Of a stretch of 64,000 bases of DNA, positions 1 to 64,000 are shown one piece after another. The position numbers and the translations under genes were made by a program. The stretch's first letter is position 1. Each line of letters begins with the position of its first letter. Source of the stretch: Oculina patagonica. Taxonomy: Eukaryota. The notes beneath the pieces are model-generated. The model searched no databases. It was not told where the DNA came from and saw only the letters and a list, made by a program, of their open reading frames with translations. The DNA lies in NCBI RefSeq assembly GCF_052425735.1, contig NC_135758.1:34844001-34908000 (forward strand), given 5' to 3'.

Positions 1-2829
1 AATCTGAGAACTTTACGGTACTTACCTTGTCCATGACAGAAACAAACCCAGATCCAAGATTTCCTCTTTACCGTTTACACATTAAAGCATTCCGTAGTCC
101 TTTAGCACCAGACTGAAACGCAGCGAAGGACCAAAAGGATAATATAAATGACTTCGGTCATTCAAGGTTTTGTGAATTTATTTTTCTACTTTGAGCAACC
201 GCCGTACAATGATGCGGTAACCTCTCGGGGTAGTACGCGAAAAAAAATCCACAAATTTCACCATCTAAAACCTGATTGTGTCATATGAAACACAATCGGG
301 TTCAGAAAAAGATTAGAGTGGAAAAGGTAGCTGCGTTACAAAAAGAAAAACATTCTACCGAAAAGCTTTATATTCATTCAACTTTAGTGCACATTGTCAC
401 CCCACCCTGCTTGGTAAAGAAATTGCTACTTTACACCGTGTCCTTGAGTGACCTTGATAGAGGATTGTTTGGAATGTTTGCCCTTGAATGAACTTTCGCA
501 TATTTTCGTTTAAGTATGCGTTTTGTTGTTTTACGGTCAAGAACTGGGAGGCAGTCACAAGACATCAGTGGAATCAAAGCCATCATTTCACATGTGAAAC
601 ACGAAAGAAATACTTCGAGAACCCACGGTTTTTTTTTTTTGGGGGGGGGGGGTGGGGAACCAAACGTCGTTTCTTGACTCAGTTGAGCACTGCAATCTTA
701 CCACCACCCCCTCCCTCCCCCCAAATTTTGAAACAGTTTTCGTTTCCCTTCGAAGTTCGAGAAGTCGGGATTCTACCGTATGTGGAAGTATACTGGAGTG
801 CGAACGTTGGGGAGTTGAGGGCTGGATGCACGTGCTGCAAACTCTCGAGCTCGCATTCTGGGGTCGCGCGAGCACTTTTGGGATCGTTTGCTCAAAATGG
901 CAGCAACATCCTCTGTTGTATGATCAATTTATCAATTTCGAATCGATCAAGTTTTTGTCTTATATGCTACTCGCTGACCTTTGGAATTCCAATAACACTA
1001 CAACCGAGAATAATTTTTGACATTGATGCGCGAAAAAGGACCCTACTACGACCCCTACTACACAAAAGTACAGCCTTCGCTTGACATATTCAGACTATTC
1101 AGATGTATTCAGGGCGCTAAAAATAATTATTGTCAGGTACGCGTATCTTGCATGTTAACAAAACAAGGGCTCGGTTGCCTAAAGAATGATATCGCTATTC
1201 TCTGGACAAATCACTGACTGCCCAGTGTTAACGAAACCAACTACGGTGTAGCGACTTATCTGGTGGATCATATATGTAGTTAGTTAGTCCTCTACAGAGT
1301 GCTTCCAAATTGGCGTTTATTCTGCTCGACGAAGCCATGTACTCAAACAACTAAATCTGTCGAATGCGCCTAAAAGTCCTAAAAGGCCAGTGATGGAGTT
1401 TAGAAACTCTGGGTGGATAGAACTATCCAACCGTTAACAACCAGGAGCTGGGCTCTTGACCAAAACTCGTGCCAGAATACACGGCTCCCTCCCAACCAAT
1501 ATCAGACACATCTTGTTACAAAAATCACCGAAATCCGTCGTTCCTCCCCATTAGCTTTTTGAACGCTTTTTTTACAGGGATTGTCCGCGCTATATACCCT
1601 GTAGGTAAGGTACGTCCCGTGTCACGGTTAGTCGCTTTCAAAGCCTATAGTTTGTCGGTTTTCGCTTCCTCTGGTAGCTTACTTTTTGGAGAAAACAGCT
1701 GAAATTCAGGCTACAGCCTGTTTCAGGCTTTCGGTAGGTTTGAGAACACCACGTAAAAAATGACGATCCCCGACCAACCGAGCTCGACCAATCAAAACTA
1801 ACCGCGCAACACGCACGCACCCAAAGACTGGTGCTTTATGCCGGGAAGAAAGACGGTGTTTTGGCTTTAGTTTCTTTTTCTTCTCTTCAAATTTACTGCA
1901 AATTCGGGATTAAAAATACGCACTTTATCATCTTGGATATAATTCAGCCCTAGCACAGTTTAATGAGAGCATAAAATAGAATTCAACTTCCATACGTAAA
2001 ACTGACAAACAGTGAACAAGGAACAGGAATTTAGCCAACGTTGATCGGACACAACTTTTCAGTACGACCAAATGAACATTTATGTCTTAAACAGGACAAA
2101 CGGTGCGAAATTATTGGTTATCGAAGTCTGATATGACTTAAGTAACAATCTATTACTATCGATCTATCTCCTGTTTAAAAATAACAAAATGGTTCATAGA
2201 TTCATCAAGTCCAACAATGTCGTTCTTCTCTTTAGCGGGCATTACACACCCATAATCTTTGCATGGTCTGAAGTACAACATTTTGCAACGTCTTCTTTTT
2301 TTTTCAAAGAATTTCACCAACAAACATTTTTCAACGGTAGTAATTTAAAGAATTTATTCCGCGAAACGTGATTTCAACACCAGACTGACTAACAAACTGC
2401 TTTTCCGTCTGGACCCACTTGCAGAAATTGCTTTATTCCTAAGAAAGAAGAGAAACGAAGAACATGTTTAATAATACAGTATTTCAAACGTCTTTCTGCG
2501 AGCGCTCTATCCCCAACCTCACCTCCTACTAGTGAACAAGCGGAGAAACATCAATTCCCCTAAGTAATCGTTACGTTTAAGTCTGAGTTCAGGTCTTAGT
2601 GGCAGCCTGTAAAGAAGTTAGAATCTGCTAGCCTGGGGCAAGTAGATTTTGTGGTCGGGCTAGTGGACTTGGTCCTTCACTTGCTCAACGGGCTAGCTAT
2701 CATTTATAAGCATCGTGCTAATGAGATGTTTTGGGCTAGTAAAAATGACTTTCAGGCTAGTACATCGCAGCTACAGCTTGCCTGAAGTGCAAGCTGGAAA
2801 ATTCAATTTCTTTGCACCCTGTTAGTTAG

Positions 2830-2915
2830 TGGCCTATCAGGCTGCAGCCTATCAATGTTTCCGTTTCATGAAGCGACTGGGGGTATTTTAACGCCCCCTG
2901 GATGGGATGCTAGTC
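2830..2915 (-). mobile_element. 3' fragment of the SINE family seen at 5766-6050
   Basis: Reverse complement reads GACTAGCATCCCATCCAGGGGG...CCCCAGTCGCTTCATGAAACGGAAAC, matching 5950-6010. Confidence 0.6.
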
Positions 2916-2990
2916 AAAATTGAACATATTTTCAATTTTCAATAAAGCATTTGAAACTGCACTCAATATATAAAATAAATGTTATATTAC

Positions 2991-5900
2991 CCTGCAGTTT
3001 GTCTTCAAGTGCTTGCCTCTTACTATTCAACATTTGCAATTCCTCTGCAAGACATCAGCATTAACATATCAATACTTTTACACTTCAAATATAATCACCT
3101 ATGACCACTGGCATTAATATGGTACTCGTATGTGAACCTATACTAACAGACTTAAAAGCATTTTTCCTTACACAAAACCTTTTTTTATCTTTTTGTGAAC
3201 AGTGTACGTATAATAATAAAAAACTGGACTCAAGGATTAAGCAGGGTTATAAACATGTGGTTAATACAACTTACAGCAATACTCACTAAGGAAAAATTAA
3301 AAACAGGTCTGCAATGCATACGTGTTTCTACCACAATGACCTTTGAAAATTATTGGGAAATCATCCACATGATATTGCATGTGTCACAAGATTACTTTGT
3401 TATATGTCGTGACATCCATATACTCCTCACCCCCCCCCCCCATCTCAGCATTCCCCGGGCATTTAATTCATTGATGTGCCCAGTGGGACAGAAATTTGGC
3501 ATTTATTTTGTGGTTGTTATTGGAGAGGAAATTTTCACAAAAATGTGTCACTTTGCGTTTTCTCAATATTTAGCAGAAAAATCATAGTGGTAAATATTTC
3601 ATTATGTCCCTAAACTGGGGAATTTGAACACCATTTTTGATCTGGGAGATAGGAATTTAAACATCTTAAACCTTAAATGCCCAGGGGTGGATGTCAAAGG
3701 TTCAATTACCTGCTCATCTCAAAAATTACATAGTACTTAAAAATGTTGGGTTGTAGCCAGGCATGTTAAAAAATTTGAATTAATAAGTTGACACTGGCTA
3801 AAAATATTGTTTTTGGACGTTTCAGCCACTAACTGTTGCCTTCTTCAGCAAGATAAAAATGCAAATGTTAAACGGCGTCCTGTTAAAATATGTAACGAAT
3901 GTGTGATGAAAACTAAATGAACTTTCAGAGTGCAACAAAAGTCTCTAGAGCATTCTTAATGCGTCAATGAATTCTTAATGCTATTGTAAACGTTTGGTAG
4001 CACTATGTGTTCGTTTATAGCGTTCCTATCTCGCACAGAATGCCAAGCTTCAAGAATTAGTCGTTGTTTCCACATCCTTGACGTGTCAACAATTTTGACA
4101 CTCTCCAAATCTATTTGATGCTCGTTAAGCATATGGTGTATTGCCAACAAAGAGTTTTTATCCAATGTTGCGATGGCCTTTGCGTGTTCTTTCATACGTG
4201 TTTTAAGCGCGGGTGATGTCTGGCCAACATAGTACTTCCTTATGTATGCATTTTTAGACATTTTAACTTTTTAAAATAAAACTGCTGAATCACCTTGAAG
4301 AGCTTTTACTTCATTCTCTTTAGCTTTCCTGAGTTCTCTTTCTTCTTGAAGTTGCTGTTTGAATTGATCTTGTGGACACAAGTAAACAATGACCATTTTT
4401 TTTAAAGAAAATGAAATTATGAAGAACATTCAAACCTCCTAAAAATAACCACTTGCCTTGTTTTGCTTACATGAACAACATTTTTGTATACCAGTAGCTC
4501 GAAAAAGAAAATCTAATACCTTTAAAAGTGCAAGCAGGAGAGGGATGTCCAATACACACGATATGAGACTGGTGGTTTTACGTCGAAGACGACCAGACTC
4601 ACCCAAGGTCAGGTCACATGGTTTAGAGACTTTTAAATTTTTTTTATTGTTTTTGTTGATGGATCTTGAAGATCTGATTGGGTTGTGACAACTCAAAGTA
4701 GCAGCAGTCATCCCGATATTGGATCAACTTTTGCTATGACTTGTCGCCGCAACTTGGTCACTTGAAGGAAGGATGACGTGACTCAGTTCATTGCATATTA
4801 GACAGAAAGGGGTTGTAATTTTGCTGTAACATAGTAACTACTAACTATATGGTTGTGAGTTGCACTCATCAAATGGAGAGATTCTGTTTAATTGATACTA
4901 ACCTTCAAGCTCTTTCAATTTTTCTTCAGCACTCTTTCTAGACTTCTGCTCCTCTTCAAGTTGTTTCAGGATCCTATCTGAGTGAAATATTAAAACAGCA
5001 ACTAAATAGACACAGCTATTTCTGAAGAACAGCAAGAATTTGGAAACTCAAGATAATATATAAGTACACTACAAAAAGAAGATTGTAAACATTGCACATA
5101 ATGTTACAGAAGTCAGTAAAAATGTTTGAAATTTTTAGGACAACAAACTTTAAGGATCAGCTTTAAAAATGACAGCAATGTTTCAGTTCAATACCTTTTT
5201 CACACTTTTTCTTTCCTACAAATGCCTTTGTGAAAGTAACAATTGACTGCAGAAAAATATCATCTGTGTGTGGGCAGCAGTCTTCTGAGTGAGAGAAAAC
5301 AACAATGTTCAAATCCTGAGAACTAACAAAACAGTTAAATCAGTTATTGAATAGACACCCCTCCTTGCACTGCTCTACTCTTTTATATTCAAAGCAAAAG
5401 TCCCAGTCTGTAGGGTATATCATGTTAACATGCTGATTTGTTCATAATTTTTTGGGGTGTGCACACCAGAATCTTGCTGCCACGCACCAAATACAGTTCA
5501 CTTTCAAGTACTGAATAGTTTAAAAAAGCTAGCCTTTCTACTTATTGGAGCATGCTTGTAGCTTCAAGTTGAAGAGGCTGACATTGCAGGCAATGCACAC
5601 GTAGCCTGTTCCTGTTAGGTGTTCAGGGTAGGGGAAAGGGGCACACCATTTTTTTCATCTGCCATTTGTCCCAAATGTCATGCTGCTCCCAAACCAACCA
5701 AATGCCTGGAACAGGCTAATGCACACCAGGAAGAATTCCCCTGCCTAGGCATCATAATCATTGTGGGAGGTGCTGTGGCCTAATGGCAAGGGTGCCGGAC
5801 TCCAGATCAATTGGTCCAGGTTGGAGCCCAAGCCGGGGTCACTGTGTTGTGTTGTTGGGTAAGACACTTTATTCTCATAGTGCCTCTCTCCACCCAGGTG

Positions 5901-7554
5901 TATAAATGGGTACCAGCGACATAATGCTGGTGGGGGTTCCCCTGGGATGGACTAGCATCCCATTCAGGGGGGAGTAGAAATATTCCTAGCCGCTAAATGC
6001 TACCGAAATCGGGATAAGCTCCGGCAGTATGAGCCACATGGCTTGAGGCTTTCCTAGGCATCATAAAGATGAAATAAATAAATAAATTACCTCTATTTAT
6101 ACATGGTTGTGTTTGAAGCTGAAAGCTTCCCGATCAAATTGGAATTTGGAAGTGCTACTTTTTCAAGAGGGAGGAAAACCAGAGAAGCCGGAGAAAAACA
6201 CTCAGAGAAAGGACAAGAACCAACAACAAACTTGAGCCACATGATGCTGGGTCTAGGAATCCAATCCGGGCCACATTGGTGGGAGGCGAGTGCTCTCATC
6301 GCTGTGTCATCCCTGCTCCTGATGGTGGTGGTGTATAAATCCTCCTCCCTATGGGTAGATTTGTGTTTGGTGGTCCCGAATTCCATTCCAACTGGTCAGC
6401 CTCCTACCAGTTGGGATTTTTAACAAGTTTCTGTTTGATTTACAATATTTGTTTCCTTGTATTTACAGTGTCAGTGGATGAAGAGCCACTCTGTGTAAAT
6501 GCCACTGCAAATTCCCATTATTTTATCATCATCATCATCATCATCATTATTTTAATTCGAAACCAACTTTATGGATTTAATTCATTAAATTATTAATTTA
6601 GGCAATTTAATCAACAACTTAAATCTAGGATCTTTAAAGGAGACACAAAAATTAGGATGCTATCAACCTTTGACGGGGGAGGAATGGGGGACCGAAGGGA
6701 AGAGTGCGGTTGAAGGCCGGGGGGGGGGGAGGTTGGTGATGCCATGCATTGAAGCTCTTTCTAATTTAATGAAACAAAAACTAAGTTTTCAGCTCACCTG
6801 TATTTCCAATCTTTCTTTTCTTGTTGCTTTCCTCGCTTCCACTAGCGCAATCTAACTCGTTCAGTGCTCTTTCTCCCCTTTTCGAGCTCCGTTGTTTTGC
6901 GCCCTTGCCGTCCACCTCGGGTGATTTCTCACAGGCATCAATACAATCATCGTCAGAGGGCTCTCTTGAACAATCACTGTCTGACTGCGGTTCTATCGTT
7001 ATTGTGTCGGTGATCGGTATGCTATTTCCTTTTAAGATCGGGTTGAAGACGCGGAGAAGAAGTTTCGTCTGCTTAATCAAATGCTGGCTGATGAACTCTG
7101 CCGCGTCGTTGAATGGCAATAGTATCATCTGGTCTTTCGCGATCGAAGTGTTTTTAATCAAATCCTCCTCGCTGAGTGATAGCTGATACCCTACACGGCT
7201 CCACAAAGTGATAAACGCGTTCATGGAAAAGGAAAAGTAGTCTTTCAGAAGGTCCTTGTCATTAATACGAGCGACATCTGCAAGCAAAACCAAGAGCTCT
7301 CCACGCCGTTTGAAGCATGTCCATTCTCCAAGCAAGGGAGCACTATTCGGTCTCTTTCTCAGGCAAGGTGATCTCGATATCGTTGCACTCATCTTGTCTA
7401 AGGCTTTGCACAAATGTTGTTCTTTTAAAAAAGAATGAAGACTGTTCTCAATGAAGCCAACTGTCTGCAGAATATTCAGGATATTGGAAGACAACACTGC
7501 AGTGTCCACTGTTGTTTTTGCGCGCGAAAGTGAGAACCCACAAAAGTTAATCAT
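2991..7554 (-). CDS. Uncharacterised protein: N-terminal globular domain, acidic/basic linker with NLS-like KKRK, C-terminal coiled coil; 3' end not resolved
   Basis: ORF 6781-7554 has a donor at 6796 (ACAG|gtgag). Phase-1 symmetric exons with AG/GT borders at 4903-4977 (DRILKQLEEEQKSRKSAEEKLKELE), 4294-4368 (DQFKQQLQEERELRKAKENEVKALQ) and 2991-3044 (EELQMLNSKRQALEDKLQ) all join in frame. True start and terminal exon are uncertain. Confidence 0.65.
3790..4245 (-). mobile_element. 5'-truncated Penelope-like retroelement: GIY-YIG endonuclease C-terminus plus 3' pLTR region, intronic
   Basis: ORF 3956-4261 contains YYVGQT..LKTRMKEH...SLLAIHH...H.ID...VKIVD...RLILEAWH...AIN, the typical Penelope GIY-YIG signature. 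A hammerhead motif follows downstream. Confidence 0.85.
3812..3853 (-). ncRNA. Minimal type I hammerhead ribozyme (Penelope-associated), partly degenerate
   Basis: Minus strand reads TTG-CTGAAGA-AGGC(aacagttagt)GGCT-GAAA-CG-TC-CAA: CUGANGA and GAAA cores, palindromic minimal stem III, GUC cleavage triplet and a TTG/CAA stem I. Stem II has one G-G mismatch. Confidence 0.65.
5766..6050 (+). mobile_element. tRNA-derived SINE with CORE-like central domain
   Basis: A-box-like GTGGCCTAATGG head; TTGGGTAAGACACTT...TGCCTCTCTCCACCCAGGTGTATAAATGGGTACC core; GATGGACTAGCATCCC...GGGATAAGCTCCGG tail. Related fragments at 2830, 25850, 28090 and 56520. Confidence 0.75.
6125..6320 (-). mobile_element. tRNA-derived SINE with V-domain-like core
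   Basis: Minus strand: GAGAGCACTCGCCTCCCACCAATGTGGCCCGG head, then GTTTTTCTCCGGCTTCTCTGGTTTTCCTCCC (V-domain-like) and TTCCAAATTCCAATTTGATC. Confidence 0.7.
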
Positions 7555-9799
7555 TTACCCATCAGTCATTTTTCGCGCGAAAAAAGCGATAACATCGTCT
7601 CCAGGGCGCCGGGCGCTTTCGATAAAAGGTACCCCACCTCGAAACCCATCAAATGATCGCCCTGATCGTTTTTATCGCATCGATTGTTTGCAAATACTGA
7701 GACGATCGTAGGCGATCGAAGCGATTGGAAGTGATCGGGGGTTCTCATATGATCGTCCCGATCGCCTGGTATGAGCGAAAACCTACGAAAATTGATGAAA
7801 GTTCGTTGAGCGAGCATGGCTCGAATTCTTCTTCAATACAACATGAGTTCATGTTGCTTGTCAGCTGATGTTTTAACTGACTTTATTCCTCATGATCTGT
7901 AGAACTGCGGTCCGTAAAATGCTCATAAGAAGCATCCTGGCCTGAAACCCAGGATGAAAAACTGGATGATCTTTTTAAAGGTCCCATACATTCTCTTTTC
8001 TCTATCGAATGGACACCTTTTTAAAAAAAGCGTTATTAAATTTGGAAGACGATGTTAAAATCGCAATTTTATTGCGTTACATATCAATAACGTGTAACAT
8101 GGCGAAGCGGGCGATTTTTAACCGATAACCAAGCCGATTTTATAACGCGCGCATTATTTTGTTGCGGCAACATGTTGCAGGATTTGAACTGCTTTCGACA
8201 CCTGCAACAGTGTTGTTCGAATTTTTAACGTGTGCTGATTTAAAATACAAAACAGCCCCTAATACAAGGGAGCTTTATACTCGAAAAAAATAATCGAAAA
8301 GAAATGTAAGCTCAAACTGACTAAACTAAATATAAGCCCAGAATGGTTGGGGGATTTTTAATTTTTTTTTCGAAGAATTTTGTGACCATAAGGCGGGAGT
8401 CACGTGAAAGACGTTTTTCCACCGTTTAATGTGGGTTTAATGCAAATATTTCGTTAGCGTTTCAAGCAATCCAAAAACTCTCTGCTCATTTCACAAATCT
8501 ATGTTTTGCAGTGTTTTGTGAATTTTTGAGTGATTTTTGGGATTTTTTGGGAGAAGACAATTTTTCTCAAAGTATTATCAAAATTTAGAGAAATAAGAAA
8601 TATTGTCATATTGGAGTCTTTTAATGTGATTTTAATGTGATTTTAATTGGAAGGCGGACACCAGCTAGTCCGCTTGACAACCTGGAGTGCTCTTACGTGG
8701 GGGTCAACTGTCTGGTGGTGTTTCAAAAAAAATGTTCTTTCTCCTTTCCTTTCTTTAAACCTCCTGATATTTCGCTCAAATTCGCATTAACCCTCGCCTG
8801 AACAACACTTTACGGCAGGTATCGTATGTACTCGATTAAACGCCGCGGGATTAATTAAATTGTAAGCGTTTCCGATGATTATATGCTTGTTCATCGGTAC
8901 AGCTGCATTTGGTCGTAATCGTAATTTCATTTAGTAGCTAAACATCCTAGCTACGTGGCGTTTATTCAAGAGCGGTGTTAATAAAGGGTGGCGTTTATTT
9001 AAGGTAGTTTTTACGATTTAGTGGACTGAAAACTGTAGAATCAATTTTTCTGTTGGATTATTTTTATATACTTAGTTTTTACAGCAAAGCGAATAAATCA
9101 ATAATTTCCCTCCTTACAGAAGAGCTGGAGAGGGCGGGAGGCAGGATTGGCGGGAACCGGGGAAAAAAGCATGAAAAATTTCGCAATATTTCGTTAGATT
9201 TCGCAAGAAAAAAGACAAAGAGAAAGGAACCACTACGGAAAGGGGCGGGAAGCAGGGTTAAAAGGTACGGGAGGCGGGCGGTTCGGACCCCCTGCCCCCA
9301 GGTGAGCAATGCTAGTGAGTGCCCTTCACTGAATACCGTACGGTGTAACGAGAGGAATTTCAGTTTTTCAGTCATTTCGGATTTATACCATGCATTCTAA
9401 ACCTTTAAAAAAACAACGATAGTTCCTGTTCAAATAGAATTTCATTTTGTTGTTTGGAAATCGTAAATTTAACATTTTCTTCGCTTCTACATCCGGTACA
9501 GCTGTATTTGTTCGTTATCGTAATTTCATTTGGTAGTTAAACATCCTTGGTTGCATTTTTTTCCTTGAATTCTGTTCTTAATTGAAAAATTATCTATGCA
9601 GTCATTTTCTATGTTGTTAGCCCTGGGAACGTGGTTGATATATTGGAAATATTTTAAACTAATATTAGCGATTTTTAACCTATTTTTAGTATTTTTAATT
9701 AAATAGTGCCCCCACCCCCCTTAATGGTTTTTTACTGCTTTTTTCAGTAGACACTTAAATAAAGGTTTAATCGTTCATATACCTCATTCATTCTTGAAC

Positions 9800-10555
9800 G
9801 TAAAACTTTAAATATCTATATTTCGCTCTGATAAGTTGTTCAACAATGGCACGAGTGTGGAACAAAGAAAACATGAGTCCCCGACGGGAATCGAATCCAT
9901 GGCCTCCCAGATAGCGGTTGGGCGCTCTAACCAACTGAGCTACGAGAGACTCATGGTAAGCTGGGCCATTTACTAGGTTGATATGTGACACGCGTCCTGT
10001 GTCATTGTTGAACAACTTTTCGTCATTTATGTACCATAAAGAATTTCGTTATTTATGTAGGACGTATGTCACATATCAACCTAGTAGATGGCCCGGCTCA
10101 CCACGGGTCTCTCGTAGCTCAGTTGGTTAGAGCGCCCAACCGGTATCTGGGAGGCCATTGGTTCGATTTCCGCCAGGGATTCAGAATTTTTCTTTGTCCC
10201 ATGCTCGTGTCATTGTTGAAAAATTCATCTTCATTATTGATCACCGAGCTTAAAATTGACCAAATTTATTTTTTACTACACACTTGATAATTAGGACATT
10301 GCTGATCCTAGCAGTATGCAGGACGCGTGTCACATGTCAATCTTGTAAATGGCCCACTCACCATGAGTCTCTCGTAGCTCAGTTGGTTAGTAGCTCAACC
10401 GGTATCTGGGAGGCCATGGGGTCGATTCCCGTCGGGGACTCAGATGTTTTTTTTTTTTTTGCCCCATCACGCTCGTGTTACTGTTGAACAACTTACCTTC
10501 ATTATTTATCACCGAGCTTAAAATTCACCCCATCTTTGTTATTTACTACACACTA
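9800..10555. repeat. Three copies of a ~260-bp repeat with an internal tRNA-like module: one inverted copy (~9800-10000, -) and two tandem copies (~10055-10555, +)
   Basis: CTCTCGTAGCTCAGTTGGTTAG at 10109 and 10369 (period 260), with its reverse complement at ~9927-9948. B-box-like GGTTCGATT. The anticodon arm is non-canonical. Confidence 0.85.
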
Positions 10556-11680
10556 TAATTTACGTTTTCTACTTCAGTCAAATCTCTAAGTTTACTCTTA
10601 AGTTCCCTATTTCAAATTTCAAGTTGTGTAATTTAATTTTAAGTTTATTTTCTGCACTAGGAAAGCTCCGTTCTGAAAATTTTGTGCGTGGCTTAGGCAA
10701 TCATACATATTGAAGTAACCAACACTGTATAAAACCCTTTTTTGATTCACGAATGTGGAAGCAATAGGCTCTTCTTGGAACCAAGTTCTGTCTGATCCTT
10801 GTCGTCCGAAAGAAGACCCTAGAATTTAATAGATCTTGCGTGCTAGGAATTTGTGACGAAATTCCGTTTTCGCAAGCTAAGTAGTGTTCTACCGAGCTAT
10901 TCCCCCCCCCCCTGTAATTCAGAGTGTTTTCAAAGTCAAGAAGTTGTCCATTTAGTCCGAAAATTCAGTGCCAAGCCAAAAAGCCTATCGTCACAACCAT
11001 TAACTATGTCACAACGGTGAAAAGAATGAATGAATAAATTAAACAAATTAATGTGGTACCTTAACTGATTTACACATGCCAATGTTCAAATGAAAAAAGG
11101 CTTGTACTTCCTATTCCCAATTTTTTGGATGACTATCCTCTGTGAAGTCCTAGCTTCCCCTTCTGTTTACCTTCTCTTCTATTCGATAAGATTTTTCTTA
11201 ACATTTTTTTTTTTTTTTTTTTTTTGGGGGGGGGGGGGGTTGGGGGCTTACCTTCGAGGGAGTCGCCACTACCTTTCACAACGAGACATATCAATGGTTC
11301 TTAAAAATAGCTAACAAGTCACAATGAGCTTAGCCCTTGCATAGTAGTGTTCACAACAAGCGAATGAAAATAGAGATTCCAGAACGGTAGTGGCTTACTG
11401 CTTCAAGGGGGCGGGAGAGGTTATTATCAAAATTTTACGGTATGAACAATCACGTTAGAACTGGCTAAAAATGACGATCCTCAAATTTAATTGAGAAAAA
11501 AAACAAAAAGAAGAAAACCTCTAAACATGTAATAGTGAGCCGGGAACTAGCGTGCCACTTTTCCACTTCCGTTTTTGTCTGCAAAATTAAAACTGAGGAA
11601 AACCCCGAAACAAGATTAAAAATTTCGACAAATAGAGGTTATTAAATGTCAACAGCCCCCTCAAATTATTTGCTCAAAAT

Positions 11681-11853
11681 AGGCAATCTGTCCCGCTCCT
11701 ATTGGTCAATCTGTGTACGGTTAAACACCGTACTTGTCAGGCAATCTGTCCCGCTCCTATTGGTCAATCTGTGTACGGTTAAACACCGTACTTGTCAGGC
11801 AATCTGTCCCGCTCCTATTGGTCAATCTGTGTACCGTTAAACACCGTACTTGT
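11681..11853 (+). repeat. Three 58-bp tandem repeats ~185 bp upstream of the calumenin-1 ATG
   Basis: Unit AGGCAATCTGTCCCGCTCCTATTGGTCAATCTGTGTACGGTTAAACACCGTACTTGTC starts at 11681, 11739 and 11797; near-identical copies. Confidence 0.95.
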
Positions 11854-12037
11854 TCAAATATAGATTATCCGCTGACTTGTTTTATCACGGGTTCTTGCTG
11901 GGAGAAGCCTGCTAGATTTTGCCACGTTGAGTTCAACGTGTTTCGTCTAGTTTAAAAGATACTGCTGGTGTTGTTTTCCTTTCGTTACTCACAGCCACAA
12001 GAACGCCATTGATCAGTATTCTTTTGCAGAGGTAAAC

Positions 12038-15000
12038 ATGAAAGTATTGTTGTATGTTGCGCTCTGTGCACTTCTTGTAAACAGCTGTATTTGTGCAGCT
12101 ACTACCGGCAAGGAACGGCCGAAGCCCCATCATGAAGATTTGACACTGTCGGAGAAAGAACACGAAGTACATGGAGAACACAACCCGGAGTACGACCACG
12201 AGGCCTTCCTGGGCGATATGAAAGACGAATACGACGATCTCTCACCAGAAGAAGCTGCTAAGCGCCTGAGAGTTTTAGTCAAGAAAGTGGATACCGACAA
12301 AGATGGGTATGTGACCGAAGAAGAGTTGACAAAATGGGTAAGAGATGTGTTCAGCAAACGCCTCGTGGAGGGAATCGATGAAGATGTGAAAGGAAAAGAC
12401 ACGGACGGTGACGGCAAGATAACCTGGGATGAATACTCAAAGGCCTCGTACGGACCGGAGGAGCTTGAAGATGGCACGGATGAAGAAACAAAACAAATGC
12501 TGCGAACGGACAAAAGACGATTCGACACAGCTGATAAAGACAAAGATGGAGCTCTATCCAAAGAGGAGTATGTGCACTTCATGCACCCAGAATCATCCAC
12601 AGAAATGGGAGATATCCACGTTTTGGAAACTATTGAAGGTTGGTAATTAGTTTCAAAAAAATTTAGGAAATTTGTTTGAAGAACTTTAAGTCTTTCTCAT
12701 CACACACGCGTGCTTTCATAGAAAATCACGTTAATTCCAAAACACGTTAGCTCTTGCTTCTCTTTGAGTACCGGTAATTATTAAACAGTTTTAATTAATT
12801 TTGGCTACACAATTTATGGCATTTATCTTTTTTTCGAACTTCGCAGTAAAACACTTCGCTTTCTCTCTCTCTCTTTACTCTAAAAACTTTCTGAAGTACA
12901 TTTTCTTGTTGTTAAGAACTTTCTAGGGAGCTTTGTTCTTTTTTTCCTTTAGAACGTTTGTTTAAACATTGAAGTCTTTGTCTCTCTTATGTTAATCAGG
13001 GAAATTGTGTTGGCATAATTTGTCTTTAAATGAAAAATAATATTTTCACGACACACAAAGTGAACATTGAAATCCACACAATAGATTATTGTTGTTTCCA
13101 TGGAGTGCCATTGGATAAAGAAATATGAAGAACAACGTGTAATCACTACCGTGAAAATAAGCAGAATCTGAAATGCTCATTTGGGAAACAAAGCCAAATA
13201 ACTTGGTCATCAAAAGCAGTCTCAAAGAGAACATCAAACGTACAATAATTGTATTTTGGGAACTTTGGAATGGTTATTATTCATTCTGTAAGAAAACAAA
13301 ACTTTTTAAAAATAGGCTACATGTAAATTTAAATCAATATTATCACTAGAAAAAGATAACCGTTTTTTTCCCCTGATACCTTGATGTAGGTTTAGGTTCC
13401 CTAGATATCAGGTGACTTGTGTATTTATACACTAAAAAATTGGGGAGATTGTTTCATATGCTCTTACTGTTCAATATTGATGAGAACCTGCATTTACTGG
13501 TACTTTTAAAACTCTTTAGTTGTAGCTCTTTCAAATAAAATATTTACTACATATTTTTTTTACTTGCAATAATAGAACCAAACAAGCCCATATTTGATCT
13601 TCTGTTTTAAAAGGGAATTTTTAAAACATGGAGGTTGGTCTTGACACCAGTCTCATCATCTTGATAGGACATTTAATTTGGACATAGCAAGGTGAAAAGA
13701 AATTAAAAACAAATAGAACACTTCCATGTTACCTTTTGACTTGGTGTGAAAACAAGTCTGTGTGTAAAACTATTCAAGTGAAAATGTGTTTCACCTGCAC
13801 ATTCATTTTCATGGAAATTAAGCTCATTTCCATATGAAAAGTTTTGAAACAGTGACAAAAGGCAATTTGGGGAAAGGCATATTAAAGCACTTGTTATTCA
13901 GAAATTCCTCGCATCAGTCACCTAAAACATTTTTTTTCTTTTTTGGGGTGGTTCAAACTTCATAATCATGTATTTGAAACATTGACATAGGCAAAAACAC
14001 TTTTTTTCTTGATATGAACTAAATGTATATATTAACAAAAGAGATTTGCTGGCACATACAAAGAAGAACAAAAGCACTGGTATGGACAACCAGAATCACT
14101 TTTGTTATAAAATATTGCAGAGGGAGGTGGATAAGTTATTTGTGATGGGGTTTGAACAAATTTAGCCAAATTAAGTAATAAAATCAATAAGTGAGCCAAA
14201 GAAATTTTTAGAAGTGAAATGCTCTTTGTGATAGGTTAATAAATTATTTATAAATCATGTTTGCTTGCAATAATTTTTCAATAATGATGTAAGTGACTAA
14301 ACATTTTTGTTTAGACCATGTTGTTCAACACTGTAGTACATGACTACCTTATTACATGAAATTTTTACGACACATTAATTTCGCGATTTTGAAGTGCGTA
14401 TATTTCGCGACACTTAAATTTAGCGATTTTGCGAAAAATTTTGTATTTTGAATCACTTTAATTTCGCGTTTTTGAGTAAGACACAATTTACATTTCCTTT
14501 AAAAAGGACTTCATTAATAAAAAATAAAGTCAAAAATATAAACAAAAAAAGCAAGGATGGGACTAAATCTCGGCAATAGCTACAACAGAGCAGTTAATGT
14601 CTACAAGTAGGTTATGCTTGTAAGTGCATGAGTCATTGTTCTTATTTCAATTGACGACAACATACATAATTTAGATTCATAATTCCTTCCTTTAGTGGCA
14701 CTAAACTTATTTGTCTTAATAATTGACATAATTTGTGTCACTTAATTTTCGCATCATGTAATGTTTGCGACACTTATTGTTCGCGTCACTTTAATTTCGC
14801 GACTTTTTTCGAATCGCGAAATTCGCAAAATTAACGTGTCGCAAAAATTTCATGTAATAAGGTACATACATAACGAACAAAATTGTTTTTTCCCTTTAGA
14901 TATTGATCGTAACAAAGATGGTTTCATCAGCTTGGATGAGTTCCTGGGAGACTACCGTGATCCTGATGACAAGGAAGCAGAGGAACCAGAGTGGGTGAAA

Positions 15001-16476
15001 GAGGAAACAAAAAGATTCAATGAGGAATACGACAAAAATCATGATGGCAAACTTGACAAGGACGAGGCAAGTTTGTTTCTCTCTGCTTCTATCTAAATCC
15101 AGATTTTGCAATAGAAAATTAGATTTCCTGTTCCATTTATGTATGCAATCTTAGATTGCAATCTGAACGATCCACCTCTAATGGTGGATCGTTCAGATTG
15201 GTTACTGGAACTGGTTTCAGACCCGGGGGGGGGGGGGTTTACTCAAAAAGTTTTGTACGGGGAGGCTCCGCCCGGAGTTCCAACCCCTTACCCTTTTATA
15301 TACCATTTTGATAGAAAAAGGTACCCCTTTTGTATACCTTTTATTGCAAAAAGGCACCCCTTTCATATACCTACACGACATCACATTTACCTAAAACGGG
15401 AAGTTTTCTTGTTATTTTTATGTAGCGCTTAATAAATTAAAACGATACAGCCAAAAGTTGCGTCTGCTCGAAATATATGATATAAAGGCCTTTTAAAATA
15501 ACATTATGGCAAATGTCCCTACCCTTTCATATACCTAAACTTGTGAAATCCCTACCCTTTTATATACCTGGAGCCTGAAAAAGGTACCCCTTTCGGACGG
15601 AGCCTCCCCGTATAGGCCATTATAGGTAGTACCCCCCCCCCACCCGGGGTTTCAGATTTTTGTTCCGTTCAAGTGAACTTGGTCAGGATCGTATTACATG
15701 GTCAGTCAGCTTAGCCCCTTGTTGTGGCTCAATCTTTTTTTAGATTTTTGTTCCAGCTAACATGATGATTCAAACAATCTGAATGAACTAGATCCGAAAA
15801 ATGGATTGGTTCAAAAAAACGCTACCAAACTATTTTGTGGTTTGGACTTGGAGGATTAATTTAATGTAGCAATATTTTTTGAGCCTGTTGATGAAATCCT
15901 GATATGTGATCATTCAACTGAAAGCTGTCGAGCAGAGAACCCAACATAAAAAATGGAAATCTGGGAGATATATACCAATTTTGCATTAATAGGGTACTCT
16001 TCCCAGCTTTGCTGATTCATCCACAAGAATGTAACATGTCAAATATCTTAAAATTTTCCCAAAACTGACCAAAATAAGCATGAAAAAACAAGAATTTCAA
16101 GTACTTTCGCTCATACCCTGGAGGTCTGGTGACCCATACCATCAAGATCACTAGAGTGGTAAAACCGCCGTTAGGAATTTGACCCTGCGGCGGCAGAATT
16201 TGATCATGTGATTGAAAAAATTGCAGGGGACACCTCTTATTCATCGAGAAAGACAACTAAAATCTCCATGATTTTCGGAAACTCTCTGCTGCAAAACAGC
16301 ATGGAACGCACTTTAAAATTAAACGAAACCTGCTTTTCCTCAAGGTTGAATACATCTCATGAGTTTTTGTCGACCCTGTTGCCTCAATATGGTCATTATT
16401 GTTCATACAAATTATGGAAAAACGATGTTTACATGGCCATGGAGGGAGGTTATAAGTTTATTTTTTTTTTGTGTTT

Positions 16477-16508
<32 letters not shown>

Positions 16509-16899
16509 GGCTTTCTGGCGGTTGATCACGTGATCAGAATTGTGCCGCTGCCAGTTCCAATTCCTAACGGTGGTTTTACCACTCAAGTGATTTTGATAGT
16601 AAGGAAGACCAGGAGATTCCATCTGTATTGGGAAGGTTCCCAGATACTCCAGGAGTGTTGGCATAGATGAAGGAGTGATTCTAATTTTGTAATCATTATT
16701 TTGATAGGTGAAGCTTTGGATTCTTCCTGAAACTGATCACATGATGGCTCAAGAAGAAGCACGGCATCTGGTGTCAACAGCAGATGCAAACAAAGATGGC
16801 AAACTGAGTGAGGATGAAATTGTGGATAACCACGAAACGTTTGTTGGCAGTGAAGCTACAGACTATGGTCGGGCTTTACCAAAGCATGAAGAGCTTTGA
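12038..16899 (+). CDS. CALU: Calumenin/reticulocalbin (CREC family) EF-hand protein 1, ~319 aa; exons 12038-12638, 14900-15066, 16708-16899
   Basis: Signal peptide, YDHEAFLG motif, multiple EF-hands (DTDKDG, DTDGDG, DKDKDG, DRNKDG, DKNHDG, DANKDG), FVGSEATDYG, C-terminal HEEL. Exons sum to 960 nt if intron 2 uses a GC donor. Confidence 0.93.
14345..14864. mobile_element. MITE with ~30-bp TIRs, TA-flanked (Tc1/mariner-like), in calumenin-1 intron 1
   Basis: TACCTTATTACATGAAATTTTTACGACAC ... GTGTCGCAAAAATTTCATGTAATAAGGTA; internal TTAATTTCGCGA repeats. Confidence 0.85.
15222..15648. mobile_element. MITE with CCCGGG termini and perfect 8-bp TSD (hAT/P-like)
   Basis: GTTTCAGA|CCCGGGGG ... CCCGGG|GTTTCAGA; subterminal TACGGGGAGGCTCCG / GGAGCCTCCCCGTA inverted repeats. 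Degenerate relative at ~56842-57080. Confidence 0.85.
16120..16615. mobile_element. Foldback/MITE-like element with ~95-bp imperfect inverted repeats
   Basis: ATCAAGATCACTAGAGTGGTAAAACCGCCGTTAGGAATT (16141) versus AATTCCTAACGGTGGTTTTACCACTCAAGTGATTTTGAT (16559). Confidence 0.7.
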
Positions 16900-19619
16900 G
16901 TGTTCGTTATGGTTGTGGTACTTGTTAAAGGAAGGATTTAGGTCTTGATGAAAGTACCCTTCCTGCAGAGACATGTTAGTTTACAAAAACTAAGTTCTAA
17001 GGACCTTCGAGCTTTCACTAGCCTTCAATCTAGACAATTGCGTGACATGCGCAACCATCTTTTTTTTATTAGATCAAGTGGGCGAGTTGACAATTGTTTA
17101 CTTTGGAGGCTATTTTTGTCATGCCTGTTTTATTTACTGGGTGTAGTTTAGAATACAAAAGTGTTACATTATTATTCAAGCAGTTTATATGCCCTTTGCA
17201 AGGAGAGATTGGCTGCTTTTGCCATTTTTTAAAATTATTATCATAAACTATTAAAACTATTAAAGAATGAGAGGGAAATACATTTGTCAGAGATGATTTG
17301 CGGGAGAACTATTACAGAGAATTTAATCAATAAAACTGTTTTAAAGATTTTATTTAAAACTTGTGTCGTAACTTTGTACCTGAGCCCCCTCCCCTAGGGC
17401 AATAATGAAACTACCAAGAAACGATTCTTTTTTTTTCTCTTTTGTTACCCATTCTACCTACTTAAAAAATGGTAATAGGGCTGAAAAGAGTCCAATTTGG
17501 TCTGAAATCCCACGAGTGATTTACAAATTCAGACGACCGCGTAGCAGGAGTCCAGTAATTTTGTTTAATCAATAGTATGTTCACAGACAATTTGATGACA
17601 CGAAGTTCTATTACCAATTGATCATAACTATAACAAAATTCATGGAAAAACTTCAGACAAATTGAATCCTTTTAACGACTTATGACCTCTGATAAAATTT
17701 GTTGGGACAACGCCGTTTCTAGAAGGTTTTGGGTATATCGATAAGGAGTTTCACTCACAAGAAGGAACGAAATAAAGAAACGCTGTTATCTGACACCGCT
17801 TCGTTAGACTATCGGACACCTTGTTATTGTAATTGAGCCTATTTGACACTTCAGCTAACTACCCTTTAATTTGGTGAAAAATAGGGCATGCTAAGAACCA
17901 ATCAGATTCGAGATATTTGCTACAGTTATGATTAATAATAGTAATAGGACTGAGTGGAGTCCAATTCGGTCTGTAATCATACGAGTCATAGTAGATTTAC
18001 AAAATCGGACGACTCCTCCCCAATTCCCTCGCGAGTTCGCAGCTCGACTCCGCCGGTCTTCCCCGCCGTACGCCAACAAAGCTACCGTTCGCCGGGCCGT
18101 GAATCCCGCCAGCCACGCAGGCTAGCGCTCTTATAATTTGCCGTGCAGTTGTAGATGTCCTGTTTTACTAGTAACCAACTACAACGGACAACTAATCAAG
18201 AAAGAAAGGGTGGAAATCGACGCACAAAATGCAACAGGTGGATTTGCTCCCAGCCCGCGCCCGGAAAACGCGTGATTAATATCACGCAATGTCAAGCAGC
18301 CACTACACTTAAACGAGATAAAAATAGCGGTTTGACCATTTATACGTTTTAAAAGCAAACAGTTTCTGTTTTGCAGTTTATATTTGAAAAAAATAAGGCT
18401 AAATTACCCGAAAACTATGTTCGCTGAATCATGCGTTGCGAAAGAAAATCTCTTTTCTAGCTTAAAAGAAATGTTCTGAAATATATACCTTTCATAGCAT
18501 TAACTGGTAAAATAATTTCTTTGACTTTTTTGAAACTGGTAAACTCGGGACTCATCATCGATCATCAATTTGGTCTTTAAAAGAATATAAAAAGTAAAGA
18601 AACTCAAAACCATTAACCTGTGTATCAGGCTGAACTATAGCTCAAAATTTCAAAAAGTTATCAATAGCTAGTTTCTCCTTACAAGTCAATATCAATACAT
18701 TTTAAGGCAGACAGGCTGTGAGAATAAGATAATTCATCAACAAGAGGCTACTGTCTTGATGTATGAAGAGTAAGGAGAATTTAAAAATTTGGTAAGCTCG
18801 GCGGTAAGATAAGCGAGTGAGTGAGAACTGAGAAAATTTGCTTTACATGTTGTTCTTTTATACAGCTGTGTTAACAGAGATCAAGAAAAGATATTTTATG
18901 AGAAAAATCAGGCTTCTAATGAGATAGGATTTCTTCTGTCAATGAAACTGATGCAAAAGTAAGAAATAAAGAAATAAAACCTACATATAGTATTGGAAGG
19001 GATTGCTGAACTGAACTGCCACCCTCGGCTGAACAGTGATTCCGACTGTCTCCGCCCCTGTCTGAAGAAAATTCATGCTATCAGTATGGCTGAAAGTGAA
19101 GCCGCAAAGATATTCTATGATTACTTGAATAAATATAGATCAACAAAGGTAAAAATGTGGCCAAGAAATTGTTACGTTCTCTAGCTATACCATGATTCGC
19201 GCTTCGGCTTTGAGAAACCTCACTAAACATTTTTACCCAGATCGTGACCCAGTTACGATTAACAGTAAAGATTTGACACGTCATTGGTTCAAGGCTTAGT
19301 AATTAGTCATGTATCTAAGCTGCGAATCTAACTGTTTATTCATAAACTGTAACAAAGTCATAATTAAAAATACGTAATGCTTTGATTGCACAGCTGTGAT
19401 GAACTGAACTCATGGCATGAACTGATTGGTTTTATCAAAGCCCCAATAGCATTTTACCTCGTAAATTTAAACATTGATTTAAAAAAGCCGCAAGAGATTT
19501 CTCTACAATTCCCGATAGAGTATTCAAGAGCTTTAGTTTCTTTCAGCTCACTACGACGTTAAAATCTTCAATCCAAGACCTCAAAATTCACTTGTTACTC
19601 GCTAATTATCTGATGAACA

Positions 19620-21943
19620 ATGCAAGCTTTTAATATCGCGTTATTATCCGTTATAGCATTTTCTGCGTTGTTAAGTTTAAATTCCCGTGTTTTCGCCACG
19701 GTTGAACCGCACAAAGATAATTTTCACAAGCACGAACATTTCGGCGCAAATCAAGAACACGACGTCAGATATGACCACGAAGCTTTCTTAGGTCCTGAGG
19801 CCGAGGAATTTGAGCACTTGACGCCTGAAGAATCCAAGAAAAGACTTCGAGTTATTGTGACCAAAATGATCGATACCAACAAAGACGGCCTGGTCTCGTA
19901 TGAAGAGCTGTCCGTGTGGATCGAGAAACAGAGGAAGGCATTCATGTATGAAGACGTGGACAAAAGGATCGCGGACGAAGACAAAGATGGCGATGGGGAG
20001 ATTTCTTGGGAAGAATATAAAAGAGCGCGGTTTGGAGAATGGGATAACACTAACCTCCCAAAAGACCATGTGAGTCAGTTTTTAAAAAGCTTGTTTCTTT
20101 AAATCCTATCTCGTCCCAATTTTTCTATTCCGAGTGTATTCGGTATTAATATGTGGTTTGTCTTAATGCAACAAAAGGAATTTTAGTCTATCCTTGGCTA
20201 TTCTTTGGTGACGTTCAGTTAATTAATAGATCCATGCTAATAGTTTTCCTTAGTCCTTTTGACTGCTTTTGCTTGTTGTTTGCTATAGCAGACCGATAAA
20301 AGTACAACACGTCAATTTTATGCCAAAGAAACCCAGCCATGGATACGTCGTAGTGAAAATACGAGGAAAACTCCTCGCGAGGAACGCGCGCGGTCATGAT
20401 CCCAATCAAAAGAAAGATTGTGCGAATAGAAAGAAAAATCAACATTTCGAAGAAAAATTAATTGTATAAATCACAAATTTTTTTTTTAATTTTATTTCGA
20501 AATCAACAGAATCTGCGCCGTCAAATACGTAAAGCAGAGTACAAGTTCAATATGGCGGATGCAGACAAAAATGGCAAAATGAACCGAGACGAGTACGTGG
20601 ACTTTGAACATCCTGAGGAAAACAAAAAGATGGAAGAAATTGCCTTAGATGAAGTCATTGAAGACGTGGATCAAAATGGAGACGGGTAAGGCAAATGACA
20701 CTGATTTACAGGTATTTTCTCATTACGATATTAATGCATTTATAAGCAAACAGGTGATAAGAATAAAAAAAGATTCGAAAGTGAACATCATCCTCATACA
20801 TCTAATGTTTCTAAAAGAAATGTATACCTTATTCTTACTAATTTTCGCGCGATTTCGCGAAATTCGGGAGCCGAATTTCGCGAGTACAATTTTCGCGAGA
20901 AGAAATTGTAGAAGTGTATAATTTCGCGATTGTAGTGTGGAGAAGTCAGATAAGGAACACTGGTCCTGGCATGTGGGGAGCGATGTGAGGAAGAGGTTGC
21001 CAGGGGAGTAGTGGAAGGGACAGTGAGAGGGGTTGTGGAGGTGATGTCGGGGTGTCGTGGGATTTTTTGAATCGCGAAAATAGTAAGAATAAGGTAACTG
21101 CAATACGTAGGGTGAATTAACATTTTGATCTTAGGACAAAAAGGGTGAAAATTCGAAAGGGCCATGCTACTTACTAACTTTTTTTTACTTTCGGCTGCCC
21201 ACCACCGGAAGTAAAAAAAGCGATAAGAGGTTTCGATTAGACGAGATCTTGTACAATCATCTTTCAATATACGAGTTAATAACTAAGTGACTCTCCACTA
21301 ATCTCGTTTGGCACGAGAAACAAAGGGCTTTTGGGGACAGGATTCTGAGTTAAGTTGAATTTATTTTGAATAGCTGTTTACCGAGAACATAAACTGTTAA
21401 AACACCCTTGATTAGCTTTGGAAGTCAAAAACGCTACCACTCTCCCACACAGTATAGAAACATCACGACTGCACACATGAAGACTGGAAGTCCCAAAATA
21501 TAGGACTGGAAATCCTTTGATTCCAGAGTCCTTCGTTTCTCGTGCCAAGTTTCCACCGAAAGGGTCTATGGGGACGAAAATGAGTGAGCTCACAAGCGAT
21601 AACTACTTTATATTTTAGGGTCATCACGGTTGGTGAATTTCTTGGCCAGTACCATGACGAAACCGACCCACCAGCCTGGGTAAAGCGCCAGCGACAAGAA
21701 TTCCACAAAAGATTCGACAAAAACGGCGACGGCAAAATGGACCGCGAGGAGGCGAGGCAATGGGTTCTACCAGAAAACCTCGACACCCACGACGAAACAG
21801 CACATCTGATTGACGGTACAGACGAGAATGCTGATGGGTTTCTGTCTGTTGATGAGATTATACTGCACTGGAATTTGTTTGTGGGAAGCCAAGCTACTGA
21901 TCATGGCCGCACTTTGAGAAAAGTCCGACACTCCGAACTCTAG
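19620..21943 (+). CDS. CALU: Calumenin/reticulocalbin (CREC family) EF-hand protein 2, ~316 aa; exons 19620-20069, 20510-20685, 21619-21943
   Basis: Signal peptide, YDHEAFLG, six EF-hand-like loops, FVGSQATDHG, C-terminal HSEL. GT-AG introns keep the frame (951 nt). Confidence 0.92.
20825..21096. mobile_element. MITE related to 14345-14864, in calumenin-2 intron 2
   Basis: TIRs TACCTTATTCTTACTA / TAGTAAGAATAAGGTA; internal ATTTCGCGA repeats; purine-rich core. Confidence 0.75.
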
Positions 21944-23063
21944 TCTAATAGATATATTTATTTCGTAGTATAGATCTATTTCAATTTACAGTTCGACACG
22001 GCTATTTTATCGCTACCAAAATCGTTACAATATTTGTTTTTCAAGTAAATACAATACGTATTAATTTTAACATAAGCTAAGACTGCTTTCTTTTACGATC
22101 CTGGGGTTAGGCTGGAGTTAGGATATTTTTTCGTTCTCTTGAAAGCGAGCACCGGTAGGCTGTGCACTGTATGATATCGTTCATAAGGAAACAAACCTTT
22201 TTCAGGACACTTGTTTAATTTGGAAGTCTTCCTTTGTATACCGCTTGCAAGTAAATAGTTTTAGAGTATAACATTTTTGTTACGGCTGGGAAACTGTCTT
22301 CTATTATCTTGGGTTAATACTGCCACTTAGGAATCTTTTAATAGTAAAGAATTTCATTATTTCATTAATTAAACATTGTAGCCTTTCGACTTTGGAATTT
22401 TTTTTTTTGTCAAATAAAGCTTTAAACGACTTCAGATAGAGAATTTTTTGCATTTACTGATTTTCTCCCTGTGTTCCCCAGCTATCAACATCAGTATTAT
22501 CACGAGTGTGGCTGTACTAAGTCTCGTCTATAAAGTAAAGGTACCTTCACAAAGATGGGTTCGTGGAGATCTGGAACAAAAATAGTTTCTACGATATCCC
22601 ACACTCCTCATTCCCAGAGCCATTAAAAGGACCTTTCTCGCTCGGAAATTGGCTGAGCCTGCGGGCGGTGTTACTGAAACAAATACGTTGGTTACTAACA
22701 GGTGGAGCATGCTGACGTGATAATTTACGCAATGCTGGCGAATGCTTTTCTGTGTTCTGATTGGGCAAAAAAATCACATACACTAGGATCGAAAATTTGA
22801 CGACACTTTTCGACACGGGCGGGACTGTCCAAGGGGGGGGGGGGGGGGGGTTAAGTAATGAGCAAAATAAAATACAGAACAAAATTGTTCAAACTCACAC
22901 TTTGGTCATTTTTATTTCTTTTTAAATAACGAATAGGGTCTGACATTCGTTAAAAGTATTTACAATAAACATTATTCAACTTTTTGTTTATAAATAAACA
23001 GTTCGCATAGCAACTGTAATGGAGGAAAACAAACACACTCTAATTACAAAGGACCGATTTTTG

Positions 23064-26000
23064 TTATCCATGATCTTCAATCTGCGACAAGAACAACTGT
23101 CGGACCTTATGTCGCTTGTGCATGGCAATATCATCAAACCGCTGAGCATAAATCCTGTAGATCTCGTTGCGCCTCTCTCTGGTGTCGTTGGTTGACAGCC
23201 TTGGCTCCTCCTCCACGGGCTGCCGGTTGCAAGACGGTGTCATGCCGGCCAGCACCTTCACTTTTCCCGCCTTTTGCGCGGTTCGCTTTTTTTCTGAAGG
23301 CTTGCTCTGAGTCTTGCCGCCAATTACTGGAAGTTTTGAACCGGGAGCAGACTAGGACAGTAAAAAAAGGAAATGTTAACAACTGTTTGCGTTTGTTTAA
23401 GTTACAAAGTAAAAAATTACATAAAAACTTAATCACAGGTTTACGTTCGCTTTATAGCTCTGAACGCGACAATTGAAAGCGGTTTATATTTCTTTTGTAC
23501 ATTGGGCTATCATCAAACTTGTTGTCGTTGTTGTTGTACTATTTACTGTCAGCAAAACAAAAACGTGCAATGCCGGGTTAATGCGCACATTGTTCATAAG
23601 TCAAAAGTGCATAACGGACCCTTTTTAGAACCCTTTTTAGAAGCTCACTCAAACAGTGGACAGCGTCTTTCGCGCGCGCTGATTGGCTACTCAAACTGGA
23701 TATCCTTTTTTATTATTCAACACATGCGCGCGCTGCCATATATGGTCAATTTTATTTTTCTTTTCGTATATATTCTTTTGTTTAATTTGTTATTTTACTT
23801 TATATTTTTTTTTTTTTTATTTTTTTTTTTTATTTTTTTTTATAAAAAAAAAATTTTTTTTTTATTTTTTTTTCCCCCCCCCCCTATTTCCAAAATTCAC
23901 CTCCGAGCAACTCGCGCGCGAAAACTGTACTCGTTAACGGAATAAACTAGTCAAAAGTCTTCCTTTCGGGCTTTATTATCTCATTGTTTAAGTATATACT
24001 AAACAACTATTCACCTCAGTGTCGGTGGCTAGTTGTGGACATTTACCTCGCCACCTCCACTTTGGTGAATAGTTGTTAACTAAACACCCACAACGACGAG
24101 TACGCCATAATCTTTGCACGTTGTTCAAAGCTTACTATATCATGTAGAAGGGAAGATGACATAACATTAGCATTTTTACCTGGGCCCGGAGTAACTGAGC
24201 GTGCCAGTAATTCGATCTTGTCACATGACCAGCGAACTCCTTATTGATTCCTTCCAATCTGTAAAAACGTTTTACAGAAATAAATTATTTAATGTTAAAA
24301 AAAAATCGTTGTGACAATTGCATTTACGAGCATCATTTAGTAACTAAAAGCCATGGAAACTTACTCTCTAGCAAGACCCATCTTTAAGTCATTCTCGCTG
24401 CTGTTAGCCTTAGTTGACATCCACGGCGTCTCCATTACGATCTACAACAAAAACAATTAGTCTTTAACTTTACAGTAGTCTGTGAACTGGCTTCTTAGTG
24501 GGGTGGTGTAGGGCGGGTTTAATATGTTTCCAGCTAAACGGGCAAGTTAAAGGGATAGTATGACTTCTCCTAGCAGTTAAACTCGTTCACAGGGTCTTTA
24601 ATCACAACCCCCCCCCCCCCTCCCCAGTCGACATAACATTAGCATCGTTCTACATTTTTTTAAACAACTGATGCTCCGTAGACATATAAATCTATGAGCA
24701 AACTGAATTACTGGCTACCAATACAACACTGACCTGTTTAGAGGGGGTGAGCTGGGGCGAGAGAGAAGCTAGTTTGACAGGTAGCCCATCTGAAGATCGA
24801 GCCTGAAACAAAAAACACAAGAGTATGGTTAGCCGGGTGCAGAATATGAAAAATAAATTTTTTTTTTGCATGAGTATGGCGGAAAGGAAATACAACTTTA
24901 TTTCCTAGGACAAGCATAAATCAAAGGAGGAATCGTAATTGTCATGATGCGAACAACTGACATACTGAAAACATCTCATGTGACAAGAGTGTGCGTATGC
25001 TATTATTATCCTACTTTAGAACTTCTACGGTCTTTTGTGCGGAAACACACGAAGAGGATTGAAGTGAAGAATTAGAACTTCTTCTTCAAGTGACGTCACG
25101 TAGCTCCTTCCACACTTATGCGTTTTCGCTTATCGTCCACACTACGAGCGAAAACGCTCGTGGATAACGTATTAGTGTGTACGGGGCTAGAAACACCTTT
25201 TTGACTCGCTTTGTACGACGTCAGTTTACAATCCTTTTACAGGCCCTGAGTGACTTCAAATCAACGTGCAATTTTTCCTTTCTGGGTTGCATTCTTTTTT
25301 TTTACGTTATATATATCATCAGTTGGAAGAATTATTTATTCATGAACTAGAGTAGTTTTTGTCAAAATCAGTAAATAACATCAATGATTTTACCTCACGA
25401 AGGGAAGAAGGTGTCCTTGTTTTTCCTTTCTCGATGTAATCTATGAAAGAGAGACAGAAAAATAGCAAATAAGATTTCTCTAACCTTTTCTCTGGTGCTA
25501 GACGGTGATTTCCTAACTTACCAAGCATGGTTGAGACAACGACCAACGTGGATTTAAGTAGGATCTGGTTCCCCTCAGTCTTGTTAAACAGCAATGACTG
25601 CCCTACTTCATAGAAACCCAGAGAGGCAAGAAAGCGCTGAAGTTCAGGGCTGTACCACAATGAACGAAGAACAAAGTCACTCGTCTTCATTATCCGCTCG
25701 GGATAACGACTACTGAGGCTTAGCTGAAAGGGACAGAGAAACGCATAATTAACATGATTATATGCTGTTGTTATTAATTAGTATAATGTGGGGGGGTATG
25801 CCACGAGGAGGGGAGAGGAAAGGAGCGGTATTTGCGTCCTATGGCCGAATACGGCGGTGGCCTAATGGTTAGTGCGTGGGCCCAGAGCACGGGGTCGTCA
25901 TGTTGTGGTCTTGGGCAAGCATTTCAATCTCATATTTCCTCTCTCCCGCGAAGATATTAAAAGCTACAAGCATGTTGTTGTAGAAACCGGCTGGAAAAAT

Positions 26001-29000
26001 GCTCAGATCCACCTGCAGTAGACAGGCAATCATCTCCCCTAGGACAAGTATTACGCTCCTTGCCGCAATTTAAATTTGCTTTTCTCAAATTAAGCACGCA
26101 TCTTTACTAGAAAGTTCAATGGTGTACAATAACCAAAGCGCAGATCTGATAAACTTACAAATTCTTTTAGCTTCTCCATAGTGTTTTTCTTCAGGGTGTT
26201 TGTGATCTTCGCCAAAGCGTAACCTCCACTGGAAGAAACCTTCAAGATATCTACATGAAAAGAACAAAAATGGTCACGCAAGATATATCACCAACCACCG
26301 CCTGGTTAGCTCAGTTGGCAGAGCGCCGGACTGCTGTGCGGGAGGTCGAGGGTTCGAACCTCTAGACCGGACCAACATTCAGGGTCTTAAAATAACTGTG
26401 AAGAGAACGTGCTGCCTTTGTAATTACATCTGCAAATGGTTAGACATTCTAGTCTTCTCGGAAAAGGACGATAAACTGTAGGACCCGTATCCTGTATCCT
26501 CAGTCTTATAACAGGGGACGTTACGGTTTAAGAGCCCACACACTATTCGCAAAGAGTAGGGCACGAAGTTCCCGGTGTTGTGGTCTGACCTTAATGTGTA
26601 GTAAATTACAGTATGTGTACAGCGCATTTGAACATATACATATGGAAAATGCACTATGTATAAATGCATTATCATTATCATTATTAGTAGTGAGCGTAAC
26701 ATAAGTAAACGTATTTGTGTGACATAGTGAACTGAGTTGGTAGTGAAAGTCACAGCCGTTACTAGGATAGTCACGTCACACAACGCCTCCTTTGTTCAAA
26801 AATACAAAATGTGAACATTTCAGAATAAACAATTTTAGTTTTATTTTACCACAAACTGCTTGTAGAACTTGTGACGTCATAGCCAGAGTCCCGTCAGGGT
26901 CCCAGTGGGGAAACACAACAAATGGATCTTTGTCATGTGCACCATCTTTTTGGAAGTCGAATCCGAGGAACGCAATGAACTCTGTAGCGCAAGGGGCCTC
27001 CAGAACATGGGAGCTTAGCTGTGCACACATGGTAAAGTCCTCCGTCAAAAGGAGCTCGGGGTGGTGATATGATAAGAGCATTTGATGGGCCAACTGTACC
27101 TAGTGTGAGTTAAACAAAACAAAAACATGAAAAGTGCTGAGAAAAGATTATCGTTCCTTGACAGTGCAAAATAAATGTTTAGTCAAGGTGAGTTTCTTCC
27201 ACATTTAAATATAATGCACTGATGATTGTTATTTATACTAACGGAAACAAGCCAGCAGGGGATCTAGGGGAGGGGCCCTAGCGTTTTGTCCCCCTTATTG
27301 TTGAAACGTACAAGGGCCCCTTAACTTCGCCTCCCCTCCCCTTTTTTAAGCAACTCTGGATCCCCCTGGAACCCTGGCTGCATTTTGAAAAACGATCAGT
27401 TTTTGTCAATAGTGTTTTATCAAGCAGAAAAGTTGGTAAAACCATTGACTGGCTCCTCGCTGACGTCTCAAATATCAGAGATGAACTTAAGATGTCATAG
27501 ATCAATCAGGGAAGTCGGCGGTGAAACCCATGAAAGTCACACATATGAATGTTGTGGAATTTTTTCCTGCCCTTTCCAGTCAGAGATGTCTCCTTTGGCA
27601 CAAAGTGCTTTAGTATACTATTGAGGGGGGTGAGGGGGCGGGGGAATGTATGCAGCAGCAAACGTCACAGTGGATGTGAAGTTGATTCATTTTCTTACCA
27701 CATCTTTGAGAGCTGGCAGTACATGTGGCAAACCACTGTGCTGTTGCAGGAGCTGTGTCAGCAATTCTTGAAATCTTTTCATTTTAACTGCAACTGATGG
27801 AACTGTGAAAAAGATCCTTGTGTTAAAAGGTATAAAGTAGAAGAAACTTCCACACTTCCAAATGCAACAAATGCTGGGTCAAAAAAGCCACCCTTGATTC
27901 AAAGTCCAGTGCCCTTATCTGAAAACTGGAAGTTACACATCAGCAGTCTTTGTGACTGTGTTACTTGTCAAATTTAGAAGAAAAAGTTACCTCACTCCAA
28001 AACTGTATTAGGGAGTTTAAATTAGTTAAATGCTATGTAGAAGTTTCTGTTGTTTTTCTTTTTTTTCGTCCTCCCTTGGTTTAGTGAGGAATGGTGGCCT
28101 AATGGTTCAGTGTGTTGGACTCTAGACAAAGAAGTCAGGCTTCGAGCCAAAGCCTCTTTTTTTTTTTTTTTTTGGGGGAGGGGGGGGGAGAGTTATCTTC
28201 TGTTTTGTTTTTTCCCCTAGCAGTTGAGCACTGGGCTGTTGACACATCTGATTCTGAAAAGGGTTAGCTTTACTTTTACTTGGCACATTATTTGTTTAAC
28301 CTTTGTTGTCCAGTGTTTCTGTTGTGACAAGAGGAAACCTCTCAGGGGAGGACCTCTTCACCACTCGATCCAGTACCCCATTAAACAGCTGATGTCTTAA
28401 CTTCATTAAATTCACTGGAGTGTCAAATCCAACATGAACAAATGACGCCCAGGAGTCTGGGGATGACATATGCTCTACACTTCTCACTTGGGTCCAGGCC
28501 TCCTTCAGAGATTCACTGACAGTTTTACCCTAAAGACAAAGTTCAGGAACAGCAGATGTTAGATTTACATAACTTTAGAAAAAGACCAGTAAACAACTTA
28601 TTATATGAGAGAGTGTTTTACTGACACCACTTGTGATTCCTACGCCACTCCATCCGGGACCCGAGTGCGTTTTCCGTGACACCTTGGAGTGACTCGCTCT
28701 TCGTCCGATTCGCGCTTGTGTTGCACGACACGAAGTTTTGTCCCATGACGCCCCATTTTGAGGGATCTCCAAGGACCGCGCCTCAAAGAGTATTTGGGCG
28801 ATAGATGTAACTGTCTTAAAAAAGGGTAAAACGTTCCCCATGGAGACCCCGGCGGAGGACGCTAGGAGGAGAAGGAGGGAGCCCGAGGGTGGGACAGGGG
28901 AGGAGGGCAGCCGAGAATGCGACTACAGGGGGAAGGCCACGAGACCGTTGGAGGTAGTGGAAGTGGGGGGACCCCCACACAACTCGCCGACGGGAGACCC

Positions 29001-32000
29001 CCCCAGGAGCCGCGTGACCCGCCCCAGTTCGATGTTGTTTTTCGCAGAACCCAGCAGAAAAGAAGTGGAGTAGGGTCGCTCAAGTTGAGTGGAGCCGTGA
29101 GACGCCCCGCACCAATAGGAGAGTGAGGGAGGGGCGACGGGCGACACGAGATTGCGCCCCGTCCCAGGGAGGAGGAGGGGGGGGGAGGGGAGCGGCGGAC
29201 CGTGAGGTCCCCCCGGAAAGAGACGGAGAGAAGGGTCCAGGAGGTTCTCGCCACGTGTAATATCCTCTATTTACACGTAATTAGGTACAAGTTTTTTTCT
29301 TAAATTGTGGTTTTGAAATTTACTTGAAATGTAATCAGTTCACATGTTATCTAAAATCTAACCTTTAAACTTGTTAAAATACGAAATGTGCTTAAGCCTT
29401 AGTTCTTAAAGAATAAAAAGTATTGAAAACACCTATATACCTAAATGTCCAAGTAGTATGAAAAATAAATAGGTTTACATGTATCACATTTTCCTTTTTT
29501 AAATATACATGTACAATCAAGACTATATGCTATGTACATACCATTTCCAAACCAGAGTAGAACTTGTAAAACAGGTTTAGCAGTGCAGCCTGAGGGGCAG
29601 ACCACAGCGGCATCACCACAGACTGCACACCAGCTGCCAAGAGAGCTGTTGCCAAATGGAAGCTTGCATGCTTTAATTGACAATACTGGTGGCCACACCC
29701 ACAACATGCATTCAACACGACAAGCTTAGTTGACACTTTCAACAGAGCAATGTCTGACACCGTAACCAAGAACGACTCTTTTGATGAAGGGTTGCCATGG
29801 TGATGAATTGCCGGGGACAGTGCTATGGATGCCTCTGGCCAGCTTCCATATGTCGCCAAATGAACCACAGATGTTTCAGGCAGCGTCTTCAGGAAGTGTT
29901 CCTTGGTTGCTTGGCAACCACTGATTGGATCCACCCCTAGCAGCGAAGCAATCATGTTTACCTCCTCTTCTGCTAGATCTGATTGGTTCTTTGGACTCCA
30001 GATCTTTCCATTGAAATCTACACTTGTAATCTCTGGATTTCCTTGTACAAGAATCTTTGGAGAATCTTGCACTTGGTTTTTAGCATTGGGTGAATGTTCG
30101 GCTGCTTTGGTTTTCTGTGAAACTGCTCTAATACAAGGTAGAATGCGGACATTAAACTCTTCATGCAAGAACTTCCCTTCTTGGTCTTGCAAACAAGGAA
30201 AAGGAACTGAATTAACTTCCAGATCTGGAATAATTACAAGTTCATTAACACCATTCCCAAGTTCAATTTTCAGCTCATCCTCCACTTGACTCAAAAGCAA
30301 ATGATACAACTTTTGAAGTGGTGTGAGTTTAGTAGAGTAAAGGAACTCACAAGAGTAGCAAGATTTTTGGCTCTTCATTTCATCTGATGACTCACTGAGC
30401 TTTCCCGTAACTGCATCTGGTAATGCTCGATGGTCACAATTGTAGCTTCCTTTGCAAGTACCGTGTAGCTCTTCGATGCACAATTTAATTTTGTTAACAA
30501 AGGTAGAATGACCACAGCTCTTGTGCCAGTGACATTTCACAATGCCTTTCCCTGGCGACAGCATCCACAAGAGGAAACCAGATGGAATTGTAGAGAAGAA
30601 CAAAAGTATTGCTTGTTGAGAGTTAACAATGTCAACAATATCCTTTGCTGAGTATGGCGTGACAAGAGGTTCAGAAGACAGTGATAATGAGGACTCTGCC
30701 ATTGCAAGAATGTTCTGATGTCTTAAAATGTTAACAAGAATTCTTGATCTACAATGTTCAGCAATTTCCAATGCCTCCTCTTCTAAATTCATTTCAATTA
30801 AAGCCTCTTGCAAGTCCTTGTAACACTGATCCAGCTTTTCAAGCAAAGGATCTTTATAAATCAAACTCTTTCCATACTTTGACAACAGTTTGTCTTCTAA
30901 GACTGGAATGGCCTTGTTGAAGTACTGCCAAGAGGTTTCAAAATTTCTCATCGATTTTGTTATCTGCGCAAGGGCAAGCCTGCACTCTAACTCCTCTTCC
31001 AAATCACTGTGCTCCACTGCCAACTTCAAACACATCTCGTAATAATATTGAGCATGGTGAAACTGATGAAGCTCCCTGTAGCATGCGGCAACAAGGCTGA
31101 ATGCTTTGTACTCCAGCTCCTGCATCTTGTTCACCCTGGCCAGCTGAAGGTGCTGCTCAAAATAACTAAGAGCTTTGGTGTGTTCGCCCATGAGTTTATA
31201 CAGACATCCAAAGTTCCTAAATGCCATAAGTTCTGAGACTTTATCATTCAAGCTCTGTGCAAGCTGCAAGTGCTGCTCATGATTGACAGTTGCCAATTTA
31301 AAGCTCCCCATGTTTGCATATACTGTGCCGACGTTACCATAGGCATAAGCTGCACCGTGACGATCATCAAACTTTTTACAAAGCTGCAGCTCAATTTTGT
31401 GGCATTCCAAAGATTTTTCGTAGTTTCCTTGTAAGAGTTCAAGATCACCAAGGTTTGCATATGCTGTGGTCAGGTTCTCTTGGTCAATAAACTTCAACAC
31501 TTCCATGTACTCCTGTGCATGGACCAAAGCTTTCTTGTAGTCTCCCATGAGTTTGTAGGCTGCAGATAAGTTCCATACTGCTCTACGTTCAACATCACTG
31601 TTCCAGTATTCCTGGTACGTTTCTCTGTCCTCGTTGCTATTTTGCAGATCTCTTCCAACTGCTAACAGCTTGCCATTGTAAGACACAGCTTGGACATACT
31701 GTGTGAGTGTGTGATAGATATTTGCAAGTTTTACGTAAGACTTGATTTCATATTCTCTGTCGTTGAAATCTAAAGCTATGGAAAGACACTTTCTTGCAAC
31801 AGACAGTGCTTCAGTGTAATGGTACAGGCTGTAATGAGCTTCACTCAAGATGAGCAGCGCCATCATCACTGCTCTGCTATTCTGGGATGACACTCCACCA
31901 TGATCCACACTCTTTCTCCCATCTCCAAATACCTGGCTACCAGTTGCGAGATATATAGATGAAAACCCAGAGACTGGATTGGGAAGTGTTGACTGCAACT

Positions 32001-33903
32001 CATCAGCAACATGGTTGCAACTTGCAGGATCCTGGTCTGTCTCCTTTAAATCTTTGTTACCAAAAAGGTTTGCAATGCTCGCTTGTGAATACAACAGCTG
32101 TTCATTCCAGCCGTAATGTGCTTTCAAAGCTGTTGAGATGACACTGATGCAGATTTTGTAATTTCCAGTTTCGTACAACCTTTTTCCAAGTTGAACAAAT
32201 CTCTCAAATTTTTGAAAGCTTGCACCTGAAATTAATCAGTTAAAATTAATTTGAGATTTTTTTTTTATTATAAATAAAGATACCCTTTAGCTAAATCCTT
32301 AGTAGTGAATTTAGTGAGCAATGGAAAATCCTGGAGAGGAGGCTTGAAAAGATTCAATTTAGGTGTTGTGAATCTCTGATCGACATTTATATAGTAACAC
32401 TCAAAGAAAGAAATTTACCTGTAACTTATATGGTATGTATTACGTACGTATCATGTATAAATAAAAGATAATGCTCAGGTCTAAAATTAATGACGTCCTT
32501 GCACATCTCTGTTACCTTTTGCCAAGCCACCCCTTTTTAATTTTGGCTGAATTATAAATTATCATCAAGTTACACCCGGGGGGGGGGGGGGGTCTCTTTT
32601 TGGGGGTTTAATTTTTTTTTTTTTTTTTTTTTTTTTATAAAAAGAATGGGGGGGGGGCCCCCCCCCCCCCCCCCCCCCCCCACACCCTTCTTCCCTGCAG
32701 ATACTAAAGGTAAACTAAAGTATTCCACACCTATTCAGTTCCTTTACTTTTAATTCTTTATCTAGGGATCACAAATCTTACCTTGGTCGGAGAGAGTGAG
32801 CTCCTCTGTTTCTGACATTTGACAGATACATCCAACAGCTTCAATAATCCTTAACAGAAGCTCAGTAGGCTGTGCTGTGTCCAACTCATAAGCCTTGAGG
32901 TACGACTTTAAACATTCTCTGTAGTTTCCAAGGTTTTCAAGTGAGACAGCTCTCAAGAAGTGGCCCTGCAGACCAAATTATATTGATAACTATTAACCGG
33001 TCACGGTCTATAGCTACCTAAGGGCCCAAAAAAGGCGGTGAGAGAGGAGTGGAAAGGGTACACATTATAGTGAACAAGACAGAGAGGTCTTACCTGAAAG
33101 GGGTACCTCTTTCAGGCTGGAGGTGTATATGTTGTGGTTTAACTTTATCTTTGGTTTAAAATTTCTCAAACCAGTTTGATTTTTACTATCATTTCACATT
33201 TATTATCACGATCTGAAATAATGGCAAATGGAAATCAGAGCAGTTTGAAAAATTTTAAAGCAACATTTACCATAACCAGCAAACGCTAGTCATGTAGTTA
33301 AGTATCTCAGCTAATTATTAAAAAAAAAAAAACATTGCCAGTTCTTTAATTTAGCAACTTTATTAAGAGTTAAGCTTTGGTTTGCAAGTCTAATTAACAA
33401 TGAATCCAAAAAGTTCTTACCTTTGGTTTGTGTGGAATGATACTTATAAGACTTTCAGCATCTTTCTTGGATTCATTAAACATGCCTAACTTGGCATATA
33501 CTGCTGATCTACAGCCAAGAACATCTTCATCATCAGGCGACAGGGTCAAAGCATCAGAGTAGAAACTGATGGCTTGAAGGAACTGGTCATTTTGAAATGC
33601 TTTATCACCCTTGATGGAAAGTGCTTTGAACTGAAAATTTATACAAATTTAGTTTTTCTTTCATTTTAATAAAACCACCAAATGAAATCTTAGCATACTT
33701 GGCTAAGTCCTTCTCTCTGCAGTAAAAGAACGATCTATTAATTATCAATTATTTTAATTAATTATAATTGATATTTATAAAAAAAAATAATAATTGATAT
33801 TTATTAGACTACATGCAGAGTTTTTTTTGAATGAATAGTATGAGGACTGTGTTGATTATATTCTCTTTAAAGTTGGAATGGGGAAATGGTGTTTGTTTTT
33901 TTT

Positions 33904-33967
<64 letters not shown>

Positions 33968-34530
33968 TTATTTTAAAATTTTCAGTCTGCAGAGTATGGC
34001 AAGTTCGTGCGCGAGCCTTTTCTCTAATTTTTTTGCCACACCGGTTCGTTTCGGCAGCATGACCATGCACACTTGAGTTCCTGACTACCGGTCGTATTGC
34101 ACGCAGTGCACGCCGCTAGAAATGGCTCTGCATGCATGAGATCACATCGAGTTCCACCATACTCTTCAGACTGGCCAGAGACAATTAGCACTTTTACCAC
34201 ACCCACATCATTTAAACCCATATAACAAACTAAATGCTGGTTTTCAGACCCTTTCTAGTTTCTTACAGCTTGGACATTTAATCTTCTATGCCTTTTCTGC
34301 TTATTTCATACGCCTAGAGCCCCAATACTGTACCCCTTTTGATCTTGAGCAGGCTGAACCCCCTTACACCAGTCCTGGTGTTAGAATATCTAAAGTGAGA
34401 AATGAACTAAAAGATACGCTTTAGCTCTACTGAAATAATTTACTAAACTATCTATGGCCTGCTGGCCAGCTTTGAACAAATTAGGAAAGATTTTAAGCTA
34501 CGTTTAGAACAATTCACTTACCTTTTCCAT
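23064..34530 (-). CDS. TTC28-like TPR + CHAT domain protein, ~1500 aa, about 14 exons
   Basis: Exons include 34522-34530 (MEK), 33421-33630 (TPR: KGDKAFQNDQFLQAISFYSDAL), 32782-32965, 29542-32225 (TPR array AYANLG/AYGNVG; CHAT motifs LVIIPDLEV..VPFPCL, HLATYG, LVVLNACC, VVMPLWS), 28301-28529 (PDSWASFVHVG), 27699-27802, ~26852-27099, ~26157-26250, 25522-25723, ~24734-24802, ~24365-24441, ~24180-24258 and a terminal exon ending at TAA 23064. Confidence 0.88.
23650..24080 (+). repeat. Dispersed repeat with terminal hairpin; second partial copy at ~60715-60815
   Basis: AAACAGTGGA.AGCG...GCGCGCTGATTGGCTACTCAAACT occurs at both loci; ACAACTATTCACC...GGTGAATAGTTGT inverted repeat at ~24004-24075. 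Confidence 0.65.
25850..26065 (+). mobile_element. Degenerate copy of the CORE-like SINE, in a TTC28-like intron
   Basis: GGTGGCCTAATGGTTAGTGCG...GTCTTGGGCAAGCATTT...CCTCTCTCCC resembles 5766-6050. Confidence 0.55.
26298..26690 (+). mobile_element. tRNA-derived SINE with Deu/Nin-like domain and LINE-like 3' tail
   Basis: tRNA head with A box TAGCTCAGTTGG and B box GGTTCGAACC; central GGAAAAGGACGATAAACTGTAGGACCCG...AGAGCCCACACACTATTCGCAAAGAGTAGGG...CCCGGTG; tail ending TATAAATGCATTATCATTATCATTATT. Confidence 0.75.
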
Positions 34531-35060
34531 ACTTGAAATGACTTTTTTGAAAAAATAATAAGTTCAAGAGACTATCAAGGAATTCAACAAGTCAACTACT
34601 TTAGAAACCACAAAATGATAGCCATTTGCAGAAGAAAATTGGAAAAAGGAAAAACCTAATTGAGATTTTCAACTTATTAAACTTAAATTTGTATAGTTCA
34701 TTGAATAAAAAGACAACATTATCACCAATAATCACATAAACTCCACATAAATAGTCTTGTTTACAATCTGACACGATCACTCCGCCATCTTGATTTGCTT
34801 AGCAACCAACCATACTCGGCCCTAGTCTCTTTCCTTCAAATTAGTAGCGCCTTGCAAGAATTAGCCTTTTGCCTGCTCATAAGTGTTAAATTTTTAATAA
34901 GACTCTTTTCTTTTGATTTTAAGACCATTTCACTCGACAAAGGTGCACCTTACCTCAAGCCACATTGAATTATACGTCTGTGCGACTTCGTGAAACGAAA
35001 TCGCTATTTCATTGTTCAACTACCCAAAGATTCCGTGGTTTCATTGTCTTCAACAAAACT

Positions 35061-35906
35061 ATGGCAGCTAAACGGATTTTAGCGATCATTCTTGTTTTGT
35101 CTCTGGGTTTCTTTTGTTTTCTCAAAAGCGAGGAAGTAGCGACAGATGGCGACTTGGATGACTTCCGAAAGTGGTTTGATGACCACGGTGGAAGATGCCG
35201 TTGCAGATTCATGAGAAACAAAGACTACAAGTTCACTGCGGTGGCTGACAGACGGATTGTGGAAAAGGAGTCAATTCTTATGGTCCCTCAGTCTCTACTT
35301 GTAAATTCTGCCACTGTTGAAAGGTACCATATCATTATTTCCAGTTATCATTAAAATCTGATTGCTATTTATGTGGAACAAGAATTGTTTCCTCTTTAAA
35401 ATCAAAGGTAGATCAGGGAACTTTTTACAGTAGTGAGTTTGTGGTGAAGCTGAAAACGTGCTTTGACCTTGTTAGTTAAGTCACTGATCATGTGTGACAG
35501 TACATGGTGCCCTCAAAAGTACCACAGGTAAAGCCTGACTTGGTGGTACCGTTAACAAAAACAAAAACTCCCAAAATATCCAAATCTGGGAGATTTCTAA
35601 TTTCATGTTAAATTACCTCTTGAAGAAGCCAGAAAATAGTGAAAAATAGTCAACCATAAAATTAAAAAAAAAACACTTTAAATAATCAAAATTCTCCCTT
35701 GTATTATTCAAAATATACCAACAATAAGTGTAAAACTCGGTAGGTATTTCTAGCACTTTTGTTTTCCAGTGGGTTGAAGTGACCTGTACAGGAGACTGGG
35801 AGATCTGGCCTTTATCCAGGAAACTCCCAGATAATCTAGAGCAGCTGGCATGTGAACTTTAAGTTGTGTCTCCCAGCCAGAAAAAAAAAAAAAAAAAAAA
35901 AAAAAA

Positions 35907-35939
<33 letters not shown>

Positions 35940-36994
35940 TATTTTTAGCCTTGTAATTTTTGCAATCCATTTAATCTTAGCTGGTATCCAAAGCCACTTG
36001 TTACCAACAACACCTTAACAAATGTTTTTGTTTGAAGGAAAATATTCACAAACTTTTGTTTTTATTTCAGTTCAATGATAGGGCCAACCCTTGAGCAGTT
36101 TTCTCTTGTGGAACATCAGATCCTCAACCGTCCAGATTACATGGAGCGACGTGTGATGCAGTTGATGCAGTTGGCCGTATTTGTTCTCTATTCTGTTCAC
36201 ACAAGAGATGAACAGTGGCTTCCTTACTTCAAGATTCTTACAAATCATAAATGTGATGCACTGTGGATGTGGAGTGAAGAGGAGCTGAAAGAGCTTCAAG
36301 ATGAGAAATTGGCTCAGAGAGCTCTCAAGTGGAAGAAGATGGTTGATATGCTTGCTGCCAACATCACACCAAAGCTGAATAGCTTTGGCTTGTTTGCTGG
36401 AAAAGATCTTGATCAAGAGACTTTGGTAAGATTCCAATCAGAACTTTATTTTAAATTCATTACTGTAGTTGAAAAACAACTAGAAAAAAAAAACAACCTC
36501 TATGCCCCCCCACCCCCCCCCCCAAAAAGAAAAGAAAAGAAAAGAAGAAAAAATAATAAGGAGGACATGAGCCCATGACTTAGTGATAATGGAAAGGTGC
36601 AAATGTTCTACCAGATCAGCTATATATGAAGGCACTGGGAGCAAGCTTCTTTATAATATTTTTGTTTTTGTCATCTATAACACTCATTTGGCGAGTAAAT
36701 ACTTTCAAATGGCCATTAATTATTTTCACGGTCGGCAGTTTAATAAAACACGCCATTTCTTTTTAGTGCTGAAACCACAGCACCGCAAGACGATTCATGA
36801 GTGAAACTAGGTGAATGCAGTCAGCGCCTGTGCCAGATATGGGCGAAGTTGGCGCATAGTTTGTCTCAATATTTATTTTCGGGTTCCTGATAAATTGTTA
36901 ATTCTATAAAATGGAAAAAAGGATATTCCCAAAATATCAAGGAAATTTTTCAATTTTTTTTTTTGTTTTTTGTTTTTTTAAGAATATTTTTTTT

Positions 36995-37045
<51 letters not shown>

Positions 37046-38994
37046 CTCCCCCCCCTCTTTTTTTTTTCCCCCCCCNNNNNNNNNNNNNNNNNNNNNNNNN
37101 NNNNNNNNNNNNNNNNNNNNNNNNNNNNNNNNNNNNNNNNNNNNNNNNNNNNNNNNNNNNNNNNNNNNNNNNNNNNNNNNNNNNNNNNNNNNNNNNNNNN
37201 NNNNNNNNTATGTGCTGTTAGCAGTAGGAAACACACCAGCAAGACATTGAGTAAACTTAAATTTATTCTCAATGACATGAAACTTGTGACTTAATTACCA
37301 GTGGTTTCTAGGACAATACCTAAATAAAGAAATATATTTCACTAAGAACAGAAATAACGGCATGCAGCAAAGGAAATACGATACAAATGAAAGAAACAAC
37401 ATATACCTGACGATTAAGATACATGGCGAAAACGGAGGTACAGCATAAACGAACATAGCTTCGTTAAACGTTAACTAACTTCTCTTCGCAGTTAAACAAT
37501 ATACATAAAATGCGTGAAAGACTAGACTATATAAACATGACTGCGGTAGGCTGGGCCGAAAGTCCACGGCCGATAAGGGATGGGTTCTTATATGTGCTGT
37601 GATATTTCAGATAAATGCAGTTTGTGCAGTCCAATCAAACAGTTTTAACGTGACAAGTGACACAGGACGCCCAGTCAGGACTTTGGTACCTGTAAGTTGT
37701 GCCATCTTTTTACATCTGATAACCATTGAATTTTAATTAACTATCATAAATACAAGCCCTGATAAGTATCTTCTGTAAGTTAATTCCCTGTCCCTGTTAA
37801 GCAAGGCTGGAGGCCAAGCACCCAAGGATTGTGATTTTATCAGCCCAAGAGTTCCTTTTGTTTTGGTTTTATGACACTCAATTGAAAACTACTCCATTAG
37901 GTATAGTTTGCAAAGACAATAAAAATTTTAGAGATTTATCACACAGAATGATAGTTAGAAAGTGTTCTTGACCGGTTCTTGACCCTATGTGCACGTCCTG
38001 TCATTGGGACCACAGCTTGTCATTTGGAAATGCAGCATGAGTTGCTTGGTAATCCATCTTGTCAAGGCTCAGGAACGTCTCGCCATGCGTAGCTTACAAT
38101 TTACGCGTAGTCGGCGCCTAGACAACCCCTATTTACATGCAGGCTTATAAAAATTGCCATCAACTTTTTTGGGCGTTACACTAAAAAGGATAAACGCTTT
38201 TTGCCCACGCTCGCGTTATATGATACTTATACTATAGGATTCTGTTCATCTTCAAAACTGTAGCACTTATCTAAGATTCGATACTGAATTCTGCTTTCCA
38301 GGGCTTAAATATGTTCACATATCGTCCCAATGCTGGAGGCACATGGTGGACCAAGGGTGATGCGCTTCGATACAGACATGTTAACGCCTCGGTTGAAGAA
38401 GGTGACGCAATCTTCATTGATGTCAACCCAACTGGCGACAGCACTCAAACACTTTTGGAATATGGCGTGTTCGTTCCTGAAGGAAGCAAATTCTTTAGTC
38501 CTTTACCAGAGCAAAACAGTCGAATGCGAAGGAGACTTATGGAGATGTTGAAACTCAAGAAAAGGGTAAAATACAGCGAGAAGTTCACTTTTAAGGCTGC
38601 TGGTCTTCCGCATTTCAGAATTCAAGCGCTTTCAGACAAAGAAGTGGACGAAATAGTGCGAGCAGGAAGCAATCCTAGTAAATTATCCGAGCTAAAAAAA
38701 GTATTCAGTAGTCCCTCGCTTCATGTTGAAAGCAACCCCTTGTACTCGTGCAAAGACGAAGTGGTCGCTTTAAATTTGTTGTCGTTGCATCTGCGAGATG
38801 AAATGTCAGGTAGATCTACAGGAATGCCACAAGACGAAGACATCTTGACCAAAGACATTCCTGCAAGGCTGCGCATTGCTGTGGAGTTTAGACTTAAGTT
38901 TAAGAAACTTGTTACTCACTATCTTGATATTACTAGCGCCCGAGCGATAGAGACAAAAAGAGAATGTCTGTCTAGGAAGAGGGACGAGCTGTAA
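35061..38994 (+). CDS. SET-domain protein (SETD3/Rubisco-LSMT class) with signal peptide and C-terminal RDEL, 463 aa; exons 35061-35323, 36071-36425, 37611-37691, 38302-38994
   Basis: N-terminus MAAKRILAIILVLSLGFFCFLKS. SET/iSET-like segments: FRKWFDDHGG, AVADRRIVEKESILMVPQSLLV, LAVFVLY..WLPYFKIL...LWMWSEEELKELQ, AVQSNSF, LVPGLNMF, GDAIFI...LLEYGVF, plus an LSMT substrate-binding-like tail (DEDIL...RLRIAVEFRLKFKKLV). GT-AG exons sum to 1392 nt. Confidence 0.85.
37076..37208. other. Assembly gap (N run) flanked by poly-T/C noise
   Basis: Run of n characters. Confidence 1.
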
Positions 38995-40654
38995 GATTGT
39001 TTTAACTGTCCAATCTGCTGTGCAAAAGGAGCGTTCAAACAAAAAACTTGATGTAAAACGAAGTCTAGGTACCGAAAACCTTTACAGTTTTTTAACATTT
39101 GAATTCACTGTAACTTTAGTCCACTTTAGTTTCGACTGAACTCTAAATCTTAAGTCCTCAGTTAGGTTTCATATTCTTAGTATAGGCTAGTGTTTAGTAA
39201 AATTTGGTACTGAGTTCTGCTTGTAGGGAACAGATATAAAAGAAAATTTATTTAGCTATTTATTTAAAAGTCGAATGTCATTATTTAATTAAATAAAATA
39301 AGTTTACTTAATATATCCCTGTGTTCAGTACACTTTTGAATTAACGAAATGTTTTTTGTCTTTCTTAATTTCTTCACGATTGACTGACCTAGCCTGTTCC
39401 AGGTGTTTGGTTTAATAGTCACTGAGGAACAACGCGAAGAACGGCGAGTGGAAGAAAGAAGGCGGAGGGTTTCGCCCTCCTTACAGGGTTGTTCAGGTCT
39501 TGGAAAATTGAAATTTTGTTTTTTTTTTTTTTTTTTTGTTTTTTTTTTTTTGTGAAAAGTATATAAAATTTTTTTTATAAAATAAAAAAGTTTTTTTTTT
39601 AAAAAGAAAAAAAAAATTTTATTTAAAAATTAATATAAAACCCTTCTAAACCGTCTATTCTTTTGCACTCCTCGCCGTAATTCGCTCTGCTCCGTAACTA
39701 ACCACACCTGGGCGTCTTGAAGGAGCAATACCTCGCCGGGTGCATCTTGCGCATTCGGTTAATTCGTCTCAAACTTCTCCAATCAACGCTTATCATATAT
39801 TGGCCCGTTTCCTTCAATTTAAATGTAGTTTTAAACGTTGCAAAAGTGTCTTAATAGTATACTTCCGTCGTAGCTCCTTTTAAGGTACGCTTCGCGAGGT
39901 TTTGGTAATGTTTTGCAAGTCTAGCTCCATCATCCTCCGGCCGGACCCGAGATCACACTTAGCATGCAAAAAAGCGTTGAAGACATTATAGAGCAGCCAA
40001 TATCATTTTCACCAATACCAACTTCCCAGGTTACAAGGTCCGTCACAACTGTTGAATCAGTTTACCTTTATCCTCCACCCCCCACCCCGCCCACAACCTA
40101 CAAGAAAACCATGGCGCTTAGAGGCAAGTTGACATTGTGGGGGGGTAACACTGGGATTCAGCAAAATATGTCGAAGCTTGCAGGTCACACTAATGAGGTT
40201 TAGAGAAAAAAATGAAGATCGAACATCTATATTTTACGTAAACAGAATAGAATAAAGTTTTTTATTTCTGTTCCTTGTATTAGAGGCATTTTGATAGGAT
40301 TTGAAGGATCAAGAGTCGCACGGGATATGTTGAATGAGTGGTTCTGAACTCATCTATCGAGAGAAAAAATTTTACATGTTTAACTTGACCCCTATCAGTG
40401 GTAATTTGCTTGTGATAGAAGTAGGAACTTATGTATAGTGTATGCCCGAAAAGATTAGTCGCGAACAGTACGATCCAATTCAAGCGATTGACCCAGTACA
40501 CAGAATGTATACCAATCAAAGGCCTAGATATAGCTAGCTGAGAAGTTCACCATTCCAGTGGCTGAGAAACGACCATCATTTAACTGGCAGATCCTCTCTG
40601 TCGTTTTTTTTTTCTCGGCCATCCTTCGTCCCCCCCCCAGTACATGACCAATGT

Positions 40655-41758
40655 TTAGCGGAAAACTATCATTTCAATTTCGATAGGCCCGTCGGTCTCA
40701 GCTGATAAACTCCCTGGGTTTACTGGAACAGCTTTTATTTTGAGTTCCGTGTTGCTGTAAACAGGGGGTACGTCGTCCAACTCTTCCTCGTCGCTTATAA
40801 AACCTGAGGATTCATCAGCTCCCCGGCTGCTTCCGCGTCGTTTTGAACTAAAGATCTTTTCTATGCTACTTTGGAATCGTTCCAGTTTCCTGTTAGAGTC
40901 ACGTGAGAGTCTAAGGCGGGTAAACACCCGTTCCAGACCTCGTCTCACTGCTCGTCGAATCCTTGAGGGAAGTTTTCGAATTCTGCAGGACAAATTATTA
41001 AACAGGATGATGTTAAGAGAATACACACGAACATATAACTCTTCAGATTTTTCTTTTCTTTGGGGCAAGGGGGCGGGGGCGCTGGGGTTGTGACTTCTGA
41101 ATGTTAAATTCCTTTTCAAACGCATTCCTATGAACGCAAACTTGCAAATGATGATGTAGATAATTTGATCGCAAAAAGAAAGTCAAGTATACCACGCATT
41201 AAACAAAAAGAAAAAAACCTCTGTAACTTTTATTTATTTTTATCCTAACACGCGATGAGAATCTCCTTTCCTAGCTACATTGTTCTTAAATATGGCCTGA
41301 CCCTGTACAACTCATTCAGCACATACAACCAAAAACTGAAAGGGAAGCTAACAATCTATGGTGGGACTGGTAGAACTATAAATTATTTAAAATTTATAGA
41401 AATACAAAATTTATTTTGTATTTATTTTTTATAGTTGATGTGATATCTTAAAAAATGTTATCAACTTAATAAATGTAGATGTAGATGTAGATGTTCCACT
41501 TAACTGTTTTCCAATAATGCGCAGATTCCGTCGCAATCTTGGAAGGGCAACGTCCATCTTGATCAGAAAAGCTAATCTCTGACAATAAAGATGTCTTGTA
41601 AAATAAACTTAACAATATAAAAATGAAAACAAAATAAAATAAAATCCTTTGTTTTGCATAAACTGGGAAACTAAGCAAGTTGGCCTCAAACTTACTATCA
41701 AAGTTAAAGTATTACACAAAATACCTTTAGAATTGACGCTCTTTGTCTCGAAATGCAT
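40655..41758 (-). CDS. Small uncharacterised basic/acidic protein (~145 aa), divergent from URM1
   Basis: Terminal exon ~40655-40982 after cctgcag (IRKLPSRIRRAVRRGL...SDEEELDD...IEMIVFR*). Possible upstream exons 41725-41758 and ~41501-41579; the donor of the middle exon is weak. Confidence 0.4.
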
Positions 41759-42367
41759 TTCGAAACGCAATTCCAAGAGTAAGCTTATCTTTCAAAAGCC
41801 AGGGTATCATTTCGTCGGTTGGTAAGACGATTCTTTGCGTTGAAAGGTTTACGGACTTTACGAGGATTTTTAATTGAATTTGACGTCACAATTACGCGGA
41901 TAACTCAATGATTAGTGGGCGTGGAAGGCCGCAGGTTGTAGGTACCTTAAGGCTAATTAAGTTGGAATCAACCTAGATTCTTGACTTAATATCAAATGCT
42001 TAGACTTCATCCTTCTAAAATGACCGAAAACAAGATAAGGTATCGCCTGTTCCCAGACAAGGAATTTGAATAAATAGAATCGCTAGCTAGGGCGCATGGA
42101 AGGGGGATTCCCTTGTCATGTGCGTGAGTTATAGAACGCGCGCGTTAAAATCATAAATTTCTAACGAGGCAGCTACGAAATTTTATTTTAGCAAGAAATC
42201 AAGCAAATTTACAGAATGCAGTATATGCATCATACGCTGTGGACCTTGGACTTCTTCGAACAACCCACTTTGCAATTGGGAGGAGCAAAAACGCGACAAA
42301 CCATTGGAAACCGCGAAATTTTGTCCAGCGGATGAATACGCGAGAACTGTGCGCGTGGGCTTGTAAA

Positions 42368-43762
42368 ATGGCGGACGGTCTCAAGATCTCAGTTCAGTTC
42401 AGGTACTTTCTTCTGTTCTACTGTTTCCTGCAGGTTGAAATTTACGAAGAATGTTTTATCACGGTGATAATACTAACAAGATATTATTTCTTCTTCAGCG
42501 GTGGGGCCGAGCTGCTATTCAATAAAGTGAAGGAACACGATGTTGTTTTACCGAAGGATCAAGATTCATGTGAGTATAATGTTTATCTACCATTAATTTA
42601 CTGTTATTTCATAAGTGAGGGGTAAATCAATAGATATACTCTAGATCTTGATCTTATTTTCGCTACCTGGTCAATTTGTTATTGTATAAAGAAGAAATTA
42701 CATTTTGAACTATTATATACCCGGGTTATATATTAAAACTCTTGGTACCTTTAAAGGTTCATTCAATAAGCTTAAAAATACCACAAAATGTACATATTCT
42801 TTACAATTAATAACCGCTTTGATGCAGAATATCTGATCTGTTTTGTTTATTGTGATGATTTTTATACAGAAATCCTTTTTTTCTCCAACAGGGACTATAA
42901 GAAGATTACTGATATGGATCAAAGATAATTTGTTAAAAGAGAGACCTGAACTGTTTATTCAAGGGGAATCAGTGTAAGAAATATTTTATTATTCACTGTT
43001 GAACTGATTGGCTTATAACAATTTTGATAGTACCCTTCAGAAAATTCTTGTGCACTCATTTGTCAAAAGCTATGGTCAATGAGAGTATAGACCATGCCTG
43101 TAACGCAATGCAAGGCAAATTTTGGAAAACTTGAGAAATTGTTGCCACTCTTTCAAAACCAAAATCTGACAAGTTGAGAAATGTGTAGTTCCATAAATTA
43201 TCTATACCTCCTCCACTGAAGGGATTTTTCCTAAGGACCCCCCCCCCCCTCTCTGGAAATTCCAATTAAGCTTCATAACTTCCTTAGTTTTTGGCCTTTG
43301 AGATCCCACCCACCCCCAGGAATTTCCAACCTCTTCTGGACGAGTGTATGGACATTTTCTGGAACCACACAATGGAAACTGGAACAGCTTCAAGTGGAAC
43401 ACCGTAATCTTAAGAGCTGTCACACATGTGCCACTTCGACTTATTTTCCCTCTTGCTGGTAAATCTTCAATTCTATGCAACCCTTGTAAATCAAAGTTAA
43501 TATATTTGTCATTTGATTCGTCACAATTTTTTTTTATTTCTTTCTAGACGGCCTGGAATATTGGTGTTAATAAATGAAGCAGACTGGGAGCTAATGGTAT
43601 GGAAAAACGTTAATGACCCCTTTTTCCAAGCTTGGTATATTTAAGGTATTTTTGGGCTCTCTTGTACTCATTTAATTGTGGTTTCTTCTACAGGGTGAAT
43701 TGGATTACGAACTGCAAGAAAACGATAGCATTGTTTTTATATCTACTCTTCATGGAGGATAG
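42368..43762 (+). CDS. URM1: Ubiquitin-related modifier 1; exons 42368-42402, 42499-42569, 42891-42973, 43548-43596, 43694-43762
   Basis: Spliced product: [25 protein letters not shown]...[58 protein letters not shown]. Confidence 0.96.
43181..43372. mobile_element. MITE in URM1 intron 3
   Basis: TIR pair ATGTGTAGTTCCATAAATTATCTATAC / GTATGGACATTTTCTGGAACCACACAA. Confidence 0.65.
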
Positions 43763-44067
43763 TATATTTTCCAGACAGAAAGAGGAATCAAATTAGAAGC
43801 TAACCACTTGAAAGGAAGAACATCGCATTTTATTTTAATGTATATCAGTGCCAGACTGGAGAGAGCTCACACTTCAAAACAAGGACCTATTGAAGACTTG
43901 CAGAGAAGGCAGATAATTTGCACAGAAGTATTAGTAATAATTATTGATGTCTTTGTACTTCACGGTGCAACAGTGATCAAAGGCTCTTCGAGCAACCTCA
44001 TGCTAATTCGATGAATGAAGTGCCGACCTCCGCATTTTTTTCTAAATAAGTGTCCAATAAAGTAAAG

Positions 44068-44990
44068 CAATCTCACTTTGCTTTATTTTTCCACGTGAGT
44101 TGCGTCATTGATGGCTCGTGCTCTCAGGGGTCGTAGCGCTATTTAGTTTTCACAACCAAAATATTTACCGGTTAGTGTATTACCTTTGATCCTTTTAAGC
44201 ATTAAGTAAATCTGTTTTGTGAATATGTTTACTTTTCTGTTAGCACGTATAGCGTTATTTTTGAGAGCGGAAAAATTTGAGAGAAAAGATACGCCCGAGC
44301 ATTTCGTGTATCTGCTTGACTCAAAAAGATGAAAAACGGATGACGTGACACGAGGTGACGTGACGCGAGACAAAAACGTGCCGTGGATGTGGTATTAACT
44401 AAAACACGTCACATGACGAGCGTAATAATTTTTTATAACGGTTCAAGCGTAACTATATGTAGTTTATAGGTGCTATCAGTAATGTCACAATCTCACTTAA
44501 TTTGCCTTCGAATGTTTTCTTGCGTGAATGGATCATTGATAGTTTTTTCTTCAAATAAGCGTTTAATAATGTAACACAATCTCACTTTATTTCCTGTGAA
44601 TGTTTTATTTTTCCATGGGAATTGCGTCATTAATGGTTCGTGCTCTCAGGCTTTGTAGCGCGAATTCTATTTCATCACACAAATTAAGTGTAACCTTTGA
44701 TCCTTTTTAGCATTAAGCAAATTTGTTTTGTGAATATGTTTACTTTTCTGCCAGCACGTATAGCGTTATTTTTAGCAGCGAATAAAATTTGAGAGAAAGA
44801 TGCGCGTTTCTGCACGACTCAAAAAGATAAAGAACGGATGACGTGACACGAAGATGATGTGACGCAAAACAAAAACGTGCATGAATGTTGTGTTTACTAA
44901 AACGCGTCTTTGAATGTTTTCTTACGTGAATGGGTCATTGATAGCCTATGCTTTGAGGCTTCGTTGAGCGAATTTTATTCTCTTTTATCA
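44068..44990 (+). repeat. Degenerate direct duplication (~510-530-bp unit, two copies) between URM1 and RPL35
   Basis: TGTTTTGTGAATATGTTTACTTTTCTG..AGCACGTATAGCGTTATTTT and GGATGACGTGACACGA occur at ~44213/44338 and ~44723/44836. Confidence 0.8.
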
Positions 44991-46245
44991 CCAGAGGATA
45001 AGTGTAAGTGATCCTCTTTCGATTTGTTTTGTGAAATTCAATTCAGTTGCCTGAAAGAGAGAGACCCTGGAATGAGGTTGAAGAATAATTTGTTTCTGAT
45101 TGACATGTGCTGAATGCGTTTAAAGGACCTTTCTGTCAGCACGTTTCTCGTTTAATGATGAATTAATTGCGGTTTGATATCAGAATCCAGTGAGTGACTG
45201 AGTGAGTGAGTGTTCGAGTGAGAAAATGCGGCCCATAACATAACCTCATTACCATTCGGTAAAAATGACGAAAATACATAGGACACTGCATAAATATCTT
45301 CAGTCATGTGATCAAACATGACAAAATCTGCTTGCACGATACAATGAGCAATACAATAATAAAGATATGTGCACTAGAATCACACTAAGATAATGGTCAA
45401 AATGACTAGAAAATGTAAAAACTCACTCCTGTATTTTCTATATGCCCCAAGTTATTGTATAAATTTCTATAAGGTCAGATAAAATACTGGAGAACATGCA
45501 GGGAAACACAATTTTAAAATAATATCACGGCATCTGGAATTGTTTTTGAGATGAAAGATAAAAGCTATTTCACACATGCACACACATTGTAGTTGATCCA
45601 GTATGCAGCAATGCAGTGCATTTGTCTGCAGCTCGTTATAACTTAGTCTCTGAGCAGTTAGATAGTATTTGGAAAAAAGCGAGACTGCTAAAACTTGTCC
45701 TTTTTTCCCAGCTCAAAAGTGAATGTTATAAATAAATGGAGAATGCAAAAAACTGTGTTTAATGGGTGTGCATTTATGAGGGGTACTCATTTTAAAGAAA
45801 GAGAATGTCTTCCACCAGAAACCCATAAGGGTTGAAACGTGTAATGCCCGCGCACAGCGTTTGAATATTCATTTTGCTAAGTACCATATTTGGAAACACG
45901 AAGAATTTGTACGCAAGTGTAGAAAATAAAACACTAAATTGCTGGAAAAAGGTCATCAACATCATCTGACTCGTTCTTTGCACCAAAATCATTTGTGCTA
46001 AATTTACCCTTTGTTCATGCCAAACCTAGTCCATCCCGGGCTGGCTCAGCTCATGTAATACCGGGCTGGAAGTCTGCCTACGTGGCAAGCCGAGCCAGCC
46101 TGGCTAACCAGGCCAGCCTTGCTCATGTAATCAAGCCAGTAAAGAGTGTTACCTGCAAAAGGGAAAGTAATAGAAATTCCCTCCAAAAAATAAATACAGA
46201 AAGCAATTTTTATCTACACAAGATATTTATTGACAGACAGTTGAT

Positions 46246-48848
46246 TTACTCTTTTACAGCATATTTTCTCAATGAGAAGTGTGTTAGCTTCTTCTGCTGC
46301 TTCAAGGTCTTACGGGAAGCCTCGTGCTTGGTGAGGGCTCGTCTCATGGCACGGGTCTTCTTTGGCCTGAGGTCAAGAGGTTTGAACTTCTTTGTTTTGT
46401 AGAACTTGCGCAGGTTCTCACGCTGAGTCTGGCTGATAACAGTCAACACCCGGGCAATGGATTTTCGGACAAGTTTTCTGCAAAAGAACAAGTAGCACAT
46501 CAGGGATGACAATTGACCATAAAGCAGCACTTGTTGCCCAAATATATAGAAGGAGAACTCTTTGAACTAGAGATATTGCCTGTGGTTGAGAATTTTTTTT
46601 TTATAACAAATTCAAGTTTCTTTGGAATGACAAGAATGAAACTGAACATGTCAAACTTCTTTGACATTTTGTAATGTACAAAATTATCTTTGAATTGGCC
46701 ATTCTGAGGTTGCACAGGGAACTGGGGCGAGTTTCTAATTTTAAGCAATCAATAATCTGACACCACCATATGAAAGATCCAGGTTAAATTGGTCATTTGA
46801 CCAAGTTTGATGCTTTTAAGATGGACTGAAATAACGTTTTCCATACAAACGCAAAGAAAGATGATCGAGATCATGAGCTGCATATACTTCCATATCAAAA
46901 TAATTTTCACCTGATAAAATGCTACAAAAACAAACTGCCCTTCACCCCCTCTCTCTGCCTCCTCCTACTCTAGTTAGAGTAGGAGGAGGATCATGCATTT
47001 ACGTGCATTAAGGACGTTTGCGCCAAAATTTTCTACTCAATAGATTTTTTTACATTTTTTTCTGCGGTCAGATAATGAGTTACTTGTGTCAGAAATGCAA
47101 AAAAAAGTTAGGGTCACCGACTTAATTTCAGAGAAAAAGTGTGTAAAAACCTACCCTGATTTTGAGAAATTGGCGCACGTAATTCAGCATGATTTACAGG
47201 GTTTATAATTAAAAATATCTAAGATGAGTAAACGAGCTAACGATCCTAGTCACATTTTGTAGAAGTGCGTCTGTTGCGTAAATAATTCTTAGTTTTGCCA
47301 TCTTTTTTGTAAAACTTTACCCTGGAAAAACGCATTTGAAACTATCGTACGGCAAAAAGGAAAGCTTAAAAAGTGGAATTCCAACCGTCAGTGTGCCAAA
47401 AAAAATCACACTTCCACTCGATAGATTTTTTCATTTTCTTGCAAAACGTAGATATTAATTAACAAAAGTGATCCGTTGAGAAAAAAGTAAGGATCACCGA
47501 CCATTTAAGAGAGCAAAATGCAAGCAAAGCTAGGGGAACGGCAACTCACCCTATATAATCTTAGAAATTTTACTCAGTGCGCACGCTCAAAGTGTGACGT
47601 GGCATGGTGTTGCGACATGAATTATGTGTGCAGTAGGGATGTGCATAAACAATTAGTGCGAACGTCCTTAAGTTCTCTATTGCATCTGATGCTTGGTTTA
47701 CAATGGCCGATTCTCTCTATGGTGAATCAGCAGGTCCTATTCATCGTTGCTAAGTCTCAAGCATGGTTTGATGAATACAACTACCATGATTCCCTGCAGG
47801 CGCGAGCCATGGAGGGAATCAGGCATTAGTTAGAAATGAAAGAAGTTTGTCTGGAACTATACCAGTCTACCAATAATGCTTACAGCTTGCAACTGTGTAA
47901 CTGACCACACTACAGACTTTTCAAACTATGGCTACTGGTGATCTGGAGATTTATAAATTAAAGCAAGGCATCTGCTGAAATATGGAGATCCAGCAAATAC
48001 ACACAACATTTCCAACATAAGAAAGAAAATAAGTCTCTTAAATTGTGCTAATTTTCCGTGAGAATACCATGACACAACTACAAGAGGATGTCAGTCAACA
48101 CAAAGGGGACTTGAGAGGTCTGTGATCATACGCAACAAAATTGAGCTTCAAGACTCAAGGTCACATTTCAATTTTAACTTACATTTTGGAGAGTTTAGAA
48201 GCAGCCCCTCCAGTCACCTTAGCAACTTCCAGCGCAGACAACTCAGTCTTGAGTTCATCAAGCTGCTTCAGAAGCTCTTCCTTCTTCTTCCCGCGAAGCT
48301 CGTGAGCTTTTACTTTCACCTGCAGTGCCACGAATCAAAATAACAACACGAATGAAACCTTCGCCAACCCGTTACTTTTTCGTAAAATTTCTGTGAAAAT
48401 CGTAGTGGCTATGTCTCTAAATACAGAAGATTTGGTGTTGAATGACAACACAAAGATGAAGATCGAGAAATCGATTATTGAGTTTCGGAGTTTCAGTTAG
48501 AACTATCTGTCCAATGTTTATACGGTATGTAGCGCCATTTGAGCGATAACAGAAACGCTTTCACTAATTCCCAACATTATCAACAGCAAAGTATATCTTA
48601 AAATACAGTAGCTATAAATTGTTACACCCAGCGATGTCTACGACAAAGATAATAAGAATGGAGGTCACGAGTGTAATTTTGTTCAATTCTTTTTCAGCTA
48701 CAGCGGTATAAAAATAGGGAAATAGAACAATCACCAAAAAGATTGATGTTTAGTATTTTGTTTGCGGAAGGGAATAGTGACATAAATACAATCAACGATA
48801 CGATGGAAAGGGATGTTTACTACGTATATTTTCACGAAAACCCACCAT
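46246..48848 (-). CDS. RPL35: 60S ribosomal protein L35 (uL29); exons 48846-48848 (ATG), 48183-48319, 46246-46477
   Basis: [63 protein letters not shown]...[23 protein letters not shown]...YAVKE*. Confidence 0.97.
47012..47667. mobile_element. MITE with TTAA target-site duplication (Kolobok-like), in RPL35 intron 2
   Basis: TTAA|GGACGTTTGCGC ... GTGCGAACGTCC|TTAA; internal direct repeat ACTC.ATAGATTTTTT...TCACCGAC occurs twice. Confidence 0.8.
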
Positions 48849-48863
48849 TTTGGATGTCGGCTT

Positions 48864-48873
48864 AGAGAGAAAG
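48864..48873 (-). promoter_or_regulatory. 5' terminal oligopyrimidine (TOP)/TCT initiator of RPL35
   Basis: CTTTCTCTCT lies 15 nt upstream of the ATG, as is typical of ribosomal protein genes. Confidence 0.7.
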
Positions 48874-49731
48874 TCACAGGGCTTCTCGCATAGCCTTATG
48901 GGTGATAACACCGGTAGGCCGCTCAATGTTGCTGTGGAGATCGCGGGCTCAAGGCAAGCAGCGCTTTATGGCTTTGGGCCAGTCTTTGGGCTTACAAACA
49001 TGCCTACAAACTGGGACTGATGAATGAAATTATTTTAAAGCCAAGAAAATTATGGAAAAAGTGCAATATCTTGTAGTGAAAGATTCCTGTAATTATGAGC
49101 AAAAAAGAAAATATATCCTATAAAAATGTGACTGGCACTAGACTACAAACCAAATGCGCTGATAGGACAGTTGTTCGGGAGCCCATAGGCTCCTGACAAT
49201 TCTAGGAACGCAATTTTTGGATTCTACTTGTCTCAAGAGGGGTTTACCATCACTTTTTCCCCAACGTTCTGAGGGTTGCTGGGAAGTGGGAAAAGAAACT
49301 TAAAGTTATTAAAAGGCAAGAATTATATCAAGAATAGAATATGACGTAATTCATTGTTATGACGCATAATTGAGTGGAAGAACTCCACACATTGCAGGCA
49401 GCACCAAGCTATTGGCGGGATCATGAAATAACAAATCAAAACTTAATCTTACGTTTATCACATGTTTTCATTATCATTCCATTTAATCCTCCTCGCAGAT
49501 GTCCTAGGAAATCAGCAAATATCAACGTGCAAGTGAGTATTTTTTTGGTGGGAAATTCAATTAATTGCGCGCGCTCTCGCTCGGGGACGAAAATGACTTT
49601 TGCGGGCTTAGCTTTTTGGACAAAAATTGTATATAAATTTCCCCATATTTAGGTTCCTTCTTGAGCTTGAGCGAATCTTAATTATTGACTGACCTTGCTG
49701 TGATAATACATTTTTTTAGATTACTCGCGCC

Positions 49732-50259
49732 ATGATTGAAAGCGATCTGCTTTTCCCGTGGCTGGACCCCAACCTTCACGCCATGAGAGACCAGCTGAAG
49801 GACTTAAACAACTGTGAAGCGATGAGTAAAGTGAGGAAATGCAAGCAATTTGTCCAGCGACACCCAGTCGCTTCAGTCTTCCTCGGCACGTTTGTCATTA
49901 CTGGTTTTCTTCCTTTCTTTCTATTCCTGGCCTTCGTGGTCGGATCTTCTGTATTTGTTCTGTTCTCCATTCTTCTCTTTCAAGGCGGGGTTCTTGCAGT
50001 GGGAATGTTATGTCTCCTGGGAATGTTTGTACCGATTGTGTTATTTGGAACCAAAATAACAGCCTTTGTGTATTTCATCTATCTCATCAATGCAATGGTC
50101 CTTCGCGTGGCACACATCTTAACAAAAACAATTGTGTGGTTACCATCCACAATTCTCAAAAATGCCAGCCAAAAATTCCACGATATATTTCCGTGTTTTG
50201 GAGACGGAGTCAGAGTGGAATTACATCGTCGCTCGAGTTCATATTATTGTGACAATTGA
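49732..50259 (+). CDS. LDAF1: LDAF1/promethin (TMEM159)-like membrane protein, paralogue 1
   Basis: FVQRHPVASVFLGTFVITGFLPFFLFLAFVVGS...FQGGVLAVGMLCLL matches the promethin HP...P..F.....(E/Q)G hydrophobic-hairpin pattern. Acceptor ttttag precedes the ATG. Confidence 0.75.
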   Translation: MIESDLLFPWLDPNLHAMRDQLKDLNNCEAMSKVRKCKQFVQRHPVASVFLGTFVITGFLPFFLFLAFVVGSSVFVLFSILLFQGGVLAVGMLCLLGMFVPIVLFGTKITAFVYFIYLINAMVLRVAHILTKTIVWLPSTILKNASQKFHDIFPCFGDGVRVELHRRSSSYYCDN

Positions 50260-51176
50260 TGCCATGCAACGAGAAAAACTGATCAGCCCAGATAACCTAA
50301 AGAAACCCAAGCGAGCTGTGTTACAAAACCTTCGCGAAAGTGTACGTAGGAAATTTCAGGACAATTTGGAAACTGTAAACTCCAAGACGTATTAAACTAT
50401 AGATGGCAATTTAGTGTGTAGTTATTAGTTATATAAGGGAACTCCATTTTTCTATAAGCGGTAATGGACCGTCTATAATGGAAACATTGAAAATACGATT
50501 TTATTTTTGATTCAGTTGAAAGAACTAGCTACCCATTATGCCGAACCGATGGCGAACCACAGCCAAAAGGGAGGCGCACTTATGACATGTCAAACGATAG
50601 AACTAGATTCAAAGGGACTAGAATCGAACTTTTTCTTATCCCTGGAGATTTTTGTTACTTACGCTGAGTTTCTTCTCTCTTCAGAGGGAAGGGTGTAGAA
50701 TTCCCTGGGAATGAAGTTGCCAGCCATGGTCGATTTTGCCACTGTGCTCGCGCGCGCGTGTTGAACCGATTATTATCTCATTTATACGCAACATCCTTTT
50801 ATTACAAAGGCAAAAATCGAAAAAAACTGACCAGGAAGATGCCATTGCTATCACTAAACTGAGATTATTTGGAGTTTGCACGGTTAAAAATATCCTGAAT
50901 ATACCAGGGTAAGATTTTAACTAAGTTAACTAAGTGTTCTTTCACTAGTGAAGGTGTTTTTTTTTTTTTTTTTTTTTCTACTAGTTTGGCCCCTTGTCAG
51001 AAGACTACTCGTACTGTTAAAGTATTAGCACAGGCCATTAAATCTGCCTTTTTCCTTTTTCCACAGTGAAAGCCTTGCATTTTAAATTGTCCTATGTATT
51101 CCTTATAAAGTTGATCTTCTCTGGAAGAAGACGTAAAAAGTCAATTTTCTTTTTACTTTAACAGGTAAACTTTACT

Positions 51177-51635
51177 ATGGGTGACATGGATTTTGCGTTT
51201 CCACGGTGGAATGACTATATCCGTCTCATAGAAGATACATTGGAAGACACTAAGAACGTTGTCTTGTTTGTGCCCAAAAAAATCCTGCAAACTGCTCTTA
51301 ACCATCCCATGATCACCTTAGTGTTGAGTGTCGCCGCACTTATTGGGTTTTTCCCGTTTCTACTGTTTGCGTCTTTCACTATAGCATCCACGGGTCTCGT
51401 TCTACTCCACGTACTAGTGGTTCAAGGCGTGGCAGGGTTCATAGTGTTGGCGGGTTTCTCCGGCGTGCTATTACTGGTTATGCCGTGTACAGGTGTGGTT
51501 GTTGCATTATTGTATGGTGTGTATAGCTTTTGGATGAAGGTTTATAACATTTACAGCTATGTGGCCGACCTTTTTGCTTCGCTTCGAGTATTTATCAAAT
51601 CTTTCCTCAACGCATTGAAGAATCGATTGACATGA
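51177..51635 (+). CDS. LDAF1: LDAF1/promethin (TMEM159)-like membrane protein, paralogue 2
   Basis: ALNHPMITLVLSVAALIGFFPFLLFASFTIAS...VVQGVAG, collinear with paralogue 1. Confidence 0.7.
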   Translation: MGDMDFAFPRWNDYIRLIEDTLEDTKNVVLFVPKKILQTALNHPMITLVLSVAALIGFFPFLLFASFTIASTGLVLLHVLVVQGVAGFIVLAGFSGVLLLVMPCTGVVVALLYGVYSFWMKVYNIYSYVADLFASLRVFIKSFLNALKNRLT

Positions 51636-51902
51636 AAAAGCTAAGAGGTGATCCAGAACTTATCGACAGAAACTGACTTTTTAATCTCTCGATTTGCATT
51701 TTCTAACTTTGTTAACATTTTTCAGCAAGTGTATTTTTGGCATAACAAATTACAGAATTTTAAATATATACCTATACAAATCTGATCTACTCAGTACCCA
51801 TACGTAGAGGTAGTTTTCGACTGATTTACGCTGCGCGTTCGTATAACCAGGGTGTTTTTGGGAACCTAGCTAGTCCAAAGGCTTTTTATATTTTTGGATT
51901 TT

Positions 51903-52044
51903 NNNNNNNNNNNNNNNNNNNNNNNNNNNNNNNNNNNNNNNNNNNNNNNNNNNNNNNNNNNNNNNNNNNNNNNNNNNNNNNNNNNNNNNNNNNNNNNNNN
52001 NNNNNNNNNNNNNNNNNNNNNNNNNNNNNNNNNNNNNNNNNNNN
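51903..52044. other. Assembly gap (N run)
   Basis: Run of n characters. Confidence 1.
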
Positions 52045-52764
52045 TCTTGTTTCGTTGCCATATAAATGAAGCGCCAAGCCAATAGGGAGTGTCACCTCAC
52101 TTGAGCGCCGAAGTCACATTCTCCTCCCAAGCCTTTTTTTCTCAGGCTCTTTTCCAACAAAACAAGCTAGAGTGGCTCAGAAACAACTCACCTTTATGTT
52201 GGTCTCACAAGCAAAAATGAGGTGACTGATTGCAAATATTAATTGCGAATTATCTAACGATCAATCGAAATTACACTTTTGCTTGCCATTCTTGAGAAAG
52301 GACGAGTCTTGTTTACACAAGCCAAAAACCAGCCTTGATTTCAATTGCCGCGCCTATCTGGATTTCTATAGCTTTTGGGGTACTGGGATTTTGGGGAAAA
52401 ACAAGGGCGGAAGCTTAAAATTCAGCCGCTCGTCGAATGCATTCCGCGAGCTACCGGGACAGCGTTACTTTCCTGACAAACTGATTTTATCACCTAACTC
52501 GGGGATAAAAATTCTAGATCGACTCGAGGCGGTGACTGTAATTCAGGTTAAAAAAGAGACTACACCTTCTGTTCCAAAATTTTTGAAACGAAAAAAGTGT
52601 AATACACGAAAAGGTGATCCATTCAGTTCGGTAACTGGCGCGTTTCATTTAAACGGTCAAACTAAACATAAGGAACATGGAAACGGACCCAGATCAGATG
52701 CCACCATTAGAATACCAACACTGGGAGCCACTGTTTGACAATCGACAAACAGGGCAACAACTGA

Positions 52765-52995
52765 CTTCCGAATCTTATGACACGAGCATGGGTCCCCGAA
52801 AACATGGGGTGTCCCCGACGGGCGTAAAACTTAGTACCCCGGTCGGATGCTCTTACCACTGAACTCGTGATGAGCTAGCCGCCAAGCTCATCACAACTCT
52901 CTTTCTTTGTCACATGCTCGTGAAAAACTGTATACAGATGCTTCGGTACTGGAGTATGGCCGAGCTTAACATTTATCGTATTTGTATCTCTCAAT
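52765..52995. repeat. Degenerate inverted pair of the tRNA-like ~260-bp repeat family
   Basis: Minus-strand piece ATGACACGAGCATGGG...TCCCCGACGGG followed by plus-strand piece TTTCTTTGTCACATGCTCGTG...CCGAGCTTAA, homologous to 9800-10555. Confidence 0.55.
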
Positions 52996-53221
52996 ACATC
53001 TGATTCCCGATTAGCCCCCCCCCTCCCCCCTGAAATAAAGGAAGTTACCTTGATTAAAATGAGAAATCACTCACAGAAGCGCATAGCTATTGAGTTCAAT
53101 TGCTTTCAGTTACTTTAATAAATATTACTTTCTCAATATGAATAATCCAATAAAATCTATATTTACACAACGAAATGACGACAACAAGCTTACTTTAACG
53201 TCACCGAGTCTAGACAAAGCG

Positions 53222-56200
53222 TCAGTCAATAACAACCGAATCAACAGCCGATCTTTTGGCCTGTGTGGACAGTGGCGGTGAAACCATGTCGAGAGTTCTT
53301 TTACCAAGTATTTGCCGCTGTGTTTCTCGTTCGCCTTCACCAACTGCGTTTTTCGAGTGGATATCATTCAGCATATGCCTTGGAACCAAGACAGGGGTGT
53401 GACCGTCGGAATTCCCCCCTGTGGAAGCTATGAGGCGCTTAGCATCCTCTATAGTCGGAACAAGGACAACGAGTCCCTGAGGAATGTTCTGTTCGCTACT
53501 ACGAGACGAACGGCGCGAGAGAATGATCGGTTTTTTCGGCGAGGATGTAATTTTTGGCGGATTCGCTGAACTTTCGACGTTATTGGGTAAAGAGATAACG
53601 GTCATGGGTGGAGCCTGGGAACCAGTCGCGTTACAAGCAGTTGAAGACTTTACTGGGGCATGCTCTAGATCGGACACGACCGCTGCCAATGAAACAGGCT
53701 CAACCACACTGTCGTTCAATGTGGTGACAACGGGTTCAGTTTTACCACAGGCGGAGCTGTGCGCCGTGAACGGCATGCCGATATCTGAGTTTAGCGGACT
53801 TGTCCCAGTAAATTTTTTCTTCGGACTTAGGGGCGAAGAGAAACCGTTATTGTCCATATGAATATCCGTCCGTTGATTTTTCTCAGGGGTAGATGCAAGC
53901 GACACATAGCCACGAGAATCAATGCTGGGCTGTGTTTTGTCACCAAATAAATGCCTCTTGTAGGAGCCCTCTTCACCAGTTTCCTTTCCACCTCGAGAAT
54001 TGTCATGCGATTCCACTGACGTATGCGACCGGGCCGCGGAAGAGACTGGTACAGAGGCCGTTGTCTCTTCCCGCGAAGATGATGACGACACAGCCCTGTC
54101 GGCCAATAGAGTTTCAGTAGATGTTTTTCTCTCCCCTTTCCTTCCGTCTTCCTTCCCACGGCGATCAGACGCTGATGAAGGGGGACTATCATACGAGAAA
54201 CTGCTAGATGGTACAACAAGGAACTCAGGTTCAAGAGTTGACGCCAGCACTGGGGCTGGGACTCTCATTAGCTCAGGGTACTCTCTGTTCACAGTTTTCA
54301 CTACAAAAAGAAATAAAGACTCCATTGAATGATCGTGTTTGGGAATGGGACAAAGGAGTGAGTGGCCTGTGAAGACGTTGGCTTATTAATTATCATCAAA
54401 TTAATAATTATCAAATGAAGTAATTAAAACTTCCACTGGACCACATTGCTTTAAAAAATTCTGTGTCCAGTTTTTTCCCACATACTCCCGGAGTTTTCCA
54501 AAATATTCAGGCATGGAGCGATAGGACTATTTCAAGTTCTCCTAGGTGGCTGCCATTTTGTCCATGACGTCAGATGGTTACCACACTGACCCAGAGTTCA
54601 AATTATATTATATTTATAGCATCTATTTCTTTATTTTCCATGAGTGTATTACGAACTCACAAAGTGACCAGCTCCCAGTTGGCTTGATAGCTCAATTTCG
54701 GACTCTAGACCACTGGCCATAGGCCAGTCGCTTCCACTTGGCGTTAATTAAGTGTTTCAAATCCATTCAAGCCTGTGAAATTCTTTTCAGGTTTTCTTTT
54801 GCCAAAATCGGGTTGTGACTACTTAAGTTGCATGCATAGCTGCAATGATCTTTCACGTATCTAAAGAGGAACTATTGTTTCCTAATTACTGGTTTTTTGC
54901 ATTTTGCATTACTAAGGGTAAGGAGAATTAAGACATTAATGACTAACTAGCTTTATAGGTGTATGTGCAATGTACGAAAATAGCAACAGCTTCATAGCCC
55001 TCTGCACGCACTGCAAGCCAATATAATGCTTGCAAATAATTGGCTTGCATAGTTTTTCATTCCGACCTTCTCATCTCTCAGGTCAAGGCATTAAAGCAGT
55101 AAGTGACAGTTTATCATAAATTATTTAATAGCAGATGTTACCTGGAGAGTTCTTGTCTTGGGACACTGTCGTAAATGATTCTGAGGACACTACCTTCACA
55201 GGACTCATGTTCTGTTTGCGATTCCGTCGTGAAATCTTGTGCAGTGAGGAAGCGGCACTTCCATAAGGAACACCATGGGGACCACCTGCCATGGCATATC
55301 CAACAGGCGTACCATGTGACATGGAAGAGAGGGAAGCTGCAGAAGACCTGCGGGTGCTGCCATCATCATCATCGTCATCTGCTTGTAAGACATCAATGAC
55401 CTGAAGTAGCTGATGTGCCATTGGAGAAGTAGATGCAGACTCTTTTTTCACAGAACTTCTCTCATCACTTGAGCTGTCTTTGTTATGGTCATGACTTGAC
55501 GCCTCTTTCCTAGATGTACTAGAGTGTGACGAGCTCGGTTGGACATTTGCCCCTTCAGTCACCACCACACTGATGGCTTGACGAGGTGGTGGCAGCATTT
55601 CTGGGCTTTCTTGAGCAATAGTTCGTTCCTGCAGTAGCATGGCAGGAAGAATGAAACGACTGAGGAACATGAGAAAGGCAAGCTGGACAATGACAATGAA
55701 CTGGAACTTGATGTACAACGCATGGCACTTGAGCATGCTCATGATGTGTGGCTGTACATTCTGATGCGATTGCAACTTGATTCCCTAATGAGATGCTTGA
55801 CTTACTCAATGTGTACACCTTAGGTCCTTCACTGTCATGGACAATCACTTTTTGTTCGTCTGCCGATGCAGCTGAGGCAGGACCCCAAGTAGGGCGGGGC
55901 CTACTTGCCGCTGATGGAGGTGCTGTACCATGTGGCTGTGGGATGGCTAGTCCAGCTGCACTACCTTCCGTCAAATTGCTAACAGTCCTTTGTGCCAAGT
56001 CAACTTGATCTTGAAGAATGTTCAAAGTGTCTGAGGCATGCTTCATCTGGTTTCGAAGAAGACTTAGACACTGGTTTGCAAAGGAGACCTGATTCTTAAG
56101 GACACTGATGCTCTCTTTAGCATCCTGAACTTGACGCAACAGAGTTCCTTCTGGTGCTTTAGGTTCCTTTGCAGTGCTACTGGATTCTGCTTGTGTGTCA

Positions 56201-56244
56201 GCTGATGTGGAATAAACATAATCCCCTACAGTGCCTGGCTCCAT
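53222..56244 (-). CDS. Uncharacterised Ser/Pro-rich protein with N-terminal coiled coil; coding in 55142-56244 (frame change inside) and 53222-54366 (or 54300)
   Basis: Three long ORFs (55555-56244, 55125-55775, 53222-54325). Donor CCAG|gtaac at 55141 joins in frame to acceptors at 54366 or 54300. Acceptor atcag lies just upstream of ATG 56244. Confidence 0.7.
54645..54860 (+). repeat. Degenerate tRNA-derived repeat (intronic)
   Basis: ACGAACTCACAAAGTGACCAGCTCCCAGTTGGCTTGATAGCTCA (A-box-like) ... TTCAAATCC (B-box-like) ... CTTAAGTTGCATGCATAGCTGCAATGATC. Confidence 0.5.
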
Positions 56245-59200
56245 GACTTGATGAAGTTAGCTGATTACAATAAAAAAAGACAGAAATATTAAAATTAATC
56301 AATAACTATTATTTCAAAGTATATAATTTGTGTAAACTTTCCAATAAAAAGATCAGGAGTGGGAAAAAAAGTAGGAGGAGCTTGCCAATTCAGGATTTTA
56401 ACGGTGAATGATTCAGTCTTCATGACTTAGTAATTTTTCTATACCGGTATGGCTACTGCTCAGCAGGGCTACATGACATGAATTTCGTGCATGTCAACTT
56501 GTGTGTGGCCCACACCTCTGGATCTTACCCCAGTTTCCATAACATGAAAAAACTTTCAATAACATGTCAAAGCATTGTGAGAGTAGTGTCTTGCCCAAGA
56601 ACACCAAACTGAATGCTTTCATTAACTTCAAGTGGATTTACTATTGCCAATGCGTGGTAAAGCAGACAAATCAAAAGTGTATCACTACAACCTGAAGGCT
56701 AAACATCATTCACGAGCCATTTATGTTGTCTACAAAGGAGAATGTTTACATGCACAGGAAAATAAGTTGGCAAAAAATGTGAAACATTGTATTATGGACA
56801 GCTGAACACAGTTTGAATTTTGAATTTACGCCATAACTTTAAGGGGGGGGGGGGGGCTTCTCAACAAAGCTTTACAGAGGAAGGCTCTGCTGCAATACAA
56901 GGTCCAAACCCTTATCCATTTATACACCATTTTTGACAGAAAAGAGTATCCCTTTCTCATATTAAAAACCTTGAGTAATTTTGTACTCTGAAAAAAATCT
57001 GAGTTCTCTTGACTTAGTAAGGCTCCATTTTTCAAGAAGTTCCATCTATAAGCAAAGCTCTTCCCATTAACACCCCCTCCCCAAAAAGACAATAAACAAA
57101 AACTGAGGACACCAAAGAGAGGGGCCTTTCTGAACAAAAAATAAGCCCAGTGCCGTAATTCCTAGGATTTCTCTACAAGTCAATGAACTACAAATTCGAG
57201 GCCAGAAAACTTATTGTTACCATTTAATATTTTGTATGGTCAGGATATAAAATTGACCTAGTGCTACTTAGAGATAAACATTTTGAAATGTTTTTATTAA
57301 GATTAATTTTTATTTTGTTTAAGCAACATATATAGGAATGATAAACATGGGTTACTTAAAATAATGAGGATAGGATAACCACAGTGAATGGCACTATAGT
57401 CATATGTATTAGTGGAAAAGCATATTTTATTTAAGAAATTTTGGAAAAAATTAAATTAATTTAATTAATTAACATAATGACAATGGGATGGTGACCCAAA
57501 CTGGAGGGCACTAGCTTAATGGAAAAGTAAATTTTGTTTTAGAGATTTCAGAATAATAAATTATGGGATTTTTTAGCAGGCAAATGGTATAATAAAGGAC
57601 TTTGTTATTTCAATTATTTTGGACCTCCCATGCCAATCAAAGCAGCACAAATATCTGTCAATCGAAGCTGTGCCTGCAACCAGGCACTATATGTGGTTTC
57701 TTGCTTGCTTTTAGCATTTGTTCACTAAATTAATTCAAGACATTTGACTGTATAGTCAAATGAAAACAGGTTGCAGTGATTTTTTGAATCCCCATGACAA
57801 TAAATTGATTAAAAAATATTGGTAGCTTTGAAACCAAAATGGTGATAAAATCAGTATGAAATCAGAACTCAGGGATCTCTAGATAGAGTCTGAAAAGAAA
57901 ATACACACTCTAAAAATGCAAAATGCAGACTGAAATAAACTCTGAAGGAAAATTATAGATGTGTAAATTGAGCAAATTTAAGCTTAACTGAGCACAAAGA
58001 TTTTACAAAAGATTATTTACTCGTTTATACCAACACGATGAAGTAAACATTTAGACGTAGACATCTTTTAAGGCAAAAAATCGTGTGTTATGTTTTGTGA
58101 AACTGCCTTGACTGTATGATCACCACACACAGAGGTTCACTACACAAAATGAACAAACATATGATATTTTAAAAACCCTACAAATTTAAAGTAAGATTTT
58201 TCAGACGACATGACCTTATTGTAGTACTGAACTTTACCAGGCCACTTGAATTTAAGCTACTCTTTCAAACATTCTAAGAAAATAAAGCTTGGGCTTTACA
58301 ATCACGCGGTCGAAAACAAAACGTATCATATTTGTAAAGAAAAACCCTACCAAAAATAAGTACATTGTACTATATTTTCTGGTGCTTCCTATACGTTTTT
58401 CGCACCTGTTGAGTAAGGCCATTCAAGATTCACTATAATTGCGAAGCGAATGCTTTTTGTCCGCACATTTCAACTCGATCGAAAGCTTCCGAGTACATGG
58501 ACAGAAAAAAACTTTCATAATGATATTAAATTTCCCGGGAACATATCAATCGGTCAATCGCATGATGAAAAGCAATTCAATTTTAGATTCGGAAGCGTTC
58601 GACCGATAAGTGTTCTTTTAGAAAAGCAACGCGAATCAAGGCAACAAAGAATATTCAATCGCACAGAATTCAGCAGACACGCTAAGTGACAAACACGCAG
58701 TCTGTAGCATATCGGAAATTATTACTACCTTTTCACGCGATCTTGTTCCTTCCGTCGCTTCAAATTTGAATCCCTTTCGCGCCCGTCTCGACCCGTCGAC
58801 ACAGACTCCTCCAAGAAGACATCTACACCAAAGAAACGTCAGCTACGAAACCAAATTTTCGCGTCTAGAGACGAAATCTTCGTTTGAAAATCGCCTTCTT
58901 TGGGTCTTCGTTACAGTGAAGGCAATTAGAATATAAAGGACATATTAGCCGCGGATTTCATTTTGCAATTAGGTGCTATTGTTTCGTGGTCCAATCAGAT
59001 TTCAAAACTGGACAAGCGGCAGTCTCGTTTATTTCTTGGGCAGACCGCTTATTGATTCGAACCAATGATAAGCGCGGCCTTCACAATAAATGCCAATCAA
59101 GTCGTTTTAATCACGGTCAGATAATGAGTCAGCCAGCCAATGGTACCCTTCTCAGCTCATTAGCTTACTGAGCTATCAGCGTCGATTTCTCTGAACTGAG

Positions 59201-60174
59201 TATGTATTCAGCTGAAGTTTCAATTTTTGATATGAAACTGAAGTAGAGATAAATGTGATATATCAAACTTGACTTCGTGCAAGATAATATACGAATACTA
59301 TGCGTTTATTAAAATCATATCTTGCTAGAAATGTATGGGTAAATTTGTAATTAAATTCTTTTAATTGTTACAATGCACTTCGCGGGAGATGAGCTTTGAG
59401 CTGCAGAACACCTGCGCATCTTTGATTAACAGGAAATGATTTGGAGGGCGAGACCGCTGGTCGATCGGTCAGCGCTGATTATTAAAATGCTCTTCGAACA
59501 ATACATTTTAAGAGACTTCTGTACCGCTTGTACAAACAAGAACAATTTGTAGCCTGATTTTTTGTGGATCACTTAAATGATTAAACAAAACCAATCTTTA
59601 TCGGGGGTTAGGAAAGCTAGCCCCTAATGGTCCCTAATAAAGATTAGTTTTATCCAAGTCTTGCTGAAATTGGGTCGAAGGAATGAAAAGAAACTACAGT
59701 CTTCTACTAACAGTGTTTAATCAGCCTGGCATTTGTTTTGAAGTTTGTTTGATATTTTGAAATATGGCCACTATTTACACAATAAAATGAGGTGCTTGCA
59801 CAGAAGGGTCCTTGTCGCTGCGTGTTTTCGTGTTCAGTGTGCTTGTTCCGCACTGTCCCTTCACTTCGTGCCAGCACTTTTTAATAAGGCTCTGCGCGCA
59901 GGGTAATACTCTTCTGTGATTACTTGATTAAGTTGTTTGCGGGAACCGCTTTCTTTTGAAGAGTTGATTTTCTCCATCTATACTTATTTGCTTAATTACT
60001 TTTAAATTCAGACAAAATGGGTTGGAATTGGGTGGATTGGTGTGGGGCCATGGGATGGTACGCTGGATACGCAATTATGCACTGCTGTTTTCTAGCCCAC
60101 AATTTAAAAAGGTCAAAACCTAGGAATGCCCAGATGTACTCTGATTTGGTCCAGTCACGGGTAACCAAAGGGTA

Positions 60175-60470
60175 CCATCAGTGTGAATATCGAGTAAGAG
60201 TTTGTATGGATTTGAAATTTGATAGAAGATATTTTCACTTTTCCTTCGAAAAGTTGTAAGTTAAGTGAGTAAGTGATAAAAAACTTCCCCTTTTGTCTCT
60301 TTGTAGCTCGCCCAAAACGGCCTCCTGGGACCTTCCAGGGGCGATAAAAAGAACAACAAGTGAGGTTTTAAACACTTCTACTCACTTTATTAACAACGTT
60401 TTGATGGAAGAGTGAAAATATCAGTTTCCAATTGACTTGCAGATCCATACAAACTCTTAGTACACTGATT
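60175..60470. repeat. Degenerate ~100-bp inverted repeat (foldback remnant)
   Basis: TAAGAGTTTGTATGGAT...GATATTTTCACT versus AGTGAAAATATC...ATCCATACAAACTCTTA. Confidence 0.65.
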
Positions 60471-61243
60471 TAACGCTGTGGTTTCCTGTCGAACAGTAAG
60501 CTTATAAAAAAAGCTGGACCCCCTGAGTGGCTACATAACGAACAACGTAGAAAGCAACATTTTGGTCGTTCCTCTTCAGGATCAATAATTTGTTTTATTC
60601 TTTTTTATCTATATAAATAAAACAATGGTGGCATAGGAGATATTAAAAAAGCGTAGAAGCTACAAATTGACTGATGTACAGTATTTACAAAATAATAACT
60701 AGCTATAGTATATACTAAAACAGTGGATAGCGTTTTGGGCGCGCTGATTGGCTACTCAAACTCCAAATATCTTTTTCTTTTCCCCTCCGAGCAACGGGCG
60801 CGAAAAAATTTATTTTTGACAGAAAAAAATTTGTAAAAATATTTTTTTTGGGTTTTTTTTTTCTCTTTTTTTTTATATATAAAAAAAAAATTTTTTCTTT
60901 TCTTTGGGGGGGGGGGGGGGTAAATATTTTATCATTAGTCAAGACGAAGACTCTAGCGAAACAAAACGAATAGTCAGAGTTACACTTTCATTTTCCTGTT
61001 GTTTTAGTATGTACATATCGGTCGTGATAACACGAACATTAATCAAATTTATAAACGCTTTTCTTACAAATATATATTTGGGTATCAACTTGCTGAGATC
61101 ATGTGATGATATAAAACTCTCAAAGGCGGAGAAGCTTATCTTATATTTCTGACAGGACACGCAACATTCGCGCAGGCATTCAACCCAAAACACTAAAACC
61201 TTAAAATAACCATTCTAGCAAATATTTCTCACTCCATGTCATT

Positions 61244-61529
61244 TGTGCGGTTTTCATTTGAGTGTCGTAAAACCAGAACTAAAGTAATCACTCTGGCCAA
61301 TCACAAAGGACACAGACAATCCAGTGAACCAATCAAAACTCGACGGAAATACATGTCGCTGGCGCAAAGCGCGGGAAAACGGTGTGAGCCAGTCACGATT
61401 GGTTTGGGTCTCACTTCTGATTAGATGAGAAAGCGGCGCGACTTTTTTTTTAAACCAATCACAAAAAAAAGTAATGCAAAACCAATGAAATTCAGGATCA
61501 CTTTCGACACTCAAATGAAAACCGCTCTA
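61244..61529. mobile_element. MITE with ~25-bp TIRs
   Basis: GCGGTTTTCATTTGAGTGTCG ... CGACACTCAAATGAAAACCGC; internal CCAATCA repeats. Confidence 0.8.
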
Positions 61530-61720
61530 CTCAGTAATCAAAAGAAAACTGAGCTTGCGATATGATTTCTTGGCCAGTTACGGTGTCAGGGTGATAACGT
61601 AGTAATTTCTGTCCTCGTTTCCTCGCATTCAGTGGATTGGATGGAAAAAAAAAATCACGAAAATTTGAATACAACTGTAAGTGCCCAACTACTGAAGATA
61701 GCACACGCCAAGACGTTTAT

Positions 61721-63835
61721 TTACAGTCTCAAGCTCCTCTGTTGTTTAAGTCTTTCATATCTCCGCCTCGCTTCCAGTTTGTGTAATTGGTTCTGTTCTA
61801 GTTCATCATGGCTCGGGTGGCTCATGTCTGCTAGTGTTCTCTCGATGTTCGCCGAGTAAACGGTGTGCGAAGGAATTACTCTTCGATGAACCTAAAAGAA
61901 AATAAGAGTAAAACTGTGTTAAGATTCAGCAGAGTAATGCAGGGTATAAAGGCCCGGCAAAAGGAGGAAACATGTTTCCAGAAACATTCGTAGCGCGCGC
62001 ATGTTTCCCCAATGTTTCCCGGTTTTGCTACACGAGAAGCATGATCAAGCATTGTTTCCAGCGTCATTTTTTGTCTCCAAAAAGCAAAATTTGCTTCTGC
62101 TGCACGGCAGAAACATTCCGTGTTTCTGTGCGGCCTGGAACCATGGCAAAACGACGAAACAATTATGAAAAGATATTTCCTCGTTTTGCCGGGCCTTTAC
62201 ACTGCCTTTTTTGTCACCTTTCCTCTTTGTTTGGCATCCCTCAATCGAAAACGTTGCCCTTCCCTAAATCTTAGAGTAAAATCATGGACCGCTTCAGCGA
62301 ACGATAGCCCTTTAACGCGAAAAGCTAACGACATCGCTATCTTTTTGTAAAAATCTATCATAAACCAAAAATCAATTACCTTATTGTTACTATTTTCGGG
62401 GAACTCGCGAAAATGGAACGGGAGCGGGACATCGCGAGGCCAAAAACGAAAAAATGGGGCAAGGATTGAAAACCGCGAAAACGCGAAAATTAGAACAATA
62501 AGGTACTATTTACAGACTGCCACTTCATTTTCCCGTTTGTTTGGGTTGATCGCTTTTTGTACTAAAAGTGACCGGACTCCTGCCCTTGTTGGTAAGCAAC
62601 TTGTTAAACGGGAAGTTGCAGCAAAAGGCAGCGAATGGAATGGGATTTTGTCTGTAATTGGTTCGAACAACTCGCGAGACATGTTCTGACCAATCACAAC
62701 ACAGACGTCTTTCTGCCAATCGGGTGCGAACGGCTGTGCGAAGGAAGCAGCCGTGATCTTTCCCGCGCTTGCCTCGAGTTCTGATTGGATTATGCGCCTT
62801 TTACCGCCGAAGTGAGTCGGTCTGTGATGAATTCAGAACATACAACAAAACAGCTCTAAAACGAGAAAAACAACCTGAGAAAAAGATTCAGAAACAGAAG
62901 ACAACAATGTCTTAATTGTTATCACAGATAATCATCAGCTTCACCTGTAGTGCATCTCTGAGATCCATGAGTGACATTGGTGGTTTAGTAGCACCTCTAC
63001 TGTCACTGGAAGCCACCGTGACTGCTGCCTCGGCTTCAGCTTGCTCTAACGTTCTACCACTATTACCGCTACTACTGGAGCCATTAACACAACCTAAAGA
63101 TCTGCAACAAGTAGGATTTTCGAGTCCAAATTAGTTTCCACCATTTAAGTTTACTTAATACCTATAATCAGTCCCGTTGAGAGAATAATTAGGGCCATAA
63201 TTTGCGCAAAGGCTTCTCGATAAAGGGAGAAACGTTACGTGACTTTTCGCTACAGCGTGAAACGTTGCGTGACTTTTTTTACTACAGTGAGAAACGTTGC
63301 GTGACTTTTTACTACAGTGAGTAACGTTGCACGACTGTTTACTACAGTAAAAAACGTTGCGTGACTTCTCGCTACTGGGAGCAGGGCTACCTAACCCCTT
63401 ACTACAGGGAGACGTATTGCAAGATTTCTTGCTACAGGGATAGGCGTTGTGTGACTTATCATTATGGGGAGGAAGGATAGATAACCTCTCACTACAGGGA
63501 GGTGTGTTACATAAAACAGGAAGAAGCGTTGTGTGACACCATAAAAGCAGCTATAGAGACTAGTCAAGCCCAGATACACCAGTAGCTTCTAATTACCTCT
63601 TTTTGGACTTTTTTCAAAATTCTCCTGGAAGTTTGACCAACAGTCATTGTTTAAAAGGTGCACCAGTGTTGTCAAAAGAGACTCACCTTTCTGAGCCTGG
63701 TGGCCAGGGACTTGTACTATTTCTCAGGTGCATTCTGGGGTAGGTGCCACCCATAGCATAGCGAAAATGTCCATCTTTGAGCCTGAATGTACTTCTCATT
63801 GAACAGCAAACTGCCAAAATATCTTTCACTAGATA
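61721..63835 (-). CDS. TADA1: Transcriptional adapter 1 (SAGA subunit), 3' exons only: 63687-63835, 62945-63101, 61721-61891
   Basis: YLVKDILAVCCSMRSTFRLKDGHFRYAMG...AEAEAAVTVASS...PPMSLMDLRDALQ|VHRRVIPSHTVYSANIERTLADMSHPSHDELEQ matches the TADA1 C-terminus. The gene continues beyond the window. Confidence 0.9.
61947..62199. mobile_element. PIF/Harbinger-like MITE in the last TADA1 intron
   Basis: TAAAGGCCCGGCAAAAGGAGGAAACAT ... ATATTTCCTCGTTTTGCCGGGCCTTTA. Confidence 0.75.
63225..63440 (+). repeat. ~30-bp minisatellite, 5-7 degenerate units, in a TADA1 intron
   Basis: Repeated GAAACGTTGCGTGACTTTT(T)ACTACAG. Confidence 0.85.
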
Positions 63836-64000
63836 CTGCAACAAGATTTAATTAGAGTTAATCAAACTTTAGTCAGCAATTCACGAAGAATACACATGTG
63901 AAAAAAAGCTCAGCATTAAAAGTGTTTATCAACAGCGTTTATAACTTTCATATCAAAGAAGTACAATCAGAAATTAGACCAAAGCTATGTGACTTTTCCT

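Follow-up and report, generated by a model that had tools for sequence, protein, structure and literature searches.

The window analysed here, a stretch of 64,000 nucleotides of the Oculina patagonica contig NC_135758.1, carries a four-exon gene on the forward strand. This locus raises the question of whether a coral has placed a SET-fold protein inside the endoplasmic reticulum (ER) lumen, and whether such a protein would still act as an enzyme. Known SET-domain proteins are methyltransferases of the cytosol, nucleus or plastid, and to our knowledge all characterized SETD3/SETD4/SETD6/LSMT relatives are cytosolic, nuclear or plastidic. The first-pass annotation had proposed a SET fold re-routed to the ER lumen, where it could bind or modify secreted proteins such as skeletal organic matrix. 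The features of the gene, in positions of the window, are as follows.

34938..35060, + strand: 5' UTR, minimum extent, from a transcript contig of run X2 that covers 34938-35324 without a joint.
35061..35323, + strand: exon 1, from the ATG to residue 88 (in part), which covers the first SET strands and, in residues 1-23 (35061-35129), the signal-like N-terminus; GT donor at 35324; joint 35323|36071.
36071..36425, + strand: exon 2, residues 88-206, the i-SET-like helical insert within the SET domain, flanked by an AG acceptor and a GT donor; joint 36425|37611.
37076..37208, no strand: assembly gap (N) within intron 2; transcripts skip 36426-37610, and the orthologue profile is unbroken at the exon 2/3 boundary.
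37611..37691, + strand: exon 3, residues 207-233, the equivalent of the SETD3 strand along the substrate groove, with Cys211 and the sequon N219-V-T221 (37647-37655).
38302..38994, + strand: exon 4, residues 234-463 and the stop, which completes the SET core and adds the C-terminal helical domain of Rubisco-LSMT type and the RDEL tail; joint 37691|38302.
38317..38322, + strand: Thr239-Tyr240, at the site where SET enzymes have the AdoMet-binding Asn-His dyad, opposite the N-H of LSMT and SETD3 in profile-to-PDB alignments.
38422..38424, + strand: Val274, at the site of the catalytic Tyr (the Tyr of LSMT IQYD; SETD3 Tyr313) in profile-to-PDB alignments.
38980..38991, + strand: C-terminal RDEL, residues 460-463 by translation, followed directly by the stop at 38992-38994; it fits the PROSITE motif [KRHQSA]-[DENQ]-E-L.
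38995..39300, + strand: 3' UTR, at least to 39300; transcript contigs of runs X1, X2 and X7 reach 39178-39300.

Transcripts bear out the modelled splicing and show that the gene is expressed. Translation of the four exons gives 1392 nt in frame and a product of 463 aa, which starts with MAAKRILAIILVLSLGFFCFLKS and ends in SRKRDEL before the stop. All three introns have the form GT..AG and show zero transcript depth. In transcript contigs of three runs, which carry two organism labels, 36424/5 is joined directly to 37610/1 and 37691 directly to 38302; the joint 35323|36071 occurs in two contigs (runs X2 and X7), and exons 2, 3 and 4 lie unbroken in a single transcript contig of 1128 nt. Furthermore, a profile built from nine orthologues matched the genome in exactly four exons (profile positions 1-91, 74-208, 207-234 and 233-464) and nowhere else. 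The transcript joints and the profile coverage indicate that the gap of Ns is intronic and contains no coding exon; a hidden exon at 37076-37208 was therefore rejected, since transcripts skip the region and the profile is covered without a hole. An upstream start codon was also rejected: the frame 5' of the ATG at 35061 has stops and no other ATG, and the transcript contig is unspliced from 34938. With all three junctions seen in transcript contigs, the same last exon and no upstream start, the 463-residue product ending in SRKRDEL proposed in the first-pass annotation was correct. In the raw poly-A run X24, reads were found on an intronic repeat only. No Rfam family was matched in positions 34000-40000.

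The predicted fold of the product is a SET domain followed by an LSMT-type C-terminal domain, i.e., the two-domain class of SETD3, LSMT and SETD6. When the PDB was searched with the orthologue profile, pTAC14/PAP7 was matched at E 1.2e-13, LSMT at 3e-11 and SETD3 at 1e-5 to 3e-6, the last over positions 27-441. The structure was modelled with AlphaFold for P0011, the database orthologue closest to the window protein, with 86% identity; Orbicella faveolata XP_020604010.1 is listed in the cluster of P0011. The underlying alignment was shallow (28 rows), and the model reached a pLDDT of 79 and a pTM of 0.70, with the SET core at about residues 250-290 at low pLDDT (49-68). A Foldseek search of the PDB with this model returned SETD3, LSMT and SETD6 (E 1e-16 to 1e-11, TM 0.62-0.73, about 450 columns), and structure searches of the AFDB clusters and the ESM Atlas gave generic SET/LSMT clusters and nothing else, at an identity of about 15%. 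On the SET fold that had been proposed, the profile search and the model of the close orthologue agree.

The best full-length structural match was SETD3 (actin-histidine N-methyltransferase; PDB 6mbk, 6ict and 3smt), at TM 0.70-0.73, which likewise has a SET domain with a helical insert and an LSMT-type C-terminal domain. The sequence identity to SETD3 is only about 16%, however, and SETD3 is cytosolic, without a signal peptide or an xDEL tail. LSMT (PDB 1mlv, 2h21) has the same two-domain architecture with Rubis-subs-bind on its C-terminal domain, but is a plant plastid enzyme with a transit peptide. In Pfam, Rubis-subs-bind (PF09273) was found in nine of nine orthologues at E <= 1 (best 1e-07), and in P0002, the one member with its score shown, it reached 24.1 bits against a cut-off of 21.6. 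Exon 4 by itself stayed below the cut-off (E 0.0033, 18.5 bits), and the four exon pieces gave sub-threshold Rubis-subs-bind and chance matches only. Pfam SET (PF00856), which sets the window protein apart from SETD3, was matched at E <= 1 neither by the exon pieces nor by any of the nine full-length orthologues. A phmmer search of the PDB with exon 4 gave nothing meaningful; the fold matches came from the orthologue profile.

Relatives of the protein were found only in Hexacorallia, namely in stony corals, Nematostella, Exaiptasia, Actinia and Actinostola. The Nematostella gene is LOC5506140, with UniProt accession A7SND2. An exhaustive phmmer search of 1.84 billion representatives with exon 4 gave 8 proteins and a word-indexed profile search gave 25, all of them members of this family; no octocoral, medusozoan or bilaterian orthologue was found in either search. 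We read the family as restricted to Hexacorallia, the sole exhaustive search being one with a single exon as a single-sequence query. No paralogue was found in the coral's own genome, i.e., the gene is single-copy. The only other Rubis-subs-bind exon of the genome lies on another contig (locus L002). In comparison with transcripts of a related species, 19 of the 24 changed codons were synonymous, and the identity to anemone orthologues is 45-52%; judging from these two values, the gene is under purifying selection. Since non-calcifying anemones also have the gene, a skeleton-specific role was rejected, and the suggested link with the skeletal organic matrix is unlikely to be its core role.

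We next consider where the protein resides. Its first five residues carry a charge of +2 and are followed by an uncharged core of 16 aa (residues 6-21; KD12 3.0). In all nine full-length proteins, a short n-region, mostly positive and at least non-acidic, precedes an uncharged core of 12-22 aa and candidate -3/-1 sites, the signal-peptide call being one of hydrophobicity and a -3/-1 heuristic. Between the coral and the anemones, the N-terminal 23 residues are 17-26% identical, as against 45-52% for the remaining protein; with low identity and its character kept, this segment behaves as signal peptides do. Fold alignments begin mostly at residues 27-36, which places the N-terminal helix outside the domain.

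At the other end, all intact C-termini of the family (32-33) end in -[DE]EL (24 RDEL, 7 KDEL, 1 GDEL and 1 GEEL), and xDEL is kept while residues -5 to -8 are variable. A C-terminal [KRHQSA][DENQ]EL is expected in about 1 in 7000 random tails (uniform composition; our own arithmetic), and the -[DE]EL ending of every intact tail of the family is more than chance. In the P0011 model, the tail has a coil conformation and low pLDDT. ER localization was efficient with K or R at position -4, and both RDEL and KDEL retrieve efficiently (PMC2140024). The proposed co-conservation of the signal-like N-terminus and xDEL held, both being present in all full-length orthologues from corals to sea anemones. 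There are two further hints of the lumen in the sequences: the sequon N219-x-T221, with N219 and T221 unchanged in all 11 sequences compared, and five invariant Cys (48, 149, 211, 383 and 455). The three sequons reported earlier (NIT185, NVT219 and NAS261) are all present, but only N219-x-T221 is conserved in the family. Taken together, residence in the ER lumen is well supported as a prediction.

This evidence bears on three other locations. A cytosolic or nuclear protein like SETD3, SETD4 and SETD6, in which the hydrophobic N-terminus and RDEL would be incidental, agrees with the compartments of the characterized relatives. We consider it very improbable, given that corals and anemones have retained the two signals jointly while adjoining residues drift, and that a sequon and five Cys are invariant.

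The N-terminal segment may instead stay uncleaved, which would anchor the protein in the ER membrane by its signal (type II) and leave its SET-fold domain lumenal. The uncharged run reaches 16-22 aa in several orthologues, with positive charges before it in most, and residues 2-22 form one continuous helix in the P0011 model. In Nematostella, however, the core is only 12 aa, and cores are broken by Ser, Gly and His and followed by small-residue sites (FLKS|EE, LVLS|EN, LTTA|ND). KDEL-type tails are typical of soluble ER residents, and such a tail would be redundant on an anchored protein. An anchored form is therefore unlikely in our view. No further transmembrane segment was detected in any of the nine proteins, i.e., no 19-mer with a mean Kyte-Doolittle value > 1.6 past residue 40.

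Finally, the protein could be largely secreted, into the mesoglea, mucus or calcifying space, with xDEL only slowing or regulating its exit. Nematostella has the non-canonical tail GDEL/GEEL, which falls outside the PROSITE motif, and ER calcium depletion is reported to release some xDEL proteins (PMC8276033). On the other hand, 31 of the 33 tails are strictly K/RDEL, and literature searches, with supplementary tables outside their scope, gave neither a paper that connects Rubisco-LSMT-domain proteins with corals nor one that names the family accessions. Secretion as the main fate thus seems quite improbable.

Whether a lumenal SET protein could be a methyltransferase depends on its catalytic residues, whose correspondences were taken from sequence-profile alignments at about 16% identity. 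The AdoMet-binding Asn-His dyad (SETD3 Asn278/His279) is replaced by T239/Y240, and in the family by T/K/R/N/P and then Y/V/M. The catalytic Tyr (SETD3 Tyr313) corresponds to V274 and is V, M or L throughout the family, never Tyr; LSMT, in contrast to the coral family, keeps both the dyad and the Tyr (IQYD). The GxG motif is absent family-wide: GLGLVA of LSMT and GFGLRA of SETD3 correspond in the family to Gly-free sequences such as KFTAVA and SVEVIA. SETD3 Arg254 is N in the window protein, at a position that is not conserved. In SETD3, Asn278/His279 have a role in AdoMet binding, and the dyad is conserved in LSMT and SETD6; the substitution N278A lowers kcat about 800-fold and Y313F about 36-fold (PMC6400499). 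With the Asn-His dyad, the catalytic Tyr and GxG all replaced, the ER-targeted SET protein is most likely not a methyltransferase. The earlier proposal that it may modify secreted proteins is accordingly weakened, the AdoMet-binding and catalytic residues of SETD3/LSMT (PMC6400499) being replaced throughout the family.

An active ER-lumenal enzyme, either a methyltransferase or one of other chemistry, in which a rewired active site modifies secretory proteins, would agree with two observations. The fold is intact end to end in the Foldseek comparison of the orthologue model, and the most conserved part of the family is its groove and pocket strands, where Q214, S217, N219, T221, R229, P233, W248, W249 and G278-D279-S280 are invariant. 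This strong conservation could equally fit a rewired active site. However, the site of the AdoMet-contacting Asn varies within the family (T/K/R/N/P), the catalytic Tyr and GxG are lost, no Pfam SET match was found at E <= 1, and the N278A and Y313F substitutions cripple SETD3 (PMC6400499). An active enzyme is thus hardly more than a minor possibility. Its specific form, a Hexacorallia ER-lumenal SET enzyme with a rebuilt active site that carries out lumenal modification by non-canonical methylation or other chemistry, appears improbable; if true, it would imply a currently unrecognized supply of cofactor to the animal ER lumen. We know of no established supply of AdoMet to this compartment in animals, and a literature search on such transport gave only a preprint on a plant Golgi AdoMet transporter and nothing for animals.

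The reading we consider probable, from the sequence features of the family, is a SET-fold pseudoenzyme in the ER lumen that is retrieved by the KDEL receptor and binds a lumenal client. The N-terminus would take the chain through Sec61, with cleavage probably near residue 23; the KDEL receptor would capture the exposed RDEL tail in the cis-Golgi, and the protein would be returned to the ER; and the old substrate groove, whose strands are still the most conserved part of the family, would accommodate a protein or peptide of the lumen as its client. The family would thereby serve Hexacorallia as a specialized chaperone, escort or retention factor. A precedent for non-catalytic use of the SET/LSMT fold is pTAC14/PAP7, which serves as a structural subunit of a complex. 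This protein of the plastid-encoded RNA polymerase (PDB 8w9z, 8qma) was the best profile match, over the i-SET and SET core, but it belongs to the plant plastid, retains the NH motif in the aligned sequence and has no ER targeting. We know of no KDEL-type soluble ER resident with a SET fold, and the literature searches showed none. In its predicted targeting signals, the coral protein resembles BiP, the PDI family and calreticulin, which combine an N-terminal signal sequence with a K/RDEL C-terminus that KDEL receptors recognize (PMC2140024).

The protein would appear to be an ER-resident SET protein of corals and sea anemones, probably non-enzymatic, that has not been described before. Literature searches on an ER or KDEL SET protein, on the Rubisco-LSMT domain together with coral and on six family accessions gave nothing relevant (supplementary tables outside scope). 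The view that an ER-lumenal SET protein is unrecognized in animals stands, as no paper describing one, or the family accessions, was found. In evolutionary terms, a SETD3/LSMT fold would have been moved to the secretory pathway, lost its catalytic residues and then been retained over the divergence of stony corals and sea anemones. If the localization is confirmed, the family would bring a new fold to the ER-resident proteins and would be a clear example of a pseudoenzyme with a SET fold. The relevance to biomineralization is smaller than had been hoped, because the gene is common to non-calcifying anemones. Among the possible clients are secretory products specific to cnidarians, e.g., components of nematocysts, mesoglea or mucus, and as both Nematostella and Exaiptasia have the gene, they offer a tractable entry to this question.

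The SET-fold gene had been described in the first-pass annotation as encoding a spliced 463-aa product; it has four exons on the + strand, and this model is supported by transcript contigs from three public runs. The gene comprises the following parts, and all introns begin with GT and end with AG.

Exons and assembly gap of the SET-fold gene
35061-35323, + strand, exon 1
36071-36425, + strand, exon 2
37611-37691, + strand, exon 3
38302-38994, + strand, exon 4
37076-37208, assembly gap (N) in intron 2, placed by transcript joints and the orthologue profile

The spliced CDS is 1392 nt long and in frame, and the 463-aa product begins with MAAKRILAIILVLSLGFFCFLKS and ends with SRKRDEL*; the RDEL end and the sequons N185 (NIT), N219 (NVT), and N261 (NAS) were found exactly as annotated. 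When the contigs of the three runs (run label "RNA?") were placed on 34900-39300, all behaved as transcript assemblies, with depth confined to exons and zero in introns. Exon 2 is joined to exon 3 (36424/5 to 37610/1) and exon 3 to exon 4 (37691 to 38302) in all three runs, and exon 1 to exon 2 (35323 to 36071) in two. A single 1128-nt contig spanned exons 2, 3, and 4 without additional letters, and a profile of nine orthologues matched the genome in exactly four pieces (profile positions 1-91, 74-208, 207-234, and 233-464), with no further match in that genome. Because the transcript joints add no letters and the four exons cover the profile fully, the gap is intronic and conceals no exon. 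The start codon is secure, since one transcript contig extends from 34938 into exon 1 without splicing and the frame 5' of the ATG contains several stops and no other ATG; there is thus no upstream start. The junction peptides VESSMIGP, ETLINAVC, and LVPGLNMF agree with orthologous proteins predicted from independent assemblies, and 19 of the 24 changed codons listed against transcripts of a related species were synonymous.

Long stretches of A/T homopolymer and low-complexity sequence occupy 35869-35950 in intron 1 and 36939-37075 in intron 2. The latter abuts the gap directly, and the assembly probably broke there because this tract runs into it; a second gap (51903-52044) lies outside the gene. 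Intron 3 carries a motif of ~40 nt (TTTTGGTTTTATGACACTCAATTGAAAAC..., 37855-37894), with a second copy at 61250-61278 (- strand). Contigs of the three runs reach a summed depth of 19,000-27,000 on it, raw poly-A reads on it extend into unrelated sequence, and it had no Rfam match; many transcripts seem to carry it as a highly abundant dispersed repeat. Upstream of the SET-fold gene, at a distance of ~3 kb and in the opposite orientation, an uninterrupted ORF of 882 aa (29530-32178, - strand) encodes TPR repeats (TPR_12 E 9e-24) and, at its C-terminus, a CHAT domain (E 2e-35), and a 175-aa ORF at 49732-50259 (+ strand) contains a Promethin domain (PF16015, E 5e-12), which we take to mark the family of the ER/lipid-droplet protein TMEM159/LDAF1.

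Exon 4, searched exhaustively with phmmer against 1.84 billion proteins, matched no more than eight cluster representatives, and full-length relatives were recovered by word-indexed searches; none of these searches found relatives outside Hexacorallia.

Orthologues of the SET-fold gene
Stony corals: several, 463-464 aa, including Orbicella faveolata LOC110042961
Nematostella vectensis: LOC5506140 (UniProt A7SND2)
Exaiptasia diaphana: LOC110253017
Actinia tenebrosa: LOC116294947
Actinostola: a relative, partial protein

All are annotated in databases as "uncharacterized" or with a Rubisco-LSMT domain only. The protein shares 86% identity with its closest database orthologue (P0011) and 44-50% with the anemone proteins, and its gene is single-copy in the 529-Mb genome. 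The sole other Rubis-subs-bind exon detected there (L002, G000:C9:18232351-18232689, - strand; 47.6 bits) presumably belongs to a canonical SETD3/4/6-type gene. The proposed link to the skeletal organic matrix is weakened because non-calcifying anemones carry the gene, and a role specific to the skeleton is improbable.

In the nine full-length proteins, the n-region is short, positively charged in eight and acidic in none, and it is followed by an uncharged core of 12-22 aa rich in Leu, Ile, and Phe and by small-residue -3/-1 sites (candidate cleavage between FLKS and EE in corals, LVLS and EN in Nematostella, and LTTA and ND in Exaiptasia). The first 23 residues are 17-26% identical between our protein and the anemones, against 45-52% for the remainder; the N-terminus keeps its character while its sequence drifts, as in signal peptides. 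In a structure model of P0011, residues 2-22 are an isolated helix with a linker of low confidence after it, and most fold alignments begin at residues 27-36. No further TM-like segment was found in any of the nine. The core might instead remain as an uncleaved signal anchor, giving a type II membrane protein of unchanged lumenal topology, which we consider unlikely.

Every intact C-terminus ends in -[DE]EL (24 RDEL, 7 KDEL, 1 GDEL, and 1 GEEL), preceded directly by variable residues (SRKR, SRDK, SQPK, or SG). RDEL conforms to the PROSITE ER motif, and a systematic screen found ER localisation to be efficient with either K or R at position -4 (PMC2140024). The tail is probably exposed, since the last seven residues of the P0011 model are coil with low confidence. 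GDEL and GEEL both fall outside the PROSITE motif; they end the Nematostella orthologue in its two database versions (P0003 and P0032), and retention may be weaker in that species. Partial secretion, most conceivable in Nematostella with its GDEL/GEEL tail, is very unlikely. The sequon N219-x-T221 and Cys 48, 149, 211, 383, and 455 are invariant in all 11 aligned sequences, hinting at lumenal residence; N185 and N261 are restricted to corals. That the protein is cytosolic or nuclear and carries both signals by accident is very unlikely, because the signal-like N-terminus (9/9) and the xDEL end (every intact tail) are co-conserved. The claimed ER targeting therefore holds as a strong, sequence-based prediction of lumenal residence.

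The exon pieces alone gave nearly no signal in Pfam or in a single-sequence PDB search, and the profile of nine orthologues was used against PDB.

PDB matches of the orthologue profile
pTAC14/PAP7: E 1.2e-13, SET core and insert
Rubisco LSMT: E 3e-11, SET core and insert
SETD3: E 3e-6 to 3e-5, positions 27-441

Pfam Rubis-subs-bind matched all nine orthologues at E <= 1 (best 1e-07) and was above the cut-off in P0002, the sole orthologue with a score shown; Pfam SET matched none of the nine. The AlphaFold model of P0011 (mean pLDDT 79, pTM 0.70) aligned with SETD3, LSMT, and SETD6 over ~450 columns (TM 0.62-0.73, E 1e-16 to 1e-11), and AFDB clusters and the ESM Atlas point to the same SETD3/LSMT class. 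Because these profile matches, model alignments, and cluster assignments agree, the SET fold claimed earlier is borne out, and the modelled fold places the protein in the two-domain SETD3/SETD4/SETD6/LSMT class.

The AdoHcy contacts of SETD3 include Asn278, His279, Arg254, Tyr313, and Phe327, of which Asn278, His279, and Phe327 are common to LSMT and SETD6; N278A lowers kcat ~800-fold and Y313F ~36-fold (PMC6400499). LSMT, pTAC14, and SETD3 each supplied an independent reference alignment for the correspondences; all three are sequence-profile alignments at ~16% identity.

Catalytic positions in the family
Asn278-His279 dyad of SETD3/LSMT: Thr239-Tyr240; T/K/R/N/P, then Y/V/M in the family
Catalytic Tyr (SETD3 Tyr313; Tyr of IQYD in LSMT): Val274; V, M, or L in the family
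SETD3 Arg254: not conserved; varies in the family
GxG motif of SETD3/LSMT: KFTAVA; no Gly in the family

On these alignments, the family is judged to have lost its catalytic equipment. The protein lacks three features that define active SET enzymes and is therefore not classed as a methyltransferase; with the dyad, the Tyr, and GxG replaced across the family, the earlier suggestion that it could modify secreted proteins probably does not hold. The strands of the old groove are the most conserved part (invariant Q214, S217, N219, T221, R229, P233, W248, W249, and G278-D279-S280). This conservation is the sole support for a rewired active site in a protein that is still an enzyme, a distinctly improbable reading. 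For the non-catalytic reading, pTAC14, the best sequence match, offers a precedent; we take it to be a SET/LSMT-fold protein that a complex employs as a structural subunit. The chain would enter the ER via its signal sequence, fold in the lumen, perhaps with a glycan at N219 and disulfides, and cycle through the KDEL receptor, the first and last of these steps being suggested by the conserved signals; the conserved inter-domain groove may then hold a lumenal client, with no methyltransferase role.

By its signals the protein fits the soluble KDEL-type ER residents, among which we know of none with a SET fold. Literature searches for a SET protein with ER or KDEL features, for coral LSMT domains, and for six accession numbers of the family yielded nothing relevant (supplementary tables aside). 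The significance is limited by the restriction to Hexacorallia. The family, present in databases without description, is an undescribed combination of a known fold with a known retrieval system in this lineage, a finding that would surprise specialists on SET proteins or the ER and that they could readily test.

Follow-up and report, generated by a model that had tools for sequence, protein, structure and literature searches.

Introduction

SET-domain proteins have been described as methyltransferases of the cytosol, the nucleus or plastids. For the secretory pathway, our literature search for SET proteins found only one other group, the diatom BacSETs. These were reportedly described by Nemoto et al. 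in 2020 as SET-domain proteins for which entry into that pathway is predicted, and are said to be co-expressed with silica cell-wall genes. The BacSETs belong to an unrelated lineage and are presumed to be active lysine methyltransferases on silaffin-type proteins, and their likeness to the coral protein discussed here is one of description only. A further search, on ER or KDEL-bearing SET proteins and on the locus names of the orthologues, returned nothing relevant.

Structurally, the closest described systems are the human actin histidine N-methyltransferase SETD3 (PDB 6ICT, 6MBK, 7W28), the pea Rubisco methyltransferase LSMT (PDB 1MLV, 1P0Y, 2H21), SETD6, and the plant plastid protein PAP7/pTAC14. 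In SETD3, SAH is contacted by the side chains of R75, E104, R254, N278, Y313 and F327 and by the main chain of F106, H279 and S325; the substitution N278A alone cripples kcat, and N278, H279 and F327 are described as common to SETD3, LSMT and SETD6 (PMC6400499). LSMT is a chloroplast enzyme, which bears the corresponding E-G-L-G, R222, D239-x-x-N242-H243, Y287 and F302 intact. PAP7, a subunit with a SET fold, is known for a structural role within its complex; the active-site residues of LSMT are conserved in it, and it is regarded as a true methyltransferase (PMC11561172).

This work addresses a gene of the coral Oculina patagonica, contained in a window of 64,000 nucleotides, this being the whole stretch of DNA that was analysed, with positions counted from its first letter. 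The family to which the gene belongs is annotated only as "uncharacterized". An earlier note on the window had proposed that the gene encodes an ER-targeted SET protein that appears to be a pseudo-methyltransferase, and this reading is well supported in silico. We consider that the product is probably a conserved, non-enzymatic, ER-lumenal pseudoenzyme of the SETD3/Rubisco-LSMT fold, serving a binding function in hexacorals.

Gene structure and transcripts

The gene is single copy and spans 35061-38994 of the forward strand, with four exons, introns that are all GT-AG, and a product of 463 aa. Its parts are the following.

35061-35323, forward strand: exon 1, residues 1-87 and the first two bases of codon 88; profile positions 1-91
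36071-36425, forward strand: exon 2, last base of codon 88 and residues 89-206; profile positions 74-208
36426-37610, forward strand: intron 2, 1185 bases, GT..AG, holding the assembly gap 37076-37208
37611-37691, forward strand: exon 3, residues 207-233; profile positions 207-234
38302-38994, forward strand: exon 4, residues 234-463 with the stop codon; remaining part of the SET core, C-terminal domain and RDEL

Exon 1 carries the start codon, a hydrophobic, signal-like N-terminus and the N-terminal SET strands with a degenerate motif I, and exon 2 carries the helical iSET insert with the scaffold motifs WLPY and WSEEEL. The short exon 3 contains the strand Q214-S-N216-S-F218, equivalent to RSRAF of LSMT and to T-R254-Q-N256 of SETD3, followed by the sequon N219-V-T221 and by VRTLVP. 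Exon 4 encodes the degenerate NH and Tyr motifs, together with a helical C-terminal domain like the substrate-binding domain of LSMT.

Spliced transcripts of the gene are present in three runs. The joint 37691/38302 is seen in three runs, and the joint 35323/36071 is seen in a spliced transcript contig (run X5). A pseudogene was considered and rejected, given these transcripts and a dN/dS of strong purifying selection. A very deep read pile stands in intron 3; a scan of 35000-39100 against Rfam recovered no RNA family, and the pile is thus taken as a dispersed repeat and not as a hosted small RNA.

The assembly gap within intron 2 is flanked by long poly-T/poly-C tracts. Transcript contigs of two runs (X1, and X2 with a contig of 1128 nt) join 36425 directly to 37611, with no letters between. 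Among the ten orthologues, nine are full-length (463-473 aa), all are colinear with the model, and none has an indel or extra residues at the exon 2/3 junction; additionally, positions 1-464 of the family profile are covered by exactly four exon matches. Taken together, the direct transcript joint, the colinear orthologues and the four-exon coverage show that the gap is intronic and leaves the reading frame unaffected.

It is extremely improbable that the loss of motifs described below is an artefact of the gene model or assembly, with the true NH and Tyr motifs residing in an exon within the gap or in an alternative isoform. Such an artefact could draw on the gap in intron 2, whose true length may differ from that in the assembly, and on one low-support joint of run X5 from 36424 to 36766, with 29 letters on its shorter side. 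However, a piece at 36766 would run into a stop codon after a single residue, the positions equivalent to the NH and Tyr motifs are already aligned in exons 3-4, and the substitutions recur in the orthologues of other species, among them the RefSeq models from Orbicella, Acropora, Nematostella, Exaiptasia and Actinia. For the main isoform, the artefact reading is already refuted. The earlier note had itself named an exon in 37076-37208 bearing the missing motifs as the route by which its reading would fall, and this exon is excluded by transcripts, orthologues and profile coverage, while the intact reading frame that it claimed is borne out by a four-exon frame which transcripts splice and purifying selection maintains.

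Fold and class of the protein

On profile and model comparisons, the protein is a member of the SETD3 / Rubisco LSMT / SETD6 / PAP7 fold class. A profile built from nine orthologues (hmmsearch, alignment A1, against PDB sequences) matched PAP7/pTAC14 best at 1.2e-13, followed by LSMT at 3.1e-11 and SETD3 at 2.6e-6, with the alignment to SETD3 spanning residues 27-441. Exon 2 alone matched pea LSMT with an E of 7.7e-4 (phmmer), and exon 4 searched by phmmer against PDB sequences gave chance-level matches only. The Pfam family PF09273 (Rubis-subs-bind), common to the C-terminal domain of LSMT, scored 18.5 bits on exon 4 of the window vs a cut-off of 21.6, and this sub-threshold match, the only one for the four exon translations in Pfam, is insufficient to assign a class. 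The same family is matched in 9/9 orthologues, with a best E of 1e-7, and is also precomputed for sea-anemone proteins. The Pfam SET family PF00856 had no match in the window exons or in the nine orthologues at E up to 1, which agrees with the degenerate motifs.

For the structural comparison, the gap-free orthologue P0011, which shares 86% identity with the window protein, was modelled as a stand-in. The AF2 model, computed from a nine-sequence alignment, reached pLDDT 78 and pTM 0.69, four of the five models being around pLDDT 50, and its confidence is low precisely over residues 241-246 and 274-286. Its VIA-align Z was 25.1 with SETD3, 24.9 with LSMT, 23.2 with SETD6 and about 22 with PAP7, and only 11 with SMYD, the next structural class; 385-406 residues were aligned with SETD3 and LSMT, spanning model residues 25-463, and Foldseek gave an E of 1e-17 with a TM of 0.72. 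The model contains, in order, the SET core, the iSET helical insert and the C-terminal helical substrate-binding domain. The membership in the SET fold assumed by the earlier note is in this manner upheld by profile and structural alignment alike.

SETD3 displays the same three-part architecture over its whole length, with about 405 residues aligned to the model at an rmsd of 3.5-3.9, and the VPxxLL, W..PY and WSxxEL scaffold motifs are common to both proteins, at a sequence identity of about 15%. The scaffold strings of the coral protein are VPQSLL (75-80), WLPY (137-140), WSEEEL (155-160) and LLEYG (284-288). SETD3 is cytosolic, without signal peptide or KDEL, whereas the coral protein has putative secretory signals. 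The substrate-pocket N256 of SETD3 is Phe in the coral protein, as in LSMT, which is among the best profile relatives with a solved structure. PAP7 shares a QSRS-type strand with the Nematostella orthologue. It was considered as a model for an inactive protein of this class and rejected, since its active-site residues are conserved according to the spinach PEP paper (PMC11561172).

Positions of cofactor binding and catalysis

The HMMER alignments to pea LSMT and human SETD3 place the three SET motifs of the coral protein in DYKFTAVADRRI (residues 55-66, the motif I region), in LVP/GLNMFTYRP (residues 231-242, across the exon 3/4 junction) and in GDAIFIDVN (residues 267-275). The equivalent positions are the following.

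35226-35237, forward strand: Y56-K57-F58-T59, motif I equivalent by HMMER alignments, vs E104-G-F-G107 of SETD3 and E80-G-L-G of LSMT, a motif that gives the SAM site its shape
37638-37640, forward strand: N216, at the SAM-carboxylate Arg position (R254 of SETD3, R222 of LSMT)
38308-38322, forward strand: N236-M-F-T239-Y240, replacing D-x-x-N-H (D275, N278, H279 of SETD3)
38422-38424, forward strand: V274, at the catalytic/substrate-stacking Tyr (Y313 of SETD3, Y287 of LSMT)
38461-38469, forward strand: Y287-G-V289, with Y287 (Y300 of LSMT) kept and V289 replacing the adenine-stacking Phe (F327 of SETD3, F302 of LSMT)

Where LSMT is intact, therefore, the coral protein reads Y-K-F-T, N, N-x-x-T-Y, V and V. 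The SETD3 side-chain contacts R75, E104, R254, N278, Y313 and F327 correspond to T28, Y56, N216, T239, V274 and V289, so that every one of the six side-chain SAM-contact/catalytic positions compared is substituted (0/6 kept), along with the two glycines of GxG and the NH-motif His. The main-chain contacts F106, H279 and S325 correspond to F58, Y240 and Y287, and main-chain contacts lie beyond what sequence alone can judge. The surviving pocket-lining aromatics are F58, F218 (F224 of LSMT) and Y287.

These substitutions extend across the family, with few exceptions. Neither glycine of motif I is found in any of the nine sequences with the region, and the columns vary. The ten orthologues have N,N,N,S,S,H,R,S,S,N in the N216 column, Arg occurring only in Nematostella, and T,T,T,T,T,T,P,K,R,N at the N278 position, with Y/V/M at that of the His. 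The V274 column is aliphatic (V, M or L) in all ten sequences, and the V289 column reads V/L/A/T. Individual residues persist in two orthologues, Nematostella retaining the Arg and Asp equivalents and Actinostola the D and N of D-x-x-N-H. In the same genome, a canonical LSMT-class paralogue (a SETD4-like exon, G000:C9:18232351-18232689) matches PF09273 at 47.6 bits and is alignable to exon 4; it reads FINYG...EYGF vs FIDVN...EYGV of the coral protein, Tyr and Phe being kept in the paralogue, and no secretory signals appear in the one exon inspected.

The earlier note had claimed that all three SET motifs are altered and the scaffold motifs kept, and both statements stand, with R254 to N216 and F327 to V289 as losses beyond those that it listed. 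Its broader claim, a loss of SAM-binding and catalytic residues in a gene that is nonetheless kept, gains from the substitution of all positions compared, with relaxation there and constraint elsewhere. The protein has thus probably lost SAM binding.

Putative signals of the secretory pathway

Three features of the protein would fit entry into the ER and residence there.

35061-35126, forward strand: signal-peptide-like N-terminus, residues 1-22, two basic residues and then a 16-residue hydrophobic run
37647-37655, forward strand: N-x-T sequon N219-V-T221, invariant in 10/10 orthologues
38980-38991, forward strand: RDEL, a KDEL-type ER-retrieval signal, residues 460-463, directly before the stop codon

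The best 12-residue Kyte-Doolittle window of the N-terminus is 3.0, at residues 6-17, and an equivalent hydrophobic segment is found in all nine orthologues with a complete N-terminus. The putative signal peptide is judged by hydrophobicity only, and a signal-anchor topology is also compatible with it. The dN/dS of this segment is about 1, a value commonly seen in signal peptides. At the other end, six corals have RDEL, three sea anemones KDEL and Nematostella GDEL, with D461, E462 and L463 invariant; the conservation of these last residues across corals and anemones argues that the retrieval signal is in use. The sequon, five cysteines that are invariant in the family (Cys48, 149, 211, 383, 455) and the K/R/G-DEL end would fit a lumenal glycoprotein, and we infer residence in the ER lumen.

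It is very improbable that the protein is instead secreted or membrane-anchored, with the N-terminal helix as a signal anchor, or with a retrieval signal too weak to keep it in the ER. The N-terminus without an obvious cleavage site and the GDEL of Nematostella, which is not a classic variant, would fit such a fate, yet RDEL or KDEL ends nine of the ten orthologues.

Constraint on the family and the fate of the former site

Across six coral coding sequences, the pairwise dN/dS of the whole protein is 0.11-0.21, and the most constrained part is the C-terminal substrate-binding-like domain, at 0.06-0.10. The comparison of dN/dS and of orthologous substitutions, proposed as a check in the earlier note, hence shows strong purifying selection on a protein whose motif positions are replaced. 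Corals and sea anemones have 105 invariant positions in common. At the SAM-contact/catalytic positions, the share of the commonest residue averages 0.52, vs a background of 0.71 (ten orthologues; permutation P about 0.02), which supports a relaxation of constraint at these former functional positions. An exhaustive HMMER search of exon 4 against 1.84 billion representatives returned only eight matches, all within the family; this search, which covered exon 4 only, gave the C-terminal half no relatives beyond Hexacorallia. A word-indexed search with the family profile, a method blind to remote homology, likewise yielded no distant relatives and is given no weight. By these matches the family is restricted to Hexacorallia, the stony corals and sea anemones.

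The SET knot itself is well conserved in sequence, with a share of 0.81 for residues 221-240 and 0.77 for residues 281-300, and the residues P233, F238, P242, W248, W249, P276, G278, D279, S280 and Q282 around the former site are invariant in the family. So many invariant residues suggest that the pocket may be remodelled rather than dead, and three alternatives to the favoured reading can be built upon them.

An unlikely but far-reaching one is that the knot has been rebuilt, through W248-W249, P276-x-G-D-S-x-Q282 and Q214/S217, into a non-canonical enzyme or a receptor for peptides or modified side chains, which would be the first SET-fold factor in the animal ER lumen; as a receptor, it would read hexacoral secretory proteins through the groove that holds actin in SETD3. 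Somewhat more doubtful is a retooling of the old site for another small ligand or chemistry, with the same W248-W249, P276-x-G-D-S-x-Q282, Q214 and S217 forming the new site. The clustering of new invariant residues around the old motifs, where the old contact positions drift, speaks for it. Against this, Pfam and PDB searches recognised no known catalytic motif, the strongest constraint falls on the C-terminal helical domain and not on the pocket, and the invariant residues could merely maintain the knot fold.

More doubtful again is a still active SAM-dependent methyltransferase in the ER lumen, its cofactor being held non-canonically by the main chain and new invariant residues. To our knowledge, no supply of SAM to the animal ER lumen has been described. 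The conserved knot and the retained F58, F218 and Y287 would suit an active enzyme, the diatom BacSETs are reported as SET proteins with a presumed function in the secretory pathway, and SETD6 is already without two of the SETD3/LSMT contacts (PMC6400499). However, the equivalents of N278, H279 and F327 are all three replaced in the coral protein, the catalytic Tyr position is aliphatic throughout the family, and the replacing residues are inconstant within it, unlike the behaviour of a new cofactor site.

A proposed binding module in the ER lumen

The non-enzymatic pseudoenzyme remains the reading that we favour. In this mechanism, the protein would enter the ER through its N-terminal signal sequence, would be N-glycosylated and disulfide-bonded in the lumen, and would carry the RDEL end as the handle by which the KDEL receptor retrieves it. 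The protein keeps the three-part SETD3/LSMT architecture but would have lost canonical SAM binding and methyl transfer. Its working surface would most likely combine the groove that once took protein substrates with the C-terminal helical domain, which is highly constrained, and these may bind one or more secretory-pathway proteins or peptides of hexacorals. The binding or chaperone role proposed by the earlier note is, in these terms, a plausible guess.

If true, this would add a new example of an enzyme fold taken over for binding in the secretory pathway. The novelty would lie in a member of the SETD3/LSMT class in the ER lumen, its cofactor site lost, under purifying selection from Nematostella to the reef-building corals. 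Since the gene is restricted to Hexacorallia, a lineage that includes reef builders, its clients could point to hexacoral-specific secretory biology. Nematostella and Exaiptasia each have an orthologue, which makes functional experiments feasible.

Gene structure and the assembly gap

The gene in 34800-38900 was read from the sequence and then spliced by script. It comprises four exons, and all introns are GT-AG:
35061-35323, + strand, exon 1
36071-36425, + strand, exon 2
37611-37691, + strand, exon 3
38302-38994, + strand, exon 4

The coding sequence of 1392 nt encodes 463 aa and a stop, and the 529-Mb assembly holds one copy of the gene. A run of N at 37076-37208 sits between exons 2 and 3, and the earlier note had allowed that the missing motifs might lie in an exon hidden there. 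No such exon was found in the transcript contigs, the orthologues or the profile coverage. Spliced contigs of close relatives, taken from three public runs (organism A about 95% identical, organism B about 98.6%), carry the joints 35323 to 36071, 36425 to 37611 and 37691 to 38302, all GT..AG with zero letters between. The second joint (runs X1 and X2) omits 1185 bases, gap included, and a single 1128-nt contig leads from exon 2 by way of exon 3 into exon 4. Orthologues are full-length in nine of ten cases (463-473 aa), and all ten align without an indel at the exon 2/3 junction. The family profile, run against the coral's own genome, gives exactly four exon matches (profile positions 1-91, 74-208, 207-234 and 233-464). 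These three independent lines show that the gap belongs to an intron and conceals no coding sequence, and an assembly or gene-model artefact was rejected as a cause of motif loss, its probability being close to nil.

The introns contain features of their own. Long homopolymer tracts lie in introns 1 and 2 at 35869-35950 (A/T), 36472-36567 (C) and 36939-37075 (T then C); the last adjoins the assembly gap and is probably its cause. Upstream of the gap, 36766-36920 is covered by contigs of all three runs at a depth of 10-45. One contig of run X5 joins 36424 to 36766 (GT..AG, shorter side only 29 letters), and other contigs there show strand-switch or go-back joints. Read as an exon, this piece would add a single residue before a stop (TGC TGA), which leaves two options: a poison exon, or a repeat that is transcribed at other sites. 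Intron 3 holds a short motif (37852-37900, about 45 nt) that reaches a read depth near 10,000 in RNA-like runs, with flanks that differ per contig. It has at least 40 genome copies at 85-95% identity (162 first-look candidates), matched no Rfam family, and looks like a dispersed short repeat, perhaps a MITE or SINE core.

Fold class

Pfam finds no SET domain, whether in the exons or in the orthologues; its only match, PF09273, is sub-threshold in the window protein. A nine-sequence profile matches PAP7/pTAC14 (1.2e-13), pea LSMT (3.1e-11) and SETD3 (2.6e-6, with the alignment covering 27-441). An AlphaFold2 model was made from P0011, the closest orthologue (86% identical, no indels), with mean pLDDT 78 and pTM 0.69. 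Foldseek matches it to both LSMT and SETD3 (E about 1e-17; TM 0.72 to SETD3). The structural alignment that the earlier note had proposed gave Z of about 25 to both enzymes: by VIA-align, SETD3 scores 25.1 (406 residues aligned, rmsd 3.9), LSMT 24.9, SETD6 23.2 and PAP7 about 22, the next class, SMYD, reaching only 11. AlphaFold DB clusters and the ESM Atlas agree. Profile and structure comparison thus place the protein in the SETD3/LSMT/SETD6 fold class, membership among active enzymes being a separate question. PAP7 is the best profile match but was rejected as an example of an inactive member, since its active-site residues are reported as conserved (PMC11561172).

Cofactor and catalytic residues

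The motif strings quoted in the earlier note all occur in the spliced protein, as do the scaffold motifs it described as kept (VPQSLL, WLPY, WSEEEL, LLEYG):
Residues 55-66, DYKFTAVADRRI
Residues 231-242, LVP/GLNMFTYRP, spanning the exon 3/4 junction (slash)
Residues 267-275, GDAIFIDVN

Its claim that the canonical SET motifs are altered is borne out by residue mapping. SETD3-SAH contacts (Guo et al. 2019, PMC6400499) were transferred via HMMER alignment, with offsets agreeing at SETD3 E104, R254, N278/H279, Y313 and F327 and at LSMT R222, D239 and N242/H243.

SETD3 positions and their counterparts in the window protein
R75: T28
E104-G-F106-G107: Y56-K-F58-T59
R254: N216
N256 (LSMT F224): F218
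W274: L235
D275: N236
N278: T239
H279: Y240
Y313: V274
S325 (LSMT Y300): Y287
F327: V289

All side-chain cofactor contacts and the catalytic/stacking tyrosine are substituted. N278, H279 and F327 are common to SETD3, LSMT and SETD6, and N278A severely impairs the kcat of SETD3 (PMC6400499). As an internal control, an LSMT-class gene in the same genome has FINYG...EYGF where the window gene has FIDVN...EYGV. The control exon, G000:C9:18232351-18232689 (L009:1465-2013, minus strand), keeps FINYG and EYGF intact; the gene is a canonical member of the LSMT class, SETD4-like by eye.

Selection and constraint

Six coral coding sequences (that of the window and five transcript contigs) were compared in pairs by the Nei-Gojobori method, giving dN/dS of 0.11-0.21 with dS 0.5-1.9. 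By region dN/dS is about 0.4-1.0 in the putative signal peptide, 0.10-0.37 in the SET and iSET parts and 0.06-0.10 in the C-terminal helical domain. From corals through sea anemones, 105 positions are invariant. In an active enzyme, the cofactor and catalytic columns are expected to be the most conserved; here they rank among the least constrained of the family. The mean share of the commonest residue is 0.52 at six side-chain contact positions, below the background share of 0.71 (permutation P = 0.018), and 0.55 at nine canonical motif positions (P = 0.015). The column equivalent to N278 holds T in the corals and P in Nematostella; the other anemones have K, R or N. The orthologue and dN/dS checks suggested in the earlier note therefore found drifting cofactor columns within a constrained protein: selection preserves the fold, the C-terminal domain above all, and does not maintain the cofactor site. 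That the protein is still a methyltransferase is improbable given this drift. Ancestral residues persist in patches (Arg and Asp in Nematostella, D and N in Actinostola), as would be expected of stepwise decay from an active ancestor.

A marginally less improbable alternative, though still an unlikely one, is a pocket retooled for a ligand or a non-canonical reaction. The knot is rich in family-specific invariants (F238, P242, W248, W249, P276, G278, D279, S280, Q282) and three pocket aromatics persist (F58, F218, Y287), which leaves room for a remodelled site; the P0011 model is weakest precisely at residues 241-246 and 274-286.

Secretory features and proposed role

At its N-terminus the protein has two basic residues followed by a hydrophobic run of 16 residues, and its last four residues are RDEL. 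A hydrophobic N-terminal segment is found in all nine complete sequences, and the C-terminus is RDEL in six corals, KDEL in three anemones and GDEL in Nematostella. An N-x-T sequon occupies 219-221 in all ten orthologues, with further sequons at 185 and 261 common to corals and at 273 and 357 common to anemones. Five cysteines never vary (Cys48, 149, 211, 383 and 455); Cys46 occurs in 7/9. Such features are unexpected for a cytosolic SETD3-type enzyme and fit a putative lumenal glycoprotein; a location other than the ER is very improbable.

The best reading is a predicted ER-lumenal pseudo-methyltransferase, probably acting as a non-catalytic binding protein. The SET/iSET/C-SET scaffold would be retained, probably for a peptide groove and a protein-binding domain at the C-terminus, and the SAM site would have been given up. 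The animal ER lumen is not known to have a SAM supply, and losing the site after relocation would then be unsurprising. The nearest idea is that of the diatom BacSETs, which presumably carry signal peptides; these are presumed to be catalytically active in the secretory pathway, whereas the window protein is a predicted pseudoenzyme.

In four Nematostella and sea-anemone orthologues (P0003, P0013, P0014, P0017), the alignment columns of window-protein residues 273-275 hold an N-L-S glycosylation sequon whose Leu occupies the former catalytic-tyrosine position (D-V-N in corals). If used, it would place a glycan at the old active site of these proteins.

Distribution and neighbouring features

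Exon 4, used as query in an exhaustive HMMER search, returned eight representatives only, and word-indexed searches gave further members; neither gave a match outside Hexacorallia. Cluster look-up named Orbicella faveolata LOC110042961, Acropora palmata LOC141892372, Nematostella vectensis LOC5506140 (A7SND2), Exaiptasia diaphana LOC110253017, Actinia tenebrosa LOC116294947 and an Actinostola protein. Coral orthologues are 69-86% identical to the window protein, and those of sea anemones 45-52%. These proteins are already in public databases but uncharacterised, annotated as 'uncharacterized' or automatically as 'Rubisco LSMT substrate-binding domain-containing'. Literature searches found no paper naming the orthologue loci and none describing an animal SET-fold protein of the ER lumen. 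Within the SETD3/LSMT class, the family would be a pseudoenzyme branch that occupies a new compartment and is limited to Hexacorallia.

Elsewhere in the window, a second assembly gap of 142 N lies at 51903-52044. Upstream of the gene, an 882-aa open reading frame (29530-32178, minus strand) shows, by eye, TPR-like repeats and a possibly CHAT-like C-terminal region.
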